A stretch of 64,000 nt of DNA from a virus (lineage: Duplodnaviria; Caudoviricetes): positions 1 to 64,000 of the IMG/VR virus record IMGVR_UViG_3300005673_000057. One strand, 5' to 3'. The translations under genes were made by a program, and so were the position numbers. This document shows positions 1 to 64,000 of this stretch, piece by piece. The notes under the pieces are model-generated. The model did not search any database and was not told the DNA's origin. It saw nothing but the letters and a program-made list of their open reading frames with translations. Position 1 is the first letter of the stretch. Every line of letters starts with the position of its first letter.

Positions 1-92
1 GCTAGAAACTGCCCAGCCGCCTCCCTGATCTTGGCCATGTCCTTCTTTTGATCGTCGGTCGGTAGCAGATATTCAAATACGGTCTTATGCAT
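1..92 (-). CDS. partial small protein, possibly Acb2/Tad1-like helical hairpin (truncated by window edge)
   Basis: ATG at 92 overlaps the stop of the upstream oxidoreductase; reads MHKTVFEYLLPTDDQKKDMAKIREAAGQFL; spacing resembles the Acb2 N-terminal helix. Confidence 0.35.
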   Translation of the reverse strand, partial: MHKTVFEYLLPTDDQKKDMAKIREAAGQFL

Positions 93-930
93 TTTGCGCC
101 TCCAACAAGACCTTCAGGCACCTAAGCCCATCCTCACCAGTCGCTCCAATGCCATCCGTCGAAGCCCCACCAGACTCCACTCGTTTGATAAACTCTTTCA
201 TTTCGTCCACATAAGTTTGCTCGTGTGAGCCCTCGACTGCGATAATCTCTCTGCCCTGCCTGCTGAAGATGTGGACAGTGAAGTTATCCAAATCTCCAAG
301 GATCGAGGCATCTGGTCCATGGATGGCAAAACAACGGTCACTTGGACCATGATAGCTCAAGTCGATATGCACAAGTGACCCACTGCCATATCGAATGATA
401 AACTCAGCATGGTCATGTGCGACCTTGGAATGGCCCGGCATGACAGAGAGATTCTTGCTCAGTAGATATAGCGCCAGATCGACTTCGTGTGCTCCCCAAT
501 TGAGAATAACCGGGTCCTTGGCATCCTTCTTTTCCTGATGCAGTCGAAACCATGCCCCATGATATGGGCCGCCTAATTCATGCATGCGCTCCTTCACCAC
601 CTTGACGACTGGATGATAGCGACAATTATTAGCTACCATTATTACCTTTTTACTCACAGCCAACATGGCTTTAATGTCGATAGCGCACTGATCGCTAGTA
701 CCAATTGGCTTTTCCACAAACAGGTGCTTACTCTGAAAGTGGCAATACATATCAATGGTATGCTGGTCAGATGGGGTTGCGATGACTATCGCCTCGGCAT
801 CTTCCATTAACTCCAAGCCATGTGAAGTTGGGTCCGCTATGTCGTGAGTGTAGATATCGTGGCCCATCGCCCTTAAGTTCTTGGCATGAACCATTCCGAT
901 GGAGCCTAAACCAAGGATTCCTATCTGCAT
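85..930 (-). CDS. Gfo/Idh/MocA family NAD(P)-dependent oxidoreductase
   Basis: IGILGLGSIG Rossmann motif, IVIATP, HLFVEKP signature, NWGAHEVD; start placed at second Met (930). Confidence 0.9.
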   Translation of the reverse strand: MQIGILGLGSIGMVHAKNLRAMGHDIYTHDIADPTSHGLELMEDAEAIVIATPSDQHTIDMYCHFQSKHLFVEKPIGTSDQCAIDIKAMLAVSKKVIMVANNCRYHPVVKVVKERMHELGGPYHGAWFRLHQEKKDAKDPVILNWGAHEVDLALYLLSKNLSVMPGHSKVAHDHAEFIIRYGSGSLVHIDLSYHGPSDRCFAIHGPDASILGDLDNFTVHIFSRQGREIIAVEGSHEQTYVDEMKEFIKRVESGGASTDGIGATGEDGLRCLKVLLEAQNA

Positions 931-1202
931 TTCAGCAAATCCCTGAATGCAGTCCACTCAGCAATCATAAATTCTGCCACCTCTCTCATTTCGGCATTTG
1001 TTAAGTAGTGCTTGCCAAATTCTTTCTTGTCTTCATCGCTCCACCATCCAGGTAGGGGCCAGCTAACTCCACCGTCGTATCCCTCAGACACTACAAAACT
1101 ATTATCTTTATAGTCTCGCGATAGTCCCACTATGCCACAATGGGCATATAGCCTTTTGCCTGTACTAAGGATGTATTCGTCCCCTTCTTTATCAAAAATC
1201 AT
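921..1202 (-). CDS. hypothetical protein
   Basis: 93 aa ORF tightly overlapping both neighbours in the operon. Confidence 0.65.
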   Translation of the reverse strand: MIFDKEGDEYILSTGKRLYAHCGIVGLSRDYKDNSFVVSEGYDGGVSWPLPGWWSDEDKKEFGKHYLTNAEMREVAEFMIAEWTAFRDLLKCR

Positions 1203-1873
1203 GGCTCTAGCGGAAAGCCGCCCTCCACATTCTTCTTCAGGATCGTGACTGCCACACGGTTATTGTGGTCGATCACATCCTCTTCGGCATCATGTGACAT
1301 GAACCTCTGATGGTAAATGCTGTAGTGCGGGTGAGCGAGCCAGAGGCGTGAGTAGTCCATCTTGTAGGTACGCAGGGCCCGGTCATACTTGTAATTCTTG
1401 GAATGTGGATAATCCGGCTTGAAGTCGTAAACCACCAGATACCCATTATTATCCAGAATGCGATCACCCTCCCGCACGATCTGGAATAGCTCCTCCGGGT
1501 CACACTGGTAAAGGCAGAAGCCGTAGATCACCAAGTCAAAGCCGCCAGTCGGCAGGCCCTTCAGATTGGCAGCCTCACGAATGCCAATCTGCATGTTATT
1601 TGTGCCATAGGTCTGTACGCCATGACGAATGGCATCCTCCGATAGATCGCAGCCCCAGACCTTACAGCCCCAGTAGTCGCGCATGGCAGCCAGCCTGTAG
1701 CCATTGCCACAGCCTACCTCGAATACTTCTCTAGGCTCGATCCTGGCATCCACCAGCGCCCTAATGACAGGATCGCTGGTATAGACATTGACGCTATCGG
1801 AGAATTTGCGGTGATTACGCTCGTGCCACTCGTCCGCTTCCGACTGCATCCATCGCGTTGCTTGCAAGCCCAC
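1199..1873 (-). CDS. class I SAM-dependent methyltransferase (resembles Pse-locus-associated methylases)
   Basis: VFEVGCGNGYRL motif I, WGCDLS motif II, FDLVIYGFCLY, N-terminal EADEWHERN. Confidence 0.85.
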   Translation of the reverse strand: MGLQATRWMQSEADEWHERNHRKFSDSVNVYTSDPVIRALVDARIEPREVFEVGCGNGYRLAAMRDYWGCKVWGCDLSEDAIRHGVQTYGTNNMQIGIREAANLKGLPTGGFDLVIYGFCLYQCDPEELFQIVREGDRILDNNGYLVVYDFKPDYPHSKNYKYDRALRTYKMDYSRLWLAHPHYSIYHQRFMSHDAEEDVIDHNNRVAVTILKKNVEGGFPLEP

Positions 1874-2435
1874 GGCGCTGCCTCCCTATTTGGATTACCT
1901 CACTGCATGGAGTGTCCCACCCCCTAGACAAAAGGGGCCAGACTTCATTCAGGTCTCTCTTAAAGTGACGACTTCCTGCTCCAATCTGCGGCGTTGCAAT
2001 TAGCCCACCATTCCTGATTGATGGCCACATTCTTTGAAATAGACGTTCTGCTGCATCATGCAGTGCCATATACGAGCTATTTAGCGTCTCTCTCTCAGGG
2101 GAGGTAAATTCTACATTTGTCGTAGCAATGATCGGCCCAGTATCTACGCCCTCGTCTGGAACATAGTGGATGGATACGCCATGTGGCTCCTCATTGAGCC
2201 ATCCCCATAGATTGGGATTCGCCCCCCTGCCATACGGCAGAACGCTTGTATGTATATTGATGACGCCGCGTCGAAATACATCAATGACATCCTGTCGCAG
2301 GATATCGCGGTATCCATACATAACCGCAATCTCACACTGACCGGCATCTTCTATAAGATAGAAGACGCCGTCACCAGTATCTTTGATAGTCTTTTCGAGA
2401 TTCAGTCCATACGGACTCAAGAGGAGAACATTCAT
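1815..2435 (-). CDS. N-formyltransferase (Formyl_trans_N, sugar formyltransferase-like)
   Basis: INIHTSVLPYGRGANP catalytic motif, GVSIHY, DEGVDTGPII. Confidence 0.9.
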   Translation of the reverse strand: MNVLLLSPYGLNLEKTIKDTGDGVFYLIEDAGQCEIAVMYGYRDILRQDVIDVFRRGVINIHTSVLPYGRGANPNLWGWLNEEPHGVSIHYVPDEGVDTGPIIATTNVEFTSPERETLNSSYMALHDAAERLFQRMWPSIRNGGLIATPQIGAGSRHFKRDLNEVWPLLSRGWDTPCSEVIQIGRQRRGLASNAMDAVGSGRVARA

Positions 2436-3061
2436 GATTGATCACTCAGTCTAAACCCAGCGGGCTTGAGCCACAGATGCTCTGGCCAGCCACGCCTAAT
2501 TCTACCTTCAACAGTTTTGTAGGTTATACCGAACCGTTCGGCGGCTTCTATAAGTGGCATTATGCCATACTCAGTCTTTATCCATCTTACATTCCTCGTA
2601 TTTCTGGACTGTTCAGCCTTCGTGATCCAGATGCAATTATCTTTTGAGTACCCGAGATCATTGTTTTTTCGTTCTATGGTTAGCCATGGCTGATATGTTG
2701 CACCCATGTCTCGATAGAAGGCATCAAAACTCTCCCATTCTTTGCAGACGAAGATTCCCCTACCGCCATAGTTTTCCCAACTAGTATCATTTGGATTAGA
2801 GCATCTAGACTTCATGTCAGCCCACACTCGATATATTCTAGAATGCCCAGAAACTTTAGCCTGACCATGCTTATACCCATGTCTAGAGCACCCACATGAT
2901 CTTCTCCTGCGAAAATAGCAACTCTCTATCGTAACTTCATTCCCGCAGTCACACTGGCAAAGCCATAGGCGACTTTTGGATTTGCGGCTAGAGAGGCCCG
3001 CATCCTTGATAGCCACTAGTCTCCCATAGCGCCCCCCGGCATGATTAATTGGCTTTGTCAC
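2432..3061 (-). CDS. HNH homing endonuclease
   Basis: WLCQCDCG, YGGRGIFVC, LTIERKNNDLGYSKDNCIW. Confidence 0.85.
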   Translation of the reverse strand: MTKPINHAGGRYGRLVAIKDAGLSSRKSKSRLWLCQCDCGNEVTIESCYFRRRRSCGCSRHGYKHGQAKVSGHSRIYRVWADMKSRCSNPNDTSWENYGGRGIFVCKEWESFDAFYRDMGATYQPWLTIERKNNDLGYSKDNCIWITKAEQSRNTRNVRWIKTEYGIMPLIEAAERFGITYKTVEGRIRRGWPEHLWLKPAGFRLSDQS

Positions 3062-4065
3062 TTTCCTTCCACTTTGTATAGTTTTCTCAATTCATCAGTC
3101 ATTTCTGGATGCCACTTATTGTGCGGCACATTGCGCACAAACTCGATGGAGCGAATGGCGGCATACTCCGCACGATACCCTAACTGGTGCTCGACTATCT
3201 CCCCCCATAGCACAACTGAGCCATAGGCTACGCCATTGCTATAGAATCTCTCATTGCCAAACTCTTGGATGCAATGAGACATATTCTTGAAGGCATAGAC
3301 ACCAAGGCCATCACGCAGATGGTTCTCACCAGCCTTCATTGGTTCGCCCGGAGCCCATGCACGATCTGCCGCCGTGCTCCACAGGAAGCCACTATTGTGA
3401 ATAGGCCAGCAACGGTAGGCGATGATCTCTCCCACTCTTATGCCCTCGTCCTTGATCTTCTTCTTTGGCTCTGGCGTGCCTGTGATGCTGTATCCACCAG
3501 CAACAGTGTTGCTCCAAAAGTATGGAGTGTATGTTGGATTCTGATATTGCATCATCTGCTGCGCTTGTAGCCGCGCCCGCTTCAGTAGCATTTGCTGGTA
3601 CGCGGCCTGTTGAGCACTATGCGAAGTTACGGAGCCTTGACTGGTTCCTCCGATGGCTCCGTAGTAGGGGTAGCTGGAACCGAAGACGGTGTTTCCGGCG
3701 TTGTTGATGGTGTATGTACCGGGCGCGGCAATACTGGTTCCTGTGGGCTGGCTTCCACTGGATGGTCCAGTGGCACTACCGTGTACTTTTTGATCGGTTC
3801 CCCGATGTATGCCATCTTTATCCTCCATTTTGTGTAACAGGTTGCCCTTACTGTCGTAAATTCTGATTATCTCACAGTCGAGAGTACAATCATAGTCAAC
3901 CACATATGATGTTGGCTCTCCACTAGGTCCGGCATAGCTAAATCGTTGACGTGCATCAATGTCGCTCCATCTATCTTGTGGTAACCAAACACCTGCAACA
4001 TGATCCGGCCGAGTCCATAAGACTTGGTTTTTATGGATAGCAAAGTCTGAGTCTTTGTAACTCAT
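3058..4065 (-). CDS. hypothetical protein with G/S/T- and Q-rich linker
   Basis: 335 aa ORF overlapping neighbours; low-complexity middle and globular-looking C-terminus (GEIIAYRCW...GLGVYAFK). Confidence 0.7.
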   Translation of the reverse strand: MSYKDSDFAIHKNQVLWTRPDHVAGVWLPQDRWSDIDARQRFSYAGPSGEPTSYVVDYDCTLDCEIIRIYDSKGNLLHKMEDKDGIHRGTDQKVHGSATGPSSGSQPTGTSIAAPGTYTINNAGNTVFGSSYPYYGAIGGTSQGSVTSHSAQQAAYQQMLLKRARLQAQQMMQYQNPTYTPYFWSNTVAGGYSITGTPEPKKKIKDEGIRVGEIIAYRCWPIHNSGFLWSTAADRAWAPGEPMKAGENHLRDGLGVYAFKNMSHCIQEFGNERFYSNGVAYGSVVLWGEIVEHQLGYRAEYAAIRSIEFVRNVPHNKWHPEMTDELRKLYKVEGK

Positions 4066-4574
4066 TATCGCATCTTCCCATAATAGACCGCATCGACTGG
4101 CTTATCGTCCAAGAGAAAGTGGTCCTTGCGGCCGCCATCAATCTTCATACCGGTCTTTGTGGCAACCTGCCGCATGGCCAAGTTAGGAGACATGCAGCCA
4201 CACTCGATCTTGCGTATCTTCAGTTCCTCAAAGCACCAGCGCATGACTTCAGCCCAAGCCTCGGTCGCATAGCCCTTACCCCATGCATCCCTTTCACCAA
4301 TCAGGATGCCCATATCGCCGACATCGTTCTCAGCGTCATATGTAACGCCAACGGTGCCGATATCACGACCATCCAGTTGGATTACCCAAAGGTGACCACA
4401 CAAGCCAAAATCAAACACATAATTAGTCTGACTGAGGCGGTCATGTTTGTGAAAGCGTTGCCCGCTGTATTTCACCACTTCAGGATCATTCAGCCAGTCA
4501 ACGTGTTGCTGCGTTACCCTCTCTGGCGTATAGGGCATCAGTACGAGACGCTCGGTCTTTAGCTCAGGCGTCAT
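4065..4574 (-). CDS. GNAT N-acetyltransferase (RimJ/RimL, PseH-like)
   Basis: LKTERLVL N-terminus, MGILIGERDAWGKGYATEA acetyl-CoA motif, NLAMRQVATKTG; start moved to Met at 4574. Confidence 0.9.
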   Translation of the reverse strand: MTPELKTERLVLMPYTPERVTQQHVDWLNDPEVVKYSGQRFHKHDRLSQTNYVFDFGLCGHLWVIQLDGRDIGTVGVTYDAENDVGDMGILIGERDAWGKGYATEAWAEVMRWCFEELKIRKIECGCMSPNLAMRQVATKTGMKIDGGRKDHFLLDDKPVDAVYYGKMR

Positions 4575-4755
4575 CGTCTGCCTTACGCCTCGGCGCTGGC
4601 ATCCGCTCCCTGATATGGCGGCATACCTCATACATCATTTCGCAGATCATGAGGATAGTGCCAGCTTCAGGACTGTAACCACCAAGCGGCCTGCGCTTGC
4701 TGATCTCAGTCATCAGCGTCTTTTCATATCGGTCTAACTGGTCGCGGCTGAGCAT
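4564..4755 (-). CDS. hypothetical protein
   Basis: 63 aa ORF overlapping the GNAT start. Confidence 0.55.
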   Translation of the reverse strand: MLSRDQLDRYEKTLMTEISKRRPLGGYSPEAGTILMICEMMYEVCRHIRERMPAPRRKADDDA

Positions 4756-4910
4756 CTTTCACTCCAAAACAGAGGTCTTCATTGTCACTCGAAGTCATTC
4801 CACATAGGGCGCATTCATAACCAAAGCCAAGAAACACTACCTTACGGAAGCCGCACCACTTTCCACGATACCATTCATAGTCAGGTGGCTCTTGCGTCGC
4901 GATGCCATGA

Positions 4911-5099
4911 TTAGCCCTTCTTGATGAATTTGGTTTTGCGCTTGGACTTGCCGGTGGAGTCCAGCTTGTAAACAGCGATGGCTCGATCCTGTTGGTCTTC
5001 AAGACCATCATGGGCTTCGTCTACGTCAATATGACTATTGAAATAGACGATATTACCGTCCTCATGACGAGTGACATACAGCTTCTTTGGAAACTTCAT
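4911..5099 (-). CDS. hypothetical protein
   Basis: MKFPKKLYVTRHEDG..., GGAGGG Shine-Dalgarno upstream of ATG 5099. Confidence 0.6.
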   Translation of the reverse strand: MKFPKKLYVTRHEDGNIVYFNSHIDVDEAHDGLEDQQDRAIAVYKLDSTGKSKRKTKFIKKG

Positions 5100-5162
5100 G
5101 CGGCCCTCCACTGCCTGGACCCAATTCGTGTCACATGCTAAGGGAGAAGTCAAGGTGAAAGT

Positions 5163-5237
5163 TGGAGCGGGTTGTGGGGATCGAACCCACCTCAATCTGC
5201 TTGGAAGGCAGATGCACTCCCAGAATGCTAAACCCGC
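5163..5237 (-). tRNA. tRNA-Gly (anticodon TCC)
   Basis: GCGGGTT/AACCCGC acceptor stem, TCTGC-CTTCCAA-GCAGA anticodon arm, GTTCGATC T-loop, encoded CCA. Confidence 0.95.
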
Positions 5238-5238
5238 G

Positions 5239-5323
5239 TGGAAGGGGAGGGATTTGAACCCCCGGAACCTCTCGGTTCTTCGCTTTTCAAGAGCGCTCCG
5301 TTAAACCACTCCGGCACCCTTCC
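5239..5323 (-). tRNA. tRNA-Ser (anticodon TGA)
   Basis: GGAAGGG/CCCTTCC acceptor stem, CTTGAAA anticodon loop, long variable arm, GTTCAAATC T-loop, terminal CCA. Confidence 0.93.
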
Positions 5324-5702
5324 GTTTTCGCACGTAATCCCGAACGGCCTTTCTGCACAACTCACAGGCACAGTATCTTCTAGTCGAAGTCGTGCCATGT
5401 GAGCCCTTGGCTATCCTCAGCCCGCGCTCTGTAGTAGTTTTTATAGAATGACACGGCTGACACAGCACCTGACACTTCTCAAGCTCCTTAAGAACTTCAC
5501 TCCATCGCTTATTTAGCAACTTCCCAATGGGGAAGGACTTGGACGCGCGGTCAATGTGGTCAAATTGCAGGTTTTCTATTGAGCCACACTTCACGCACTT
5601 CGCGCCAAGAATTTCAAAACACTTCTGTTTTCTCACATGGTAGTAAGATCGGCTATAGTCTCGATGGTACGCGCGATCCTTCATTAAGCCAGACTCTGCC
5701 AC
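5301..5702 (-). CDS. HNH endonuclease (McrA-like, Zn-binding) overlapping tRNA-Ser
   Basis: CVKCGSIENLQFDHID...CQVLCQPCHSIKT; stop codon lies in the tRNA-Ser D-loop. Confidence 0.85.
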   Translation of the reverse strand: MAESGLMKDRAYHRDYSRSYYHVRKQKCFEILGAKCVKCGSIENLQFDHIDRASKSFPIGKLLNKRWSEVLKELEKCQVLCQPCHSIKTTTERGLRIAKGSHGTTSTRRYCACELCRKAVRDYVRKRKGAGVV

Positions 5703-5708
5703 CTCTCC
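5682..5708 (-). pseudogene. 5' fragment of a second tRNA-Ser (acceptor 5' strand plus D-arm)
   Basis: minus strand GGAGAGGTGGCAGAGTCTGGCTTAATG resembles a tRNA-Ser 5' end; no anticodon or T arm follows. Confidence 0.55.
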
Positions 5709-5931
5709 AGCATTCTCGTGAGGCAGGACGCTGCTACCCCAAGACGGGTCATGGGGTCAACGGTATAATGGTGTGCTTGACCTGAGCGGTGTGGTCGGTA
5801 AAGTTCCGAATCTGGGGGCTGCGGTTACCCGACCTTGTGCCGACTGAGCGACCACCCCCAAAAAGGAGAACCCGCCCGGAGAGTGACCGCCGGACGGGCT
5901 CAGGAAGGAAGATTCGTCAATGACGAGTCAG

Positions 5932-5961
5932 AGTGTAAGTGCTAAACCTACACCCTGTCAA
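5932..5961 (-). promoter_or_regulatory. sigma70-like promoter for tRNA/accessory block
   Basis: minus strand TTGACA-N18-TACACT. Confidence 0.55.
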
Positions 5962-6279
5962 TAGCAACTCGCCACTGACGGTTCCAGCCCTCCCGCAAAA
6001 AATTCACGCCGAGCCCGGCCGGTGCAGCATGTCGGGGACGAAGCGGGGGGTAGAAACGTACCTCCGACCCCGGCAAACGCCTTGACAGGGCTATGCTGGC
6101 ATCCTTGGGCATTATGGGTAGTAACTGACTGATCCCGGTCAAGTGTGATGGGATGTACTGGCGGCTGGTCCCCGAGATAGGACACCCAAGGGTATACCCG
6201 CTACTGTCACCCACATCACCGCATGGGCTTGGACCCTGGGTTGCGGAGGGCGGCCTATGCCATGATATGATTAAGAGCC

Positions 6280-7938
6280 ATGGACTTAAACCCACAGCTA
6301 CTCCTTAATGCTCAGGCCAAGTTCCAAGAGATCACTGAGCGTGAAGAGTGTGAAGAATCACTGTACGCCTTCCTGAAAAAGGGATGGAAGTACATAGACC
6401 CGGCCCCTTTCGTTGGCGGCTGGCACTTGGAAGCAATAGCTGAGCATTTACAGGCAGTTACAGATGGTCAGATCAGGCGGCTTTTAATCACAGTGCCCCC
6501 CAGAACAAGCAAGTCCAGTTTATGCAGCGTCGGATGGCCAGCCTGGACGTGGGCGCAGTCCCGAATCGGTCCTACCAGCGGGCCCCAGGTCCAGTTTCTA
6601 TCGGCATCCTATTCTCACTCCCTGAGTTTGCGTGATTCGGTAAAAACGCGGCGGGTGATAGAATCGCCGTGGTACAAAAAGCACTGGGGAAACCGCTTCC
6701 AGATGACTGGCGACGTGAATACCAAGGGAAGGTACGAGAATAACAAAGGCGGCTACCGAATCGCTACGTCAGTAGACGGCACAACTACAGGCGAAGGTGG
6801 GATGATAATCCTAGTGGATGATGCCCATTCAGCGACAGAAGTTGAGTCAGATCAAGTACGTGAGTCCACCCTAATGTGGTGGGACGAAGCGATGAGCACG
6901 AGAATAAATTCTCAAGAATATGGCGTGTTTGTGGTAATTATGCAGCGTCTTCATCATGCCGATCTAGCTGGGCACATTTTGGCTAGGGAGGGTTCTGACT
7001 GGACACATCTTTGCTTGCCGATGCACCATGACCCTAAGCGTCACTGTGTGACCATGGTGAATGGTGCTAAGTTTTGGGAGGACCCTCGTACAAAGCCTGA
7101 AGAGCTTCTTTGTCCTGATCGCTTCTCTGAAGAGGCTTGTGTGTCATTAGCGCGGCGTCTTGGGCCATTTGCTGCGGCTGGGCAACTTGAGCAAATTCCC
7201 GTCCCCAGAGGCGGGGGCATTATTAAAGAAGAGTGGTGGGGCCAGTGGACTGACCCCACCTATCCTCAATTTAGCTTCGTGGTGGCATCTCTTGATTCTG
7301 CCTACACAGAGAAAGAGGAGAATGATCCATCCGCTCTAACTATTTGGGGTGTCTATCTAAATGAAAACAAACAACCGCGAATCATGTTGATATATGGGTT
7401 TCAAGATCGCCTCACTTTACCCGACTTGGTGGAGCGGGTAGTAGCCACATGCACAACTGCTCCGCTGCCAAATTCTAGTAAATATAAACACAGTCCAAGA
7501 TTTAGAATTGATAAATTGATCATCGAGAGTAAGGCGTCTGGAATATCAGTCTATCAAGAGCTTCAGAGGGTTATAGGGTTTTCTGGTCAATTCTCGATTG
7601 AGCTTTTTAACCCATCCAAGCTGGGCGACAAGCAGGCTAGGGTGTATTCTGTGCAGCATCTTTTTTCTGAAGGTCTCGTTTATGTTCCATGGCCGTCAGA
7701 AAAAGAGGGGCCAAATAAAGGAAAGCCATCGCTCTACCCGTATAGATGGGCAGAGGAGATTATTAATCAAATTACTCGGTTCCCCAGAGACACTCACGAT
7801 GATTTTTGTGATTCCATGAGCCAGTGTCTAAGATGGCTTAGGGATTCTGGACTACTTCAAAGAAACGAGGAGTATGCGTCAGATGTCCAAGATGAGCTTG
7901 CGTACAGAGGAAGGCAAATCCCGCTATACTCAGCCTGA
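6280..7938 (+). CDS. terL: terminase large subunit
   Basis: Walker A VPPRTSKS, Walker B IILVDDAH, VVIMQRLH coupling motif, RNase H-like SLDSAY...HDDFCDS. Confidence 0.93.
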   Translation: MDLNPQLLLNAQAKFQEITEREECEESLYAFLKKGWKYIDPAPFVGGWHLEAIAEHLQAVTDGQIRRLLITVPPRTSKSSLCSVGWPAWTWAQSRIGPTSGPQVQFLSASYSHSLSLRDSVKTRRVIESPWYKKHWGNRFQMTGDVNTKGRYENNKGGYRIATSVDGTTTGEGGMIILVDDAHSATEVESDQVRESTLMWWDEAMSTRINSQEYGVFVVIMQRLHHADLAGHILAREGSDWTHLCLPMHHDPKRHCVTMVNGAKFWEDPRTKPEELLCPDRFSEEACVSLARRLGPFAAAGQLEQIPVPRGGGIIKEEWWGQWTDPTYPQFSFVVASLDSAYTEKEENDPSALTIWGVYLNENKQPRIMLIYGFQDRLTLPDLVERVVATCTTAPLPNSSKYKHSPRFRIDKLIIESKASGISVYQELQRVIGFSGQFSIELFNPSKLGDKQARVYSVQHLFSEGLVYVPWPSEKEGPNKGKPSLYPYRWAEEIINQITRFPRDTHDDFCDSMSQCLRWLRDSGLLQRNEEYASDVQDELAYRGRQIPLYSA

Positions 7939-8413
7939 TCTGTCTGGACTATTTTGCTACCATCCAGAAAGCGGAGATATTATTTGGCTAAAGCATCAGA
8001 AAAATAATCAGGTTAAAGTTGGCTCTGTTGCTGGTGCGAAGAATAAAAGCGGTCATATCATGATTGGGTATGCTGGCAGGCGGTGGTATGCTCATCGTTT
8101 AGCGTGGTTTCTATATTATGGAGAGTGGCCCAGCACCCATATTGATCACATCAATGGAAATCCGCTTGATAACCGAATCACCAATCTCAGACTGGCGACG
8201 CAGTCGCAAAATATGATGAACAAGAGGAAGCTGTCCAGCAGTCGAGGAAAGTTCAAGGGGATTACTTGGCATAATAGGAACAAGAAATGGGTAGCGCAAA
8301 TCAAAAAAGATGGTAAAAATACGTACTTAGGTAGTTTTGCCTCTCAGGAGGAGGCTCATGCCAAGTATCGAGAGGTTGCGCAGATAAAATTTGGGGAGTT
8401 TGCGCGGACGTGA
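7874..8413 (+). CDS. HNH-AP2 homing endonuclease
   Basis: AHRLAW, IDHINGNPLDNRITNLRLAT, KWVAQI...YLGSF...KFGEFA; exact start (7874/7883/7892) uncertain. Confidence 0.9.
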   Translation: MRQMSKMSLRTEEGKSRYTQPDLSGLFCYHPESGDIIWLKHQKNNQVKVGSVAGAKNKSGHIMIGYAGRRWYAHRLAWFLYYGEWPSTHIDHINGNPLDNRITNLRLATQSQNMMNKRKLSSSRGKFKGITWHNRNKKWVAQIKKDGKNTYLGSFASQEEAHAKYREVAQIKFGEFART

Positions 8414-8601
8414 ACCACGAATGGGAGCCTACTAGCAATTACTGCATCAGATGCGGTTGCTATGCTTCCGACTTCGTGAATGGGTTAAGACTGCACTGCG
8501 ATGAGGTGGGGAATGCGGTGGGAATCTCCCATCGCATCGCCTTGAGGCAACTGGGGGTAAGGTATGAAAGCTCCGCGAGCGATAAGCCTAGAGCCTCCTA
8601 G
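8410..8601 (+). CDS. small Cys/His-containing hypothetical protein
   Basis: 63 aa ORF overlapping the HNH stop; CxxC motif. Confidence 0.5.
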   Translation: MNHEWEPTSNYCIRCGCYASDFVNGLRLHCDEVGNAVGISHRIALRQLGVRYESSASDKPRAS

Positions 8602-8818
8602 CGAGGACGAACTGGTTATGTTCGATCTGGGAGACCCAGATACCGGCGCACTCTTCTGGTCTGAGGAAAACGGCTTCGTCCTAAAGCTGCCGGACGACAC
8701 CCCGGCCGACAAGCTTCCCGTCCCACTTTACATCCTTGGTCTCTGCTTTTTCAGGTTGAAGTACGACACAGACTTCGCCCAAGACATGCTGGATTGGTCA
8801 AAGAGGAAACCTCACTGA
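8564..8818 (+). CDS. hypothetical protein
   Basis: 84 aa ORF coupled to the next gene. Confidence 0.6.
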   Translation: MKAPRAISLEPPSEDELVMFDLGDPDTGALFWSEENGFVLKLPDDTPADKLPVPLYILGLCFFRLKYDTDFAQDMLDWSKRKPH

Positions 8819-9036
8819 TGAGCGACATGATAAAAATTGATGTTAAAGGTGTAGAGGAGTGGCGTGAGTATGACTTTGATGGCCGTACTTACAGAATAGA
8901 AAAGCCAATTTCAGTAGAATTCAAGAAGGGCAGCACAACGCATCGGGTAACTGATAGTAATGGGATTGTTCATTGTGTTCCAGCACCAGGACAGCAGGGT
9001 TGCGTTCTTCGCTGGAAGGGGCCGGTTATAGCGTAA
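8818..9036 (+). CDS. hypothetical protein
   Basis: MSDMIKIDVKG..., TGATG overlap with the previous gene. Confidence 0.65.
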   Translation: MSDMIKIDVKGVEEWREYDFDGRTYRIEKPISVEFKKGSTTHRVTDSNGIVHCVPAPGQQGCVLRWKGPVIA

Positions 9037-9113
9037 GAGGGGGCCATGTTTGGATTGGGGATTTTGATAGTATATCTCTTGGTATTCCTGTTCTGGCCGG
9101 GGAAAACAGCATA

Positions 9114-9362
9114 ATGCGCGTTTATAATAAAAGAGAGAAGGGTGTTCCAACTGATGCAGTCTATGTTGGCCGCCCAACTAAGTGGGGAAATCCATTTGTC
9201 ATCGGCAAGGATGGCAATAGGGTTGAGGTGATTAAAAAGTACGAAAACTGGCTGCCAACATCTGGTCTGGATGTGAAGGAGTTGCGCGGAAAAAGTTTAG
9301 TATGCTGGTGCCACCCACAGGCTTGTCACGCCGATATCCTGTTGAAGGCAGCGAACGAATAA
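9114..9362 (+). CDS. DUF4326 family protein
   Basis: VYVGRPTKWGNPF...LRGKSLVCWCHPQACHADIL. Confidence 0.85.
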   Translation: MRVYNKREKGVPTDAVYVGRPTKWGNPFVIGKDGNRVEVIKKYENWLPTSGLDVKELRGKSLVCWCHPQACHADILLKAANE

Positions 9363-11875
9363 TGGCGAATGCACGAACCAGGGTTATCAATTATCAGGAA
9401 GCCTCTCCGCTTCCGGGCCCAGTCGCGGTGGACATTGCTGCGCCTACGCCGGGCGTGACTTTCGAGGAGGGCGCTCTAAAGGTCGATACGCCAGACGGCG
9501 GCGTTGTTATCGACTTCAATCCAGATCGCTCCAATCCAGAAGACAAGACCAAGGGCTGGTTTGCCAATCTGGCTGACCAGATAGACGAAAGCGAACTTGC
9601 CACAATCGCTACCACATTACTCGATGGCATCGAGCGCGATGAGGAATCCCGGCGCGAGTGGATGTCCACCAGAGCCAAGGGCATCACGATGCTGGGGCTT
9701 AAACTGGAGGACCCGTCCGATGTTGGTGGCACTGCTTCTGCACCTCTGGAAGGCATGTCGCGTATCAGGCACCCGATCCTGACGGAAGCCACGGTACGCT
9801 TTCAGGCAAATGCGCGTGGCGAGCTTCTCCCTGCGTCGGGCCCGGTCAAGGTGCGCAATGACATGACCTTGCCGCCCAAGCCGCCGCCCAATATGCCGCC
9901 TCTTAACATGACACCGGGAGGCCCACCGCCGCCGCCTGCCATGGGCCATAATGGCGGCCCATTAATGGATGAAACGGATAGTCTAGCCGATGTCCTTGAA
10001 AAAGACTTCAACCACTACCTCACGGTCACGGCGACCGAATATGTCCCAGATACTGATCGAATGCTTTTCTACGTCGGTTTTGGCGGAGATGGCTTTAAAA
10101 AGGTTTTTAATTGCCCACTCCGAAGAAGGCCCGTATCAGAAAGCGTTGACGCGGAAGATCTTATTGTCTCGAATGCGGCGACGGACCTCCAAAACTGTGG
10201 ACGAGTGACGCACAAGATCAAGATGCGTAAGAGCATCTTGAAGCGCATGCAGATTGCCGGTGGCTACCGCGATGTGCCTCTTGGTCAGGCGCAGCCTGAT
10301 CGGCCTACCGAGGTTGATGTCAAGAAAGCCGAGATTGCCGGGCAGAAAACTCAATCCAAGCGGCCAGAAGACGAAGATTATACCGTCTTCGAGTGCTACT
10401 GCGAGCTAGACTTGGATAAGTTTGCACCGAAGCAATTCAAGGGCAAAGGTCTTCCCCTGCCTTATCGCGTGACTATCGAAAAGGACTCGCGTCAGGTTCT
10501 CAGCATTATTCGCAATTGGGATGAAAACGATGAGCAATGTCTGGCAAAGCGTTTCTTTGTCCAATTCCCGTTTATTCGGGGACTTGGTTTTTATGGCATT
10601 GGCTTTATACATCTACTGGGCAACCTGACGACCACGCTGACTGCGGCATGGCGTGAGATGATTGATGCCGGGATGTTTGCCAATTTTCCCGGCTTTCTGA
10701 TTGCCAAGAGCGCTAGCAGGCAACTTACGAATCAGCTTCGTGTACCTCCAGGTGGCAGTGTTGCCATTGATGTCGGCGCACAGGGCGATATTCGCTCTGT
10801 AGCCATGCCGCTCCCATACAAGGAACCGGGCCCGTCCTTCACTGCCTTTGTGGAGCATGTCGCGCAAGAAGGTCAGCGCTTGGCCTCTACCGCAGAAGTC
10901 AATGTGGGGGAAGGCAAGCAGGATGCTCCGGTAGGCACCACGCTAGCTCTTATCGAGCAGGCAACCAAGGTTTTGGATGCCGTGCATAAGCGTCTGCATC
11001 AGGCTCAGTCGGAAGAGTTTATGTTGCTCAAGGAGCGCTTCAAGGAAGACCCGGAAGCATTCTGGCGGCATCGTAAGACTATTCATCCTTGGCAGAAGGA
11101 TGAATTCCTCAAGGCGCTGGAGAACAACGATCTGGTGCCGGTGGCCGATCCAAACAATCCGACTTCATTGCATCGCATGGCAAAGGCTCATGCCATTATG
11201 CAAATGTCGGCGGCGGCTCCTCAACTTTATAATACTCAGGCAGTACACACTAAAGTGCTGCGCATGATGAGCGTGGATTCGCAGGGGCTCTTCAATCAGC
11301 AGCCCACGCCACCGCCGCCCGACCCGCGCATGGAGGCTATCAAGGAGAAGGCCAAGGCTTCGCAAGCTCAGGCCCAGATGGAAATGCTGCGTGAGCAGAT
11401 TCGCATCGAGACCGAGAAGGCCAAGCTTCTGGATCGTGCCGAGGAGCGTAAGTCTCGCGAGAAGATCGCCCAGATGCAGACCCAGCTTCAATTACTGCGG
11501 ATTGAAGAGGAGTATGTCATTAATGAGCGCGAGGAGGATCGCGAGTCATCCAAGGCGGCTTCGGAAATAGAGGTTGGCCGTGCCAAGGCGCAGTCGGACG
11601 TGGAAATTAAAACAGCTACGGAAGCGGCTAAGATTGAAGCCCAAAGGGCGGCAAAAGCTCAGGAAATGGAGGCAGCGCGAGTTATTCAATCTCAAGAGAT
11701 TGAGCGAGATAGAGAGCGTCACCAGCATGAGATGGCAATAGCTAGGGATAAGCACGCTGCTGAGATGCAAATGATGGCAGAAAAGCATAAAGCTGAGCTA
11801 GAACAAGCTAAGTTGCTAGCAAAAGCTAAGGCTGCTAGTATGCGCGCTAAGCCAAAGGGGAAATCGAATGGCTAA
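9362..11875 (+). CDS. portal protein with long coiled-coil C-terminus
   Basis: position after terL, HPILTEATVRFQA, FYGIGFIHLLG, APVGTTLALIEQ motifs typical of P22-like portals; E/K/A-rich helical tail. Confidence 0.85.
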   Translation: MANARTRVINYQEASPLPGPVAVDIAAPTPGVTFEEGALKVDTPDGGVVIDFNPDRSNPEDKTKGWFANLADQIDESELATIATTLLDGIERDEESRREWMSTRAKGITMLGLKLEDPSDVGGTASAPLEGMSRIRHPILTEATVRFQANARGELLPASGPVKVRNDMTLPPKPPPNMPPLNMTPGGPPPPPAMGHNGGPLMDETDSLADVLEKDFNHYLTVTATEYVPDTDRMLFYVGFGGDGFKKVFNCPLRRRPVSESVDAEDLIVSNAATDLQNCGRVTHKIKMRKSILKRMQIAGGYRDVPLGQAQPDRPTEVDVKKAEIAGQKTQSKRPEDEDYTVFECYCELDLDKFAPKQFKGKGLPLPYRVTIEKDSRQVLSIIRNWDENDEQCLAKRFFVQFPFIRGLGFYGIGFIHLLGNLTTTLTAAWREMIDAGMFANFPGFLIAKSASRQLTNQLRVPPGGSVAIDVGAQGDIRSVAMPLPYKEPGPSFTAFVEHVAQEGQRLASTAEVNVGEGKQDAPVGTTLALIEQATKVLDAVHKRLHQAQSEEFMLLKERFKEDPEAFWRHRKTIHPWQKDEFLKALENNDLVPVADPNNPTSLHRMAKAHAIMQMSAAAPQLYNTQAVHTKVLRMMSVDSQGLFNQQPTPPPPDPRMEAIKEKAKASQAQAQMEMLREQIRIETEKAKLLDRAEERKSREKIAQMQTQLQLLRIEEEYVINEREEDRESSKAASEIEVGRAKAQSDVEIKTATEAAKIEAQRAAKAQEMEAARVIQSQEIERDRERHQHEMAIARDKHAAEMQMMAEKHKAELEQAKLLAKAKAASMRAKPKGKSNG

Positions 11876-12317
11876 GAACTGCGGGGAATGGGGCAGGGAC
11901 AAGGCGCGTGAGCGCTATCAGTCTGGCGGTGAAGTGCCGCTTCCTCCGCGTGACCCGCGCAAGATTGCTCCAGATAAGAAGGGGCAAATCAATATTGGCT
12001 CTGGGTCTGGCTATGCGCGCGGTGGCGCTACCGAGGGCTCCAAAAAGGACGTAGCTGAAGACAAGAAGCTAGCTAGGGCTTCTGGCATGTCCATGAAGAC
12101 ATGGGAGAAATCCGCAATGGATAAGGCCCATGATCGCAAGAGGGCCGACGGTGGCAGGACTGAACAGTTGTCCCAGAATATGGGGGTTACCCCAGCGGGG
12201 CTAGGTCGTGAATTGGCCTCCAACGCTGAGGCATCAGCGGCACTAAGGACCACTCCAGGTAAATGGCTTAATTTGCAGAATAATCCTAAAGCTAGGAAAA
12301 GAGGGGGTAAAACCTAA
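11868..12317 (+). CDS. basic low-complexity head-module protein with four xxxGG motifs
   Basis: YQSGG, YARGG, RADGG, RKRGG; coupled to portal. Confidence 0.7.
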   Translation: MAKNCGEWGRDKARERYQSGGEVPLPPRDPRKIAPDKKGQINIGSGSGYARGGATEGSKKDVAEDKKLARASGMSMKTWEKSAMDKAHDRKRADGGRTEQLSQNMGVTPAGLGRELASNAEASAALRTTPGKWLNLQNNPKARKRGGKT

Positions 12318-12514
12318 TGGCTGGCAAGGGCGATGGCATGGGGGCACCGAATCAGTCCGCCCCACAGAAGCTAGGCGATTGGGGTAATCTTCGTGGTCCA
12401 GGCTACGACAATGACGTAGCTAGCGACTGGCGACGCGGGATGGGCCCTAAGCAGGCCGAAGGCAAGCCGGGCTTTATGCCCACGCCGTCTGGCAAGAACA
12501 GGGGGGCTGCATAA
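12317..12514 (+). CDS. hypothetical protein
   Basis: TAATG coupling on both sides. Confidence 0.65.
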   Translation: MAGKGDGMGAPNQSAPQKLGDWGNLRGPGYDNDVASDWRRGMGPKQAEGKPGFMPTPSGKNRGAA

Positions 12515-12846
12515 TGTCGCATCCTTACAAAGCTCATTCAGAGCAGGCCCACGGCAAAGCCCGCGCCAAGGAACTGACGCAGGGCTACAAGCGCGGTGGC
12601 GCGGTCAAGGGTGGTAAGACCACCATTAATATCAATGTAGGTAAGCCCGATCTCCCGACTGGCGGCATGCGTCCTCCACTCGCGCCGCCAGTACCTCCCG
12701 GCCCTCCTATGGGGGGTCCTCCACTCCCTCCTGGGGGGGCCGGTCCTTTGCCCGGTATGAAGCGCGGTGGTGCCGTTAAGATGACTGCTGGGGCAGAAAC
12801 CGGGGTTGGCCGGGAGCAGAAGGCGGCAATCCAGAAACGTAAGTGA
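12514..12846 (+). CDS. basic Pro/Gly-rich head-module protein
   Basis: YKRGGAVK and MKRGGAVK flank a proline-rich segment. Confidence 0.7.
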   Translation: MSHPYKAHSEQAHGKARAKELTQGYKRGGAVKGGKTTININVGKPDLPTGGMRPPLAPPVPPGPPMGGPPLPPGGAGPLPGMKRGGAVKMTAGAETGVGREQKAAIQKRK

Positions 12847-12849
12847 TTC

Positions 12850-13035
12850 GTGGCAAGAGCTAGGCTTTTTGCACTCTTAGAAGAGCGGATTAAGGACGCC
12901 TCTGATCGGGCCCTTCAGGATATGGGGGAAGCCCGGTGCAAAGACTATCCGGCATACCTGTACCAATGTGGATATCTTTTAGGTATGAAGGAAGTTATTA
13001 TATTAATGGACGAAATCGAAAAGCAGAGGGAATAG
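12850..13035 (+). CDS. hypothetical protein
   Basis: 61 aa ORF, YLYQCGYLLG helix. Confidence 0.6.
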   Translation: MARARLFALLEERIKDASDRALQDMGEARCKDYPAYLYQCGYLLGMKEVIILMDEIEKQRE

Positions 13036-13038
13036 TGC

Positions 13039-13425
13039 ATGGCCTTTGTAACGGCTGCGAAGATCGAGGCAATCAGTCAGGCTAAGGACCCCAAGAAGGC
13101 GATTATCGACGCCGTAGGCGATCTCTCCAAGGAGAGTGTGCTTTGGGACCTTGTTTTAGTAGGCACCCACATTCGGTCTGAAATGACCAAGGGGGGCATT
13201 ATCCGACCCAAGGAAAATGTCGCCGAGGATGCCTATCAAGGCAAGGCGGGGGTGATTCTCAAATTCGGCGAAGGTGTTGATAACATTTGGAATTTGCAGG
13301 TTGGTGACTGGATTGCATATTCCATTAAGGATGGAATGTCGGTCACCATTAATGACACCCCATGTCGCCTGATCCCATACGAGAAAATCCGTATGAAGGT
13401 TACCGACCCGAACATGGTCTTCTAA
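13039..13425 (+). CDS. GroES-like co-chaperonin
   Basis: LWDLVLV...TKGGII mobile loop...GVILKFGEG...LQVGDWIAY. Confidence 0.75.
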   Translation: MAFVTAAKIEAISQAKDPKKAIIDAVGDLSKESVLWDLVLVGTHIRSEMTKGGIIRPKENVAEDAYQGKAGVILKFGEGVDNIWNLQVGDWIAYSIKDGMSVTINDTPCRLIPYEKIRMKVTDPNMVF

Positions 13426-13426
13426 A

Positions 13427-14473
13427 ATGGCTAGACCCCGCATAGTACGCACCAAGGAAGAGGCTGAGGCCGTCCCCTTGGACCAGCCGATTCAGATCGC
13501 GCTGACTGACGAATCCGAAATCGAAACCAAGCAGGAGCCTGAAGATAGGGACGCGCAGGCGCGGCAGGAAGCAGAGAAAAAGCCAGTTGTTGCTGCTGTT
13601 GACAGAGACGATGACGAGCAAAAGCCAGATATCTCTGCCCTGCAAAAGCAAATCGCCGATCTTCAGAAGGCAGAGAAGCTTGCTCAGGATCGTTATGAGG
13701 CCGAGCGTAAGCGTGCTGAAGAGGCTGAGCGCAGGCGCAACGAAGTCCAGACTGAGAATACTCGCTTCCAAGAGGAAACTTCTCAGGCCCAGTACGACGC
13801 CATTGTTAATGCCCTAGAGGCATCGAAGGCAGAAGCTGAGGCCGCAGAGCGGGCTCTGGAGCGCGCTGAATTCGATGCCGATGCCAAGGCTAAGTCGGAT
13901 GCATATCGCAGGCTGGCCCGCGCGGAAGCCAATATTACGCGGCTTGAGGATGGCAAGGCCGCCTATGAGGCTAGGATTGCGGAAGCTAAGGCTAGGCCGA
14001 AGCAGGAGCCCGATGGGCCCAAGTTGGATGCCTTCGAGCAGGCAATCTCCAATATGCCACCACTGGTCAAGGACTGGATGCGTCAGCACCCAGATTACAT
14101 GACTGATCGGCGCAAGAATGCTAAAATTCAGGCTCTACATTACGATGTAGAGGAAGAGGGCCATGCCTTTGGCACCCAGCCATATGTCGAGGCGATGGAA
14201 GTCAAACTTGGAATGCGTGAGGCTCCCAAGAAGGCTGAGGAGCAAGAGGAAGAGCAGCAACAGAGGATTACCGTAGTGACGCAAGCCCCTCCGACTCGGG
14301 ACATTCCATCGTCTTCTACTGGTAAGCCAGCTTCCTCAACGAAGGTTACCCTTACCGCAGAGGAGCGGGAGATCGCACGGCTTAATGGTATTACCGAGAT
14401 CGAGTATGCCAAGCAGAAGCTGAAGCTTCAGGAATTAAAACGTAACGGACATTATATTGAGGGGGCACGATAA
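13427..14473 (+). CDS. capsid scaffolding protein (probable)
   Basis: acidic coiled-coil between portal and capsid; C-terminal VTLTAEEREIARLNGITEIEYAKQK. Confidence 0.65.
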   Translation: MARPRIVRTKEEAEAVPLDQPIQIALTDESEIETKQEPEDRDAQARQEAEKKPVVAAVDRDDDEQKPDISALQKQIADLQKAEKLAQDRYEAERKRAEEAERRRNEVQTENTRFQEETSQAQYDAIVNALEASKAEAEAAERALERAEFDADAKAKSDAYRRLARAEANITRLEDGKAAYEARIAEAKARPKQEPDGPKLDAFEQAISNMPPLVKDWMRQHPDYMTDRRKNAKIQALHYDVEEEGHAFGTQPYVEAMEVKLGMREAPKKAEEQEEEQQQRITVVTQAPPTRDIPSSSTGKPASSTKVTLTAEEREIARLNGITEIEYAKQKLKLQELKRNGHYIEGAR

Positions 14474-15111
14474 TGCCTAAGAAGGGACAAACATGGTCTC
14501 CTGAGCAGCGGGAGAAAATCCTTGCTGCAAAGCAACGGCGGAAGGCGATGACGGATGAACTCACGCCCAAGCCTGCGCCTGAGATGCCCCCGCGCCAGCG
14601 CATTCAGTATGAGCCGGTCAAGGCTGCACCTTCTGGTGCTAAGTGGCAAATGAAGGCAGGTAAGTGGGATACCGATGCCTTTGGGGATGTGGATAGCAAT
14701 CTACGCCCGCTGGAGATTCCAGTGGATGATATCCCCGATGGGATCACCCTACAGTGGGTGACGCATTCGGTACGTGGTGCCGAGGAGCCGCAGCGCCGCG
14801 CCAAGTTTGAGCAGGCGGGATGGCTCCCGGTCCATCCTGAAGACTTTGATGGCCAGTTTGATGGCCGTTGGGCCTCAAAGGGCGTGACTGGTGAAATCCA
14901 GTATGATGGCTTGGTATTGATGGCCAAGCCCACGGAGCAGGTTAAGAAGTCCAAGGAAAGGGACCAGAGGGCTGCCCGCAGGCAGGTGCAGATCAAGGAG
15001 CAGGCCCTTTATGGCGGTGAGATTAATGCCATGGGCTCTGATCATCCCAGCGCTCTACGCACCAATAAGATTAATCGCAGCTACGAAAAGATGGTAATCC
15101 CTGAAGACTGA
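14473..15111 (+). CDS. hypothetical head-module protein
   Basis: 212 aa, coupled to scaffold; LQWV...GWLPV...GLVLMAKP. Confidence 0.7.
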   Translation: MPKKGQTWSPEQREKILAAKQRRKAMTDELTPKPAPEMPPRQRIQYEPVKAAPSGAKWQMKAGKWDTDAFGDVDSNLRPLEIPVDDIPDGITLQWVTHSVRGAEEPQRRAKFEQAGWLPVHPEDFDGQFDGRWASKGVTGEIQYDGLVLMAKPTEQVKKSKERDQRAARRQVQIKEQALYGGEINAMGSDHPSALRTNKINRSYEKMVIPED

Positions 15112-15122
15112 GTATTGGGGTA

Positions 15123-15152
15123 TTGACTCCAATATGGGATTACCATTATAAG
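15123..15152 (+). promoter_or_regulatory. sigma70-like promoter for capsid genes
   Basis: TTGACT-N17-TTATAA in intergenic gap. Confidence 0.6.
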
Positions 15153-15208
15153 CGAATCATCCCTGCTAAAGGGATAGGGCGAGCCGCCCAAAGAATATAC
15201 CCCACGCG

Positions 15209-15270
15209 CCGTGGTCTCTTCCGGTAGTTAGCCAATAGTGGCTGCTACGATAGGGGATAGGAGCCCACGG
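15209..15270 (+). promoter_or_regulatory. 5' leader stem-loop sequestering the Shine-Dalgarno sequence
   Basis: CCGTGGTCTCTT pairs with AGGAGCCCACGG (one mismatch); inner GTAGTTAGCCA/TGGCTGCTAC hairpin. Confidence 0.55.
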
Positions 15271-15273
15271 ACT

Positions 15274-15900
15274 ATGGCGAACACTTTCGCACCTTTCGGT
15301 TTCCGCTCTTTTGGCCATCAGGACGGCTCTGCGCCGACTATGGGCCTTTCTCGCTATTTCATGCTGTCGAGCGACACCGCCGCGTGTTTCACGGGCGATG
15401 TGGTCGTTAACTCGTCAGCAAATTATGGCTACATCAATGTAGCGGTGGCTGGTCTCAATGCCACCATCAAGCCGCTTGGTGTATTCGCCGGGTGCGAATA
15501 CTACAATTCCAACGTCCAGCGCAAAGTCTGGTCGCCCTACTTCCCCGGATCGGTCGGCTCTTCCAGCCCTGTGACCGCATATGTCATTACCGACCCGGAA
15601 ATGACTTACATTGCCCAGGCGAGCACCGGCACTGTGGTTGGTACGAGTCTTATCGGCCGAAACATCGCTTGGACGGTTGGCTCTGGCAATACCACTAATG
15701 GTCAGTCGGCTTCGTACCTTAATTCGAGCCAGACTGGTACGGCGGCTTCGTCCTTTATCTGGCGCGTTGTCGATAGCTATTCGAACTTTGGCCCTCCGGG
15801 TGCCAATGGCACTTCTACCAGCGAAGGTGGCGGCATCCTTGTTGTCCAGCCGGTTGGTTGGATGCGCAATACTGTGACTCTGACGGGTGTGAGCACTTAA
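15274..15900 (+). CDS. capsid decoration/minor capsid protein (probable)
   Basis: MANTFAPFGFR start with AGGAG SD, beta-rich G/S/T composition, immediately upstream of capsid gene. Confidence 0.6.
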   Translation: MANTFAPFGFRSFGHQDGSAPTMGLSRYFMLSSDTAACFTGDVVVNSSANYGYINVAVAGLNATIKPLGVFAGCEYYNSNVQRKVWSPYFPGSVGSSSPVTAYVITDPEMTYIAQASTGTVVGTSLIGRNIAWTVGSGNTTNGQSASYLNSSQTGTAASSFIWRVVDSYSNFGPPGANGTSTSEGGGILVVQPVGWMRNTVTLTGVST

Positions 15901-16862
15901 TGATCGCTACTGCCGCCCATATCGGATTTCTTGGCCCTCTTTCCCGGAAGAGCGGCCAAGATTTCGGCTGGGCTTTTTCCAGCGGCGACTTCGGCTGCTA
16001 TCTTGGCTACGAGCGCCTCGTCGATCTTGTGCGGTCGTCCATTAAACCAATCCTGAACATTTCCGGCCCTCGTAACCCATTCCAGATTCTCGGCTCTGGC
16101 GTCAGTCCTGTCTTCGTTCTTATGATGAACGGTATCAAGACCGTTAGGATTAGGGACAAAGGCTTGGGCAACAAGTCGATGAACCAGAAAGGTTTTGGTG
16201 GAACCGTCCCTAGCAAGTTCGACTTTCGGGTAGCCGCTGGCGGCACCAAGTTCTCTAATTCTGGATCGGATGTGACGGTTCCTTCCGTGACCATCGTCGA
16301 TGGTTCTAGGAAGGCTTGCGATGCGGCCCAAGTTGCTTACTTGGTAGAGCCCCTCGTACCCCAGGATATCGCGCCACTCCTCTCCTTCAAGGTTCTCCAT
16401 AACCGGGGTCAATTCGGGGAAAAGTTCGAAAACAATCTTTTCGACGTAAATCATCTTAGCTTTTCGGCTGTTTTGGATACCGAGGTAGGCGACAAGATAT
16501 CCATTGTTTCTGGAAGTCTTAAGAATCTTCGCGCCGATAGCACGGGTAGCTCCGTGCAGTCCGTGCGCTGTGATCCTGCTGCCGCGCCTAACTCTGGCGT
16601 GACTGGAAACCTCGTAGCCAGCGTGGCCGGGGACTGGCTTCCATACCTCGCCCGGCTCGTTAAGCAGGGCCTCTGCTATATCTGGGAAAAGTTCGTTAAC
16701 CTTGCGTCGCACATTGACGCGCAACCGCATTCCCATGCGGAACAGGTTAGCGCGCCCTCCGTCGAGCGGAAGGGTCTTACCACTAGAGTCTCGAACCTCC
16801 CCCTGGTCAGATATCAGGTAGTTCGGGGCTTCTGGGATCGGAAGCCATCTGGCTTCGATCAT
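15897..16862 (-). CDS. NUMOD4-HNH homing endonuclease, three NUMOD4 repeats, antisense to the head operon
   Basis: WLPIPEAPNYLISDQGEV, WKPVPGHAGYEVSSHARV, WRDILGYEGLYQVSNLGRI; VHRLVAQAF...VHHKNEDRTDARAENLEW. Confidence 0.9.
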   Translation of the reverse strand: MIEARWLPIPEAPNYLISDQGEVRDSSGKTLPLDGGRANLFRMGMRLRVNVRRKVNELFPDIAEALLNEPGEVWKPVPGHAGYEVSSHARVRRGSRITAHGLHGATRAIGAKILKTSRNNGYLVAYLGIQNSRKAKMIYVEKIVFELFPELTPVMENLEGEEWRDILGYEGLYQVSNLGRIASLPRTIDDGHGRNRHIRSRIRELGAASGYPKVELARDGSTKTFLVHRLVAQAFVPNPNGLDTVHHKNEDRTDARAENLEWVTRAGNVQDWFNGRPHKIDEALVAKIAAEVAAGKSPAEILAALPGKRAKKSDMGGSSDH

Positions 16863-16896
16863 TTTTCCACCCTAGGTGCCGGTTGCTCATTAGCCA

Positions 16897-16925
16897 CACA
16901 TACTGGTTTGTGTGGCGAATGTCAA
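16897..16925 (-). promoter_or_regulatory. sigma70-like promoter of the antisense HNH gene
   Basis: minus strand TTGACA-N17-TATGTG, 35 nt upstream of ATG 16862. Confidence 0.6.
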
Positions 16926-16966
16926 GTGGCGAATAACTCAGCCATTTCAATGGCAGGAGGTGCCAG

Positions 16967-17881
16967 TTGCCCGTAGCTCTTTCAGCCATCCGTGATTTGT
17001 TGTTACCTGGCCTCTGGGGCATCAGTGGCCGATATCCCATGATCGAGCGGCAGTGGCCGAGCATCTTCAAGCAGACCGACTCGAACATGGCCTTGGAGCG
17101 CAGGACTGCGGTGCGCTTCCTTGGCTTTGCCCAGCTAAAGCAGGAAGGCGCTCCCACCTCGTTCGATAACGCGGCTGGTCAGCGCTATACCTACAATGCT
17201 GAGCACTTTGAGATTGGTCTTGGCTACGCGATCACCCGCAAGGCCATTGACGACAATCTCTACAAGAGCGAATTCGGCCCCTCCAACGACGGCCTTATGG
17301 AGTCGTTCAAGGAGACCGAGGAAATCTACGCCGCGAACGTCTTCAATACTGGCACGACTTATAATGCCAATATTGGTGGTGACGGCGTGGCACTGTTCTC
17401 GACGGCGCATCCTATCGACCAAGCGACCATTGCGAATGAGCCGAACCCGGAAGTCGATCTCAACGAGACTTCTCTGCTCAACGCCTGCACTACCATTCGC
17501 GGTACGTGGCTTGATAACGCCGGTCTCAAAATCCATGCGCGTGGCCGCAAGCTGATCGTTCCTTACCAGCTTGAGCCCATCGCGATCCGACTGTTCCGCT
17601 CCGAGCTTCGGCCCGGTACGTCGCAAAACGATGTCAACGCGGTCATGCACATGAATGAAAGTCTTAAGGAAGGCTTCATGGTGTGGGATTATCTCACTTC
17701 GGCTTACGCATGGTTTGTGCTCACGAATCATGAAGGGTTGATCTTCTTCAACCGCAAGCCGTTTGAGACGGACATGAGCGTTGAATTCACCACTGATAAC
17801 CTGCTGGTAAAGGGATATCAGCGTTATGTTCCTACCTACTACGATTGGAGGGCATGTTGGGGCACCTTCCCTGTCGCCTAG
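16967..17881 (+). CDS. major capsid protein
   Basis: AGGAGG SD, TTG start, strongly biased codons, LLPGLW, GLGYAITR, GDGVALFSTAHP, AWFVLT motifs. Confidence 0.85.
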   Translation: MPVALSAIRDLLLPGLWGISGRYPMIERQWPSIFKQTDSNMALERRTAVRFLGFAQLKQEGAPTSFDNAAGQRYTYNAEHFEIGLGYAITRKAIDDNLYKSEFGPSNDGLMESFKETEEIYAANVFNTGTTYNANIGGDGVALFSTAHPIDQATIANEPNPEVDLNETSLLNACTTIRGTWLDNAGLKIHARGRKLIVPYQLEPIAIRLFRSELRPGTSQNDVNAVMHMNESLKEGFMVWDYLTSAYAWFVLTNHEGLIFFNRKPFETDMSVEFTTDNLLVKGYQRYVPTYYDWRACWGTFPVA

Positions 17882-17890
17882 TATGCAGTA

Positions 17891-17945
17891 TTGATTAGAG
17901 CCCCAGTAAGGGATATATAGGAGAAATCCTAACCCCTTACTGGAG
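17891..17945 (+). promoter_or_regulatory. promoter embedded in an RBS-occluding hairpin upstream of HNH gene
   Basis: TTGATT-N17-TATATA; CCAGTAAGGG(17903-17912)/CCCTTACTGG(17934-17943) stem overlaps GGAG SD. Confidence 0.6.
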
Positions 17946-17952
17946 AAATAGA

Positions 17953-18465
17953 GTGAGCCTGACACAAGAGAGACTGATGCAATTGCTGGACTACAACAAG
18001 GAGACGGGTGAATTCCGCCGCAAGGTGCAGGCGGGGGCATATGACCGTTTTCCGGTTGGGGGCCTTGCTGGTTGGCTTAATAAAGAAGGATATCGGTATA
18101 TCCGAATTGATGGACGGGTATACCGCGCATCTCGTTTGGCCTATCTCTATGTAACTGGCTTATGGCCAGTCGAGCAGATTGATCACAAGAATTGTGATAC
18201 ATCAGATGATCGTTGGGATAATCTTCGCCCGGCGTCTCAGTCCCAGAACAAACGAAATAACCGCCTGCGCAAAGATAGCAGCACTGGCTACAAGTGCGTG
18301 GTGTACGACAAGGCTCGTGACAAGTATCGCTGGCAGGTAGTCGTGGACGGGAAGCGCCGCAAGTCTGGCAAGCGATTTGACACCGCCGCTGAAGCCTTTG
18401 CTGACTATCAAGCCCGGCTCCCCGAATTCCATGGTGAATTCGCTAACGATGGAGGCCCTGTCTAA
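17953..18465 (+). CDS. HNH-AP2 homing endonuclease
   Basis: RASRLAY, IDHKNCDTSDDRWDNLRPAS, KYRWQV...FHGEFA. Confidence 0.9.
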   Translation: MSLTQERLMQLLDYNKETGEFRRKVQAGAYDRFPVGGLAGWLNKEGYRYIRIDGRVYRASRLAYLYVTGLWPVEQIDHKNCDTSDDRWDNLRPASQSQNKRNNRLRKDSSTGYKCVVYDKARDKYRWQVVVDGKRRKSGKRFDTAAEAFADYQARLPEFHGEFANDGGPV

Positions 18466-19466
18466 TGGGTATCACTGCTCTTTCTGGGCCATTCCTCCAG
18501 TATGGAATCACGACCACTGGTTCCACTGATGGTCTGACCGGCCGAGATGTGGAATATAACGATCAGCGTGCTCCCATGCTTGCCGATCTTGGCAATGCCA
18601 TGTTGGACCCGCGCACCTTTTACACTTATGCGCCTGGCGGCGCGGTAACCAACAAGGTCTACGGCTTCTACGGCGGCGTTGGCTACGTTGATTATCTGCC
18701 GCTTGCAGCGTCTTCGATTTCTATCGTCAATGACACTGGTAGCTCTGGAGATAGTGAGTTTACGCTTGTCACTGCCTCTTCGGCTCTTGGCACGTATTCC
18801 ACGACTTTGATCGCTCCCGAGAGCGGGGTGACGCTCACCAGTGTCCTGACTTTGGATAGCTCTGACGACTCGTACATGGTCAACGCCTTCGGGCAGACTG
18901 CTACGGTCAATACTTGGGCCCCTGGTGGTGGTGCTGGTCGCTGCATTGCGGTATATACTGCTAGCTATAGTGATAGCCCTGTCACGGTAGAAGGCCGGGA
19001 TATCTATGGCTATAAGATCAGCGAAAAGATCGACATTAGTTCGAATGGTTCTGTAACCTCGTCATTCGGTGGCATTGGTCAGAAAGCATTCAAGTACATT
19101 CTCGGGGTCTATAATAGCTCTGCCCCGACTAGCACTGGCATTAAGGTCGGCACGACTAATCGGTTTGGCTTCCCGATGTATGTCCCATATTATGGGATGA
19201 ATATCAGCGTCCAAGTCGCTTCGGTCGCCACGATCAGCAATGCGCTAGTACCGCTGACTTCGGCCAACGCCATTCTTGGCTTGGCTTCGACGGCTACGGC
19301 TAACTCTACCAATGCGGACGTGCGCGGCATTTATATTTCATCTGTCACGGCAGATGGTATATATCGCCTTCAAATGCGCGTCACTCCTGCGGCTTCGGCT
19401 GTTGTTACGATCTCTGCAACCAATGTGGCTCCGCTCTTTGGTGCTACGCAGTACAGCAGCTTCTGA
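18465..19466 (+). CDS. Ser/Thr-rich virion structural protein
   Basis: in structural operon, beta-strand-like S/T/G/A-rich sequence. Confidence 0.65.
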   Translation: MGITALSGPFLQYGITTTGSTDGLTGRDVEYNDQRAPMLADLGNAMLDPRTFYTYAPGGAVTNKVYGFYGGVGYVDYLPLAASSISIVNDTGSSGDSEFTLVTASSALGTYSTTLIAPESGVTLTSVLTLDSSDDSYMVNAFGQTATVNTWAPGGGAGRCIAVYTASYSDSPVTVEGRDIYGYKISEKIDISSNGSVTSSFGGIGQKAFKYILGVYNSSAPTSTGIKVGTTNRFGFPMYVPYYGMNISVQVASVATISNALVPLTSANAILGLASTATANSTNADVRGIYISSVTADGIYRLQMRVTPAASAVVTISATNVAPLFGATQYSSF

Positions 19467-19476
19467 GGAATAGACT

Positions 19477-19659
19477 ATGGCTCATAAGGGCATCAAATCC
19501 ACTCCGTTGGCTTCTGGTAGCAAGAAGGTTGCTGCTGAGGCTAGGTCCACGAAGGGCGGGGGCACGGGGGCTGATCGGTCGCCTTATTCGTCTGCTGGTG
19601 GCGGTAAGGCGACCGCCAACCCCTATTCGAGCGCTGGCCGGGGCACTCGCGGCCGATAA
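19477..19659 (+). CDS. small basic protein
   Basis: GAGGA SD; PYSSAG repeated twice. Confidence 0.6.
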   Translation: MAHKGIKSTPLASGSKKVAAEARSTKGGGTGADRSPYSSAGGGKATANPYSSAGRGTRGR

Positions 19660-19675
19660 TTTATTGGGGCCGTAA

Positions 19676-20314
19676 ATGCAGCCTATCGTTGTTACGAAGA
19701 ATCTTAGTGCGGCATCTTCGGCTGGTATCGGCACATTCTCGTCAGCGGAAACCTCAGTAACGGTGAATTCCTCTTCGCTTGGGACTGCTAGGCGCATTGT
19801 TGTCTGGGGTTCTACAAGTGTAGCTACGACTTTCACCATTGTTGGCACGAATGGTGTTGGTCTTCCCATCTCGGAGGTTATAACTGGCTCTTCCGTTGGT
19901 GCGGCCGTAGCAACCACTCAGGACTTTCTTACAGTGACTTCTGTCACTCTTGGTGCGGTTGTGGCCAGTACGGCTGGTTACGTTGGGACCAACACTCAGG
20001 GCGGCACCCAATGGCAGATTATAGATACATGGCGCAACCCAATTAATGTTGGGTTCAATGTTACCCCAACCAGCACCTCTGTTGTGGCAAGCTTGGAATA
20101 TACGATGGACTACCCATCGTATAGTACGGCATCTAAGTGGGCTGGCCAGAATCCAAATTCAGGGCCAGTAGCCGTGGTCTCTACTGCCTGCTCATCGGTT
20201 ACTTCTGCTACCAACGGCAGCATTTCTTTCCCTTTTGCTGCTTGGAGGGTTACCCTTACGAGCACGTCGTCGGGGGCTGGGTCGGTTAATGCCACAATTG
20301 TCCAAAGTGGGTGA
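19676..20314 (+). CDS. Ser/Thr-rich virion structural protein
   Basis: very high S/T content, in structural operon. Confidence 0.65.
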   Translation: MQPIVVTKNLSAASSAGIGTFSSAETSVTVNSSSLGTARRIVVWGSTSVATTFTIVGTNGVGLPISEVITGSSVGAAVATTQDFLTVTSVTLGAVVASTAGYVGTNTQGGTQWQIIDTWRNPINVGFNVTPTSTSVVASLEYTMDYPSYSTASKWAGQNPNSGPVAVVSTACSSVTSATNGSISFPFAAWRVTLTSTSSGAGSVNATIVQSG

Positions 20315-20380
20315 TTCCTACTAGATAGAGGGCAATAGAGGTGGTATAGGCCCATTAGGCACAATCCCTAGAGGGTACTA

Positions 20381-21238
20381 ATGGGCAAGCTCACCCCCAC
20401 ATTCAAAGACCAACAGGCCGCCGCCAATGGCGGCATTCACGTTATCCCTCCCCATGAGCCGCTCCCCGGCGAAGTGTGGGTCTCCTCTCCTGGAGAGGTC
20501 CTAGGCAAGAAACCAGAGGTGGAGGTGGTGGCAGAGCCAGCCCCACTTAAGGTTGCTTTAATTGGCACCGCGCCCTCCAGCCGCATGCTGGCTCCATTTA
20601 ATGATCCTTCATGGCAAATCTGGGCGTGCTCGCCGGGTAATCAGGGCCAGCTACCGCGTGTGGATATCTGGTTTGAGCTTCACGGCAATCTGCTCTGGCC
20701 AGAGAATATCTCCTACGGGGCTCCCTATCTGGAGTGGCTCAAGACCCTGACTATCCCTGTGATGATGCAGGACAATAAGCTGGTGCCGAATGCTACGCCA
20801 TTCCCGATGAGGGAGATGGTGGATAAGTTCGGGCCCGACTTCTTCACCTCCAGCTTTGCGTGGATGATGGCCCTAGCCATTGACCGTGGGGCCAAAGAGA
20901 TTGCCCTATTTGGCATAGATATGGCGTCGCGTGAGGAATATATTCTTCAGAGGCCGGGCTTCTATTATTTCAAGTATCGGGCTGAGCAACTCGGGATTAA
21001 GGTGTGGGCCCCGAATGAATCTGATATTATGCAGTCGCCGGGGCTGTATGGATTCTCGGAGGTTACGCCGTTTGGCCGCAAGGTCTTGACGCGGAAGAAG
21101 GAGCTTCAGGATCGCGTCAATGCTGCCAAGCAGCAAATTGCTCAGTTGCAACATACAGTTACATATTTAGATGGTGCCCTCGAAGATATCGACTACGTGA
21201 GTCAAATCTGGGGTGGAGTGCAGAGACATGAAACCTAA
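20381..21238 (+). CDS. CstII (GT42)/Maf-DUF115-like glycosyltransferase-fold protein
   Basis: KVALIGTAPSS and FTSSFAWMMALAIDRGAKEIALFGIDM parallel CstII KVIIAGNGPS and ITSGVYMCAVAIALGYKEIYLSGIDF (recalled from memory, not searched). Confidence 0.6.
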   Translation: MGKLTPTFKDQQAAANGGIHVIPPHEPLPGEVWVSSPGEVLGKKPEVEVVAEPAPLKVALIGTAPSSRMLAPFNDPSWQIWACSPGNQGQLPRVDIWFELHGNLLWPENISYGAPYLEWLKTLTIPVMMQDNKLVPNATPFPMREMVDKFGPDFFTSSFAWMMALAIDRGAKEIALFGIDMASREEYILQRPGFYYFKYRAEQLGIKVWAPNESDIMQSPGLYGFSEVTPFGRKVLTRKKELQDRVNAAKQQIAQLQHTVTYLDGALEDIDYVSQIWGGVQRHET

Positions 21239-21366
21239 AAATGATATGCCGACATGGCTAGTGCGGGATACGTTCTGTATTGGCGATGACGCCAGAGAGC
21301 GCTTATGAGGAGGCGAGCAAGTTAGCCAAGGAGCTACACGGGGAATTCTACAACGCTGGGGGCTAA
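21228..21366 (+). pseudogene. degenerate AP2-domain remnant of an HNH-AP2 endonuclease
   Basis: 21286-21366 encodes MTPESAYEEASKLAKELHGEFYNAGG, matching the C-termini of the intact HNH-AP2 genes here. Confidence 0.55.
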
Positions 21367-21377
21367 GTCTAGGGGGA

Positions 21378-22961
21378 ATGTCACTAACCGTTACACATCC
21401 ATTTGTTAGTCTGATTGCAGATAGCGGCAATACGTCGCTGGTGCAGCCGTCTGACTGGAATGACGATCATACTGTAGTTGGCGATGCTACTGCCACGACT
21501 GGCTATGTGTTGGTCGGTCAGGGGGCTGGTAGTGCGCCGATCTGGTCCTCCAGCTTCCCCAGCATTATCACATTCCCAGATGGCGCAGTCGGCGCTCCCG
21601 GCATTGCATTTACCAATCAAACCACGACTGGCTTTTATCGTATTGGCTCTGGCAATGTTGGCCTTAGTCTTGCTGGCACTCTTTACTACAACTTCAATAC
21701 TACGTCATTTTCCCCTGGAGCGAACGATCAGTTTTCTCTTGGTGTAAGCGGGACCGCGTTCGCTGATCTTTTTCTCGCTACTGGCGCGGTCATAAATTTT
21801 GGCGCTGGTAATTATGTTTTAACGCATTCTGCCGGGAATCTAGTTGCTACTGGGGGACCATTTACTGCCCCATCATTTATTCCATCTAGCTCGACGGTCC
21901 CGACGAATGGGATGTATTTGCCAGCGGCAAATACCATTGGCTGGGCCATTAATAGCACTGCTGAATTGCAACTGACTGCAAGCGCCTTGGCTCCTTCAAC
22001 TACGGCTGGGCTAGATCTAGGAACAACATCCTTATTTTTTGGAACTGGGCACATAAATGCCATTTTAGCAGATGGTTCTGCTGGCAGAACTTGGCAGATA
22101 AATAGAGCCACAACTGGGGCTGGTCAGCAGCTTATTATCAGCGCTGGTGGGGCGCAATCTGGCGCTACTGACACAGCAGGCGGCGGATTACGACTTCGTG
22201 TCGGCGTTTCGACTGGCACGGCAAATACCGCTACCGCAGCCATTCAGCTTTACAAGCCGGGCGCGTCTGGTTCGTCCGACAACTCGATCTACAATGCGAT
22301 CCTGTGTGCCTATACCGCCATCAATATGTCGGCGAACGACAACGCGACGGCATGGCAGTTCAACGAGGCGGTCAACGGGAACGCAAGGTTTTATCTGAAT
22401 ATCATCCCGGTCGGCGCCGTCAATACGTCCGCAGGCTACTTCACCTTCTATGACAACTACGGTGACGGCTCGACCGGCTCTGCCAAGCAGGGCTATCAGC
22501 AGATCAATGGCATCGCCACCATCATCGGTGGCATGAAAAGGGTATCGTCGGATTTTGCCAAGACTTCTGATACCACATTGGCCAATATTACTGGGCTATC
22601 GATTAATGCTGCTGCCAGTAGGACCTATTTATTCGAGGCCATCCTTTATACAACCTCAAATGTGGCCGGTGGCGTCAAATTTGCTATTGCGGGCACAGCC
22701 ACTGCAACATCAATTGTTTATCAAGCCGTACTTTGGGATGGAGTTGGGACGGCAACGGCAGTTGGAACATCTAGGGCAGCAGCTTTGGCGACAACCGTTG
22801 GTGATGTTACGGCGGTAACTACCGCGTATGTGAGAATAACTGGGACAATTACAGTGAATGCTGCGGGTACGTTAACGGTACAGTTTGCTCAGAATGCAAG
22901 CAATGGTGCCGCCTCTACGGTTCTGCGTGGTTCAACCTTTAATGTTTGGGAAGTAGTATAA
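21378..22961 (+). CDS. tail fibre/tail spike protein
   Basis: SLVQPSDWNDDH N-terminus, DGAVGAPGIAF repeat-type motif, G/A/T/S-rich beta sequence. Confidence 0.7.
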   Translation: MSLTVTHPFVSLIADSGNTSLVQPSDWNDDHTVVGDATATTGYVLVGQGAGSAPIWSSSFPSIITFPDGAVGAPGIAFTNQTTTGFYRIGSGNVGLSLAGTLYYNFNTTSFSPGANDQFSLGVSGTAFADLFLATGAVINFGAGNYVLTHSAGNLVATGGPFTAPSFIPSSSTVPTNGMYLPAANTIGWAINSTAELQLTASALAPSTTAGLDLGTTSLFFGTGHINAILADGSAGRTWQINRATTGAGQQLIISAGGAQSGATDTAGGGLRLRVGVSTGTANTATAAIQLYKPGASGSSDNSIYNAILCAYTAINMSANDNATAWQFNEAVNGNARFYLNIIPVGAVNTSAGYFTFYDNYGDGSTGSAKQGYQQINGIATIIGGMKRVSSDFAKTSDTTLANITGLSINAAASRTYLFEAILYTTSNVAGGVKFAIAGTATATSIVYQAVLWDGVGTATAVGTSRAAALATTVGDVTAVTTAYVRITGTITVNAAGTLTVQFAQNASNGAASTVLRGSTFNVWEVV

Positions 22962-23933
22962 ATGACATTGCCAGCGCTTCTTACTCAAAATCCGGTCATA
23001 GGACCTTGGAATTACCTATCCATTGGATGTGGTCTGGAAAACTGGTATGGCACGGGAACAAGTCAGGGTGGTATTTCCCTATATGCAGGGACGCCCGGAA
23101 CAGTCCTATGGGTCGGACACGGGCAGGAGAATAATAACCCAGTTTATTTCATTACAACCGGAAGCCTGCTTTCTCCGCTTGTCCAGTATCAAACTTATTA
23201 TGTCCGAAATAAAACACTGGACACATTTGAACTAGCTCTCTCGCCGGGTGGTGCATCAATCGCACTTACTGGCATTGCGGTCGGCTGGCATACGGCCCAC
23301 TCCGATTGCACGCAGATCGTCTACACGCCGCCGAACTCGACAACGGACACGATCTACAAGGTGATCTCTACTGGCGGCGGGGCGGGAGGTCAGAAGGGCA
23401 AGGGCGGGGGTGGTGCTGGTGCAACGGTCATCGAGTGCCTGTCGGGCATTCCGGCCAATACGCGATTGGTATTCATTAACGGCTCGGCTGGTCGCGGGAC
23501 AGGCTTGGAAAGCTCGCCGGGCACGCCGTCCAGGGGCACGAATAGCACGCTGATCTATGGCGGTCCAGGACTGATCCCGAACGTCCCGACGAGGTTATGG
23601 GAAGCGACGGGCGGCAATCTCGCGATAGACGAGGCTGGCGGTCAGGGCGGGGACATTTCCGCTCTCGGCGGTCAGTACAATCTAGCTGACGGCACCGGGC
23701 CGTGCGTCAAGCAATCGTCGTGGGGAGTCAACGGCGGCAGCGGCACGAACTGGAGCACAAGCGGGACGCTCGGCGGCGCTTCTTATTGGGGTGGCGGGTT
23801 TAGCGGGGCTGATTTTCCGTCAGCAGCGGAGGGCGCAGGCGGCGGCTTTGATCCTTACGCGGCTTTGGGCGGCGTTGGATTTGAGGGCTATCATGGTAGA
23901 AACATAATTTGTGTTGTATATGGCCCCTTCTAA
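22962..23933 (+). CDS. glycine-rich tail fibre-associated protein
   Basis: GGGAGG...GGGGAGA and GGASYWGGG glycine-rich motifs. Confidence 0.6.
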   Translation: MTLPALLTQNPVIGPWNYLSIGCGLENWYGTGTSQGGISLYAGTPGTVLWVGHGQENNNPVYFITTGSLLSPLVQYQTYYVRNKTLDTFELALSPGGASIALTGIAVGWHTAHSDCTQIVYTPPNSTTDTIYKVISTGGGAGGQKGKGGGGAGATVIECLSGIPANTRLVFINGSAGRGTGLESSPGTPSRGTNSTLIYGGPGLIPNVPTRLWEATGGNLAIDEAGGQGGDISALGGQYNLADGTGPCVKQSSWGVNGGSGTNWSTSGTLGGASYWGGGFSGADFPSAAEGAGGGFDPYAALGGVGFEGYHGRNIICVVYGPF

Positions 23934-23953
23934 AGGAAAGGATAGCGTTTCAT

Positions 23954-24283
23954 ATGAAGCCAAAAATAGACTTCAACGCTAAATTCAAGGACTTAGACGG
24001 TAACGAAGTGAAGGACCGTCAGATGGGTCTTGACGGTAAGTTCACAGAGAGTGTGGCGACATTGGGGCGGGTGGCTGCCAATGCTCTTTTGGCTATGACC
24101 GATGAAGACAAAAGCATGACCGGGGAAACCAAGGTCAAGCGCTATGATCTGGCGATGCGTGTTGTCAAGGGAGAGACTTCCCTGAAGGCAGAGGAGATTG
24201 CGGATATTAAGGCTGCCATTGGCAAGCACTATACGCCGCTGATTGTAGGGCAGGCTTGGAAGATGCTTGATCCGGGCGAATAA
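23954..24283 (+). CDS. hypothetical protein (possible fibre chaperone)
   Basis: AAGGA SD; MKPKIDFNAKF...YTPLIVGQAW. Confidence 0.65.
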   Translation: MKPKIDFNAKFKDLDGNEVKDRQMGLDGKFTESVATLGRVAANALLAMTDEDKSMTGETKVKRYDLAMRVVKGETSLKAEEIADIKAAIGKHYTPLIVGQAWKMLDPGE

Positions 24284-24507
24284 TGGCAAACCGAGGAGCC
24301 AGAGTCTCTATTATAGAACTGGCTCCCGTTTACTCGGCACTATCCGGTATAGAAACGGCATTTCCTGGTTTTAATGGGGCATTTCAGGTAGATGCATTTA
24401 ACAGAAATGCATTCTGGACTGGTTCTGCCGCAGATTCCGGTCAGGCTACTGTATCTATTATTGAAATAAGGCCAGTATTTGCTAATATCAGCGGCATCGA
24501 GAGCTAA
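24283..24507 (+). CDS. hypothetical virion protein
   Basis: coupled ORF; GAFQVDAFN motif; internal repeat VSIIELAPV/VSIIEIRPV. Confidence 0.55.
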   Translation: MANRGARVSIIELAPVYSALSGIETAFPGFNGAFQVDAFNRNAFWTGSAADSGQATVSIIEIRPVFANISGIES

Positions 24508-24522
24508 TGGGGGTGCCGGGGG

Positions 24523-24807
24523 ATGCCGATTAATGTCCTCGAAGGGAATTCGGTAAAATTCGTGGTGGAGTTTATCTCCAGCGCCACCGGAAACCTTGTC
24601 TCCCCCACATCGGCCTCCATAACGATAGATTATTACGTGTCCGGCGTGGCGACTTCCACGACAATTACCCTAACCCAAGAAAACAGCTTCTGGACAGCCA
24701 CATGGAGTAGCGCTGGTGCCGATCTTGGTCTTGTGACGTGGAGCACGGCTTCGTCTGAGACCACTAATCCGGCAGCCACTGGCGATCTCCGTATCATCGA
24801 CCCATAG
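24523..24807 (+). CDS. Ig-like/beta-sandwich virion protein
   Basis: 94 aa, alternating beta-strand pattern, S/T-rich. Confidence 0.55.
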   Translation: MPINVLEGNSVKFVVEFISSATGNLVSPTSASITIDYYVSGVATSTTITLTQENSFWTATWSSAGADLGLVTWSTASSETTNPAATGDLRIIDP

Positions 24808-24816
24808 GGGGCTTAA

Positions 24817-25512
24817 GTGGTTGTAAATACTTCTAAATCATACGAATTTAACCCATCTTTGGGCGAGATGACGCTTGAGGCTTTTTCTCGTATCGGCATT
24901 CGTCCGTCAGAAGTGACCACGCAGCATATGTACCACGCCCGTCAGTCGGCTAACCTTGTGCTGTCTGAGTGGTCCGTACTCCAGCCAAACCTCTGGGAGG
25001 TTGGTCTTCAGTCTGCGCCCCTTATTGAGGGCAGTGCGACATATAGCGTTCCAGCCGAAACTGTGATGATTCTTGATGCTTATATTTCAACTGGCCTGAC
25101 GGGCGACCAGCAGGATCGCTATATCATACCGATTTCACGCACGGAGTATGCTTCCTATCCGAATAAGGAGCAGCAGGGCTTCCCGACTGTTTATTGGTTC
25201 GACCGCTTGATTTCCCCGACGTTTACTCTGTGGCCAGTGCCAGATGGCAATGGGCCGTATGTCCTGAATTACTATAGTGTGCGACAAACTCAAGATGCCG
25301 TCCTTGCCGGTGGCAAGACCATAGAGATTCCATATCGTTTTCTTGATGCATTTGCGGCGGCGCTGGCATGGCGTCTATCCGAAAAATATGCTCCTCAACT
25401 TGAGCAAGCCATGATGGCCAAGATGGAACGTAGTTGGCGTATTGCGTCTACCAATGACACAGAAAATGTGAATCTCTATATCGGCCCGATGCTTGGCGGA
25501 TACTATAGATGA
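24817..25512 (+). CDS. head-tail adaptor/tail tubular protein A-like
   Basis: NLVLSEW...NLW, ISRTEYASYPNK, PTVYWFDR, LWPVPD pattern typical of podoviral adaptors. Confidence 0.55.
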   Translation: MVVNTSKSYEFNPSLGEMTLEAFSRIGIRPSEVTTQHMYHARQSANLVLSEWSVLQPNLWEVGLQSAPLIEGSATYSVPAETVMILDAYISTGLTGDQQDRYIIPISRTEYASYPNKEQQGFPTVYWFDRLISPTFTLWPVPDGNGPYVLNYYSVRQTQDAVLAGGKTIEIPYRFLDAFAAALAWRLSEKYAPQLEQAMMAKMERSWRIASTNDTENVNLYIGPMLGGYYR

Positions 25513-26297
25513 GCTTCCGCCCGCAAGGCCGCTTTACAGTTGACCCTACCAGCCCAAGGGCGCGCGGGGCATGCGACCGTTGCGGAGCACACTATCAGCT
25601 AGATCAGCTAAAGTGGCAGTTTCAGTACGCTGGCGCGCGACTTCAAAATTTGCGCATTCTCGTGTGCCGGTCCTGCATGGATGTGCCACAGGCGCAGTTG
25701 AAGGCCATCATCCTTCCGGCCGATCCGTTGCCGGTAATGAACCCGCGCCCAGAAAACTATGTGCAAGATAACAATCCAATTTCTGGAATTGGGCAGAATG
25801 CCAATCCAGCGCTTGCTGGCACTAATATTGGTACACTGACATGGGGTGGCGGGACTTATTCTGCCTTTGACGGCAACACCAACAAGCCATTCCAGTTTTG
25901 TGCGTATATTGGTGTCTCTGGGAGCAGCTATGGGAATTGGGTTGGGAAAAATTGGGCGGCCGATCCTTCAGGGGTTAGCACTCCTTCGGACCTGACGGAA
26001 TCCACTCTCTCGTACACAGCCAATGGCTTCACTGTAACTGCGCCGAATGACACCACATTTTTGGTTGGGTCCACGGCCGCAGTAACTTATCGCTTCCAAG
26101 GATCGTCTGACGCCAGCACATGGACGACGCTATACACCAGTGCTACGTCTGGTGCTGTTGGTCAGGAGATCACGGTCGATAGTCTTTCTGGTACAAACTA
26201 CCAGTACCACCGCATCGACTTTGTTGGCGATGGCTCTAGGGCGATTGCCGTAGCGCAATTGGAGATCAATGTAAGCGATGGAGGGGCCAATGCTTGA
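25509..26297 (+). CDS. virion protein with N-terminal CxxC...CxxC and C-terminal discoidin-like domain
   Basis: CDRCG...VCRSCMD; SAFDGN...FQGSSDASTWT...YQYHRI. Confidence 0.55.
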   Translation: MSFRPQGRFTVDPTSPRARGACDRCGAHYQLDQLKWQFQYAGARLQNLRILVCRSCMDVPQAQLKAIILPADPLPVMNPRPENYVQDNNPISGIGQNANPALAGTNIGTLTWGGGTYSAFDGNTNKPFQFCAYIGVSGSSYGNWVGKNWAADPSGVSTPSDLTESTLSYTANGFTVTAPNDTTFLVGSTAAVTYRFQGSSDASTWTTLYTSATSGAVGQEITVDSLSGTNYQYHRIDFVGDGSRAIAVAQLEINVSDGGANA

Positions 26298-26496
26298 AGA
26301 TTGGTCTCTTTGGCTTTTTTGGTTTCTTGGGGCGTTTGGCTCATTTTTGGCTATTGAGCTTACCCGGTTTTTTACTGGCGGGACTACTCTTACTGGAGTA
26401 GTTAGATCAATCTCACAGCGCTATCCGTGGACGATAGGTGGCATCTTGGCGGCCACTATTGTTTTGTTTGGGCATTTCTTTTTAGGGTGGCTGTAA
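26290..26496 (+). CDS. small membrane protein
   Basis: two hydrophobic segments; GGAGG SD. Confidence 0.55.
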   Translation: MLEDWSLWLFWFLGAFGSFLAIELTRFFTGGTTLTGVVRSISQRYPWTIGGILAATIVLFGHFFLGWL

Positions 26497-26497
26497 A

Positions 26498-27214
26498 ATG
26501 TCTCTTACATATACCACGTATGTGGATCAGATCGCCAACCTGCTCGTGATTGGCTCTACTGACTCCAATTTCCTGACGATGCTGCCGGGCATGATTGACT
26601 ATGCCGAGGGCAGGATTTATCGCGAGCTAGACCTTCTGGCAACGTCCGTCACCTTTTCATCGCAAGCGCTAACGGCAAATAGCAGGACGTTAGCGCTATC
26701 GACGGCATATGGAAATCTTGTGCCGGACAATATCAATGTTATCACGCCTGCTACTGCCACCTCCATCAGCGGCACTCGCGTGCCTTTAGTGGCGACTACG
26801 CCAGATGTGATTGACGCCATTTGGGGTAAGAACAATTCCAATACTGGGACGCCGCAATTCTGGGCCTTTCAAGACAATGACACGATCATTGTGGGGCCAT
26901 CTCCGGATGCTGCGTATCCGGTGGAGGTGCGTGCTATTCAGCAAAATCCAACGCCATTATCGTCTACCAACACAACGACGATTTTGACGGAGATGCTGCC
27001 AGACTTGTTTATTGCGGCATCCATGGTTTTCGGGTCGGCATATCAGCGTGACTTCTCTGCGCAGGGGGATAATCCGGCACAGGGCATGTCATGGGAGAAG
27101 ACTTATCAGGACTTGAAACAATCTGCTGAGTTCATGGAACTTCGGAAAAAGTACCAAGGTCAGGGTTGGACCGCAGACCAACCTAGCAATGTAACGTCGC
27201 CGCCGAGGGTCTAG
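26498..27214 (+). CDS. tail/neck structural protein
   Basis: YAEGRIYRELD, GTPQFWA, IVGPSPDAAY, LFIAASM pattern seen in podoviral neck proteins. Confidence 0.55.
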   Translation: MSLTYTTYVDQIANLLVIGSTDSNFLTMLPGMIDYAEGRIYRELDLLATSVTFSSQALTANSRTLALSTAYGNLVPDNINVITPATATSISGTRVPLVATTPDVIDAIWGKNNSNTGTPQFWAFQDNDTIIVGPSPDAAYPVEVRAIQQNPTPLSSTNTTTILTEMLPDLFIAASMVFGSAYQRDFSAQGDNPAQGMSWEKTYQDLKQSAEFMELRKKYQGQGWTADQPSNVTSPPRV

Positions 27215-27218
27215 CATC

Positions 27219-29273
27219 GTGCCGATGCAGAGCGTACAGCTTCGTCCCGGTGTGAACGTCGAAAGGACTCTTTCGGCGAACGAGGCTGGCGTCTCACAAT
27301 CTCAGCTTATTCGCTACAAGGATCAGATGATCCAGACGTATGGTGGATGGTCGCAGTATGTGCCATTCACCGTGCCGTCAACCGTGCGCGCCTTGCATGC
27401 ATGGCAAGATGCCGCAGGGGATACCCACTTGGGTGTTGGCGCTACTGCCAATCTGGCAGTCATCACCAATGGCTCCAATGCCGACATTACGCCGCAGACG
27501 GCAACTATCGACTCATCGGCAGACTTCAGCACTACAAACGGGTCTCAGACGGTCACTGTCTCGATCCCGAACAGTAGCGGCTATCCATCTGTTTACAGTA
27601 CCGTGTTTTTCAATACTCCGGTGAGCATTGCCGGGCAGATCATCAGTGGTGCTTATGACATTGTGAGCGTGCTTAGCACGATCTCGTTTACAATCAGCCT
27701 GACCGACGCCGCTACTGCGACTTCCACAACTCGCACATTGCCGACTTTCACTTCAACGGCAAATAGCGCCACTATCTTTGTGGACTTCACCGACAATAAC
27801 TATCAGTCAGTGACTGGTCTATTTTATCCATTCTATGCTGCAACGACACTGACTTCCAATCAGATTGTGGAGGGACCGTACCAAGTATCATCCATCATTG
27901 ATTCGACAAGGTTTACTATCAACGCGGTAGCTCAAACTACTGCGTCAGTGGGCCCCATTACCATGAATAGTTCATTGGTGCAGGCCAAGTTTTATGTGGC
28001 CATTGGCCCTGCCGCCAACAATGTCGGATATGGATCAGGTGGTTATGGATCAGGTGGTTATGGCGGCGTTGTTACTGGCGCTACTCCAGTAGCTGGGACG
28101 GCGATTACTGCTACTGATTGGACAATGGATAACTGGGGTCAGGTGTTGATGGCATGCCCAGAAGGCGGCCCGATCTACACATGGTCGCCAGACAGTGCAT
28201 TGCAGACGGCTCAAGTTATCAGTGAGGCCCCATTCTTCAATGGTGGAATCTTCATTTCCATGCCGCAGCAGATTCTGGTGGCGTGGCGCTCTTGCCAGCT
28301 AAATCCAGACAGGACTACAGGGGGCTGGTTGGCGCAGGATAATCTCTTGGTGGTGTGGTCAGATGCCGAAGACTATACCAATTGGGAGCCGACGAATGCT
28401 ACGGCTGCTGGCTCATTCCGCATTCCAACCGGCTCAATCATTATGGGTGGCTTGCAGGCCGCCACTCAGGGCATCATTTGGACTGACGTTGATGCATGGA
28501 ACATGCAGTATGTCGGTGGTGATGTTATCTTCAGTTTCAATCGTCTAGGCTCAGGCTGTGGTCTGATTGGGAAGCATGCCGCAGGCACGCTAAGCGGCAC
28601 TGTGTATTGGTGCGGCACAAGCAACTTCTTTACCTTGGGAAGCAGGGGTGTCGAGCCAATCAATTGCTCGGTCTGGGATTTCATTTTCCAGAATCTCAAC
28701 ACGACGTATCAATCCAAGATTGTTTGCGCCACGAATACGGCCTTCAACGAGGTCATGTGGCTCTTCCCATCGGCTACCAGCACTGGCGAGAATGACTCGT
28801 ATGTGAAGTTGAATGTGCTGGAGAATGCGTGGGATTATGGGGTTATGTCCCGCACGGCATGGTTTGACGTGAGCGTGCTTGGCAATCCTATCGGTGTGGA
28901 TACCAATGGTACGATCTACCAGCACGAGACAGGCACATCGCTAACCGGGGTTACTTCTCCGAACTTCAGGACCGGCTGGTGGTCCATTGCTGACGGCAAC
29001 GAGATATCCTTTGTGGATTGGGTGCTGCCGGACTTTATCTGGGGCACTTATTCTGGGACCAAGGATGCGTCACTGACAATGACTTTCTACACCGTGGATT
29101 ATCCGGGTGATACACCACGGACCTATGGCCCCTATACAGTTACGTCGGCAACGGAGTATATTAACCTCCGTGCTAGGGGCAGGCTAATGTCTGTACTGAT
29201 TACGTCAGGGAATCCGCAGTTTTTCCGGCTGGGCCGGGTGCGGTTTCGTTGGGCATCTTCGGGGCGAAGATAA
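27219..29273 (+). CDS. tail nozzle/DNA stabilization protein (P22 gp10/T7 gp12-like)
   Basis: large beta-rich protein upstream of ejection genes; WTMDNWGQ, WSDAED, GCGLIG, FNEVMWLFP. Confidence 0.65.
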   Translation: MPMQSVQLRPGVNVERTLSANEAGVSQSQLIRYKDQMIQTYGGWSQYVPFTVPSTVRALHAWQDAAGDTHLGVGATANLAVITNGSNADITPQTATIDSSADFSTTNGSQTVTVSIPNSSGYPSVYSTVFFNTPVSIAGQIISGAYDIVSVLSTISFTISLTDAATATSTTRTLPTFTSTANSATIFVDFTDNNYQSVTGLFYPFYAATTLTSNQIVEGPYQVSSIIDSTRFTINAVAQTTASVGPITMNSSLVQAKFYVAIGPAANNVGYGSGGYGSGGYGGVVTGATPVAGTAITATDWTMDNWGQVLMACPEGGPIYTWSPDSALQTAQVISEAPFFNGGIFISMPQQILVAWRSCQLNPDRTTGGWLAQDNLLVVWSDAEDYTNWEPTNATAAGSFRIPTGSIIMGGLQAATQGIIWTDVDAWNMQYVGGDVIFSFNRLGSGCGLIGKHAAGTLSGTVYWCGTSNFFTLGSRGVEPINCSVWDFIFQNLNTTYQSKIVCATNTAFNEVMWLFPSATSTGENDSYVKLNVLENAWDYGVMSRTAWFDVSVLGNPIGVDTNGTIYQHETGTSLTGVTSPNFRTGWWSIADGNEISFVDWVLPDFIWGTYSGTKDASLTMTFYTVDYPGDTPRTYGPYTVTSATEYINLRARGRLMSVLITSGNPQFFRLGRVRFRWASSGRR
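28029..28063 (+). repeat. 15-bp tandem repeat encoding YGSGG
   Basis: TATGGATCAGGTGGT x2 followed by TATGG. Confidence 0.8.
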
Positions 29274-29497
29274 TGGCAGCATCGTTATCCGATCTATACA
29301 CGGCGTTTCAGAATGGTGTGCAGGCGTTGCGTGCCATTAACACGACATTGGGCAACATATTCCCGGAGGTGACTGCCAACAGTACGGTAGCAGCTACGGC
29401 TGGCACCATTACTTTCACTTCGTCGCAGGCTCTTGGGTTTATGCTTGTCGAGTTGAGTTCTGGTACTACGGTCAAAGTCCCGTACTATTCGGAATGA
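29273..29497 (+). CDS. small virion protein (tail needle-like position)
   Basis: coupled to nozzle gene; ends KVPYYSE. Confidence 0.55.
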   Translation: MAASLSDLYTAFQNGVQALRAINTTLGNIFPEVTANSTVAATAGTITFTSSQALGFMLVELSSGTTVKVPYYSE

Positions 29498-29501
29498 TGC
29501 C

Positions 29502-31385
29502 ATGCCATTGATCAAGTCTGGATCGAAAAAGGCGGTATCGTCCAATATCCGGCAATTAAAAAGTGAAAAATATCCACAGAAGCAGGCGATAGCAATCGCG
29601 CTCGATGTAGCTCGGCGCGCTCGCCGCAAGGCAGGTGGCGGTGCGGTTGATGAACTTGTGCCGCCGCCACGCACGCCAACGCAGATGCCGGAGGAGTGGA
29701 ATGAGGCTGTGCGCAGTGCCGCTGGCCGCATCGCCAATACACTTGCAGCGCCGGGTCGCGCCATGCAGGGTGGCTATTCTGTCAAGCCAACTGTGCCTGG
29801 ATTATGGAGCGAGGAGGACGAATTTAGGCAGCAACATGCCCAACGTCAGCAAGCTGAGGATGCTGCCGCCCTTGCGCTGGATGTGGCGCAAGCCCGCTTC
29901 CCATTTGCCAAGTCTGGTGAGTCAGGTGTCTTTGGCGGGAAGCTGAAGCAGCCGGGTATTAAGGCTTACCACGGCAGCCCGCATGACTTCGACCGCTTCG
30001 ACATGAGCAAGATCGGCACGGGGGAGGGCGCGCAGGCATACGGACATGGGCTGTATTTTGCGGAGAATCCCAAGGTTGCCGGTGAATACCGCTCTAGGCT
30101 CGCTCCCGGTGTCGAGATGCAGGTCGGCGGCCAGCCGTTTAATGCTGATGATCCGGTCCATCTAGCGTCGTCATACCTGCATATGTTTGAGAGGCGAGGG
30201 AAATCGAGAGAGGATATTGCCCGCATTCTTCGAGAAGAAACGCCGTATAGCACAGGCGCGCACGAACAGGCGGCGCAGCTTATTCTCGGCGGCAAGGAAC
30301 TCCCGAAATACGGGCAGCGTGAAGCCGGCCGCATGTACGAGGTCAACATCAACGCCCATCCCGATCAGTTCATTGACTGGGATGCGCCGCTCTCAAAGCA
30401 ACCGAAGCTCGAACAGACCATGCGCCGCATTGGCGCTGATCCGACAGGCCCAGGCTTTGAAGGTCCACTAACCGGCGCGGAAGGCTATCGCGCACTGCAA
30501 AACAAATACTTCCTCGACCAGATCGCCGGGCGCGGAACCAACATCCACCCCGACGAGGTGAACGCTATCGGCACTCAGGCTGTCGGCAAGATGGCGCAAG
30601 AGGGCATCCCCGGCATCAAGTACCTAGACCAAGGCTCCCGCAATATCGGGGCAAATCCGGCCTATGCCGAACGGCTCCAATCCCAGTTGGATGAGGCGTT
30701 AAAAGCTGGGAACAGCAAAAAAGCCAGCTTGATTCAGGACGAACTAAATTCCTTGCGGACGAAGGAAACGCGCAACTACGTCGTGTTCGACGACAAGCTA
30801 ATTGATATACTGAGGAAATATGGGGTTGCATCAGTCGCTGCGCTCCCGCCTGCCGTACAGGCGTCTTTAGGGCTACTACAGGAGGGGGAAGTGAAAAAGG
30901 CAGATGGTGGCGCTGCGATGCGGCGCACAATGCAATATGCCAAGGGCGGCGCTCCACGGGTGCCCGGCCCTAGCTTCTTCCAGAGGGATGCCAATCGTGC
31001 TCTGTCGCGTCAAAGTGGCCTTATCAAGTCGGTGGTGCCGGGCAGGACTGACAAGCACCCCATGCGGGTGGCCAGTGGCAGTTACGTGATTCCGGCCGAT
31101 GTGGTTAGCCATCTGGGGCAGAATAACACGCTTGCGGGTGCGAAGTTCCTGAAGCGCAAGTTTGGTGGCGGTGGCGCTATCCAGTTTGCCAATGGCGGCG
31201 AGGTGCCGGTTCCGGTGGATATCATAGCCGCAGGTGGTGAATTCGTGCTCAGTCCTGAGCAGGTAGCTGCGGTCGGTAAGGGGGACTTAAAGAAGGGGCA
31301 TAACGCACTGGATAAGATGGTTCTGGATACCAGAAAGCATCATATCAAGACGTTGCGTAAATTGGCTCCTCCCAAGAGGTCTTAA
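29502..31385 (+). CDS. ejection/internal virion protein with ART-PolyVal-like ADP-ribosyltransferase domain
   Basis: AYHGSPHDFDRFDMSKIGTGEGAQAYGHGLYFAEN...NYVVFDD; C-terminal GRTD...GSYVIPADVV...GGEFV segment. Confidence 0.7.
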   Translation: MPLIKSGSKKAVSSNIRQLKSEKYPQKQAIAIALDVARRARRKAGGGAVDELVPPPRTPTQMPEEWNEAVRSAAGRIANTLAAPGRAMQGGYSVKPTVPGLWSEEDEFRQQHAQRQQAEDAAALALDVAQARFPFAKSGESGVFGGKLKQPGIKAYHGSPHDFDRFDMSKIGTGEGAQAYGHGLYFAENPKVAGEYRSRLAPGVEMQVGGQPFNADDPVHLASSYLHMFERRGKSREDIARILREETPYSTGAHEQAAQLILGGKELPKYGQREAGRMYEVNINAHPDQFIDWDAPLSKQPKLEQTMRRIGADPTGPGFEGPLTGAEGYRALQNKYFLDQIAGRGTNIHPDEVNAIGTQAVGKMAQEGIPGIKYLDQGSRNIGANPAYAERLQSQLDEALKAGNSKKASLIQDELNSLRTKETRNYVVFDDKLIDILRKYGVASVAALPPAVQASLGLLQEGEVKKADGGAAMRRTMQYAKGGAPRVPGPSFFQRDANRALSRQSGLIKSVVPGRTDKHPMRVASGSYVIPADVVSHLGQNNTLAGAKFLKRKFGGGGAIQFANGGEVPVPVDIIAAGGEFVLSPEQVAAVGKGDLKKGHNALDKMVLDTRKHHIKTLRKLAPPKRS

Positions 31386-31903
31386 TGACAACTACACCTT
31401 CGATTGTACGCATAGCTGGGCCCTCTGACCGCCGAGAGATTTGGCGTCTGTTTTTACAGGGCCATAAAGAGAATGGATTATTTGAACTGGACCCGCATCG
31501 CGTTGACTGGTGGATTACCAGAATGGTGCAGCCAGAAACCATTCCGCCATGGGACACGGGGCCACGCGGCACGATAGGGGTTATTGGGCAGGTGGGGAAC
31601 CTGGAGGCTCTGGCATTTCTGACCATTGGGGGCTTCTGGTACTCCAGCACGAGGCATTTGGAGGAAATGATCGTGTACGTGGACCCAGAATGCCGAAAGT
31701 CTGGTCATTCAAAGGCTCTTATTGAGTGGATGAAGCAACAGAGCGTAGAAACAGGATTGCCACTATTAACTGGCATCATTTCTACTACTAGAACAGAGGC
31801 TAAATGTAGGCTATACGGAAGGCTGTTACCGAAGGTGGGCGAGTTCTTTTTCTTTAATGGCAAGGGCAGCGTACTGGGGTCTAGTGTAGCTATTACAGCC
31901 TAG
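31385..31903 (+). CDS. GNAT-fold acetyltransferase (ejection module)
   Basis: IVYVDPECRKSGHSKALIEW acetyl-CoA motif. Confidence 0.7.
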   Translation: MTTTPSIVRIAGPSDRREIWRLFLQGHKENGLFELDPHRVDWWITRMVQPETIPPWDTGPRGTIGVIGQVGNLEALAFLTIGGFWYSSTRHLEEMIVYVDPECRKSGHSKALIEWMKQQSVETGLPLLTGIISTTRTEAKCRLYGRLLPKVGEFFFFNGKGSVLGSSVAITA

Positions 31904-31922
31904 AGGGGGCGAGCGGGGTCAG

Positions 31923-34565
31923 TTGGGGTCAAAAGGCAGCAATACCACAAAGGAGACGCAGAGCTATCAGGCTGATCCGCGTGCAGCAGCCTATGCTCAG
32001 TGGTTGTCTGGTCAGGCTCAGACCCTCCCCGGCCAAGGGGCTGTTCCACTTCAGGGGGTAGAGGGATTTTCTCCTGACCAGTTGGCAGCCTTTCAGGGTG
32101 TCCGTAATGTGCAGGGCACCTATAATCCATATGCCCAAAGGGCCGAGGCCCTGAATGCGGAATATGGGCGTGGCCTCGATTTTGATCGGGTGCAAGATTA
32201 TTACAATCAGCTTTCGGCTGGTCCGCTTGCTCAACTTCAAAACCAGCAACGCGCCCAGATGGCGCAGACTACGCGCAATGCTGTCCAGCAGGCCGGGGGC
32301 ACTGGGGCCAGCCGTATTGGTGTTACGCAGGCCAATCTAGCGAATCAGCAGAATCTTGCGACCGGAGCCCTGCAATCTGGGTTGCTTGGTCAGTCAGTAG
32401 GGGCCTTCCAGAACGATCTGGCTATGAAGGGCGCTGCGGCGGCTCAGGAAGCCAATCTTGGCATGGGGCATACCGCCCAGAATTATAATGACCTAGGCCA
32501 GCTTTATGGCATCGGCTCTGCTCAGCAAGGGCTTGGTCAGTCCAGACTCAATGCGCTGTATCAGCAGGGCATGGGTCAGTACCAAAATCCCTATCAGAAT
32601 CTTCAGTATCAGGGCGGCATCCTTTCTGGTCTTGGCAACATATTCAAGGGTACCGAGACCACGACCAAGGAGGTGCCAGAGGCAAGTCCTTGGGGCACGT
32701 TATTGGGTGCGGCTGGTGCTGGTCTAGGGGCCTACTTTGGTGGGCCAGCCGGTAGTGCCGCGCTCGGCAGCTTATTCGGTGGTGGCAGCAAGGGGAGTGG
32801 CGGGGGCTACGGCAATTCTCGTGGTGACTGGAACCCGAATGTGCCGGGTGGTCGCTATGCTGTTGGCGGCGCTGTGAATCCATTTGGCGGCGGTCCACGT
32901 AGCGATCTCTTTAACCAGATGGTCAAGGAGTATTTCCCGAAGAACAACTCGATGGTCAATCCCTCTGGCATTGGGGCTGGCAATCCATTCGGGCAGATGG
33001 TGCCGGGGCAGCCTGCCTTTGCGAATGGGGGTAAGGTCCCTCATGGCTATGCTACTGATGGTGCAGTAGTAGACGACTTCGACACTCGCTTTGGCGATAT
33101 TCCAGCACCAGACTTGTATGATCCTGGCGTAGCGGCAAATCGCAATGCTTTGCGAGACGCTGGCTATAACAGCCCATATCGCATGGAGCCGATGTCAGAG
33201 GGTGACGACGCCGCGCCGCCACTTCCGCAGGCTCGGCCACCCTTTGAGATGTTTCCAAATCGGAATCCATTACGGAGAGAAGCACCGGCTGGTGAGGAGC
33301 AGTATGCGGAAGGAAGCGGAGATGCAACACCTGCTGGTGGTAGCCAGCTTCCGCCCATGCCAGATACTGGATTCCAGGCACCAGAGCGCAATCCATGGGG
33401 CGCTGTCATTAATGCGGTTGGTGCGGCCCTTGGTCAGCATGGTAAGCGTGGTCCAACTGGACATCTAGATTCTGGCACCGTCTTTGGGCAGGCGGCCCGT
33501 GCGGCTGGTGCCGGTCTTGATGCTGGCATGAAGACCCATGCGGCCGGACGTGAGGAAGACCGCAAAAATTACGAGATGAAGCTTGCTGGCGAGCGTCTTG
33601 CAGAGCAGGCCGCAATGGCGCGTCTGCCTTATGTGGAAATGACTGAGGCTCAGAGACAGGAGCGTGGCTTTAAGGAGCGTGAGCTTGCGTTAAAGGAGGC
33701 AACCCCAGTACCATTTGGTAGGAATATCTGGGGTCAGCCGATTTACGCTATTCGCGATCCCAAGACCAAGCAGATGCTGGATACTACGACCGGAAAGCCG
33801 GTCGATATGTCTCAGTTGGATGATAGTGAAGAGGCTCTTCGGCCAATGGCGACCGCTATCGCCAATTATGAAATGGCTCCACTCTCCCCGTACAAGGCGG
33901 CTACGCCTGTTGGTGCCAAGATTGCATCCATGATCAAGGGTATCAATCCAACTTGGGACTCCAAGCACTACTCGGAGGCGCAGAAGACTATTAACTCATT
34001 TGCCACTGGCGTTGAGGGTCGCACTGCCCGTTCGATGAACGTCGCTATCGACCACTTGACCTTGGCGGATGAACTCGGAAAAGCGCTGCAAAATGGCGAC
34101 ATTCAAGCCATTAACGCTGTGCGTAATGCGTGGCGTACTCAGACTGGCCAAGAGGCCCCCACTAACTTTGAGGCCGTGAAGTCGATTGTGGGCGGCGAAG
34201 TGGCCAAGGCTGTTATTGGTTCGCAATATGCCCTGCAAGATCGCGAAGAGCTTCGTGCTCAATTGAAGGCGGCCAGCAGCCCGGCTCAGTTGGCTGGCGT
34301 TATTGCCAACTACAAGCGACTGATGGCTGGTCAGCTAATTGGTTTGGAAAAGCAGTATCAAGCCGGAACGCGGATGAATAACTTCCGCGACAAATATCTG
34401 ACTCCAGAAGCTCGCAAAGAATTGGATGGAATGAGCACGGCAGAGCGTTCTCATGTCACTCTGCCGCCAGAAGCTCAAAAGATGCTCAAGGAGGGGCAGG
34501 TAACTACATTCGGTAATGGCCAGAAATGGACTCTCAAGAACGGTAAGCCTGAGAGGGTGCAATAA
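31923..34565 (+). CDS. DNA ejection (pilot/internal core) protein
   Basis: MGSKGSNTTKETQ start (TTG), Q/G/A-rich N-terminal region, GAAGAGLGAYFGG hydrophobic glycine segment. Confidence 0.7.
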   Translation: MGSKGSNTTKETQSYQADPRAAAYAQWLSGQAQTLPGQGAVPLQGVEGFSPDQLAAFQGVRNVQGTYNPYAQRAEALNAEYGRGLDFDRVQDYYNQLSAGPLAQLQNQQRAQMAQTTRNAVQQAGGTGASRIGVTQANLANQQNLATGALQSGLLGQSVGAFQNDLAMKGAAAAQEANLGMGHTAQNYNDLGQLYGIGSAQQGLGQSRLNALYQQGMGQYQNPYQNLQYQGGILSGLGNIFKGTETTTKEVPEASPWGTLLGAAGAGLGAYFGGPAGSAALGSLFGGGSKGSGGGYGNSRGDWNPNVPGGRYAVGGAVNPFGGGPRSDLFNQMVKEYFPKNNSMVNPSGIGAGNPFGQMVPGQPAFANGGKVPHGYATDGAVVDDFDTRFGDIPAPDLYDPGVAANRNALRDAGYNSPYRMEPMSEGDDAAPPLPQARPPFEMFPNRNPLRREAPAGEEQYAEGSGDATPAGGSQLPPMPDTGFQAPERNPWGAVINAVGAALGQHGKRGPTGHLDSGTVFGQAARAAGAGLDAGMKTHAAGREEDRKNYEMKLAGERLAEQAAMARLPYVEMTEAQRQERGFKERELALKEATPVPFGRNIWGQPIYAIRDPKTKQMLDTTTGKPVDMSQLDDSEEALRPMATAIANYEMAPLSPYKAATPVGAKIASMIKGINPTWDSKHYSEAQKTINSFATGVEGRTARSMNVAIDHLTLADELGKALQNGDIQAINAVRNAWRTQTGQEAPTNFEAVKSIVGGEVAKAVIGSQYALQDREELRAQLKAASSPAQLAGVIANYKRLMAGQLIGLEKQYQAGTRMNNFRDKYLTPEARKELDGMSTAERSHVTLPPEAQKMLKEGQVTTFGNGQKWTLKNGKPERVQ

Positions 34566-36571
34566 TGGCCGACTGGGATGTCGTGAGCACAAAGCCGATT
34601 GGCGAATGGGATGTTGTAAGTGATGCGCCAGAGACTAAGGCGGATGCTCCCGCTGTAGGGCTTACTGACCGGCTCAAGTCATTTGGATCACACATGCTCA
34701 ATAAGGCCCCCATGGGTGGCTATGGGGCGCGGGTGCTTGCTCAAGTGCCACTTGGCGTAGCTCGTGAAGCCATTGATATGGTGAAGGGCGCTGCCCCGGC
34801 CATGCTCGCTGAAGCGCAGGCCATGAACCCAAATATGAAGTTGTCCCAGCAGGACAACTCACTGTTTGGGGAAGATGCCGGGACTGAGGCGCTACGCCCT
34901 GAAGTCTATGAAAAGCAGGGAGAACAATTCAAAAAGGATGTTGGCATAGAAGGCGCGATGACGCCGCGAAATTTGCCAGAAAAGATGGCATCTGCGGCTG
35001 GTAAGGCATTGCCATGGGCCCCTCTTGGGGCTGGCCCAGAGGGTGTGTTGCCGATGGCGGCCATTCAGATGGCCAGCGGCGCATCTGGTGAGGCAGTGCA
35101 TGAAACATTTCCTGAGCTTGGCCCATGGGGTCGAGTTCTAGGCTCAGTTGTCGGGGCCTTGGGTGCAGATAAAGTAGCCAATGTGCTGATGCGCGGAACG
35201 AGGCCACAGGAATTTGGTATCCCGCTGACCAAGGGTCAAAGGATGCTATCTGAGGAGCATCCTAGAGCGCCGTCACAAGTTGCACTGGAGGAGGATATTC
35301 GAAAGGGCGGTAAGGGCTACCCTGCTCAAGTGTTAATGAATCGTTTCGACCAGCAACAGCGTCGTGCTGCACAGGATGCCGTGGAAGAGGTCGGAGAAGG
35401 TTTGGGTGGTCTTCCGCAGACTGCTGGAGAGGCTGGTCATACCGTTGACGAGGCTCTCAAGGTAGAGGCTCAGCGCCGTCAGGCCATGGGCTCAAAGCAT
35501 TATGAGAGCGCTGCCGCTAGAGAAGCCACAGTCCATCCAGAAGCTGTAGAGGCTCTGCCACTTAGGACGCAGTTGGCACTAGAGAGTGATGGTTTTAGGC
35601 TTTCTGATATGAACAATATATCGCATCCGCAGTCCTTGCGGATGCTTGGCATTATCGAAAGATACAGCAATAGTGGCAAGGATATTTCTACTCGGTCTAT
35701 GGAGGCAATACGCAAGCAATTCGTGAAGATTTTTCCAAACACGCGAACGGAAGATGGTCTCGCGGCCAAGATCATCAAGGACTCGTATGATGAATGGGAG
35801 CATGGCGTTGTCGTCAATAAGTTGATAGCTGGCGATCCCAAAGCACTGGATGATCTTGTGCAGGCTCGTGGCTATTGGAGACAATATAAGGACATGACCG
35901 GGCGCACCAAGGGTGCGGATGCAGTCATTGCTAAAATAGTAAATGGTGAAAAGACTCCTGAGGAAGTAGCCAATCTTGTTATTGGGGCATCTTCTGCTGG
36001 CGGTGGTAGCATGGCTTCGGCTGTAATCCAGCGCATTAAGAGCATTCTGGGTCCTGATAGCGATGCTATCAAGTCTTTACGTCAGGCAGTTTTCGACAAG
36101 TTAGTGCATGATAGAGCCAGTGTTCATGAGGTTGCCGAAGAAACCGCGCGCACTCCTATCCAGATAGCGCGACAGATAAAGAAGTTCCTACATTCTGATA
36201 GTAGCGCTCCAGTGGCTCGTGAGCTTTTCTCTGCGGAAGAGCGTCGGCATCTTAATGATCTGGCAAACGCTCTTGGCCGCACCACGCCTAAACCAGTTAA
36301 TCCATCAGGTAGTGGTTCTACTGCTGCAAGATTGGCTCTGCCACTAGCACAGGTATTTGGCGGTCTTGGTATCGGGGCAGCAGGGCACTACTACACAGGT
36401 AGCCCATATGCCTATGCGATGGCGGCGGCACCATGGATTCGCGATGCAAATGCTGTCAGGCAGGTATTAAATGCGACTAGGGATGTTCCAAAGAATGTCA
36501 TCCCATACCGTCGCGCTGTTGCGCCCGCATTGGCCCGTGAGGGTTATGAAATGGCTACGGGGGAGGAATAA
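34565..36571 (+). CDS. DNA ejection/internal virion protein
   Basis: large alpha-helical protein with glycine-rich hydrophobic segments; follows pilot gene. Confidence 0.6.
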   Translation: MADWDVVSTKPIGEWDVVSDAPETKADAPAVGLTDRLKSFGSHMLNKAPMGGYGARVLAQVPLGVAREAIDMVKGAAPAMLAEAQAMNPNMKLSQQDNSLFGEDAGTEALRPEVYEKQGEQFKKDVGIEGAMTPRNLPEKMASAAGKALPWAPLGAGPEGVLPMAAIQMASGASGEAVHETFPELGPWGRVLGSVVGALGADKVANVLMRGTRPQEFGIPLTKGQRMLSEEHPRAPSQVALEEDIRKGGKGYPAQVLMNRFDQQQRRAAQDAVEEVGEGLGGLPQTAGEAGHTVDEALKVEAQRRQAMGSKHYESAAAREATVHPEAVEALPLRTQLALESDGFRLSDMNNISHPQSLRMLGIIERYSNSGKDISTRSMEAIRKQFVKIFPNTRTEDGLAAKIIKDSYDEWEHGVVVNKLIAGDPKALDDLVQARGYWRQYKDMTGRTKGADAVIAKIVNGEKTPEEVANLVIGASSAGGGSMASAVIQRIKSILGPDSDAIKSLRQAVFDKLVHDRASVHEVAEETARTPIQIARQIKKFLHSDSSAPVARELFSAEERRHLNDLANALGRTTPKPVNPSGSGSTAARLALPLAQVFGGLGIGAAGHYYTGSPYAYAMAAAPWIRDANAVRQVLNATRDVPKNVIPYRRAVAPALAREGYEMATGEE

Positions 36572-36573
36572 CG

Positions 36574-37560
36574 GTGGCCTCAACATATACCAGCAACTTA
36601 GCTGTCGAGAAGCCGGGCTCTGGCGATTATTCCGGTACGTGGGATACGCCGGTCAATGCCGACTTTGATGTGTTCGACCGCGCATTTGGCACCATTCAGT
36701 CGATTGACTTGTCGGGTGGCTCGTTGACGCTTTCGACGGCTCAGACGCGCTCTGCCATTTTGATGTTCACGGGTGCGTTGCCGTCCAACGTGACGGTCAC
36801 TGTTCCGGGTCTTAGCTCTGCGCCCGGCACCACGATCAGCGGCAAGACGTATGTGGTGGAAAATCTCTGCACCAATACGTCGGCGTACACGGTAACCATC
36901 CAGACGACGTGCGCCAGCACTGGATCGCGCTGGGTGGTATGTGCGCCGCCATACGATCCTACGCAGATCATGATCGAGGGTACTAACTCGTCCAATAATG
37001 GGTCCATTCGCTATATTGGACTCGATAGGGTCGGCACCCTCTGGGATTATGCGGGCTCCAGTGTGCCAAACTGGGTGAGTGGCTGCACGATCCCGCCGTA
37101 TCTGAATTGCGACGGCACTACGTTTTCGTCAGCAACGTATCCGGCGCTGGCGACAATTCTGGGAAGCACTACGCTGCCGGATACGCGGGGCCGCTTCCGT
37201 GCCACTCTCAATCAGAGTCAGTCACGCATCACGTCTGGTTCTTCTACGGGTGGTGTAGACGGTGATACCAACTTTGCTTCTGGTGGGTCACAGACTACAA
37301 CGCTATCCAGCCAGAACGTGCCTTCTGTGCCGATTACAGACCCTGGGCACACGCACGAAACTTCTTCTGGCGCTCGCTTCCTTACCAATGCGTCAACAAC
37401 TGGGACAGTTGTTTATGATGGCGGCGTAAACGCATTGACGGGAAGTACCATTACGGGGTCTCGTGTGACGGGTATCACGGCCGGTAGCACGTCGCCGACC
37501 AACTTCAGCAACATCCCTCCGGCAGTCATCATAGGTCTTACCCTTATCAGGTCAGCATAA
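36574..37560 (+). CDS. tail collar-domain fibre protein
   Basis: YAGSSVP..W..CDGTTFSSATYPALATILG...LPDTRGRF; C-terminal NIPPAVIIGLTLIR. Confidence 0.8.
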   Translation: MASTYTSNLAVEKPGSGDYSGTWDTPVNADFDVFDRAFGTIQSIDLSGGSLTLSTAQTRSAILMFTGALPSNVTVTVPGLSSAPGTTISGKTYVVENLCTNTSAYTVTIQTTCASTGSRWVVCAPPYDPTQIMIEGTNSSNNGSIRYIGLDRVGTLWDYAGSSVPNWVSGCTIPPYLNCDGTTFSSATYPALATILGSTTLPDTRGRFRATLNQSQSRITSGSSTGGVDGDTNFASGGSQTTTLSSQNVPSVPITDPGHTHETSSGARFLTNASTTGTVVYDGGVNALTGSTITGSRVTGITAGSTSPTNFSNIPPAVIIGLTLIRSA

Positions 37561-37922
37561 TGCGCTATGCCATTGCGGTGATGCTGTGGCTCTTGATGCC
37601 CGCAAGTGCGCAGGAATTACATCACCACGAGGGCATGACTGAGGCTGTTGACCGTTTCTATAGTTACTGGCTCCAGCCGAATAATGGCAACAGGCGGCAT
37701 ACTGGCTGCTGCAATCGGATTGATTGCTACCCCACTGAGACGAAGACGATTGGCGGAAACTGGTGGTTTATGCACCGGGAGACGCGCAGTTGGTTGCCTG
37801 TGCCAAGCAACAGGGTAGAGCACCTACAGCCCGATCCGAGAGAGAGCCCAGACGGGCGGTCCCATGTGTGCGCCCGGCCAGATGGGTATGTTTACTGTTT
37901 TGTAGCGGGGACAATGATATGA
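37560..37922 (+). CDS. secreted Cys-rich protein
   Basis: signal-peptide-like N-terminus (ASA-Q), CC...C...C...C. Confidence 0.7.
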   Translation: MRYAIAVMLWLLMPASAQELHHHEGMTEAVDRFYSYWLQPNNGNRRHTGCCNRIDCYPTETKTIGGNWWFMHRETRSWLPVPSNRVEHLQPDPRESPDGRSHVCARPDGYVYCFVAGTMI

Positions 37923-38149
37923 TCGAATATGTGGTCTTTTTTGTATTTCTGATCCTACAAGGTGCTCCAAAGCCCCTGACATTCGAGCATAAATTCGATA
38001 CTCTAGACGAGTGCCTCTTTGAGGTCAGGGAGATTTTGAAGCGCCCTCCCAACGATGTTACGACCAAGGGGGGTGTGCTACAGGCTGGTTGTGCGATAAA
38101 GATGGAGCCAGCGGTGAAGGGGGAAGCTACCGATGGCAAACTACCGTAG
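37919..38149 (+). CDS. small exported/membrane protein
   Basis: hydrophobic N-terminus, F.TLDEC...C pattern. Confidence 0.6.
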   Translation: MIEYVVFFVFLILQGAPKPLTFEHKFDTLDECLFEVREILKRPPNDVTTKGGVLQAGCAIKMEPAVKGEATDGKLP

Positions 38150-39209
38150 TCTGGTCCCTGGGGGCTTTTACTCCTCTCCAGATCATAGGGGTGAAGTCAA
38201 TCCCTCGATATGGTCCAATAATCCGGGTGCCATTAATGGCGATGCGGCATGGGTAAAGGGCGAGCCCGGCTTTGTCACGACTGTCAGGATTGGTGGCGGC
38301 AACCCCATCGCGGTCTTCGAGACCCCGGAGCAGGGGGTGGCACTCTGGTACAAGCTGATTCTGCGCTATCGGGCCGCTGGGGTGAAGACGCTTCAGGGCA
38401 TCGTCAACCGATACGGCGGCGGTCAGGACTATTCACAATATGTCAAGTTTGTGGTCAATAAGACCGGATATGCTGCCGGGAAGGAAATCGACCCTAACGA
38501 CTTGAATGTTATGCTGAATCTGGCCAATGCCATGTTCTGGTATGAGGCTGGCAAGGAAACGCCGGTTAAGGATGCCCAGATCATCTATGGCTTTCAGTTG
38601 GCTCAGGGGGTCAAGCGGCCAACGACCGAGGTCCCGAAGCCGAAGGACGCTGGCGGTCTATTAGAGACGATTCTGCGCATTTTGGGCTGGCCTTGGAATG
38701 GGCCCCTCAAAAAGAAGGAAAACGCGCCAGCGGGCAATTCTGGGGCTTCTGGGGGCACCCCACCGTGGCTGGCAACCATGCGGGAGATCACCGGGACCAA
38801 TGAGTACCCCGGCGGTGCGGACAATCCGACTATCCTAGAGTGGCGAAACTATATCGCGCAGAAATACCCGGAAATGGCCTCATATGTGGCAAATTATACC
38901 CATGACAGCATTCCGTGGTGCGGACTGACTGTTGCCTACTGCATGGCCAAAAATGGTATTCGGCCGGTCTTTGGCTCAGGCGATCTTAATCGCTTCCTGT
39001 GGGCCCAGGCATGGATGAAGTTTGGCGTGGCGTGTGAGCCCAAGTTGGGGGCGGTCATGGTCTTCACCCGGAATGGTGGGGGCCACGTTGCTCTTTATGA
39101 GGGTGAGGAAGGCAGCTACTATCTGATTCGTGGTGGGAACCAGTCGGATAGTGTAAATGTGACTCGGATGGCCAAGAGCAAGTTTACGGGGGCTCGCTGG
39201 CCAGCATAG
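38133..39209 (+). CDS. two-domain endolysin (lysozyme-like plus CHAP/TIGR02594-like)
   Basis: SNNPGAI...FETPEQG...IVNRY; IPWCGLTV...GGHV...GGNQSDSV. Confidence 0.8.
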   Translation: MANYRSLVPGGFYSSPDHRGEVNPSIWSNNPGAINGDAAWVKGEPGFVTTVRIGGGNPIAVFETPEQGVALWYKLILRYRAAGVKTLQGIVNRYGGGQDYSQYVKFVVNKTGYAAGKEIDPNDLNVMLNLANAMFWYEAGKETPVKDAQIIYGFQLAQGVKRPTTEVPKPKDAGGLLETILRILGWPWNGPLKKKENAPAGNSGASGGTPPWLATMREITGTNEYPGGADNPTILEWRNYIAQKYPEMASYVANYTHDSIPWCGLTVAYCMAKNGIRPVFGSGDLNRFLWAQAWMKFGVACEPKLGAVMVFTRNGGGHVALYEGEEGSYYLIRGGNQSDSVNVTRMAKSKFTGARWPA

Positions 39210-39219
39210 GGGGTAGGGG

Positions 39220-39549
39220 ATGGTTGGGCTCGCAATTAACGTCTTTCTGCTTGCTGTTGGCGCGTACATCGTTTGGACTTTCTCGCGGGAGTACAAGGAA
39301 GCCAAGGGGACGATGTGGGAGCGCGCACTAGAGGCATCGCGTGATAGCGCGGTTATCCTCTGGTCGAAACTGGTGATTGTCGGCACCGTCTTTGTGAATG
39401 GTGTCGCTTATCTGGCCAGTGCTCTGGATGCTGGCACGGTCGAGCAGATCAAGGTCTATCTTCCTGTGGAGTACGTTACCGGCTTCATTGTGGTGGTCAT
39501 GATCATCACAATCGTTGCCCGGCTACGCTCCATGCACGGCAATGACTGA
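39220..39549 (+). CDS. holin-like membrane protein
   Basis: three hydrophobic segments, directly after endolysin. Confidence 0.55.
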   Translation: MVGLAINVFLLAVGAYIVWTFSREYKEAKGTMWERALEASRDSAVILWSKLVIVGTVFVNGVAYLASALDAGTVEQIKVYLPVEYVTGFIVVVMIITIVARLRSMHGND

Positions 39550-39829
39550 CCTTATTACCCAGGGCCTGAATAATTGGCTGACCCACACCTGGGCCAGCTT
39601 CTACGATCCTTTTTACGCCTACATTGCCTTGGGCGTACTTATCATTCTCATCGCTACACTGATGGCGTGGTACTTCAGCATCTTGCGTCCCATTGCGGGA
39701 GCCATATTCGTCGGTGTCATTTCCTTTCTTGTCGGCATGCGCAAAGGGCAGCATGTCGAGAAAGATAGACAGGAAGCGAGAGGGGATAATAGAGATATCG
39801 AGCCATCTCGTGAGAGGTGGCCATGGTAA
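39542..39829 (+). CDS. membrane protein (lysis module)
   Basis: two hydrophobic segments then charged tail. Confidence 0.55.
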   Translation: MTDLITQGLNNWLTHTWASFYDPFYAYIALGVLIILIATLMAWYFSILRPIAGAIFVGVISFLVGMRKGQHVEKDRQEARGDNRDIEPSRERWPW

Positions 39830-40044
39830 GAGATCAGGACGATAATGGGGTACAGCGATCTTTAGGCCGGATTGAGTCAGGTGTGGACAGTCTAAAAGAC
39901 GATGTAGCCAAGCTAATATCGCAACTAGAAAAACATGATGAAAAGATTGGTGCCTTAGAGCGCAAGCAGCATTGGTATTCTGGATTTGCTGCCGCCATAG
40001 GGACTATTATTGGGATTGGGTCGGGACATTGGACTAGGTTCTGA
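39823..40044 (+). CDS. XhlA-like coiled-coil/C-terminal TM protein
   Basis: LGRIESGVDSLK coiled coil plus C-terminal hydrophobic helix. Confidence 0.55.
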   Translation: MVRDQDDNGVQRSLGRIESGVDSLKDDVAKLISQLEKHDEKIGALERKQHWYSGFAAAIGTIIGIGSGHWTRF

Positions 40045-40069
40045 CAATCCATAGGGTGGGAGAGTCTGA

Positions 40070-41017
40070 TTGAGTCATCCAAAGGGGACGGACGCCGAAG
40101 TGATGGAGTTAGTCCGTCGCTATGGCAAGACAGAGGCCGCCAAGCGTCTAGGCGTCCATATCAGGAATATTAATGCGAGGTGTCGGAACTTAGAGCAAAA
40201 GTACGGTCAGGACGTAACCCCTCCGCACCATAATTCCCATAATGCTCTTGCTACCTATCCCGGCGTTCTTCAATTCAATATCCAGTCTGGCTCAATCATC
40301 ATTGGCTCCGACGCTCATATAGAGCCGGGCCCCCCGTCTACCGCCATGCGGGCCTTCGTTCACTTCATCAAAGAGATGAAGCCGAAGTGCGTCATTCTAA
40401 ATGGCGACGTAATGGACTTCCCCAGAATATCAAAACATTCTCCGATAGGGTGGGAGAAGATGCCAGAGCCAGCCGCAGAAATAGAGGCGGCACAGGAGCA
40501 ATTGTACGAGATCGAAAAGGCTGCTGGCAGAGTGGAAAGAATATGGACCTTGGGCAATCATGATGCTCGTTTTGAATCGACATTGCATCGCTTAGCGCCA
40601 GAATATGCCCACATTAATGGCGTTCATCTCAAAGACCACTTTCCATTATGGTCACCTTGTTGGAGGGTGGATGTTAACAAAGACGTGGTGGTAAAGCACA
40701 GATTCAAAGGTGGTATTCATGCTACCCACAATAACGTCTTGTGGGGAGGCAAGAGCTTCATCACTGGGCACCTTCATTCTCTTCAAGTCCGGCCATTCAG
40801 TGACTATACAGAAAACATCAAATGGGGCGTCGATACTGGATGCTTAGCAGATGTCGGAGCCAGAGCTTTTCTTGATTATACCGAGGCAGGGCCCAAGAAT
40901 TGGCGTTCCGGCTTTGTTGTTTTGACCTTCCACAAGGGGGTCCTTCTTCAGCCAGAATTAGTCATAGTATATGACGACAACCATGTGCAGTTCCGAGGCA
41001 GTCTGATAAAGGTGTGA
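40070..41017 (+). CDS. calcineurin-like metallophosphoesterase with N-terminal HTH
   Basis: SDAH, NGDVMD, GNHD, THNN, GHLH motifs. Confidence 0.85.
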   Translation: MSHPKGTDAEVMELVRRYGKTEAAKRLGVHIRNINARCRNLEQKYGQDVTPPHHNSHNALATYPGVLQFNIQSGSIIIGSDAHIEPGPPSTAMRAFVHFIKEMKPKCVILNGDVMDFPRISKHSPIGWEKMPEPAAEIEAAQEQLYEIEKAAGRVERIWTLGNHDARFESTLHRLAPEYAHINGVHLKDHFPLWSPCWRVDVNKDVVVKHRFKGGIHATHNNVLWGGKSFITGHLHSLQVRPFSDYTENIKWGVDTGCLADVGARAFLDYTEAGPKNWRSGFVVLTFHKGVLLQPELVIVYDDNHVQFRGSLIKV

Positions 41018-41373
41018 GAATGCCAAAGCTAGTCATAACGCCAGAGATGATGGCTGCGGCCTATGATTATCTCGTAACCACGCCACCATTCTGTGATTGG
41101 AATCTGCCTGATAGCGAAGACGTTAGTTTTAAGGTATATCGTTCTATTAAGAATCGAGGTGATTGGTTCCGCATTGGCACCAAACACAGGATTCGCCTCT
41201 CATTGCATTATTGCAAATCCACGACTGCATTGATCGAGACAATGGCGCATGAATTAATACACGTACATGAAGATCATAATAATTGTTCAGGCAAGGGGGA
41301 GCACAGCGCGGCCTTCAAAGCATGGGCAAACGAAGTCTGCGAAATTCATGGCTGGGACCCCGCGCTATTCTAG
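41014..41373 (+). CDS. SprT-like zinc metalloprotease
   Basis: TMAHELIH (HExxH) and downstream HSAAFK. Confidence 0.8.
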   Translation: MRMPKLVITPEMMAAAYDYLVTTPPFCDWNLPDSEDVSFKVYRSIKNRGDWFRIGTKHRIRLSLHYCKSTTALIETMAHELIHVHEDHNNCSGKGEHSAAFKAWANEVCEIHGWDPALF

Positions 41374-41616
41374 CGGTCCAAAACAAGCCACTACCAAGAG
41401 CATGCCGATACAGATCATTACGGTAACAAGGAGAATTTCCATTGGTCTACTCCGAGAAGGATAAGTACATTTGTACTGTACGCAGTCAGGTTCGTGGTAG
41501 CGCCGATCTGATCGTAACCGATATCACGACAGGCGAGAGCCAAGTATGGCCGTTGCGCTGGCGTCAGCTACTCATGCTAAGTTACGAGTCGATAAAGGCG
41601 CTGGATAGTTGGCCGC

Positions 41617-41961
41617 TTAACGAGGTACGACAGTCCCATCAATTTTGCGCTTCCATTTTGAGCGACGAGAGCCCGGCATTGGAGGCCCCCGCTTCACCTT
41701 CAAGCCTAGATGTTTAGACCGTACACGGTTGGACTTCGCGATTTTGGGTATGTCTTCGGTTCCAGTTTTTCTATTGTGGCATGACAAGCAGAGGCAGGCG
41801 GCGTTGTCGAGTACAGGCTCACCGCCAAAAGCATCAGGCTTGATATGATCAAGGTGCCATTTACCAGGATAAAGAGTTGCCGTACATTCATCACATTTTC
41901 CTCCACATCTTTCCCAAGCTTGTAGCTTGGTCTTTTTACTAAATTCCTTGCGCCTAGTCAT
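41617..41961 (-). CDS. HNH endonuclease
   Basis: CGGKCDEC...LDHIKP...LCLSCHNRKT; C-terminal PMPGSRRSKWKRKIDG. Confidence 0.85.
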   Translation of the reverse strand: MTRRKEFSKKTKLQAWERCGGKCDECTATLYPGKWHLDHIKPDAFGGEPVLDNAACLCLSCHNRKTGTEDIPKIAKSNRVRSKHLGLKVKRGPPMPGSRRSKWKRKIDGTVVPR

Positions 41962-42478
41962 GACGAAGAAATTCTCCGTGAAGCTCTTCTCGAAATTCTT
42001 TGGCTAATTTTTCCGCTTCCTCAAGGGAGTTTGTTTTTGCTGTGAGCATCTTTCCATTCATGGCCACTTCTACGCGATATCCTGCTCGCCCTTTGATTGC
42101 GAACACTCCCTTCGGGAGCCCGTTCTTCCTTTTTTTGACTGAATTGCAACTATTCTGCCTTGGTGTTGCCAACCTTAGATTGTTAGCGCTGTTATCGGCA
42201 CGATCCTGATTAATGTGATCGATGTGCATTCTTTCTGGTATGATAGTTTGCCTAGAAATAATCCAAGCAATGCGATGAGCATAATGAAATTTCCCATCCA
42301 TCCTTAGTCCGATATAGCCATTTGGCTGCTTTTTGCCTGCTACATTGCCAGCATTTCTTGTATTATATACACGCCAGCCCTTATTGGTCTGGAAATGGCC
42401 GCGCGGTCTCTCCTTCCACCGAAGTAGACCACTATAAGGGTCATAGTCGAGGCGGCTTTCGTAATATTCCGGTGTCAC
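41954..42478 (-). CDS. HNH-AP2 homing endonuclease
   Basis: YAHRIAW, IDHINQDRADNSANNLRLAT, ELHGEF. Confidence 0.9.
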   Translation of the reverse strand: MTPEYYESRLDYDPYSGLLRWKERPRGHFQTNKGWRVYNTRNAGNVAGKKQPNGYIGLRMDGKFHYAHRIAWIISRQTIIPERMHIDHINQDRADNSANNLRLATPRQNSCNSVKKRKNGLPKGVFAIKGRAGYRVEVAMNGKMLTAKTNSLEEAEKLAKEFREELHGEFLRHD

Positions 42479-42562
42479 GGCCTAACTTTCTTACTAAATT
42501 CTTTACGTATCATTTGTTCCAATATTGCGTGCGCGCTTGACCAAGATCGTCCATCGGTGCCC

Positions 42563-42913
42563 TCAAGGCAGATATGTGATTACTTCGATGCCAGCCGCGC
42601 GTGCTTGGGCAACCATGTTGGTGGTGCCGTTCCGTCCGGGGAACGCCACGACCAGGTCGGGCTTACCCTCCACGATCATCCGCCGGTTGCGCCGGGGGCC
42701 GGCCGATTTTCCGTGTCGTTTCCAGTCAGCATTGAACTCCATCACGGGAATGTTGTGTCGCCGGGCGTAAGTATCGGCCAGCATGTCAGCGCCTTGAGCA
42801 TTGCCGTGGATAAGAACGTCGAACGGCTCTCGCGTCACCTGTAGCGCGGACAACAGTGTTGCGAGCGCACCGTAGTTGTCATAGTTCCTGCCGCCGCAGA
42901 CTAAGACTCGCAT
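42563..42913 (-). CDS. SLOG/YspA-like (DUF2493) protein
   Basis: VLVCGGRNY, LIHGNAQGAD, SAGPRRN, VVAFPGRNGT; start moved to Met after GAGGA SD. Confidence 0.85.
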   Translation of the reverse strand: MRVLVCGGRNYDNYGALATLLSALQVTREPFDVLIHGNAQGADMLADTYARRHNIPVMEFNADWKRHGKSAGPRRNRRMIVEGKPDLVVAFPGRNGTTNMVAQARAAGIEVITYLP

Positions 42914-42916
42914 CGT

Positions 42917-43368
42917 GGTCCTCATTGCCGCCATTCGGTTCAAGGCAGATATGTGCGGGGCTTCCCACCCCTGCTGGGGACTGAGGGGCGAACCCTCGTC
43001 CTCTGTCGGCTCGGAACGTTTCGTTGGCCGACCAACGGCGCAGACCCAACCGGCAGGTACTGCGCAACTTCCGTGGTGCTCATCACCGCCATGTGTGCCT
43101 AGTAGTTGAAGCAACGGCGTTGGTCTAATTGCGTCTGCCAATCGTCAGCTAGTTTGTAGACCTCCATGAGCTTTGTCATGTTCGGTCCATTGTTCTGGTC
43201 CGCGATCTTCCGAGCGTCCTCGCCCGGCATTACGAACACTGGATAGTCTGACCAATCGAATGTGTCGCAGACCACGATCATGTGGGTCGCACCCTTCTCT
43301 TGGCCTCGGTGAAGCCACTGCGTTATGTCGTCCCTGTTGGTTGCCATCTCGGTCCTCATTGCCGCCAT
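42917..43368. repeat. 18-bp direct repeat at gene starts (42917-42934 and 43351-43368)
   Basis: GGTCCTCATTGCCGCCAT exact twice; shorter variants at 43482 and 44027. Confidence 0.8.
43099..43347 (-). CDS. hypothetical protein
   Basis: MATNRDDITQWL...HMIVVCDTFDWSDYPV; GAGGA SD. Confidence 0.75.
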   Translation of the reverse strand: MATNRDDITQWLHRGQEKGATHMIVVCDTFDWSDYPVFVMPGEDARKIADQNNGPNMTKLMEVYKLADDWQTQLDQRRCFNY

Positions 43369-43759
43369 GGGCGACCGCAAAGGCCGCAGGTCGCCACTAG
43401 CCTCAGTTCCGCGTGGCAGGTCGGACAGACGCGCCCGAGCTTGATCCTGATCCAGCGTTTCAGTCGTCGCCACCACATATCGTCCTCATTACCGCGATTA
43501 GCGACAGGTACGCTTGGCTCTATACCACTTGAGCCAGCGCCCTATGGTCGGGCTTCGCGTTTTCCATTTCTTCCAGAGCTTCTTCATTCGAGCCACCCGA
43601 AGGCTTTCGCGAAAAACAGCGCGCTGGTCACCAGTAGCAGCACAGTTTGCGCATACCTGTGATACCCTCCATGGAAGTACGCACCGAACGCAGCAATCGC
43701 GCCGAAGCATCCGAAGAAACTTGCTAGACCAAATTGCAGCGTGGCCAACATCATTCTCC

Positions 43760-44023
43760 TCACCGCGAAATGTGATTTGGCTGCGGAGGCCAGCCCGTAT
43801 TCCCGGCAGAGCACGAGCGCAGCGTCTTGGAGAGACCTACCAGTGCAGCTTTGATGTCCCATCGTTCTGCCGGCAACAGTTCTGCGGCGGCTGCCACCAT
43901 CATGGCGTTCCAAAGCGCGTTGTCGCCTCGGATGAAAACACCCGGCCAGTCATCACCAAACTGCATCGGCCCCGTCTCCGGTCGCCCGGTCGGCAGTGGT
44001 GGTACCTGCGTGATCTCGGTCAT
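43760..44023 (-). CDS. hypothetical protein
   Basis: GAGGA SD; RPETGPMQFGDDWPGVFIRGDNA. Confidence 0.7.
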   Translation of the reverse strand: MTEITQVPPLPTGRPETGPMQFGDDWPGVFIRGDNALWNAMMVAAAAELLPAERWDIKAALVGLSKTLRSCSAGNTGWPPQPNHISR

Positions 44024-44052
44024 GTCGTCCTCATAAACGCCCTTTGAGAGCC

Positions 44053-44286
44053 TTACCCAAGCAACTTCTTGCGCTGTTGCTCGATAATGGCCTCTGCTCG
44101 TGAGTACATATCAAAATCCTTGATCTTACCAGTATCCGAATATGTACGGAGCTTGTAGTTGCCAGATTCATCCAGTACCACAATGACTATGGCCACTGGC
44201 TTATCCAGCTTCTTCTCGATCTCAGTAATGGCACTACGCGCATGTGCGGTCAGTGTGTCGTTGGTAGCAACCAGTTTAACGCTCAT
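44053..44286 (-). CDS. hypothetical protein
   Basis: GAGGA SD, 77 aa. Confidence 0.65.
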   Translation of the reverse strand: MSVKLVATNDTLTAHARSAITEIEKKLDKPVAIVIVVLDESGNYKLRTYSDTGKIKDFDMYSRAEAIIEQQRKKLLG

Positions 44287-44618
44287 ATCATCCTCATTTC
44301 TGCTCGTTTCGAGGCTTCTTGCCCCTGCTCCTCATGATACTTCATCTTGCAAAACTCCATGCGTATCTTCAAGAGATTCGCATGCTTACGCGCCGCTACG
44401 ATCTTCTCGATATGCTCTTGCCACTCCCGCGATGCCTTGACTGCCATCTCGGCCTTGTTGACGGCGATATCTCCCATCACGGCCATGCGCTGGGAGAGGA
44501 CGGCGCTGCGCGAATCCTCCAGTAAACTAGCAGCGGCCTCTGCGTCAGCCCATTGTTCCCCTATGATACGGAAGGTTTCGGACCATGGGAGTGTTTCATC
44601 TATTACAAATGGCTCCAT
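44283..44618 (-). CDS. helical protein, possibly UvsY-like recombination mediator
   Basis: all-alpha ~110 aa next to SSB-like gene; family call weak. Confidence 0.4.
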   Translation of the reverse strand: MEPFVIDETLPWSETFRIIGEQWADAEAAASLLEDSRSAVLSQRMAVMGDIAVNKAEMAVKASREWQEHIEKIVAARKHANLLKIRMEFCKMKYHEEQGQEASKRAEMRMI

Positions 44619-45064
44619 GTCTTCCTCGATTTTATTGCCGAGACTGTCTGTCTAGAAATGCCAAAGTCTACAGCAATGAGGTGGTGCCTTCTTTCGTCGT
44701 CTCGAATATTCTTGATATCTTCTGGGCGCAACTTGCTAAGTGGATGTTTCTCCCCCTTGCGGTCACCATTGCGACTTCGGCCTTTTTTCGCTCGGTCTCT
44801 CATATTCTCTAAATGAGAGCCCAAGAAAAGATGGTCTGGATTTACACAAATTGGATTGTCGCACTTATGACAAACACACGCACCAAGTGTGATCGGGCCA
44901 TTGACCTCCTGATATGCGATCCTGTGTGCAAGATAGCTCTTGTTCCCAATCCATATAATTCCATATCCATCACCCTGAATAGCTCTTTCCCATAGCCAGC
45001 ATCCAGAATTTGGCTCTGGAATGCAGTTATCAAAGAACTCTTCTTTTACCTTTCTGCGCTTCAT
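44603..45064 (-). CDS. HNH homing endonuclease with C-terminal HTH
   Basis: NSGCWLW, LAHRIAY, CHKCDNPICVNPDHLFLGS, SKL...FGISRQTV. Confidence 0.9.
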   Translation of the reverse strand: MKRRKVKEEFFDNCIPEPNSGCWLWERAIQGDGYGIIWIGNKSYLAHRIAYQEVNGPITLGACVCHKCDNPICVNPDHLFLGSHLENMRDRAKKGRSRNGDRKGEKHPLSKLRPEDIKNIRDDERRHHLIAVDFGISRQTVSAIKSRKTWSHL

Positions 45065-45066
45065 GA

Positions 45067-45546
45067 CTAAAACGGTATTTGGTCCCCATCCATATCGTCA
45101 TTGCCAAGCGGATCACGCTTCGGTGCCATTCCGCTTGATGCAGTCTTACCAGCAGGCACCAGCCCTCGCCGCCAGCCCATGCGTAGATTATTGGTGAGAA
45201 GTGCGATGCCCTCCGGGGAAGTATCAAGACTACCAGTGCCTGCAATGGCATTCATGACGCCGCAGACGAAGATGTTTTCCGATGTGGCTTCATCACGATT
45301 GCCGCCACTACCAGTATTCGATGGTACAGGTCCACCTAGCGCCTTGACGGTCTTAACGGTGTGGTATGTCTTGCCATTATAATCGCGGCTTTCGTAGGTG
45401 ATCTCGTACTTGCCGCCCTTCGAGAACTGACCAAGCATGGCGGGAGCTACGCCGTAATAGTCTCCACCATCGGTCTTGATATTGCCCTGCTTCTTGCCTT
45501 CTGCCGGGGGGTTTACGTAGGCAACAGTCACGGTGGCTGTGTTCAT
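45067..45546 (-). CDS. ssDNA-binding-like protein (probable)
   Basis: beta-rich N-terminus, acidic C-terminal DDMDGDQIPF tail. Confidence 0.5.
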   Translation of the reverse strand: MNTATVTVAYVNPPAEGKKQGNIKTDGGDYYGVAPAMLGQFSKGGKYEITYESRDYNGKTYHTVKTVKALGGPVPSNTGSGGNRDEATSENIFVCGVMNAIAGTGSLDTSPEGIALLTNNLRMGWRRGLVPAGKTASSGMAPKRDPLGNDDMDGDQIPF

Positions 45547-46277
45547 CTTATGACTTCCTCGATTGTGGCGACAACGCCTTCAGGTAGGTGTCCCGTGGCT
45601 TTGCGGAATGCGCGAGCCTCGCTCAGGATGGTCTTAATCAATGCCTCAGAGAGGCCCATTTCGTCAATGGCTTTATGCCAATTGTGGAGGACCAAGACTT
45701 CTTTATCTATGAGACTGATCGCTTTTTTGTAGCCACCAGTGACTTTGACGTGTGTGCCTTTCTCGGCGCGGGCTGCTTCCCTAACCGCTTTGTCATATTG
45801 TCCATACGATCTATCAGCCTCTTGAGTAGCCAAGGCGATATTGACCACCTCACCAGACTTAGCAGCCTCAATAGCTTCTTGTTCTCTGTCTTCTGCTTCT
45901 CTAGCTCGTCGCTCAGCCTCCTCAACTGCTCGTCGCTTGGCATCTGCTTCTGCTTCCCGGCGCTCTCTTTCCGCCTTGATGAAGGCTGCGATGCGCTCCT
46001 TGAGTAGGTCTGCAACCCGCCTGAGCGTCTCGCGTGGAGTTTTGTACCTCTCGTTGATCGCCTTGACTTGCTCATTGAGCGGCCTCACCTGTTTATCGCG
46101 TTCGGATTCTGCGTCGGCTATTGTGGACGTGGCACGGTCGATCAGTAGCTTGGCAGCACGGGCATCATCCTCAGTCTGAATGACCGGGTGATCCTCTAGA
46201 AATCTCCCGAGAGCCTCAGTCGTTTCTGCTGTAAATTCTAGAATGCTAGGAGGCGAATTGTGACCAATGGTGGTCAT
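45543..46277 (-). CDS. coiled-coil protein
   Basis: MTTIGHNSPP start with GGAGG SD; long E/A/R coiled coil. Confidence 0.7.
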   Translation of the reverse strand: MTTIGHNSPPSILEFTAETTEALGRFLEDHPVIQTEDDARAAKLLIDRATSTIADAESERDKQVRPLNEQVKAINERYKTPRETLRRVADLLKERIAAFIKAERERREAEADAKRRAVEEAERRAREAEDREQEAIEAAKSGEVVNIALATQEADRSYGQYDKAVREAARAEKGTHVKVTGGYKKAISLIDKEVLVLHNWHKAIDEMGLSEALIKTILSEARAFRKATGHLPEGVVATIEEVIR

Positions 46278-46432
46278 ATATGCCTCCATACAACTCTATT
46301 TACTACGTGTCGTACATGACGACGACTTATGCCGAATCTCTGGGCAATTTCCTTATGATCTACATCATTTGCATGTAGCCGACGTATTTCAGTGACACTA
46401 CTTTCCGTTAGCTTGGCATTTCCGTGTTTCAT
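46274..46432 (-). CDS. 52-aa standalone HTH protein (not in ORF track)
   Basis: MKHGNAKLTESSVTEIRRL...KEIAQRFGISRRHVRHVVNRVVWRHI; ATGA coupling to next gene. Confidence 0.7.
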   Translation of the reverse strand: MKHGNAKLTESSVTEIRRLHANDVDHKEIAQRFGISRRHVRHVVNRVVWRHI

Positions 46433-46438
46433 GACCAA

Positions 46439-46467
46439 GCCCTAACCCGCTTGGGGTCAGAAGTCAA
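46439..46467 (-). promoter_or_regulatory. sigma70-like promoter predicted to give a leaderless mRNA
   Basis: TTGACT-N17-TAGGGC with ATG 6 nt after the -10 hexamer; no SD. Confidence 0.5.
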
Positions 46468-46535
46468 GGACGAAAAGTGTTGCATTTTTGCCCACAGTGG
46501 GGTACGCCTTTAACCTGTATCAAAGAGGGAATGCC

Positions 46536-46724
46536 ATGAAGCTTGAGGAATATCTGATTAGAAATGCGCTGACAGATGAGGATTTTGCTCGGAAGATTGG
46601 GATCAGCAAGCACGCCGTCCGTAAGTACAAGTCCGGTGCGCGTGAGGTTCCAAGAAAATGGATTGTTCTGGAAATAGAGAAAAAGACCAAGGGGGAGGTT
46701 GCCCCCATAGACTGGTATCGCTAA
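46536..46724 (+). CDS. Cro/XRE-like HTH regulator
   Basis: MKLEEYL...DFARKIGISKHAVRKY..G.R.P...IEKKTKGEV..DW. Confidence 0.8.
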   Translation: MKLEEYLIRNALTDEDFARKIGISKHAVRKYKSGAREVPRKWIVLEIEKKTKGEVAPIDWYR

Positions 46725-46763
46725 ATATCGCACAGGGCTTCTGGAAGGGCTGGAACCGTAAGC

Positions 46764-47207
46764 ATGCGTCAGGACTTGTGGACAGAAGAAGAGATCAAGA
46801 TTTTGGTCAGGCTATGGCCGGACGTGAACAAGACGCTACGAACGACGGATATAGGTGCCCTCGTGGGCAAGTCGAAGAATGCAGTGATTGGCAAGGCCGG
46901 GCGGCTAGGGCTTGAGAACAAGAAGCCCCTGCCCAGTCAGCCTCAGTTTCACGGGGAGCGCAAGAAGCGCAAGCCCCGTTCTGAGCGCATGCCTGCCGTC
47001 AAGGTCCGTATCGAGCCGATGGTGATCGAGCCGCCCGCACCAGTGGATGGTGGCCTGGACATTATGCAGCTAGAGTCCCATCATTGCCGCGAAATTACCG
47101 GCTATGGCTACCCTGACTTGCTGGCACGGTACTGTGGACATCAGAAGCGCGAGGGCAGTTCCTTCTGCCAATACCATTGGCAAAAGAACTTTGTTGTGGT
47201 GAAATAA
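46764..47207 (+). CDS. gcrA: GcrA-like cell-cycle regulator
   Basis: WTEEEIKIL..LW...IG...SKNAVIGKAGRLGL N-domain; L..L....CR...YCG...FCQYH C-domain. Confidence 0.9.
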   Translation: MRQDLWTEEEIKILVRLWPDVNKTLRTTDIGALVGKSKNAVIGKAGRLGLENKKPLPSQPQFHGERKKRKPRSERMPAVKVRIEPMVIEPPAPVDGGLDIMQLESHHCREITGYGYPDLLARYCGHQKREGSSFCQYHWQKNFVVVK

Positions 47208-47300
47208 GATATGGAAATCGTTGTTTTTTCAATCTTATGTGTGGGCCTAGGGTGGACCATCTTTGCACTCCTGCTTCCTGAATGAAGAAAGGATCGGCCA

Positions 47301-47477
47301 GTGTCCGAGACAGAAAGGCGGCTTCTTGAAGAGAAGGTTGCTGCCCTTCTCAAAGAGCGGGGCGTAAGGATTTTCACTAGTGCCTGTGGTTGCTGTGAGG
47401 GCGTTACATTTGCCCTTGAAATTGATGGAAAAATGATAGTCGATCACGAAACAGATTGGAATTTTTCCAATTTTTGA
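47301..47477 (+). CDS. hypothetical protein (58 aa)
   Basis: AAGGA SD, GTG start, ACGCC motif. Confidence 0.55.
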   Translation: MSETERRLLEEKVAALLKERGVRIFTSACGCCEGVTFALEIDGKMIVDHETDWNFSNF

Positions 47478-47487
47478 AAGCGCGTCT

Positions 47488-47859
47488 GTGGCCATACTCA
47501 GACTCCCGATTCCACCGTCAGTTAACGCGCTGTATTTCAACAGGAAATATGGGAAGGGCAGGGGAAGAATCAAAACCCCAGCCTACCGTCGCTGGCTCAA
47601 AGAAGCCGATGGCTGGCTTCTTATACAGAAGCGCGGTCTTAAGAAGGTGGAGGGGCGCTGTGCTGTAGAGATTCGCATCCCACAAGTACGTGGTGACGCC
47701 AACAATTATCCCAAGAGTGTTTGCGATTTTCTCGTTTCCAGAGAACTAACAGACGACGACAAATTCCATGTGAAGGTATCGGTGGAAATCGTGACCGAAC
47801 TTGATTGCTGCGAAATTTTCATCATCCCCCTTGACAACCAAACCCAAGGCGGGTTATAG
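47488..47859 (+). CDS. rusA: RusA-like Holliday junction resolvase
   Basis: LPIPPSVNALY, GDANNYPKSVCDFL, DDKF. Confidence 0.8.
   Translation: MAILRLPIPPSVNALYFNRKYGKGRGRIKTPAYRRWLKEADGWLLIQKRGLKKVEGRCAVEIRIPQVRGDANNYPKSVCDFLVSRELTDDDKFHVKVSVEIVTELDCCEIFIIPLDNQTQGGL
47831..47859 (+). promoter_or_regulatory. sigma70-like internal promoter
   Basis: TTGACA-N17-TTATAG at the end of rusA. Confidence 0.55.
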
Positions 47860-47890
47860 CCCAAAGTGTCGTACTCTCAAGGAGCAAGTT

Positions 47891-48337
47891 ATGAAGATTG
47901 ATGGTCTTCCGGTTGTAGACGCCAAGGCTCCCATTCTCTTGTCAATCAGTGCGGCGGATATCCGCAGGGGGCATGGCCGTGACCCGGATTCATGTGCTGC
48001 TGCCGTGGCTTGCATGCGCCAGCTAGATTGCCGTGCCGCCAAGGTCCACATGGGACGCATCTACGTTCTCAACGGCAAGAAGTGGTATCGCTACCAGACG
48101 CCACAATCCATTCGCTCCGAAGTTATCGCCTTCGACCGGCGCGACTCCTTCAAGCCTGGGGTCTACAAACTCAATCCTCCAGCGGCCTCCAAGGTTGCAT
48201 CGCGCGGCAAGCAGAACGGCACCAAGACAGGCCAGTCACGTCATGGCGGTCAGCGCAAGTACAAGCGCGCAGCGCCGCACTTTGTCGAAGGCGTGCGTGG
48301 CCGGATGCACGATTTCAGTCGCGACAAGCAGAAGTAA
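47891..48337 (+). CDS. hypothetical basic protein
   Basis: GGAG SD; strongly biased codons. Confidence 0.7.
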   Translation: MKIDGLPVVDAKAPILLSISAADIRRGHGRDPDSCAAAVACMRQLDCRAAKVHMGRIYVLNGKKWYRYQTPQSIRSEVIAFDRRDSFKPGVYKLNPPAASKVASRGKQNGTKTGQSRHGGQRKYKRAAPHFVEGVRGRMHDFSRDKQK

Positions 48338-48368
48338 CGGACCAACAACGAACCAGTGGAGAGGTTAC

Positions 48369-49457
48369 ATGGCTACAAAGGAAATTAGCGGGATCAAGTT
48401 GACCAACAGCGCCTTGGAGGAGGCCCCATCCGGGGATCTTATTCTACGAGGCACGCTATCCACGGAATCGCTCAAGAATCTCAAGATTGATGAATATCAG
48501 CGTGAGGTTCTAGCGCGCTCCGGTAGTGGAGGCCGTGGTCCATCCCGCATTCGCAAGGGCATCGAGGCCGGGTCGCGGCTGCCGGACATTGAACTTGGCA
48601 TGCGCGGTGAGAATTTCTCTGCCCATGGCAAGACTGTCATTCTGAATGACCCTGTTTACATTATCGACGGTCTTCAGCGCGTGACTGCCCTTCTCGATCA
48701 CATCGAAGAGCACGGCACCCCGAATGGGGCTCAACCGCTTGGTGCCACAATCTATTTCAATACGACGCGGCAACTTGAGAAGGAGCGATTCGCTATCCTT
48801 AACGGCCCCGGCCGGACCCCGGTTTCACCGGGCGTCCTGCTGCGAAACATTCGCGACAAGCACCCTTCGATCCTGACGCTCTATGGGCTGTCCCGCAACG
48901 ACAACAGCTTTGCGCTTTATCAGCGGGTGTCGTGGGACCAGCGCATGAAGCAGCAGGAAATTCTCAAGGCGCTTCTGCTGGTCAAGGCGGCTCTGGCGCT
49001 CCATGGCGGCATCCATAAGCGTATTCTTGTGGAAAAGGGGAATGCGAAGCGGGATGAATCGCAGGTCAAGGACAACAAGGGGGCGGCTCAACTTGATCGT
49101 ATCGCCAAGGAAATCGGCCTCCAGAATTTCCGCGAGAACATCAAGGACTTCTTCGATATGCTGGATGACTGCTACGGCGTCCGCAATATCGAGTATGGCG
49201 AGGCCCAAGGCCATCTTCGTGGCAACTTCTTGATGACCATCGGCACCTTCATTGCCAACAATCCCCAATTGTGGGATGCAAGCGAGCGGCGCATCAAGAT
49301 TGATTCTAAGACGATGGAGCGCTTCCGAACCTTCCCGGTGAATGACCCGGAAATCCGGCGTCTCTGTGCGGCCGGTGCCTCGATGGTCCTGCCGGTGCTC
49401 TATCGGTATCTGCTCGATCACATGAACAAGCACAAGTCGAAGAACAGGTTCAAGTAG
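48369..49457 (+). CDS. DGQHR/ParB-Srx-like domain protein
   Basis: KIDEYQRE, IELGMRG, YIIDGLQRV; start moved to MATKE after GGAGAGG SD. Confidence 0.7.
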   Translation: MATKEISGIKLTNSALEEAPSGDLILRGTLSTESLKNLKIDEYQREVLARSGSGGRGPSRIRKGIEAGSRLPDIELGMRGENFSAHGKTVILNDPVYIIDGLQRVTALLDHIEEHGTPNGAQPLGATIYFNTTRQLEKERFAILNGPGRTPVSPGVLLRNIRDKHPSILTLYGLSRNDNSFALYQRVSWDQRMKQQEILKALLLVKAALALHGGIHKRILVEKGNAKRDESQVKDNKGAAQLDRIAKEIGLQNFRENIKDFFDMLDDCYGVRNIEYGEAQGHLRGNFLMTIGTFIANNPQLWDASERRIKIDSKTMERFRTFPVNDPEIRRLCAAGASMVLPVLYRYLLDHMNKHKSKNRFK

Positions 49458-49460
49458 GGC

Positions 49461-50111
49461 ATGCGACCAGAGAGTTGGCCCCAAGGAAGGTACGGTGTTA
49501 TTTATGCTGATCCGCCTTGGAGTTTTCAATGCTGGGACGGCAAGCGGGTAGCCTCGCGCGGCTCTGTCACCCCATACGACACCATGGATATGGACGCCAT
49601 CAAATCGTTGCCGGTAGCAGAACTGGCGGCAGATAATTGCTGCCTTTTTATGTGGATTGTCTGGCCCACAATGCCAGAAGCTCTTACAGTTATGGAAGCG
49701 TGGGGCTTCAAATACAAGACAGTTGGCTTCTGCTGGATTAAGGCAGATGCTACTCAAGTCGAAATGTTTGATGATTACATTGATCCCTACATGGGTCTTG
49801 GTTATTGGACTAGAGCCAATAGTGAGGTATGCTTACTTGGTACTCGCGGATCTCCAAAGCGCAAAAATGCTGACGTAAAGCAGGCTATTATTGAGCCCAA
49901 GCGTCAGCACTCCCGTAAGCCAGACTGTGTGTATGAGCGAATCGAGCGTCTGGTAGATGGGCCGTATATCGAATTGTTCGCACGCACTCGCAGACCAAAT
50001 TGGGATGCGTGGGGCAATCAAACGGAGATGTTTAATGCGCCTGTATCTAGGGGGTCCGATGCGCGGGATTCCACTCTTCAACTTCCCGGCCTTTCACCAA
50101 GCGGCGGCTGA
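49461..50111 (+). CDS. MT-A70 family N6-adenine methyltransferase
   Basis: VIYADPPW, LFMW, WGFKYKT..F.WIK, HSRKP, IELFAR, WDAWGNQ. Confidence 0.92.
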   Translation: MRPESWPQGRYGVIYADPPWSFQCWDGKRVASRGSVTPYDTMDMDAIKSLPVAELAADNCCLFMWIVWPTMPEALTVMEAWGFKYKTVGFCWIKADATQVEMFDDYIDPYMGLGYWTRANSEVCLLGTRGSPKRKNADVKQAIIEPKRQHSRKPDCVYERIERLVDGPYIELFARTRRPNWDAWGNQTEMFNAPVSRGSDARDSTLQLPGLSPSGG

Positions 50112-50385
50112 GCTACGCGCGCAAGGCCATGAAGTCTTCTCTCCGGCTGAGCGTGATAACGAATATCACGGCACCGATATTTCGGCTGGCAACCTAGCCG
50201 GTGACGAATCACAGGCGGCCAAAGAACATGGCTTTGATCTGCGTGAAGCGCTGCTTCACGATCTGACATACATCTGCAAGGAGGCTGAAGGCATTGCACT
50301 TTTGCCGGGATGGAAAAACAGCAAGGGCGCAACGGCTGAGCATGCCGTTGCCGTCGCACTAGGGCTTGTGGTGGTCGAGCTATGA
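50035..50385 (+). CDS. DUF4406 (nucleoside deoxyribosyltransferase-like) protein
   Basis: LYLGGPMRG...NFPAF, LLPGWKNSKGATAE. Confidence 0.85.
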   Translation: MRLYLGGPMRGIPLFNFPAFHQAAAELRAQGHEVFSPAERDNEYHGTDISAGNLAGDESQAAKEHGFDLREALLHDLTYICKEAEGIALLPGWKNSKGATAEHAVAVALGLVVVEL

Positions 50386-50714
50386 AGGAAATCTGGACCG
50401 GAGAGCGTCGTCGATTATTGTTTCGCGGCCTAGTCGAGCGCTTTGGGCCATTTGATGGTTGGCCGAGTATGCCACCATCGGATATCAAATTGGAAAAATA
50501 TTGTTCTGATTTTGCTTCTCTTATCGGGGCATCTTCCCCAAGAGCGGTGCGGCATCAGATTAGATTCGCGATGCCAAACTCAAGTAAGAGGCTGTCAGCA
50601 GGCCACGCGAGGGCCGCGATTCTCAACAAGGCCGCAGCATTAGAGGTTGGTTTTATCAGGCAGCGCCATATCCCGGATATAGTTGTTGTAAGTCCTCGCC
50701 TACGCAAGTCCTAG
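50382..50714 (+). CDS. hypothetical protein
   Basis: 110 aa coupled ORF. Confidence 0.55.
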   Translation: MKEIWTGERRRLLFRGLVERFGPFDGWPSMPPSDIKLEKYCSDFASLIGASSPRAVRHQIRFAMPNSSKRLSAGHARAAILNKAAALEVGFIRQRHIPDIVVVSPRLRKS

Positions 50715-50774
50715 CGGCTTGTCACTTGCTCCGAATCTTGCCAGTGTTCAGGTGGGCACTAGGCGAGGGAATCA

Positions 50775-51131
50775 ATGTCAGAACAGGGATACTGGGCGCT
50801 TGCCAGTCAAGCGCAGGCAGTAGGTGTCACACGCTCACGCATGGGGCAACTAGCCAAACTCTGTAGCGACTACCAACGCGCATTATCCATACTAAGTTCC
50901 GCACTAAAGACCAAAAAGCCATCGGCCTATCTGGGCAAGGTCATGGCCAATCTCAAAGAAGAACAAGCCCCTCCTCAAATCCACATTCCACGGACTCACG
51001 AACCAGAAATAGTCTTGCAGGCCCGGCTACGCGGCTGGCCTGTGCGCAAAACTGTGCGCACAGATGGCTCACCGGGCTGGTTTGTGGCTGGCATTCTGTA
51101 CGATCAGGGGGGTGCCGATGTCGGTGCATGA
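50775..51131 (+). CDS. hypothetical protein (replication module)
   Basis: GAGGGG SD; KKPSAYLGKV resembles replication-protein C-termini. Confidence 0.6.
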   Translation: MSEQGYWALASQAQAVGVTRSRMGQLAKLCSDYQRALSILSSALKTKKPSAYLGKVMANLKEEQAPPQIHIPRTHEPEIVLQARLRGWPVRKTVRTDGSPGWFVAGILYDQGGADVGA

Positions 51132-51417
51132 ATCTCCCATTTCAATTACACCGTTTCAGATGATGCTCCATCCAGATTTTACTGGCTTGGAATTGGATGC
51201 ATCGTTGCGGTCCTCTTGGCTTTCTATGTTCATGCAAAATGGTTTACGTGAGGGAAATGAAGATGTCGGAGCCTGAGAAGCGATTTCATCTCGGAAAGTA
51301 CGAGATCACCACTCGCGAGGTTGGCGACATTCCGGGATGCATCCCGGCTCCCTATGACCCGACATTATGGGAATTGCTGGAGATGGCTAAGGGCCGATGG
51401 TCGCCGCCAAAGTCCAG

Positions 51418-51708
51418 ATGAAGACGTTAGCTGACTACGGCATCCACATACACAGGGGCATTACACACCATAAGATCAGGTGCCCTGAGTGCTCGCACAA
51501 GAGAAAGAAGAGCCATCTCAAGGACTTGGAAGTTAATCTAAAAGACGGCAAGTGGTTATGGTTTTGCCACCATTGTGGCTGGGGTGGAGGGGTGCTGGAT
51601 GAAGCCGAAATTAACGCCGGAAGGCATCGCTTGGTTCAAGACAAGGGGGATAAGCCAAGCGACTTTGGACAAAATGCCCGTAGGCATAGGTACGGTTTTC
51701 CAAGGTAA
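51418..51708 (+). CDS. primase zinc-binding domain as a separate ORF
   Basis: CPECS...WFCHHCGW Zn ribbon of T7 gp4/Twinkle type. Confidence 0.75.
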   Translation: MKTLADYGIHIHRGITHHKIRCPECSHKRKKSHLKDLEVNLKDGKWLWFCHHCGWGGGVLDEAEINAGRHRLVQDKGDKPSDFGQNARRHRYGFPR

Positions 51709-53044
51709 ACCAGCGGTTTACTTCCAATATCGGGATGGTTGGAAAGCCCGCACTTTCCCAGACAAGAAATTTACTGCGGGTGGTGGATTTAAGGCGACTT
51801 TCTGGAATCTTGATGCTGTTTTGATGGCTAAGCCGGGGACTGTGTATATCACAGAGGGCGAAATTGACGCCCTTGCCATAATTGAGGCTGGGATACCGGA
51901 ATATCAGGTTCTCTCAGTCCCCAATGGGGCCAGAGATCGTCCGTCAGAAGACCCATTCTCTCAAAAAGGTTACGCCTACGCCCTAGATGCTCTGCGGGAG
52001 GGGCTCGGTCAAGTACAGCGATTTGTCTGGTGTGGCGATGCTGACGAGCCTGGGCTGATCTTGCGCGATGATATGCTCAAGGTCATCGGCGCGGCTCGAT
52101 TCATGTATGTGACATGGCCAGATGGGGTGAAGGATGCAAATGAAATGCTCCTCAAAGAAGGAGCGGAGGCCGCCCATGAGCTTTTGGTGCATGGGGCTAT
52201 CCTGTGGCCTCAGGCCGGTCTTTATCGCCTCAGTGAGCTTCCTGCGGTCCCGCCACTTGTGATTTGGGAGCCCCCATTGCCTGGATTTGAAGGCAGGGTA
52301 AGACTCGCGCCCAGAACACTATCGGTAGTTACGGGTCAGCCAGGGGCGGGCAAGACGCAACTTTTTAGCGAAATATGGTTTAGGACAATCAAGAGTTATA
52401 ACCTTGTAGCATGTATCGCGTCCTTTGAGACTGGTCCGGTGCCGCATTTGCGCCGTCAACTTAGGACGTTGTTAACAGGCCATCTAGAAACTGATTTAAG
52501 TGAAGCTGAGCGCAGTCAGGCAGATGCGTGGATAAATGAACGCTATCTCTTTCTGTTGCACCCAGAGCAGCGCCCTACCCTAGAGTGGTTCTTAGAGTGC
52601 GCTGAAACTGCCGTTGTGCGACATGGGGCCAAGATCATTCAATTAGACCCATGGAATAGATTAGAAGCAACGCGCTCTCACCGAGAGAATGAGACCGAGT
52701 ACATTGCTCGGTGTCTACGGTCGCTTTATGTCTTCGCGCAAGATATGGACTGTCATGTTCAGATTATTGCTCATCCAGCCAAAATGGACGGACCCCGCCG
52801 TGGTCAGCCGCCAACGCTTGAAGATATAAGTGGCTCCAAGCACTTCGAGAACATGGTAGACCAAGGGTTTGTGGTACATCGCCCTCAAATGTTTGAGGGC
52901 ACTGACAGAAAGACTGAAACGGCTTTCTATCATAGGAAGGCTAGATTCGAGGATCTTGGGTTCCCATGTAAGATCATGCTGAGGTATGATCTCTCTCAGA
53001 GATGCTATGTTGGTATGAACGATGAAGCGCAGGAACTGGAATAA
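51599..53044 (+). CDS. TOPRIM primase plus DnaB-like (SF4) helicase
   Basis: YITEGEIDAL, CGDADEPG, KDANE; TGQPGAGKT Walker A, IQLDPW, IIAHPAK, DISGS. Confidence 0.9.
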   Translation: MKPKLTPEGIAWFKTRGISQATLDKMPVGIGTVFQGKPAVYFQYRDGWKARTFPDKKFTAGGGFKATFWNLDAVLMAKPGTVYITEGEIDALAIIEAGIPEYQVLSVPNGARDRPSEDPFSQKGYAYALDALREGLGQVQRFVWCGDADEPGLILRDDMLKVIGAARFMYVTWPDGVKDANEMLLKEGAEAAHELLVHGAILWPQAGLYRLSELPAVPPLVIWEPPLPGFEGRVRLAPRTLSVVTGQPGAGKTQLFSEIWFRTIKSYNLVACIASFETGPVPHLRRQLRTLLTGHLETDLSEAERSQADAWINERYLFLLHPEQRPTLEWFLECAETAVVRHGAKIIQLDPWNRLEATRSHRENETEYIARCLRSLYVFAQDMDCHVQIIAHPAKMDGPRRGQPPTLEDISGSKHFENMVDQGFVVHRPQMFEGTDRKTETAFYHRKARFEDLGFPCKIMLRYDLSQRCYVGMNDEAQELE

Positions 53045-53456
53045 ACACGCCAGCGCAAGGAGTGAATTAATAGCCGCCGCTTGGCTTTTAAAAAACGGAT
53101 ATGAGGTATTCAAGAATGTTAGCGCTCACGGGATAATAGATATTGTGGCAATTAAGGATGGGACCGTGCTTCTTTTGGATGTGAAAACAAAGAATTCAAG
53201 ACTTAGTAAGGAGCAAGCCGCCGCTGGCGTTAAATTTCTAATTTATGACGAAAATGACAATTGCTACATAGATTGGAATCCCAAAGCAGCCTTTACTACA
53301 GATAAAATTATATGTCATGGCTGTGGAGCCACATTCGAGCCTAAGCACTCGCGACGAGCGAAATATTGTTCCAAACAATGCAGATCATCTTCTTTTAGGC
53401 AGCGCAAGTATGTGCCACTCTCGGATGGTCTTACTGCTGAGGACTTCGATGCTTAG
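53022..53456 (+). CDS. PD-(D/E)XK homing-type endonuclease with Zn ribbon
   Basis: GYEVF, IDIVAIK...LLDVKT; CHGC...YCSKQC. Confidence 0.7.
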   Translation: MKRRNWNKHASARSELIAAAWLLKNGYEVFKNVSAHGIIDIVAIKDGTVLLLDVKTKNSRLSKEQAAAGVKFLIYDENDNCYIDWNPKAAFTTDKIICHGCGATFEPKHSRRAKYCSKQCRSSSFRQRKYVPLSDGLTAEDFDA

Positions 53457-53739
53457 GGCAAAGTGTTTTTAGCCATCCACGGTTACTATCCAAGGTTCCA
53501 GGTTCTCCGCATTCTTCACAAATTTTTTCACATTCCCATTCAGCCTCTTGGATCAATCGGTTTATTTCCCCATGATTGCTTTCGGAATCATAGTAAATCC
53601 GAAGGCCGCCAAATTTCTCTTTGACCTGTCTTACCGTAGCTCCAAGAGCGTTAATGCTATTAACCGTCTTTTTGACAATTGGTTGCCAGCCGCGACCAAC
53701 ATGCTTTTCCCAGTCATTCATTTTACATGCTCCATTCAA
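53431..53739 (-). CDS. hypothetical Zn-finger protein
   Basis: QVKEKFGGLRIY...CEECGEPG...WLKTLC. Confidence 0.75.
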   Translation of the reverse strand: MNGACKMNDWEKHVGRGWQPIVKKTVNSINALGATVRQVKEKFGGLRIYYDSESNHGEINRLIQEAEWECEKICEECGEPGTLDSNRGWLKTLCPKHRSPQQ

Positions 53740-53978
53740 TGTGGCTTCTCTCGCCCAAGTGACTTGTCGGCCTTCTCTGCCTGATGGCGGATCAGTTTTT
53801 CCAGCCTTGTCACCACAGCATCAATGGACGAATCGTCGTTCCTGAAATGAACCAAGAAGCCCATTGCCACAGCCATGGCAATAAGGATATCTCCCACATT
53901 CAGGGATTCATCCTTGTTGTTAACTTGTTCTACAAAAGCGATGAATCTCTCAGCCAATGCCAGATGCTTATCTTCCAT
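53736..53978 (-). CDS. hypothetical protein
   Basis: coupled helical ORF. Confidence 0.6.
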   Translation of the reverse strand: MEDKHLALAERFIAFVEQVNNKDESLNVGDILIAMAVAMGFLVHFRNDDSSIDAVVTRLEKLIRHQAEKADKSLGREKPH

Positions 53979-54268
53979 TAGTTTAACTCCGGTATATCGA
54001 TGTCTTCGCCAAGGCCGGAAAGGCCCCTGACCAGATCAAAGAGACATTCCTGTGCAGTTTCCAAGGGAACATCCTCTTGGCGGTGAGTATTGATGATATA
54101 CGAAGCGACCAGGGCCAGCACGAAGATCGCATCCTGCGGATTTGAGGATGCATCCTCCATGACCTCTACAACCTTTGAGGCCATCGGAGTCAGCCGCTCG
54201 AGGTCAGATGCGGCACTTGATTTCTGTTTCATTGTCATTCTCCCATAATGGTATTGTGGGCGGTGCAA
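53978..54268 (-). CDS. hypothetical protein
   Basis: helical ORF; true start probably MTMKQ after the GGGAGA SD. Confidence 0.6.
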   Translation of the reverse strand: MHRPQYHYGRMTMKQKSSAASDLERLTPMASKVVEVMEDASSNPQDAIFVLALVASYIINTHRQEDVPLETAQECLFDLVRGLSGLGEDIDIPELN

Positions 54269-54338
54269 AGCGGGGACAGGGGGACATTAAATCTCCCGCT
54301 TTGCTTTTTTCCCGCAGCCGCCCGCTACGGGGGGAGCC

Positions 54339-54572
54339 CTATGCGAGCTTGTATTGCTCATTAAAGGCTTTGGACCGCGCATGAGGCAACGCAGCGATAG
54401 CAACCTTGCGAGCCTCTTGCGCAACCTTGTCATTTGGGTAGGCACGCAAATGACGAGTCAACTTGCGCGCCTTGTTCCAGCGATGCTGCCCATTGGCAAA
54501 GTAAGCGGCAATCCAGTGCTTTTTCTTGCCGATCTTGCCCTTACGGCCGCGTACCTTGCTTTGGGAAGCCAT
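54339..54572 (-). CDS. small basic protein
   Basis: GGAGGG SD, K/R-rich. Confidence 0.65.
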   Translation of the reverse strand: MASQSKVRGRKGKIGKKKHWIAAYFANGQHRWNKARKLTRHLRAYPNDKVAQEARKVAIAALPHARSKAFNEQYKLA

Positions 54573-54586
54573 GTCTCCCTCCTGTG

Positions 54587-56020
54587 TTACACCACGACGT
54601 TGCGGTGGATTTCGCCCACCTTGGTATGGACTTCTTCCATTTTGCCATTATGGACGACCTTGTGCAGCGACCGCGCCAGCGCCTCGGCCGGAGTCTCATC
54701 CTTGACCTTCCTGTTCAGCAGCGACAGATGGTTCTTCATCGTCTGCGCCGCAGTCAGCAAGTCAACCTCGGCAAGCATCTCGGCATTGCGGCCGATCATG
54801 CCCAACTTGGCGCGCTCCACACACTCCCGGATGGATGCCGGAATCTGGCCTTCCAGTTCCTTGCCCACGCGAGCAAGTGGCGTAGCATCCGGCAGTAAGC
54901 CAGCCGCATAGTAGCGCAGCAACTTCGCCACCGTCTCGGCATTCGGAGCCCGCAGCGTAATGACGGCATCGAGGCGGCCGGGTCGCAGAATGACCGGATT
55001 GAGCTTTTCCACAAAGTTTGTGGTAAGCACAGTCATGATCTCGGCGCGCTTGGACACCACGCCGTCAATGGTGTTGACCAGATCATTGGCCTTTTCGTCG
55101 CGGATTTCGGCCACCCGGTCGATATCCTCGGCGAACACGACGGCAGGCGCATACCGATTGGCGAATTCCAGCGCCGTCCGTAGACCTTGCACCTTGTCGA
55201 GCAGCACAAAGGTCCAGCCATTGAGTTCACAGATACGCGCCGTCAACTTCGCAGTCAGCGACTTGCCGGTGCCATATTGGCCTTCCAGCAGAACGCCGCG
55301 CTTGAGCGGAATACGATGTGCTCGGCAACGAGCCGTCTCGCGGATCGGCACCAAAATATTGGTATCAATCTGAGAGAGGATATCGGTATCAAAGAGCACG
55401 TCGTTCTCACTGATATCGGTCACGTCCATAAACGTGGGCGGATTGCTGGTGTCCAGATCGCCATTGTCATCGACGCCAAGGCGAATGGGCTTGCCGCGAT
55501 AGATGCTGGATTCCTTGAGAATCTGGCGCGTCAAAGTGGCGAGTTCCAGCACCACATGACGGTCACGCTTCTTTATGGTCCCATGCACAATGAAACCAAT
55601 CTTATTGTGGATCATGCATTCCACAGGGTCTTCAACGCCGGGAAGGCGCATCTGGCCAAGCGGGCATTGCACCACGTCCTCGTCATGGAATCCGACCTTG
55701 ACGGAAAGCATCGTCGGCGGAATGTCGATCTGGCCGAAAAAAGTATCCATGACTTTCGTCTCGAAAGACGCAAAGCCGTACAGCTTCTGCATGGCACGCA
55801 CGAAGGCCACAGCCGCGTCATGCGGATAGGCATCGAAACGCTCCATGACATTATAGGGCTGTTCCTCGTCCTGTTGCTTGCGCTGCAATGTGGCAATGGC
55901 CACCTTGAGCGGCATTGCCGCAGGATCGGCGGGCAGCGTAATGGCGCGGCCCTTGTGTTCGATTGGCACGTCGAGCTTATCCCAAGTGCTATCCTTCTTC
56001 TTCTTCCCGTCATTTGCCAT
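54587..56020 (-). CDS. classical-clade AAA+ ATPase (FtsH/Cdc48-like module)
   Basis: GVLLEGQYGTGKS Walker A, VVFAEDID Walker B, TTN...LRPGRLD SRH. Confidence 0.9.
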   Translation of the reverse strand: MANDGKKKKDSTWDKLDVPIEHKGRAITLPADPAAMPLKVAIATLQRKQQDEEQPYNVMERFDAYPHDAAVAFVRAMQKLYGFASFETKVMDTFFGQIDIPPTMLSVKVGFHDEDVVQCPLGQMRLPGVEDPVECMIHNKIGFIVHGTIKKRDRHVVLELATLTRQILKESSIYRGKPIRLGVDDNGDLDTSNPPTFMDVTDISENDVLFDTDILSQIDTNILVPIRETARCRAHRIPLKRGVLLEGQYGTGKSLTAKLTARICELNGWTFVLLDKVQGLRTALEFANRYAPAVVFAEDIDRVAEIRDEKANDLVNTIDGVVSKRAEIMTVLTTNFVEKLNPVILRPGRLDAVITLRAPNAETVAKLLRYYAAGLLPDATPLARVGKELEGQIPASIRECVERAKLGMIGRNAEMLAEVDLLTAAQTMKNHLSLLNRKVKDETPAEALARSLHKVVHNGKMEEVHTKVGEIHRNVVV

Positions 56021-56126
56021 AATGGGTATCTCCCGTTGTTTGGCGTTGTAAATTGTTGGGTGGTGGGCGTGTACTGTAGTAACACGCCCTTTTTAGCTAC
56101 AGCTACCGCTGCCACCCACAGCGAAG

Positions 56127-56591
56127 TCAGTTCAACTTGCTCTTGCGAGCCGCCTCCAGAAAGGACTGGAGCGGAATCGCGCCCTCCCTCTCGATCCTGC
56201 GAGCGGCGCTCACCATGCCCTCGCAAACCACATTCTCGGCCTTGAGGCCGGTCAGTTTCTGGAAAGCCTCAACAGCCTCCAGCAGAATGGCCGGGCTGAA
56301 ATTCAGCGCCAGCGCATTGTCACCGACAGGACCAACCGCCTTGGCAGCAAGCAGCGCCGCGAACATGATGGAGTCCGCCGTCACCTTGTCGTCCTTGGCC
56401 ACCATAATGGCGATAGCTGCGAGTGGGCCAATCATGCACGCCGTCGCCATGGTCACCTTGGCCGGATGATTATTGTCAGGACAGCCAGCGGTGCAAGCCA
56501 TCTTGACGAATTGCTGCGAAGCATTCACAACCGAATCCAGATTGTGAACAAAGGCCGGATCGTCACCCATATTCTGCATTTCCATAGTCAT
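56127..56591 (-). CDS. hypothetical protein
   Basis: CGGGAGA SD; Ala-rich. Confidence 0.65.
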   Translation of the reverse strand: MTMEMQNMGDDPAFVHNLDSVVNASQQFVKMACTAGCPDNNHPAKVTMATACMIGPLAAIAIMVAKDDKVTADSIMFAALLAAKAVGPVGDNALALNFSPAILLEAVEAFQKLTGLKAENVVCEGMVSAARRIEREGAIPLQSFLEAARKSKLN

Positions 56592-56633
56592 TCTCCCGTT
56601 TTTGTTTGTGCAACGTCAGTGACTAGCGCCACA

Positions 56634-57062
56634 TTATGCGGCTTCATCATCCCAGTTTTTAGCCAGCCATTCCTGAGGCTTGCCGGTGAAAATGTGGGCC
56701 TCCTTGTTCTGAACATTGAAAGGAAACGGCCCCGTTTGTGTGGTGCATTCGATTGTGGGCTTCGAGCCTTTTTGACCGCGAACGATATAGATGTACTCAC
56801 ACCAGTCATTCAATTCGCCGCCGGTCGGTTCCAGATAAATGCCTCCTGGACCTTCCTTGAGGCCAAGAATGATCTGCGCAGCAAGGCACCCCATGCCGTT
56901 CGCGATATTGGTTCGCCCCGGTATGATGCCATTGACGATTTCCACGTCACAGAGCTTAGCAAGATCAAGGCCATGCCCCTCTGGATAGCCATCATATTGC
57001 CGATAAATACGGCAAAGCTCCTGATTGCCATCCATAACAATAGTCAGACTGCGGGTGCCCAT
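56634..57062 (-). CDS. hypothetical phage protein
   Basis: MGTRSLT...IYRQYDGYPEGHG...EYIYIV. Confidence 0.8.
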   Translation of the reverse strand: MGTRSLTIVMDGNQELCRIYRQYDGYPEGHGLDLAKLCDVEIVNGIIPGRTNIANGMGCLAAQIILGLKEGPGGIYLEPTGGELNDWCEYIYIVRGQKGSKPTIECTTQTGPFPFNVQNKEAHIFTGKPQEWLAKNWDDEAA

Positions 57063-57260
57063 TAGTCATTCTCCCGTTTGAATTTGGTACTTCCACTGGC
57101 TTAGGGTTCCACCCCGCCACGGGCGGGGGGAACCTGTTGGTGTTGCCGATGCCAAATCAGCAGATGGATTAGTTCATTTTCATGCTGGAGTCTCCCGTCT
57201 TTGTTGTTTTGTAGTGTCTTGGCTACTACGATTGAAGCCTAACCCACATCGGGCAGCATG

Positions 57261-57530
57261 TCAAGCGGCATCTGGCAAAAAATCTTCGCAAGTTTTGCCA
57301 TTGACCACGACTTGCTCAAGATTCAGCGGCCTGGAGCGAAAGTCTAGAAACAAAAACCTCGTCTTGGTCTGGACACCATTTAAGTCTGTTAACTCGATTG
57401 GTGCTGACCATGGCCAACGCGCCACGATAATAGTGTAGATTTTTCGGTCGCTCAAAATCACAAGGGATGCGCCAGCGTTACCAACGCGAAGAATGATGGC
57501 ATGAGTCCAACGAGTTTCAGGAATGATCAT
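57261..57530 (-). CDS. hypothetical protein
   Basis: GGGAGAGAG SD, 89 aa. Confidence 0.6.
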   Translation of the reverse strand: MIIPETRWTHAIILRVGNAGASLVILSDRKIYTIIVARWPWSAPIELTDLNGVQTKTRFLFLDFRSRPLNLEQVVVNGKTCEDFLPDAA

Positions 57531-57818
57531 TTCTCTCTCCCATTATTTTAGAATATGTTCACGCGCATAGCGCGCGCCGATTAGTTCTCTGGCATCGCAT
57601 TGTTCATGGTATGGGGAGCCATCTTCAGCCGGCATTGCGGATGTCTTTGTAGTCCAAGGCTATCGTCAGGAACGGTAGCATGAGCGCAATGCACTCGTTT
57701 TCCCGATTATGATAATAACCTGGAATCCAGAGACCCGGCAAAATACGAATGCAGCACGTCGGGCCAAGTCTCCAATTCAGCAACTTGCTATCTTGCCATC
57801 GCTTCTTATGCATCCCCA

Positions 57819-58277
57819 TCACTCCCCAAAATAGAAGCAGCAAGCATATGCGAGCATGGTTGCCTCTGCATTCTCGCGACTATGCGGCCCGTCCATGATA
57901 ACCGGATAAAAATCAGTCCATGGCAGAAGCCAGTCCTGTACCTGCATCACGGCAGTTATCGGCTCCCCATGCTCTGACAAATCCCCGACGATCTGCACCG
58001 CAGGGCCGCCCGTGCAAAGCAGGATGCGATATTCGCACGGCTTCTGCACTTCGCCAGCCCCAGGGCCATACCATCCGCTGCGAACCTCCACCGATAGCGC
58101 ATCTTCATGGATTGCGCGCTCGGCATCTTCTACGGCTCCCTCGGCTTCCGCAGATGCCTCCGGTGAATATTCATGGGCGCGACGCGCTTCTTGCAGAGCC
58201 TCCACCATTTCCCGAATGTTGTCGAAACATGCTTGGCCAGATTGCTTCGCATTGGCGAGCTTGTCAGTCTCAGTCAT
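57819..58277 (-). CDS. hypothetical protein
   Basis: GGAGGG SD; YRILLCTGGPA motif. Confidence 0.75.
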   Translation of the reverse strand: MTETDKLANAKQSGQACFDNIREMVEALQEARRAHEYSPEASAEAEGAVEDAERAIHEDALSVEVRSGWYGPGAGEVQKPCEYRILLCTGGPAVQIVGDLSEHGEPITAVMQVQDWLLPWTDFYPVIMDGPHSRENAEATMLAYACCFYFGE

Positions 58278-58440
58278 GGACGTTGCCCTCCAATAACAAG
58301 ACGTTGCCTTGCTTAATTAGGGTGGCATTCTTGATATATCTCAAACTGATGCGAGTCCCAGGAAGCCACACCATAACCTCCAAATCGAGGTTTTCTGGCG
58401 GCTCAGTGTTTAGGGTTTCTTTCAATTCAGCGAGTGTCAT
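58270..58440 (-). CDS. hypothetical protein (56 aa)
   Basis: CGGGAGA SD, MTLAELKETL. Confidence 0.55.
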   Translation of the reverse strand: MTLAELKETLNTEPPENLDLEVMVWLPGTRISLRYIKNATLIKQGNVLLLEGNVHD

Positions 58441-58491
58441 GGCTTCATTCTCCCGATTTAGCCATTGTGAATTACTAGCAGCGAGTCTGCG

Positions 58492-58650
58492 CTATCCAAT
58501 ATGGATATTGCGCCGATACCCCTCATCCTTGGCGAGTTCGGCATAGTCGCGACGACCGGCAGCGGACTCGCGCTCATAAACGCCCTGCACTTGCTTGTCC
58601 GTGCATCGGCGCAAGTAGGCGCGGAATTCGTCTTTGTCCTTTTGCGTCAT
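58492..58650 (-). CDS. hypothetical protein (52 aa)
   Basis: CGGGAGA SD, MTQKDKDEFRAYL. Confidence 0.6.
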   Translation of the reverse strand: MTQKDKDEFRAYLRRCTDKQVQGVYERESAAGRRDYAELAKDEGYRRNIHIG

Positions 58651-58787
58651 TGTAGAATCTCCCGTTTCCATCTAGAGCAAGTGTAACCCATTTCGTGGCG
58701 CTTATCTACTCACGATTTGTTACAAAGGATAGACGCCACGGCATAGGCGATGATTAAAGCAGTGACCGCACAGATCAGACTCCCGGT

Positions 58788-58982
58788 TTATGCAGCATTA
58801 CCAGTTTGAACATTGTGCTCAACGTGACATGCAATCCATGTCCCATCATTGCACCGGCCAATTTCGACGCGCGCAAAGGAAATATACCTTTCGCCACGTT
58901 CCCAATATTGACCGGCCTTGTGATATCCTTCCGCCTTCAGGAAGGACTGGGCATCGTGCTCGGTCTTGAAGGTTTTCCACAT
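58788..58982 (-). CDS. hypothetical protein
   Basis: GGGAGA SD. Confidence 0.6.
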   Translation of the reverse strand: MWKTFKTEHDAQSFLKAEGYHKAGQYWERGERYISFARVEIGRCNDGTWIACHVEHNVQTGNAA

Positions 58983-58985
58983 TGA

Positions 58986-59213
58986 TTAATCTCCCAAGAC
59001 ATAGTGGCGCAGATAATGGCCGCACGGGAAGCCAATTTGCTGGCCGCTTTCCAGTGTGACCAGAATGCAATCGTCGGTTTCTTGCTCTACTGTGTCCACG
59101 ATTGCGAATTCGGATTCGAATATGGCGTTGTCGCGATATGGGTCAGCGAAAACATCCCCTTGCAGATCAAGCCAATGACCCGGTTTGATATCGGCCGCTT
59201 TGATTACCCACAT
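58986..59213 (-). CDS. hypothetical protein
   Basis: CGGGAG SD; ADIKPG SH3-like start. Confidence 0.6.
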   Translation of the reverse strand: MWVIKAADIKPGHWLDLQGDVFADPYRDNAIFESEFAIVDTVEQETDDCILVTLESGQQIGFPCGHYLRHYVLGD

Positions 59214-59252
59214 TGTCAGACTCCCGATTGTTGATTGTGGATAGAGGCCGCA

Positions 59253-60152
59253 CTAAGCGGCCATTGCATCGTCACGAAATGCAGGACAACCATGATCTCG
59301 CAATGACTGAATCAGGTGGTTTAATCCCCTAGATTCCGCCGTCGATTCGTCACCAAAAAACTTTTCATTAATATTCATGCTTGGCAGGATATACGTTCCA
59401 TCGCGTGGCTTGGCGGTGTCAACTGTAGATAAAGTCCCGAAACCGGCCACATTGCCGGAGTCGTCGTCGGAATAGCGCGCGGCGAACACTAGACGGCGGA
59501 ACATAGCAGTATGCCCCAGGGCAAACGCCGCGCGGCCGATATCCATATGGTCGCCGGGCTCTTTAACAGTAAAGGCGACTCCCACTAAGCCACCATTAGG
59601 GGCTCTTGACATGGCCATACCAATGACATGGCAGGAAAAGCCATTCCCCTCGATTGCGTCAACTATCGCGCAAACCGTGGCCGCTTTGTTAATAAAGCAA
59701 GCGGAGTCAACGCCACCTAACCCGCCGACATGGTTGATAAGCGTAATGATGGGACGTTGGCGCGCATTGACTGAGTCTAGTCGTTTCATATGCATGGGAT
59801 TGCCCGCAAGATAGCGCGGGACATCCGGTATTGCTCCGGCCACGCCATAGCGAACATAGCGGCGCTGTGTCGGATTATTGACGTTAATCCGATCGCGCAA
59901 TGCCGCCGCACGAGTCGCGCCTTCCTGCCAGCCATCGCGGCAAAGGCCAATGGCCTCTTGCAACGATTCCGTGCCATAAAAGTATGGGTCGGTTCCGAAA
60001 CATTCCTTATCCCAATATTGAGATTTAGGAATATCTTTGACGTGTTCGCATATGGACTCAGGCGAGCTAAAGGTTAGCCAAGATTGATGTGCATTCGCCA
60101 TGAATGGCATCAAAGCCATAAGGTCAGGCGCATTGCCTTTTGATAGGATCAT
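59253..60152 (-). CDS. vWA-like partner of MoxR ATPase
   Basis: GAIPDVPRYLAGNPMHM, VKEPG, AFALGHTAMFRR; adjacent to MoxR AAA+. Confidence 0.6.
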   Translation of the reverse strand: MILSKGNAPDLMALMPFMANAHQSWLTFSSPESICEHVKDIPKSQYWDKECFGTDPYFYGTESLQEAIGLCRDGWQEGATRAAALRDRINVNNPTQRRYVRYGVAGAIPDVPRYLAGNPMHMKRLDSVNARQRPIITLINHVGGLGGVDSACFINKAATVCAIVDAIEGNGFSCHVIGMAMSRAPNGGLVGVAFTVKEPGDHMDIGRAAFALGHTAMFRRLVFAARYSDDDSGNVAGFGTLSTVDTAKPRDGTYILPSMNINEKFFGDESTAESRGLNHLIQSLRDHGCPAFRDDAMAA

Positions 60153-60180
60153 GTCGCAAGTCTCCCGATTGCGTTCTCAG

Positions 60181-60209
60181 TATGTAGCACGAAAAGGGTT
60201 AGCTGTAAA
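60181..60209 (-). promoter_or_regulatory. sigma70-like early promoter
   Basis: TTTACA-N17-TACATA; spacer begins GCTAACCC. Confidence 0.55.
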
Positions 60210-60212
60210 GGG

Positions 60213-60243
60213 ACAAACGCTAGGCGCATTGGCGCGCCTAGCG
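60213..60243 (-). terminator. intrinsic terminator after AAA gene
   Basis: CGCTAGGCGC/GCGCCTAGCG 10-bp stem followed by TTTGT on the minus strand. Confidence 0.6.
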
Positions 60244-60250
60244 ATAGGAT

Positions 60251-61489
60251 TTAGTGAGCGTGGTTCAAAATGCGCCGTTTCAAATCGGCGTCTGCGCCTT
60301 TCCAAATGAAAGACTCCTCGCATTGGTCAAAGGACCAGCCAGCCGCTATCATCTTCGCGCCCATGATAGACGCGCGGGGCGAGACGATAACGCGCGCCTT
60401 TTCCGCCATGACGCCACGCCGGATAGCTTGCACGCGATCAACCCATGAGTCGTTGCCCGCAAGCTTGCGCTCCAATACCGCGTCATAATCCCAAGTGAGG
60501 AAGGCGAAACGGTCAATGGTCGCGCCATCCAATTGCGTGCGCCCGACATAGGTGCGATCTGCGCCATTGCCATATGTGTTCGCATTGGCAATGATACGGA
60601 AATCTTTGTGACGTGGAACCGGTTTCGTGCTATCCGGGAAGGCCATATGGCCATTTGCGAGGCCAGCATTCAGGATCAGCTGAACGTCGGCAGAACCTGA
60701 ATCAAGCTCCTCAGCGCAGAACAGGCCACCGTGCTCGAAGGCTTGGCGGAACGGAGTCGAGTGATAGTTTCCCGCGCCGTCCTTATAGCCGATGTATTCA
60801 TGCGTGCCCGACGCCGCGCTTTGGATATAGAATTCCAAGCCAAGGGCATGTGCGCATTGTTCACCTGCTGTACTCTTGCCGCCACCGGCCGGGCCAACAA
60901 GCATTACGGGGATATTTTGCCCGATTGCCTCGATCACCTGCGGCAGCATTTTGTGAGCATGGCCATCGATTGCCTTGGCTTCCGCACCATTGACTGAGAC
61001 TTTGACGGTGACGCTAGGCGAGTGTTTCGCGATCATGTCGGGCAATGTGGCAAGTCGCTGGTCAATAATGGCATTGACCATTTCGGGATTACATCCGCCC
61101 TTTGCGAGAATATCGGCCAGCACGCCAGCAAGCTTGCCAGCGTCATTGACCGCATGCGCGGCTTGAACATGCTCTACAGGCGGCGCGGTCACGGTAATGG
61201 CCGGTTCCACGGTTTCGTCGTCATCCGGTGCGCTGGCAGTCAAGCCTTGCGTTATTGCGTTGCGCTTGTGCCACTCCAGCCCGAATTCGGCTGTATCGGC
61301 GTAATTGTAGCAATTGACCAGTTTCCACTTTTTCATGCTGGCCGCGTATTGGCCGGGCAAGCCCGATGCCGTGGCCCATTTCCTGAGAAGCTTGTGTGTC
61401 TCAGGCGATATGTTTGACGGCAGATTGCCACGCGCATAGCCAATAGCGGCTATGGCCTCTTGTGGCGTCATGGATGGAGTGCGTGCCAT
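60251..61489 (-). CDS. MoxR/CbbQ-type AAA+ ATPase
   Basis: VMLVGPAGGGKST, FCAEELDS, RHKDFRIIANANT, LDGATIDRF. Confidence 0.88.
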   Translation of the reverse strand: MARTPSMTPQEAIAAIGYARGNLPSNISPETHKLLRKWATASGLPGQYAASMKKWKLVNCYNYADTAEFGLEWHKRNAITQGLTASAPDDDETVEPAITVTAPPVEHVQAAHAVNDAGKLAGVLADILAKGGCNPEMVNAIIDQRLATLPDMIAKHSPSVTVKVSVNGAEAKAIDGHAHKMLPQVIEAIGQNIPVMLVGPAGGGKSTAGEQCAHALGLEFYIQSAASGTHEYIGYKDGAGNYHSTPFRQAFEHGGLFCAEELDSGSADVQLILNAGLANGHMAFPDSTKPVPRHKDFRIIANANTYGNGADRTYVGRTQLDGATIDRFAFLTWDYDAVLERKLAGNDSWVDRVQAIRRGVMAEKARVIVSPRASIMGAKMIAAGWSFDQCEESFIWKGADADLKRRILNHAH

Positions 61490-61528
61490 TGTGTGATTTC
61501 TCCCGAATCCTAATGGTGGCGGTCTGAA

Positions 61529-61558
61529 TATGTAGGACGGAATGGGTTAGGCTGTCAA
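61529..61558 (-). promoter_or_regulatory. sigma70-like early promoter
   Basis: TTGACA-N18-TACATA; spacer begins GCCTAACCC. Confidence 0.6.
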
Positions 61559-61671
61559 TATGGAATATGGGAGATTGTGGAAAGCTTGATATGTCAGTTA
61601 GTTAGCGGTGGCGTGAGACATGGGCGAAACGCCATTGCGAGCAGGGCCCGAATGCGTTATAAGACAAGGCT

Positions 61672-62055
61672 ATGAAAACAAAGAGAAAAAAGATGCCGCC
61701 ACGCTTTCCGAGTCGTCGGCATCCGTGGGTAAGCGTCTCGCACGCCGCGCTAATTGCGCGCGACCGATACGATCCCAAAACAGGCCTTTTTTTAGATAAA
61801 AGGACTGGCAAGAGACGCGGATTTGTGACGGCGCAGGGATATATTGCGATTACATTCCGTGGCACGCTGTATTTAGCACATCGCCTCGCGTGGTTTTATG
61901 TGCACAAGGAATGGCCGGACACGATTGATCACATTAATTGCAATAAACAAGATAATCGCTTGATAAATCTTAGAAACGTCACACAATCAGAGAACGCAAG
62001 GCATTATTATGGGGAACAACGCGCTATATGGGGCACGCAATGGCAGGACCGTTAG
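61672..62055 (+). CDS. HNH homing endonuclease
   Basis: YLAHRLAWFY, IDHINCNKQDNRLINLRNVT. Confidence 0.88.
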   Translation: MKTKRKKMPPRFPSRRHPWVSVSHAALIARDRYDPKTGLFLDKRTGKRRGFVTAQGYIAITFRGTLYLAHRLAWFYVHKEWPDTIDHINCNKQDNRLINLRNVTQSENARHYYGEQRAIWGTQWQDR

Positions 62056-62600
62056 CAAACCCACGTCATGAGAGATTTGCCCAAGTGCTGGCATATGGCC
62101 TCGCACAATCGCCACGATGGACTCAAGCCAAGGCATACGAGACGGCAGGTTACAAGCCAAGTGACCGAAATGTGGCAGATGCAGCCGCGTCACGCTTGTT
62201 AAGGAAGGTTAAGCCGATACTTGGCAGGGTGCATGAATTACAAGCCCAAGCATTGCGTAAGAAAAAGATCACGGTCGAGTCCATTGTGGAAGAGCTCGAA
62301 GAAGCACGGGACATAGCCAAGCAAGGCAATCAAGCCAATGCCATGGTCGCAGCAAGCACGGGAAAGGCCAAGATATTGGGCCTTGTGGTAGATCGCACAG
62401 AACAAGGAAAGCCCGGTGACTTCGCACAAGCCAATGACCAAGCCAATGTCGCAAAGATGCTATTGCGTAATGCAGGCATGGATGAGTCAGAGGTAAGTGA
62501 GGTGGCTTGCGCCGAAGCCCTCGAAGCCTTAGGCCATTTTAATGAGCGCATTGCCGCCATCGTCCAGGGCGCGCGCATGACCGGCACGCAAGCTAGCTAA
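62040..62600 (+). CDS. terS: terminase small subunit
   Basis: LANPRHERFAQ, KAYETAGY, AAASRLL, ITVESIVEEL, KAKILGL. Confidence 0.8.
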   Translation: MAGPLANPRHERFAQVLAYGLAQSPRWTQAKAYETAGYKPSDRNVADAAASRLLRKVKPILGRVHELQAQALRKKKITVESIVEELEEARDIAKQGNQANAMVAASTGKAKILGLVVDRTEQGKPGDFAQANDQANVAKMLLRNAGMDESEVSEVACAEALEALGHFNERIAAIVQGARMTGTQAS

Positions 62601-63027
62601 GCCACGCCGCCAGCGTGGCGTACATCTAAATCCCAGTTAACTTGTTCTAAAGTCTGGGCTTTTTGCTGCGCTACCATATCTTGTATGTCTTCCTTCGTCC
62701 GCGCGCCATGTCTTAGCCGGACACTGGCCTCATGCCCCTAGGTATGCACATGAGTCATGGTGCACAATGCACCCACAATCGCCCATAAATGGACGCTGGC
62801 AAGCTTTGTAGTGTGTGAGCTAGGGTGACAAGGGTGCGCCCAGAATAACGCGCCACGGATTAATTATGGGAGAAAATTATGGGAAACTGGGTCCAGGCAG
62901 AACGGGGGGCCCAACCTCGGCGTCGGTGGGCCCCGGTCACTGTGACTAAGGCCTCTCCAAAAAAGGACCCATTTTTCCCAGATGGGGGTCCCAGTACAGC
63001 AAAATATGATTAGTATTCCAAGTACCG

Positions 63028-63549
63028 CTACCTGCGGTTGTGCAGGGCATATTCTCCATGGAGCCTCTCCATGGCTTCCTTTGCAGCTTCGGCTGCTTCC
63101 TGCTCAGTCGCAAACCACCCTATAATCCTGCGGGTCCCATTGGCCTGTACCCGAACCTTATATTTCTTTCTGCCCTGTCTCTGCGGGTAGAAGCAGACAT
63201 TCTTGTGCTTGGAGGAGGTTCCTGCGGCTTTCCGGTTCCATCCATTCTGGAACTTGGTCACCTCCCTAAGGTTTTTGATCTTGTTATTGAATGGATCCCC
63301 ATCTCGATGGTCTAGCAATGGGGCCCACATTCCGTGGTGCAGGAACCACGCTGCTTTGTGGGCTGGGACCCTAATTCTGCTGCCAGCAGCCTTAAATTCT
63401 AGTCTTGGCCCATTCCTAGTAGAGGGGTGAGGATTCTTTAATCCCTTGATTTTACCAGTCTTTTTGTCAAAAAATAGGCCCGTTTCCGGGTCATAAGTCA
63501 CCCTCTCCGTCAGAAGACGTTTTACAATTTCCACCCTCTCTGGGGTCAT
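63028..63549 (-). CDS. HNH-AP2 homing endonuclease
   Basis: PAHKAAW, LDHRDGDPFNNKIKNLREVT, IGWFATEQEA...LHGEYA. Confidence 0.88.
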   Translation of the reverse strand: MTPERVEIVKRLLTERVTYDPETGLFFDKKTGKIKGLKNPHPSTRNGPRLEFKAAGSRIRVPAHKAAWFLHHGMWAPLLDHRDGDPFNNKIKNLREVTKFQNGWNRKAAGTSSKHKNVCFYPQRQGRKKYKVRVQANGTRRIIGWFATEQEAAEAAKEAMERLHGEYALHNRR

Positions 63550-63728
63550 GGCTTACCGTGTTTTTTCCACCAGTCATAATGGCCCTGTTTATCGGCCCAT
63601 TTATCGTACTCCCCCCATGTCTCTGAGGTGGGAGAGATTCGATCTGCAAGCCTGCCTACCCTGTCCATCTGGCTCTCCAGCCACATGGCTAGGCGGCACC
63701 TGATACAGTCAGTCCACCGCATACTCAT
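63546..63728 (-). CDS. hypothetical protein
   Basis: coupled 60 aa ORF. Confidence 0.5.
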   Translation of the reverse strand: MSMRWTDCIRCRLAMWLESQMDRVGRLADRISPTSETWGEYDKWADKQGHYDWWKKHGKP

Positions 63729-63970
63729 GCCTTTATCTCTGCCACATAAGCCTTGTACTTGGCCTTGCCAGCCTCACTGACTGGGCGTCTGCCCAGTATC
63801 TCCTCGGGCATGCCATCCTCGCATTGTGGCGGGATAACTGCATTATGGGTGAGCCATGGGAACTGAGTGCAGTCACATGGCATCCCCTTCCATGGGCACC
63901 TAGTCACTGTAGGTCCTGGATACGGGGCTAAGGGCAGACTCAAGCTCACGGCGCAACCGCTCGATCTCAT
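63725..63970 (-). CDS. hypothetical Cys-containing protein
   Basis: CPW..MPCDC; start uncertain. Confidence 0.45.
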   Translation of the reverse strand: MRSSGCAVSLSLPLAPYPGPTVTRCPWKGMPCDCTQFPWLTHNAVIPPQCEDGMPEEILGRRPVSEAGKAKYKAYVAEIKA

Positions 63971-64000
63971 CCGCCGCCTCCAGGCCCATGTGGGCAGCAG

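What the first reader, a model, noticed from the sequence alone, without database searches (positions are those of the whole stretch)
20381..21238. Nonulosonic-acid transferase-fold gene inside the virion operon: candidate phage virion glycosylation system
Seen: the ORF sits among structural genes and carries KVALIGTAPSS and TSSFAWMMALAIDRGAKEIALFGIDM. Known: these parallel the CMP-sugar-binding motifs of Campylobacter CstII (GT42; KVIIAGNGPS and TSGVYMCAVAIALGYKEIYLSGIDF), a fold shared with Maf/DUF115 proteins that attach pseudaminic or legionaminic acid to flagellin Ser/Thr. Virion glycosylation is known in some mycobacteriophages, via other GT families. Inference: together with the sugar-tailoring block at 85-4574 and the Ser/Thr-rich virion proteins, this phage may coat its particle with modified nonulosonic acid, for example to shield it, mimic host surfaces or block antiphage factors. 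This is the strongest candidate for an undescribed system in the window.
Basis: partly seen in the sequence, partly recalled or inferred. Interest (0 to 1): 0.82.

Follow-up and report, generated by a model that had tools for sequence, protein, structure and literature searches.

The report
Phage pseudaminic-acid transferase candidate
A gene among this uncultured phage's particle genes encodes a stripped-down relative of the bacterial enzymes that attach sialic-acid-like sugars; phages with this gene nearly always make such a sugar, so they probably sugar-coat their own particles, which is untested.

Summary
The ORF (20381-21238, +, 285 aa) and both quoted motifs are real. No Pfam, PHROG or PDB sequence match reaches significance. 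An AlphaFold model (pLDDT 80.7) has as best matches Maf (Z 11.2-11.6), CstII (Z 11.2, 22% identity over 148 residues) and Cst-I. Archaeal HPPK (MptE) follows closely. A profile of the family aligns with bacterial Maf domains (hhalign 92-94%, E 1e-7 to 1e-8; controls 0.1-0.2%).

The family is very large, about 4,159 clusters at 50% identity, and almost wholly viral and unannotated. Nine distinct clusters are fusions with an SpsF-type cytidylyltransferase. Of 26 near-complete phage genomes carrying the gene, on two unrelated backbones, 24 also have a cytidylyltransferase and a NeuB-type synthase. The two synthases scored pass the PseI cut-off. Such a synthase occurs in 2 of 50,697 deposited phage records.

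The gene lies in the virion module. Ser/Thr-rich beta-sandwich genes adjoin it in both lineages.

This phage has PseB-, PseC- and PseH-like genes, a PseF-aminotransferase fusion and tailoring enzymes. It lacks PseI and PseG.

The transferase reading is well supported. The virion target is inferred. The scan reached similar readings on other phage genomes; I found no paper describing it.

The parts
20381..21238 (+). Candidate CMP-pseudaminic-acid (nonulosonate) transferase. Residues 1-55 are a disordered, clade-specific N-terminus. Residues 56-220 form a GT42/Maf-like alpha/beta domain. Residues 230-278 form a long conserved C-terminal helix.
   Evidence: fold; hhalign to Maf; conserved motifs; fusions; co-occurrence.
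19676..20314 (+). Upstream neighbour, 212 aa, S+T 0.32, all-beta double sandwich. Candidate acceptor and capsid-surface protein.
   Evidence: composition; model, pLDDT 77; only uncharacterised phage proteins match; weak match to the cement protein of H. pylori phage KHP40, Z 9.0, and to Ena spore appendages, Z 9.6; homologues, cluster 7, recur between the capsid gene and the enzyme gene in related phages.
18465..19466 (+). 333-aa Ser/Thr-rich protein (S+T 0.23). It follows the capsid gene, here after an HNH insertion. Candidate acceptor or decoration protein.
   Evidence: Homologues of 317-349 aa lie directly after the 304-aa capsid gene in many related loci. No PHROG, NCBIfam or PDB sequence match.
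21378..22961 (+). Downstream neighbour, 527 aa, S+T 0.22, unannotated. Probable virion or fibre protein and possible acceptor.
16967..17881 (+). Major head protein. It anchors the gene's position in the virion module.
   Evidence: phrog_371, E 9e-11.
4065..4631 (-). GNAT N-acetyltransferase with weak similarity to PseH. Part of the sugar operon.
   Evidence: PF13302, E 1e-23; TIGR03585 PseH, E 2e-3.
1815..2435 (-). Sugar N-formyltransferase-like enzyme.
   Evidence: PF00551, E 7e-17. Best NCBIfam hits are ArnA-type and dTDP-4-amino-4,6-dideoxyglucose formyltransferases.
1199..1873 (-). SAM methyltransferase with weak similarity to the Pse-associated methylase.
   Evidence: PF13649, E 2e-11; TIGR03587, E 1.6e-6.
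85..957 (-). Gfo/Idh/MocA sugar oxidoreductase. It lies next to the PseF-aminotransferase fusion across the record's end.
   Evidence: Beyond the window, in genome coordinates on the (-) strand: 72876-74945 CTP_transf_3 plus class-III aminotransferase, 71653-72525 PseB-like, 69041-70189 PseC-like.

Best explanation
The ORF encodes a minimal, metal-independent GT-A-variant glycosyltransferase of the GT42/Maf (DUF115) superfamily. It takes a CMP-activated pseudaminic-acid-type nonulosonate as donor. The phage supplies most of the route to that donor: PseB-, PseC- and PseH-like enzymes, tailoring enzymes and a PseF-type cytidylyltransferase. PseG and PseI must come from the host in this genome. 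During late infection the enzyme transfers the sugar, as Maf does with flagellin, onto Ser/Thr hydroxyls of the phage's own Ser/Thr-rich surface proteins. The most likely acceptors are the beta-sandwich proteins encoded next to it, between the capsid gene and the tail genes, so the released particle would carry an acidic sugar coat. Shown: the fold, the remote homology to Maf, the conserved nucleotide-binding motifs, the fusion with the cytidylyltransferase, the co-occurrence with Pse genes, and the position in the virion module. Inferred: the donor identity in this phage, protein (rather than glycan) acceptors, and the virion as target. My odds: about 0.75 that it is a CMP-nonulosonate transferase, and about 0.5 that virion proteins are the acceptors.
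For: Fold: the AF2 model has pLDDT 80.7. Foldseek hits 1-10 are CstII and Cst-I, E 8e-6 to 2e-4. VIA-align gives Maf 5mu5 Z 11.6/11.2, CstII Z 11.2 (148 aligned, rmsd 3.1, 22% identity) and Cst-I Z 10.9. Sequence: hhalign of the 44-member family profile against 21 bacterial Maf domains gives 91.7% (local, E 7.8e-7) and 93.5% (global, E 3.6e-8). GTAPSS aligns with GsGPS and GVDM with G.D. Unrelated control alignments give 0.1-0.2%. PF01973 weakly hits the orthologues in two relatives. The family profile's top PDB hits are GT42 enzymes at the TS..GxD..Y motif, though not significant (E 0.7-3). Conservation: G62, H101, G178, E186 and Y223 are invariant; S157, D180 and Y187 are in at least 90% of members. 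Rosetta stone: 9 distinct 90% clusters of 475-513 aa join an SpsF-type CTP_transf_3 domain to this domain. Co-occurrence: 11 of 11 complete relatives in the 75-kb clade and 13 of 15 in an unrelated T7-like-portal lineage carry CTP_transf_3. 24 of 26 carry a NeuB-type synthase, and the same two genomes lack both. The two synthases scored pass the PseI cut-off, at 386 and 379 bits against 340. Base rate among deposited phages: 2 of 50,697 records. Context: the gene is in the virion module. In the diverse lineage the gene just upstream has S+T of at least 0.20 in 76% of loci, against 17% of all same-strand genes.
Against: No biochemical or proteomic data exist. This genome has no PseI and no PseG, so it cannot make the donor alone. 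MptE-type HPPK (Z 10.1-10.3) and thiamin pyrophosphokinases (Z 8-9.7) share the fold. The counterpart of CstII's catalytic His188 could not be mapped. The CstII lid region appears shortened: about 39 residues here against about 66 between the GID motif and the end of the aligned domain, an estimate from aligned ranges only. Pfam does not detect the family. Two complete phages and Microcystis phage Mvi-Yong1342-1 carry the gene without Pse genes. In the roughly 50-kb phages the gene lies just upstream of TerL rather than among capsid genes. Ser/Thr-rich neighbours are common throughout the 75-kb clade's structural module, where the background is 39%. The related loci are not phylogenetically independent.
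Confidence: 0.55

Rival explanations
1. It is a CMP-nonulosonate transferase, but its acceptor is a host structure: LPS or capsule sugars (as for CstII) or host flagellin or pilin (as for Maf). The phage would remodel the infected cell's surface, for example to block superinfection or to stop progeny from re-adsorbing.
For: The closest solved enzymes act on lipooligosaccharide (CstII, Cst-I, P. multocida ST) or flagellin (Maf). Some members occur in phages without Pse genes, including a Microcystis phage, and would have to use the host's donor pool. In the roughly 50-kb phages the gene lies before TerL, not within the capsid genes.
Against: The gene keeps its place in the late virion module, next to Ser/Thr-rich phage proteins, in two unrelated backbones. 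The family is almost absent from 185,579 species genomes, with only 3 MAG contigs, so it does not look like a lysogenic-conversion gene. I identified no membrane anchor or signal sequence, though I ran no dedicated test.
Confidence: 0.2
2. It is not a glycosyltransferase. It would be an MptE/TPK-like pyrophosphokinase, or another nucleotide-dependent small-molecule enzyme, possibly a non-canonical step in the sugar pathway.
For: M. jannaschii HPPK (8sd5) scores Z 10.1-10.3 and thiamin pyrophosphokinases Z 8-9.7, within about 1 Z unit of the transferases. The nearest named ESM Atlas cluster carries PF01973 MptE-like on 16% of its members, at score 0.80, which is only a lead.
Against: Foldseek ranks the GT42 enzymes 100-fold or more better by E-value. 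Structure-based identity is 22% to CstII against 12-13% to HPPK and TPK. The profile-profile match is to bacterial Maf proteins. The fusion partner and the co-occurring genes are specific to CMP-nonulosonate synthesis. No known Pse or Leg pathway uses such a kinase (established knowledge).
Confidence: 0.08
3. It decorates phage DNA rather than protein, as a sugar hypermodification that protects against restriction.
For: Phage glycosyltransferases that hypermodify DNA are known (Pyle et al. 2024, cited in PMC12619734). In the roughly 50-kb phages and the Microcystis phage the gene adjoins the terminase genes.
Against: The genome has no thymidylate-synthase-like hydroxymethylase to make hmC or hmU acceptors. 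No known DNA glycosyltransferase uses CMP-ulosonic donors or this fold (my knowledge). The genomes assembled normally from shotgun data.
Confidence: 0.04

Closest known systems
Maf (motility-associated factor) flagellin nonulosonic-acid O-glycosyltransferases, Pfam PF01973/DUF115; structure 5MU5 of Magnetospirillum magneticum Maf
   Same: Best or joint-best structural match to the central domain (Z 11.2-11.6, about 153 residues). Significant profile-profile homology (hhalign 92-94%). Shared GxxPS and GxD motifs. Associated with Pse/Leg biosynthesis genes. Ser/Thr-rich candidate acceptors are encoded nearby.
   Different: Bacterial Maf proteins are about 650-1,200 aa, with N- and C-terminal helical domains for flagellin or chaperone binding. 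This protein is 285 aa (225-300 aa in most members): the catalytic core plus one long C-terminal helix. PF01973 does not detect it at Pfam thresholds. No flagellin is present; the presumed acceptors are phage proteins.
CAZy GT42 sialyltransferases: Campylobacter jejuni CstII (1RO7) and Cst-I (2P2V), Pasteurella multocida ST (9C08)
   Same: Top Foldseek hits. Z 10.5-11.2, with the highest structure-based identity (about 22%). Similar size and single-domain GT-A variant fold. The TS(G/S)...A.AI...(K)EI.L.GID motif is shared almost in register. The donor is a CMP-nonulosonate.
   Different: GT42 enzymes sialylate lipooligosaccharide sugars and use His188 beneath a lid subdomain. The lid region looks shortened here, and no equivalent histidine could be assigned; the only invariant His is H101, in a WFExH motif. 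No significant sequence match by HMMER.
Mycobacteriophage virion glycosylation (Freeman et al. 2023, Cell Host Microbe 31:1216; cited in PMC12619734 and PMC12801897)
   Same: Phage-encoded glycosyltransferases near structural genes that modify capsid and tail proteins. This is the only established case of glycosylated tailed-phage virions.
   Different: Here the phage brings a CMP-nonulosonate pathway and a Maf/GT42-fold enzyme.
MptE-type 6-hydroxymethyl-7,8-dihydropterin pyrophosphokinase (8SD5) and thiamin pyrophosphokinases
   Same: Same alpha/beta nucleotide-binding fold (Z 8-10.3). MptE shares Pfam family PF01973 with Maf.
   Different: These are ATP-dependent small-molecule kinases of folate or thiamin metabolism. 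Structure-based identity is lower (12-13%), and nothing in the gene's context points to pterin or thiamin metabolism.

Membership tests
GT42/Maf/MptE-like fold superfamily (GT-A variant) | Seven-stranded parallel alpha/beta nucleotide-binding domain superposable on CstII or Maf | tested here: met
   Model residues 52-219 align with Maf (Z 11.2-11.6, rmsd 2.9-3.1, 152-154 residues), CstII (Z 11.2, 148 residues) and Cst-I (Z 10.9). Unrelated Rossmann-like folds score about Z 6 or less. Foldseek probability 1.00, E 8e-6.
Maf / PF01973 (DUF115, MptE-like) | Detectable sequence homology to the family profile | tested here: inconclusive
   Pfam hmmscan finds no PF01973 match for this protein even at E up to 10, nor in 44 members at E up to 1. 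hhalign of the family profile against 21 bacterial PF01973 domains gives 91.7-93.5%, E 8e-7 to 4e-8, with controls at 0.1-0.2%. PF01973 weakly hits two orthologues, E about 1e-3. It is a remote homologue but not a member by Pfam's own threshold.
Maf / PF01973 (DUF115, MptE-like) | N-terminal GxGPS-type nucleotide loop and central GxD motif | tested here: met
   G62-T-A-P-S-S67 and G178-I-D180. G62 and G178 are invariant and D180 is in at least 90% of 44 diverse members. Both align with GsGPS and G.D of Maf in hhalign.
Maf / PF01973 (DUF115, MptE-like) | Flanking helical domains that bind flagellin or chaperone; total length about 650 aa or more | tested here: not met
   The protein is 285 aa: a disordered N-terminus, the core domain and one C-terminal helix. 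The bacterial Maf reading frames sampled are 680-1,360 aa.
CAZy GT42 (CstII/Cst-I; Pfam PF06002) | Significant sequence similarity to GT42 members | tested here: not met
   phmmer and hmmsearch against PDB give no significant hit. GT42 chains do top the list for the family profile, at E 0.7-3. No Pfam match.
CAZy GT42 (CstII/Cst-I; Pfam PF06002) | Catalytic His188 with the phosphate-binding tyrosines Tyr156 and Tyr162 (Chiu et al. 2004; my knowledge) | tested here: inconclusive
   In the weak HMMER alignment, Y187 (at least 90% conserved) falls where the P. multocida enzyme has the tyrosine that follows its GID motif. I take this to correspond to CstII Tyr162, from memory. No counterpart of His188 could be assigned without a residue-level superposition. 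H101 is the only invariant histidine.
CMP-nonulosonate-dependent transferases (functional class) | Genomic or physical linkage to CMP-nonulosonate synthesis | tested here: met
   Fusions with an SpsF-type cytidylyltransferase in 9 clusters. CTP_transf_3 and NeuB in 24 of 26 near-complete family-bearing phages. PseI equivalog scores pass the cut-off. This genome has PseB/C-like genes and a PseF fusion but no PseI or PseG.
CMP-nonulosonate-dependent transferases (functional class) | Transfer activity from a CMP-sugar to an acceptor | not testable with these tools
   This needs an enzyme assay or glycoproteomics.

The most novel reading that the evidence does not exclude
Several large lineages of uncultured tailed phages O-glycosylate their own capsid-surface or fibre proteins with phage-made pseudaminic acid derivatives. 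They would do so with a previously unrecognised, phage-specific minimal branch of the Maf/GT42 superfamily. This would be the first nonulosonic-acid-coated phage virions and a new acceptor class for Maf-like enzymes.
Probability: 0.45. Interest if true: 0.85.

Novelty: new variant of a known kind. Interest (0 to 1): 0.74.

Why it matters
[quoted passage not shown] They affect motility, immune recognition and phage adsorption. If phages put the same sugar on their own particles, that would be a new kind of virion modification. Plausible effects are on particle charge, stability and aggregation, on sticking to cell debris or mucus, on recognition by host defences or animal immunity, and on mimicry of the host surface.

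It would also assign a function to a very large unannotated viral protein family (about 4,159 clusters at 50% identity). It would give glyco-engineers a compact, roughly 230-residue pseudaminyltransferase scaffold. The hypothesis can be tested on any cultured member, for example Microcystis phage Mvi-Yong1342-1, or by expressing the enzyme together with its neighbouring gene.

Tried and rejected
Searches that found nothing:
- Pfam, PHROGs and NCBIfam on the ORF: no hit.
- PDB sequence searches with the protein, with alignment A1 and with the motif region: nothing significant.
- NCBIfam and the ESM Atlas on the 334-aa ORF at 3058-4065, and a viral-contig scan for its relatives: nothing. From its sequence it looks like an ordinary phage hypothetical, and the 208-aa ORF next to it looks like an HNH/AP2-type homing endonuclease. 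I therefore rejected the idea that they are hidden PseI or PseG.
- tblastn of relatives' PseI against this genome at E up to 10: no remnant.
- Viral-contig scan for relatives of the canonical PF01973 protein of G026: only itself.
- Metagenome scan for near relatives of this phage's PseC, to see whether close kin keep PseI: only distant hits of 30-38% identity.
- PDB sequence searches for the capsid protein and the 333-aa neighbour: nothing.
- Promoter and terminator scan around the gene: no more sites than in shuffled sequence.
- Ten literature searches: no paper on phage-encoded Maf-like enzymes or phage Pse pathways.

Attempts that failed or gave too little:
- hhalign of the family against a single phage PF01973 protein: uninformative, 0.3%. 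It succeeded only with a 21-sequence Maf alignment.
- A 'longer' homologue search with alignment A2 was wasted, because the length window followed the 836-column alignment.
- A scan for phages with PseI returned only 11 loci, mostly fragments. The reverse question, how many PseI phages carry the family, is unanswered.
- The species-genome scan gave 3 MAG contigs and no host assignment.

Idea set aside:
- DNA modification, because no ThyA-like hydroxymethylase is present.
Full report
**Observation**

The ORF at 20381-21238 (+) is real. It is 285 aa, starts at an ATG behind a GAGGG ribosome-binding site, and contains both quoted motifs.

The gene lies inside the late structural module. In order, the module holds:
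- TerL at 6280-7938
- an SU10-like portal at 9302-11875
- the major head protein at 16967-17881
- an HNH homing endonuclease at 17953-18465
- two Ser/Thr-rich proteins at 18465-19466 and 19676-20314
- the ORF itself
- a 527-aa Ser/Thr-rich protein at 21378-22961
- virion structural proteins at 24817-29273
- a tail fibre at 36574-37560
- a tail lysozyme at 38133-39209

The window is bases 1-64000 of a complete 75,040-bp IMG/VR phage record with a 23-bp end overlap.

**What the protein is**

Direct sequence searches fail. Pfam, PHROGs, NCBIfam and PDB sequences give nothing significant.

The family itself is very large:
- more than 850 clusters at 90% identity within 60-85% identity of this protein
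- 4,159 representatives at 50% identity with E up to 1e-3
- all unnamed, and viral where a taxon is known
- one hit in 50,697 deposited phage records, in Microcystis phage Mvi-Yong1342-1, where it is annotated as a methyltransferase
- three MAG contigs among 185,579 species genomes

The conserved core is residues 57-282. The first 55 residues are disordered and specific to this phage's clade.

An AlphaFold2 model built on 32 homologues has pLDDT 80.7. Its fold matches are:

| Method | Match | Score |
|---|---|---|
| Foldseek | CstII / Cst-I chains, ranks 1-10 | E 8e-6 to 2e-4 |
| Foldseek | P. multocida sialyltransferase, MptE-type HPPK, thiamin pyrophosphokinases, GT29 sialyltransferases, Maf | lower ranks |
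| VIA-align, Foldseek-independent | Maf 5mu5 | Z 11.6 |
| VIA-align | Cst-I | Z 10.9 |
| VIA-align | HPPK | Z 10.1 |
| VIA-align second look | Maf | Z 11.2 |
| VIA-align second look | CstII | Z 11.2, 148 residues, rmsd 3.1, 22% identity |
| VIA-align second look | HPPK | Z 10.3, 13% identity |

Fold alone does not separate a transferase from a pyrophosphokinase.

**Sequence-level link**

I collected 21 Maf-type PF01973 domains from alphaproteobacterial genomes and compared their alignment with the 44-member family alignment by hhalign:
- local alignment: 91.7%, E 7.8e-7
- global alignment: 93.5%, E 3.6e-8
- unrelated control alignments: 0.1-0.2%

In the alignment, GTAPSS pairs with GsGPS, the WFExH region with PDfh...E, and GVDM with G.D.

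Two further weak signals agree. PF01973 hits the orthologues in two relatives at E about 1e-3. The family profile's best PDB hits, though not significant, are GT42 enzymes at the TS..A.AI...L.G.D...Y motif.

Across members only 32-51% identical, G62, P72, H101, A166, G178, E186 and Y223 are invariant. E99, S157, D180, Y187, Q190, P211 and S214 are in at least 90%.

**Which sugar**

Four lines of evidence point to a CMP-activated pseudaminic-acid-type nonulosonate.

1. Fusions. Nine distinct 90% clusters of 475-513 aa join an SpsF-type CTP_transf_3 cytidylyltransferase to this domain. The same cytidylyltransferase type is elsewhere fused to NeuB, PseG-like, DegT, GNAT and Gfo domains.
2. Co-occurrence in the 75-kb clade. 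All 11 complete relatives of this phage carry the cytidylyltransferase-aminotransferase fusion and a PseB-like dehydratase.
3. Co-occurrence on a second backbone. A lineage with a different TerL (phrog_979) and a T7-like portal (phrog_332) has members 38-45% identical to this protein. There, 13 of 15 genomes that are at least 90% complete carry CTP_transf_3, 6-11 kb from the gene in those whose positions I worked out.
4. The synthase. A NeuB-type synthase is present in 24 of 26 near-complete genomes, and the same two genomes lack both it and the cytidylyltransferase. The two synthases scored exceed the PseI equivalog cut-off, at 386 and 379 bits against 340. One phage also has the Pse-associated methylase and WbuX/WbuZ acetamidino enzymes above or near their cut-offs.

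For comparison, a PseI-like gene is found in 2 of 50,697 deposited phage records.

**This genome**

The sugar operon runs on the minus strand across the record's ends. In genome coordinates it holds:
- GNAT (PseH-like, weak) at 4631-4065
- a hypothetical at 4065-3058
- an HNH-like ORF at 3061-2432
- a formyltransferase at 2435-1815
- a methyltransferase at 1873-1199
- a Gfo/Idh/MocA oxidoreductase at 957-85
- the cytidylyltransferase plus class-III aminotransferase fusion at 74945-72876
- a PseB-like gene at 72525-71653 (273 bits)
- an HNH at 70812-70186
- a PseC-like gene at 70189-69041

Unlike the 11 complete clade relatives searched, this genome has no PseI and no PseG. A relative, G006, has PseI directly after PseC. 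Here an HNH_3-like ORF and an oppositely oriented serine recombinase follow PseC. This phage must therefore use host PseG and PseI, or its pathway is incomplete. This is the main caveat for the window itself.

**Target**

This part is inferred. In the 75-kb clade the gene lies a few genes after the capsid gene, among small Ser/Thr-rich beta proteins (clusters 3, 6, 7, 8 and 20; S+T 0.22-0.30). In the other lineage a Ser/Thr-rich protein of about 150 aa (cluster 2, S+T 0.26) lies immediately upstream in 43 loci, and the enzyme is followed by TerL and the portal.

In the diverse lineage the upstream neighbour has S+T of at least 0.20 in 76% of loci, against 17% of all same-strand genes. In the 75-kb clade the flanks reach 70-76%, against a background of 39%.

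The window's upstream neighbour (212 aa, S+T 0.32) models as two beta-sandwich domains (pLDDT 77). It matches only uncharacterised phage proteins in BFVD. It weakly resembles the cement protein of H. pylori phage KHP40 (Z 9.0) and Ena spore appendages (Z 9.6). These values are barely above the noise level quoted by the tool.

One genome, G026, also has a canonical PF01973 protein, again flanked by Ser/Thr-rich ORFs.

**Rivals**

- A host-surface acceptor remains possible, at about 0.2.
- A kinase-like function is disfavoured by the Foldseek ranking, the identity pattern, the Maf profile match and the specific genomic linkage.
- DNA glycosylation is unlikely. The genome has no hydroxymethylase, and I know of no precedent for CMP-ulosonate donors on DNA.

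**Novelty**

Ten literature searches found no description of phage-encoded Maf-like enzymes or of phage Pse pathways. The nearest established phenomenon is mycobacteriophage virion glycosylation (Freeman et al. 2023, cited in PMC12619734).

After I had formed my own reading, I looked up this scan's records. Other first readers and follow-up agents had reached similar conclusions on other phage genomes, some with proteins of this same family. Those are AI notes and I do not count them as independent evidence.

**Verdict**

The ORF is most likely a phage-specific minimal Maf/GT42-like pseudaminyltransferase (about 0.75). Virion proteins as acceptor are plausible but unproven (about 0.5).

Noticed in passing
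genome 64001-75040 (locus L002), beyond the window's end; compare L144 (G006): This genome lacks the pseudaminic acid synthase PseI, which all 11 complete clade relatives searched carry; in relative G006 it lies right after PseC. Here an HNH_3-like ORF (68830-69252, -) and a serine recombinase/resolvase (67628-68188, +; PF00239, E 9e-48) follow PseC. This suggests replacement by mobile DNA.
   Followed up: partly
genome 72876-74945 (-), L002:8879-10945: A 689-aa fusion of an SpsF-type cytidylyltransferase with a class-III (GSA-aminomutase-like) aminotransferase. The same architecture, about 680 aa, is common in metagenomes and on bacterial contigs longer than 1 Mb, and its role in nonulosonate synthesis is not obvious.
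   Followed up: partly
window 17953-18465, 2432-3061, 5301-5702; genome 70186-70812: Several HNH-type homing endonuclease genes interrupt both the capsid module and the sugar operon. The ORF at 5301-5702 was not scanned against PHROGs; its HNH label comes only from an earlier first-reader note.
   Followed up: no
window 31385-31903 (+): An acetyltransferase-like ORF (phrog_1249, E 1.6e-8) lies between large putative ejection or internal virion protein genes. This is an unusual place for an enzyme gene.
   Followed up: no
L159 (G026:16496-19975), ORF 1201-2088 (-): A 54.6-kb phage carries both a member of this family and a separate canonical PF01973 (MptE/Maf-like) protein of 295 aa (51 bits). 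The second is itself flanked by Ser/Thr/Ala-rich ORFs.
   Followed up: partly
G040:C1:171-827 and G041:C1:3571-4215 (records of L150, L151): Two short viral contigs with PseI carry a distant member of the family, each with one in-frame TAG. This could be a pseudogene, a sequencing error or stop-codon recoding.
   Followed up: no
genome 64901-65401 (-), L002:904-1401: A YAcAr / SLOG-family domain protein (PF10686, E 4e-16) lies in the early region. SLOG domains are linked to nucleotide signalling and counter-defence.
   Followed up: no
P0245 (504 aa, metagenomic): One family member carries an N-terminal domain with a weak PhyH-like dioxygenase match (E 1.4e-3) in place of the cytidylyltransferase.
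   Followed up: no
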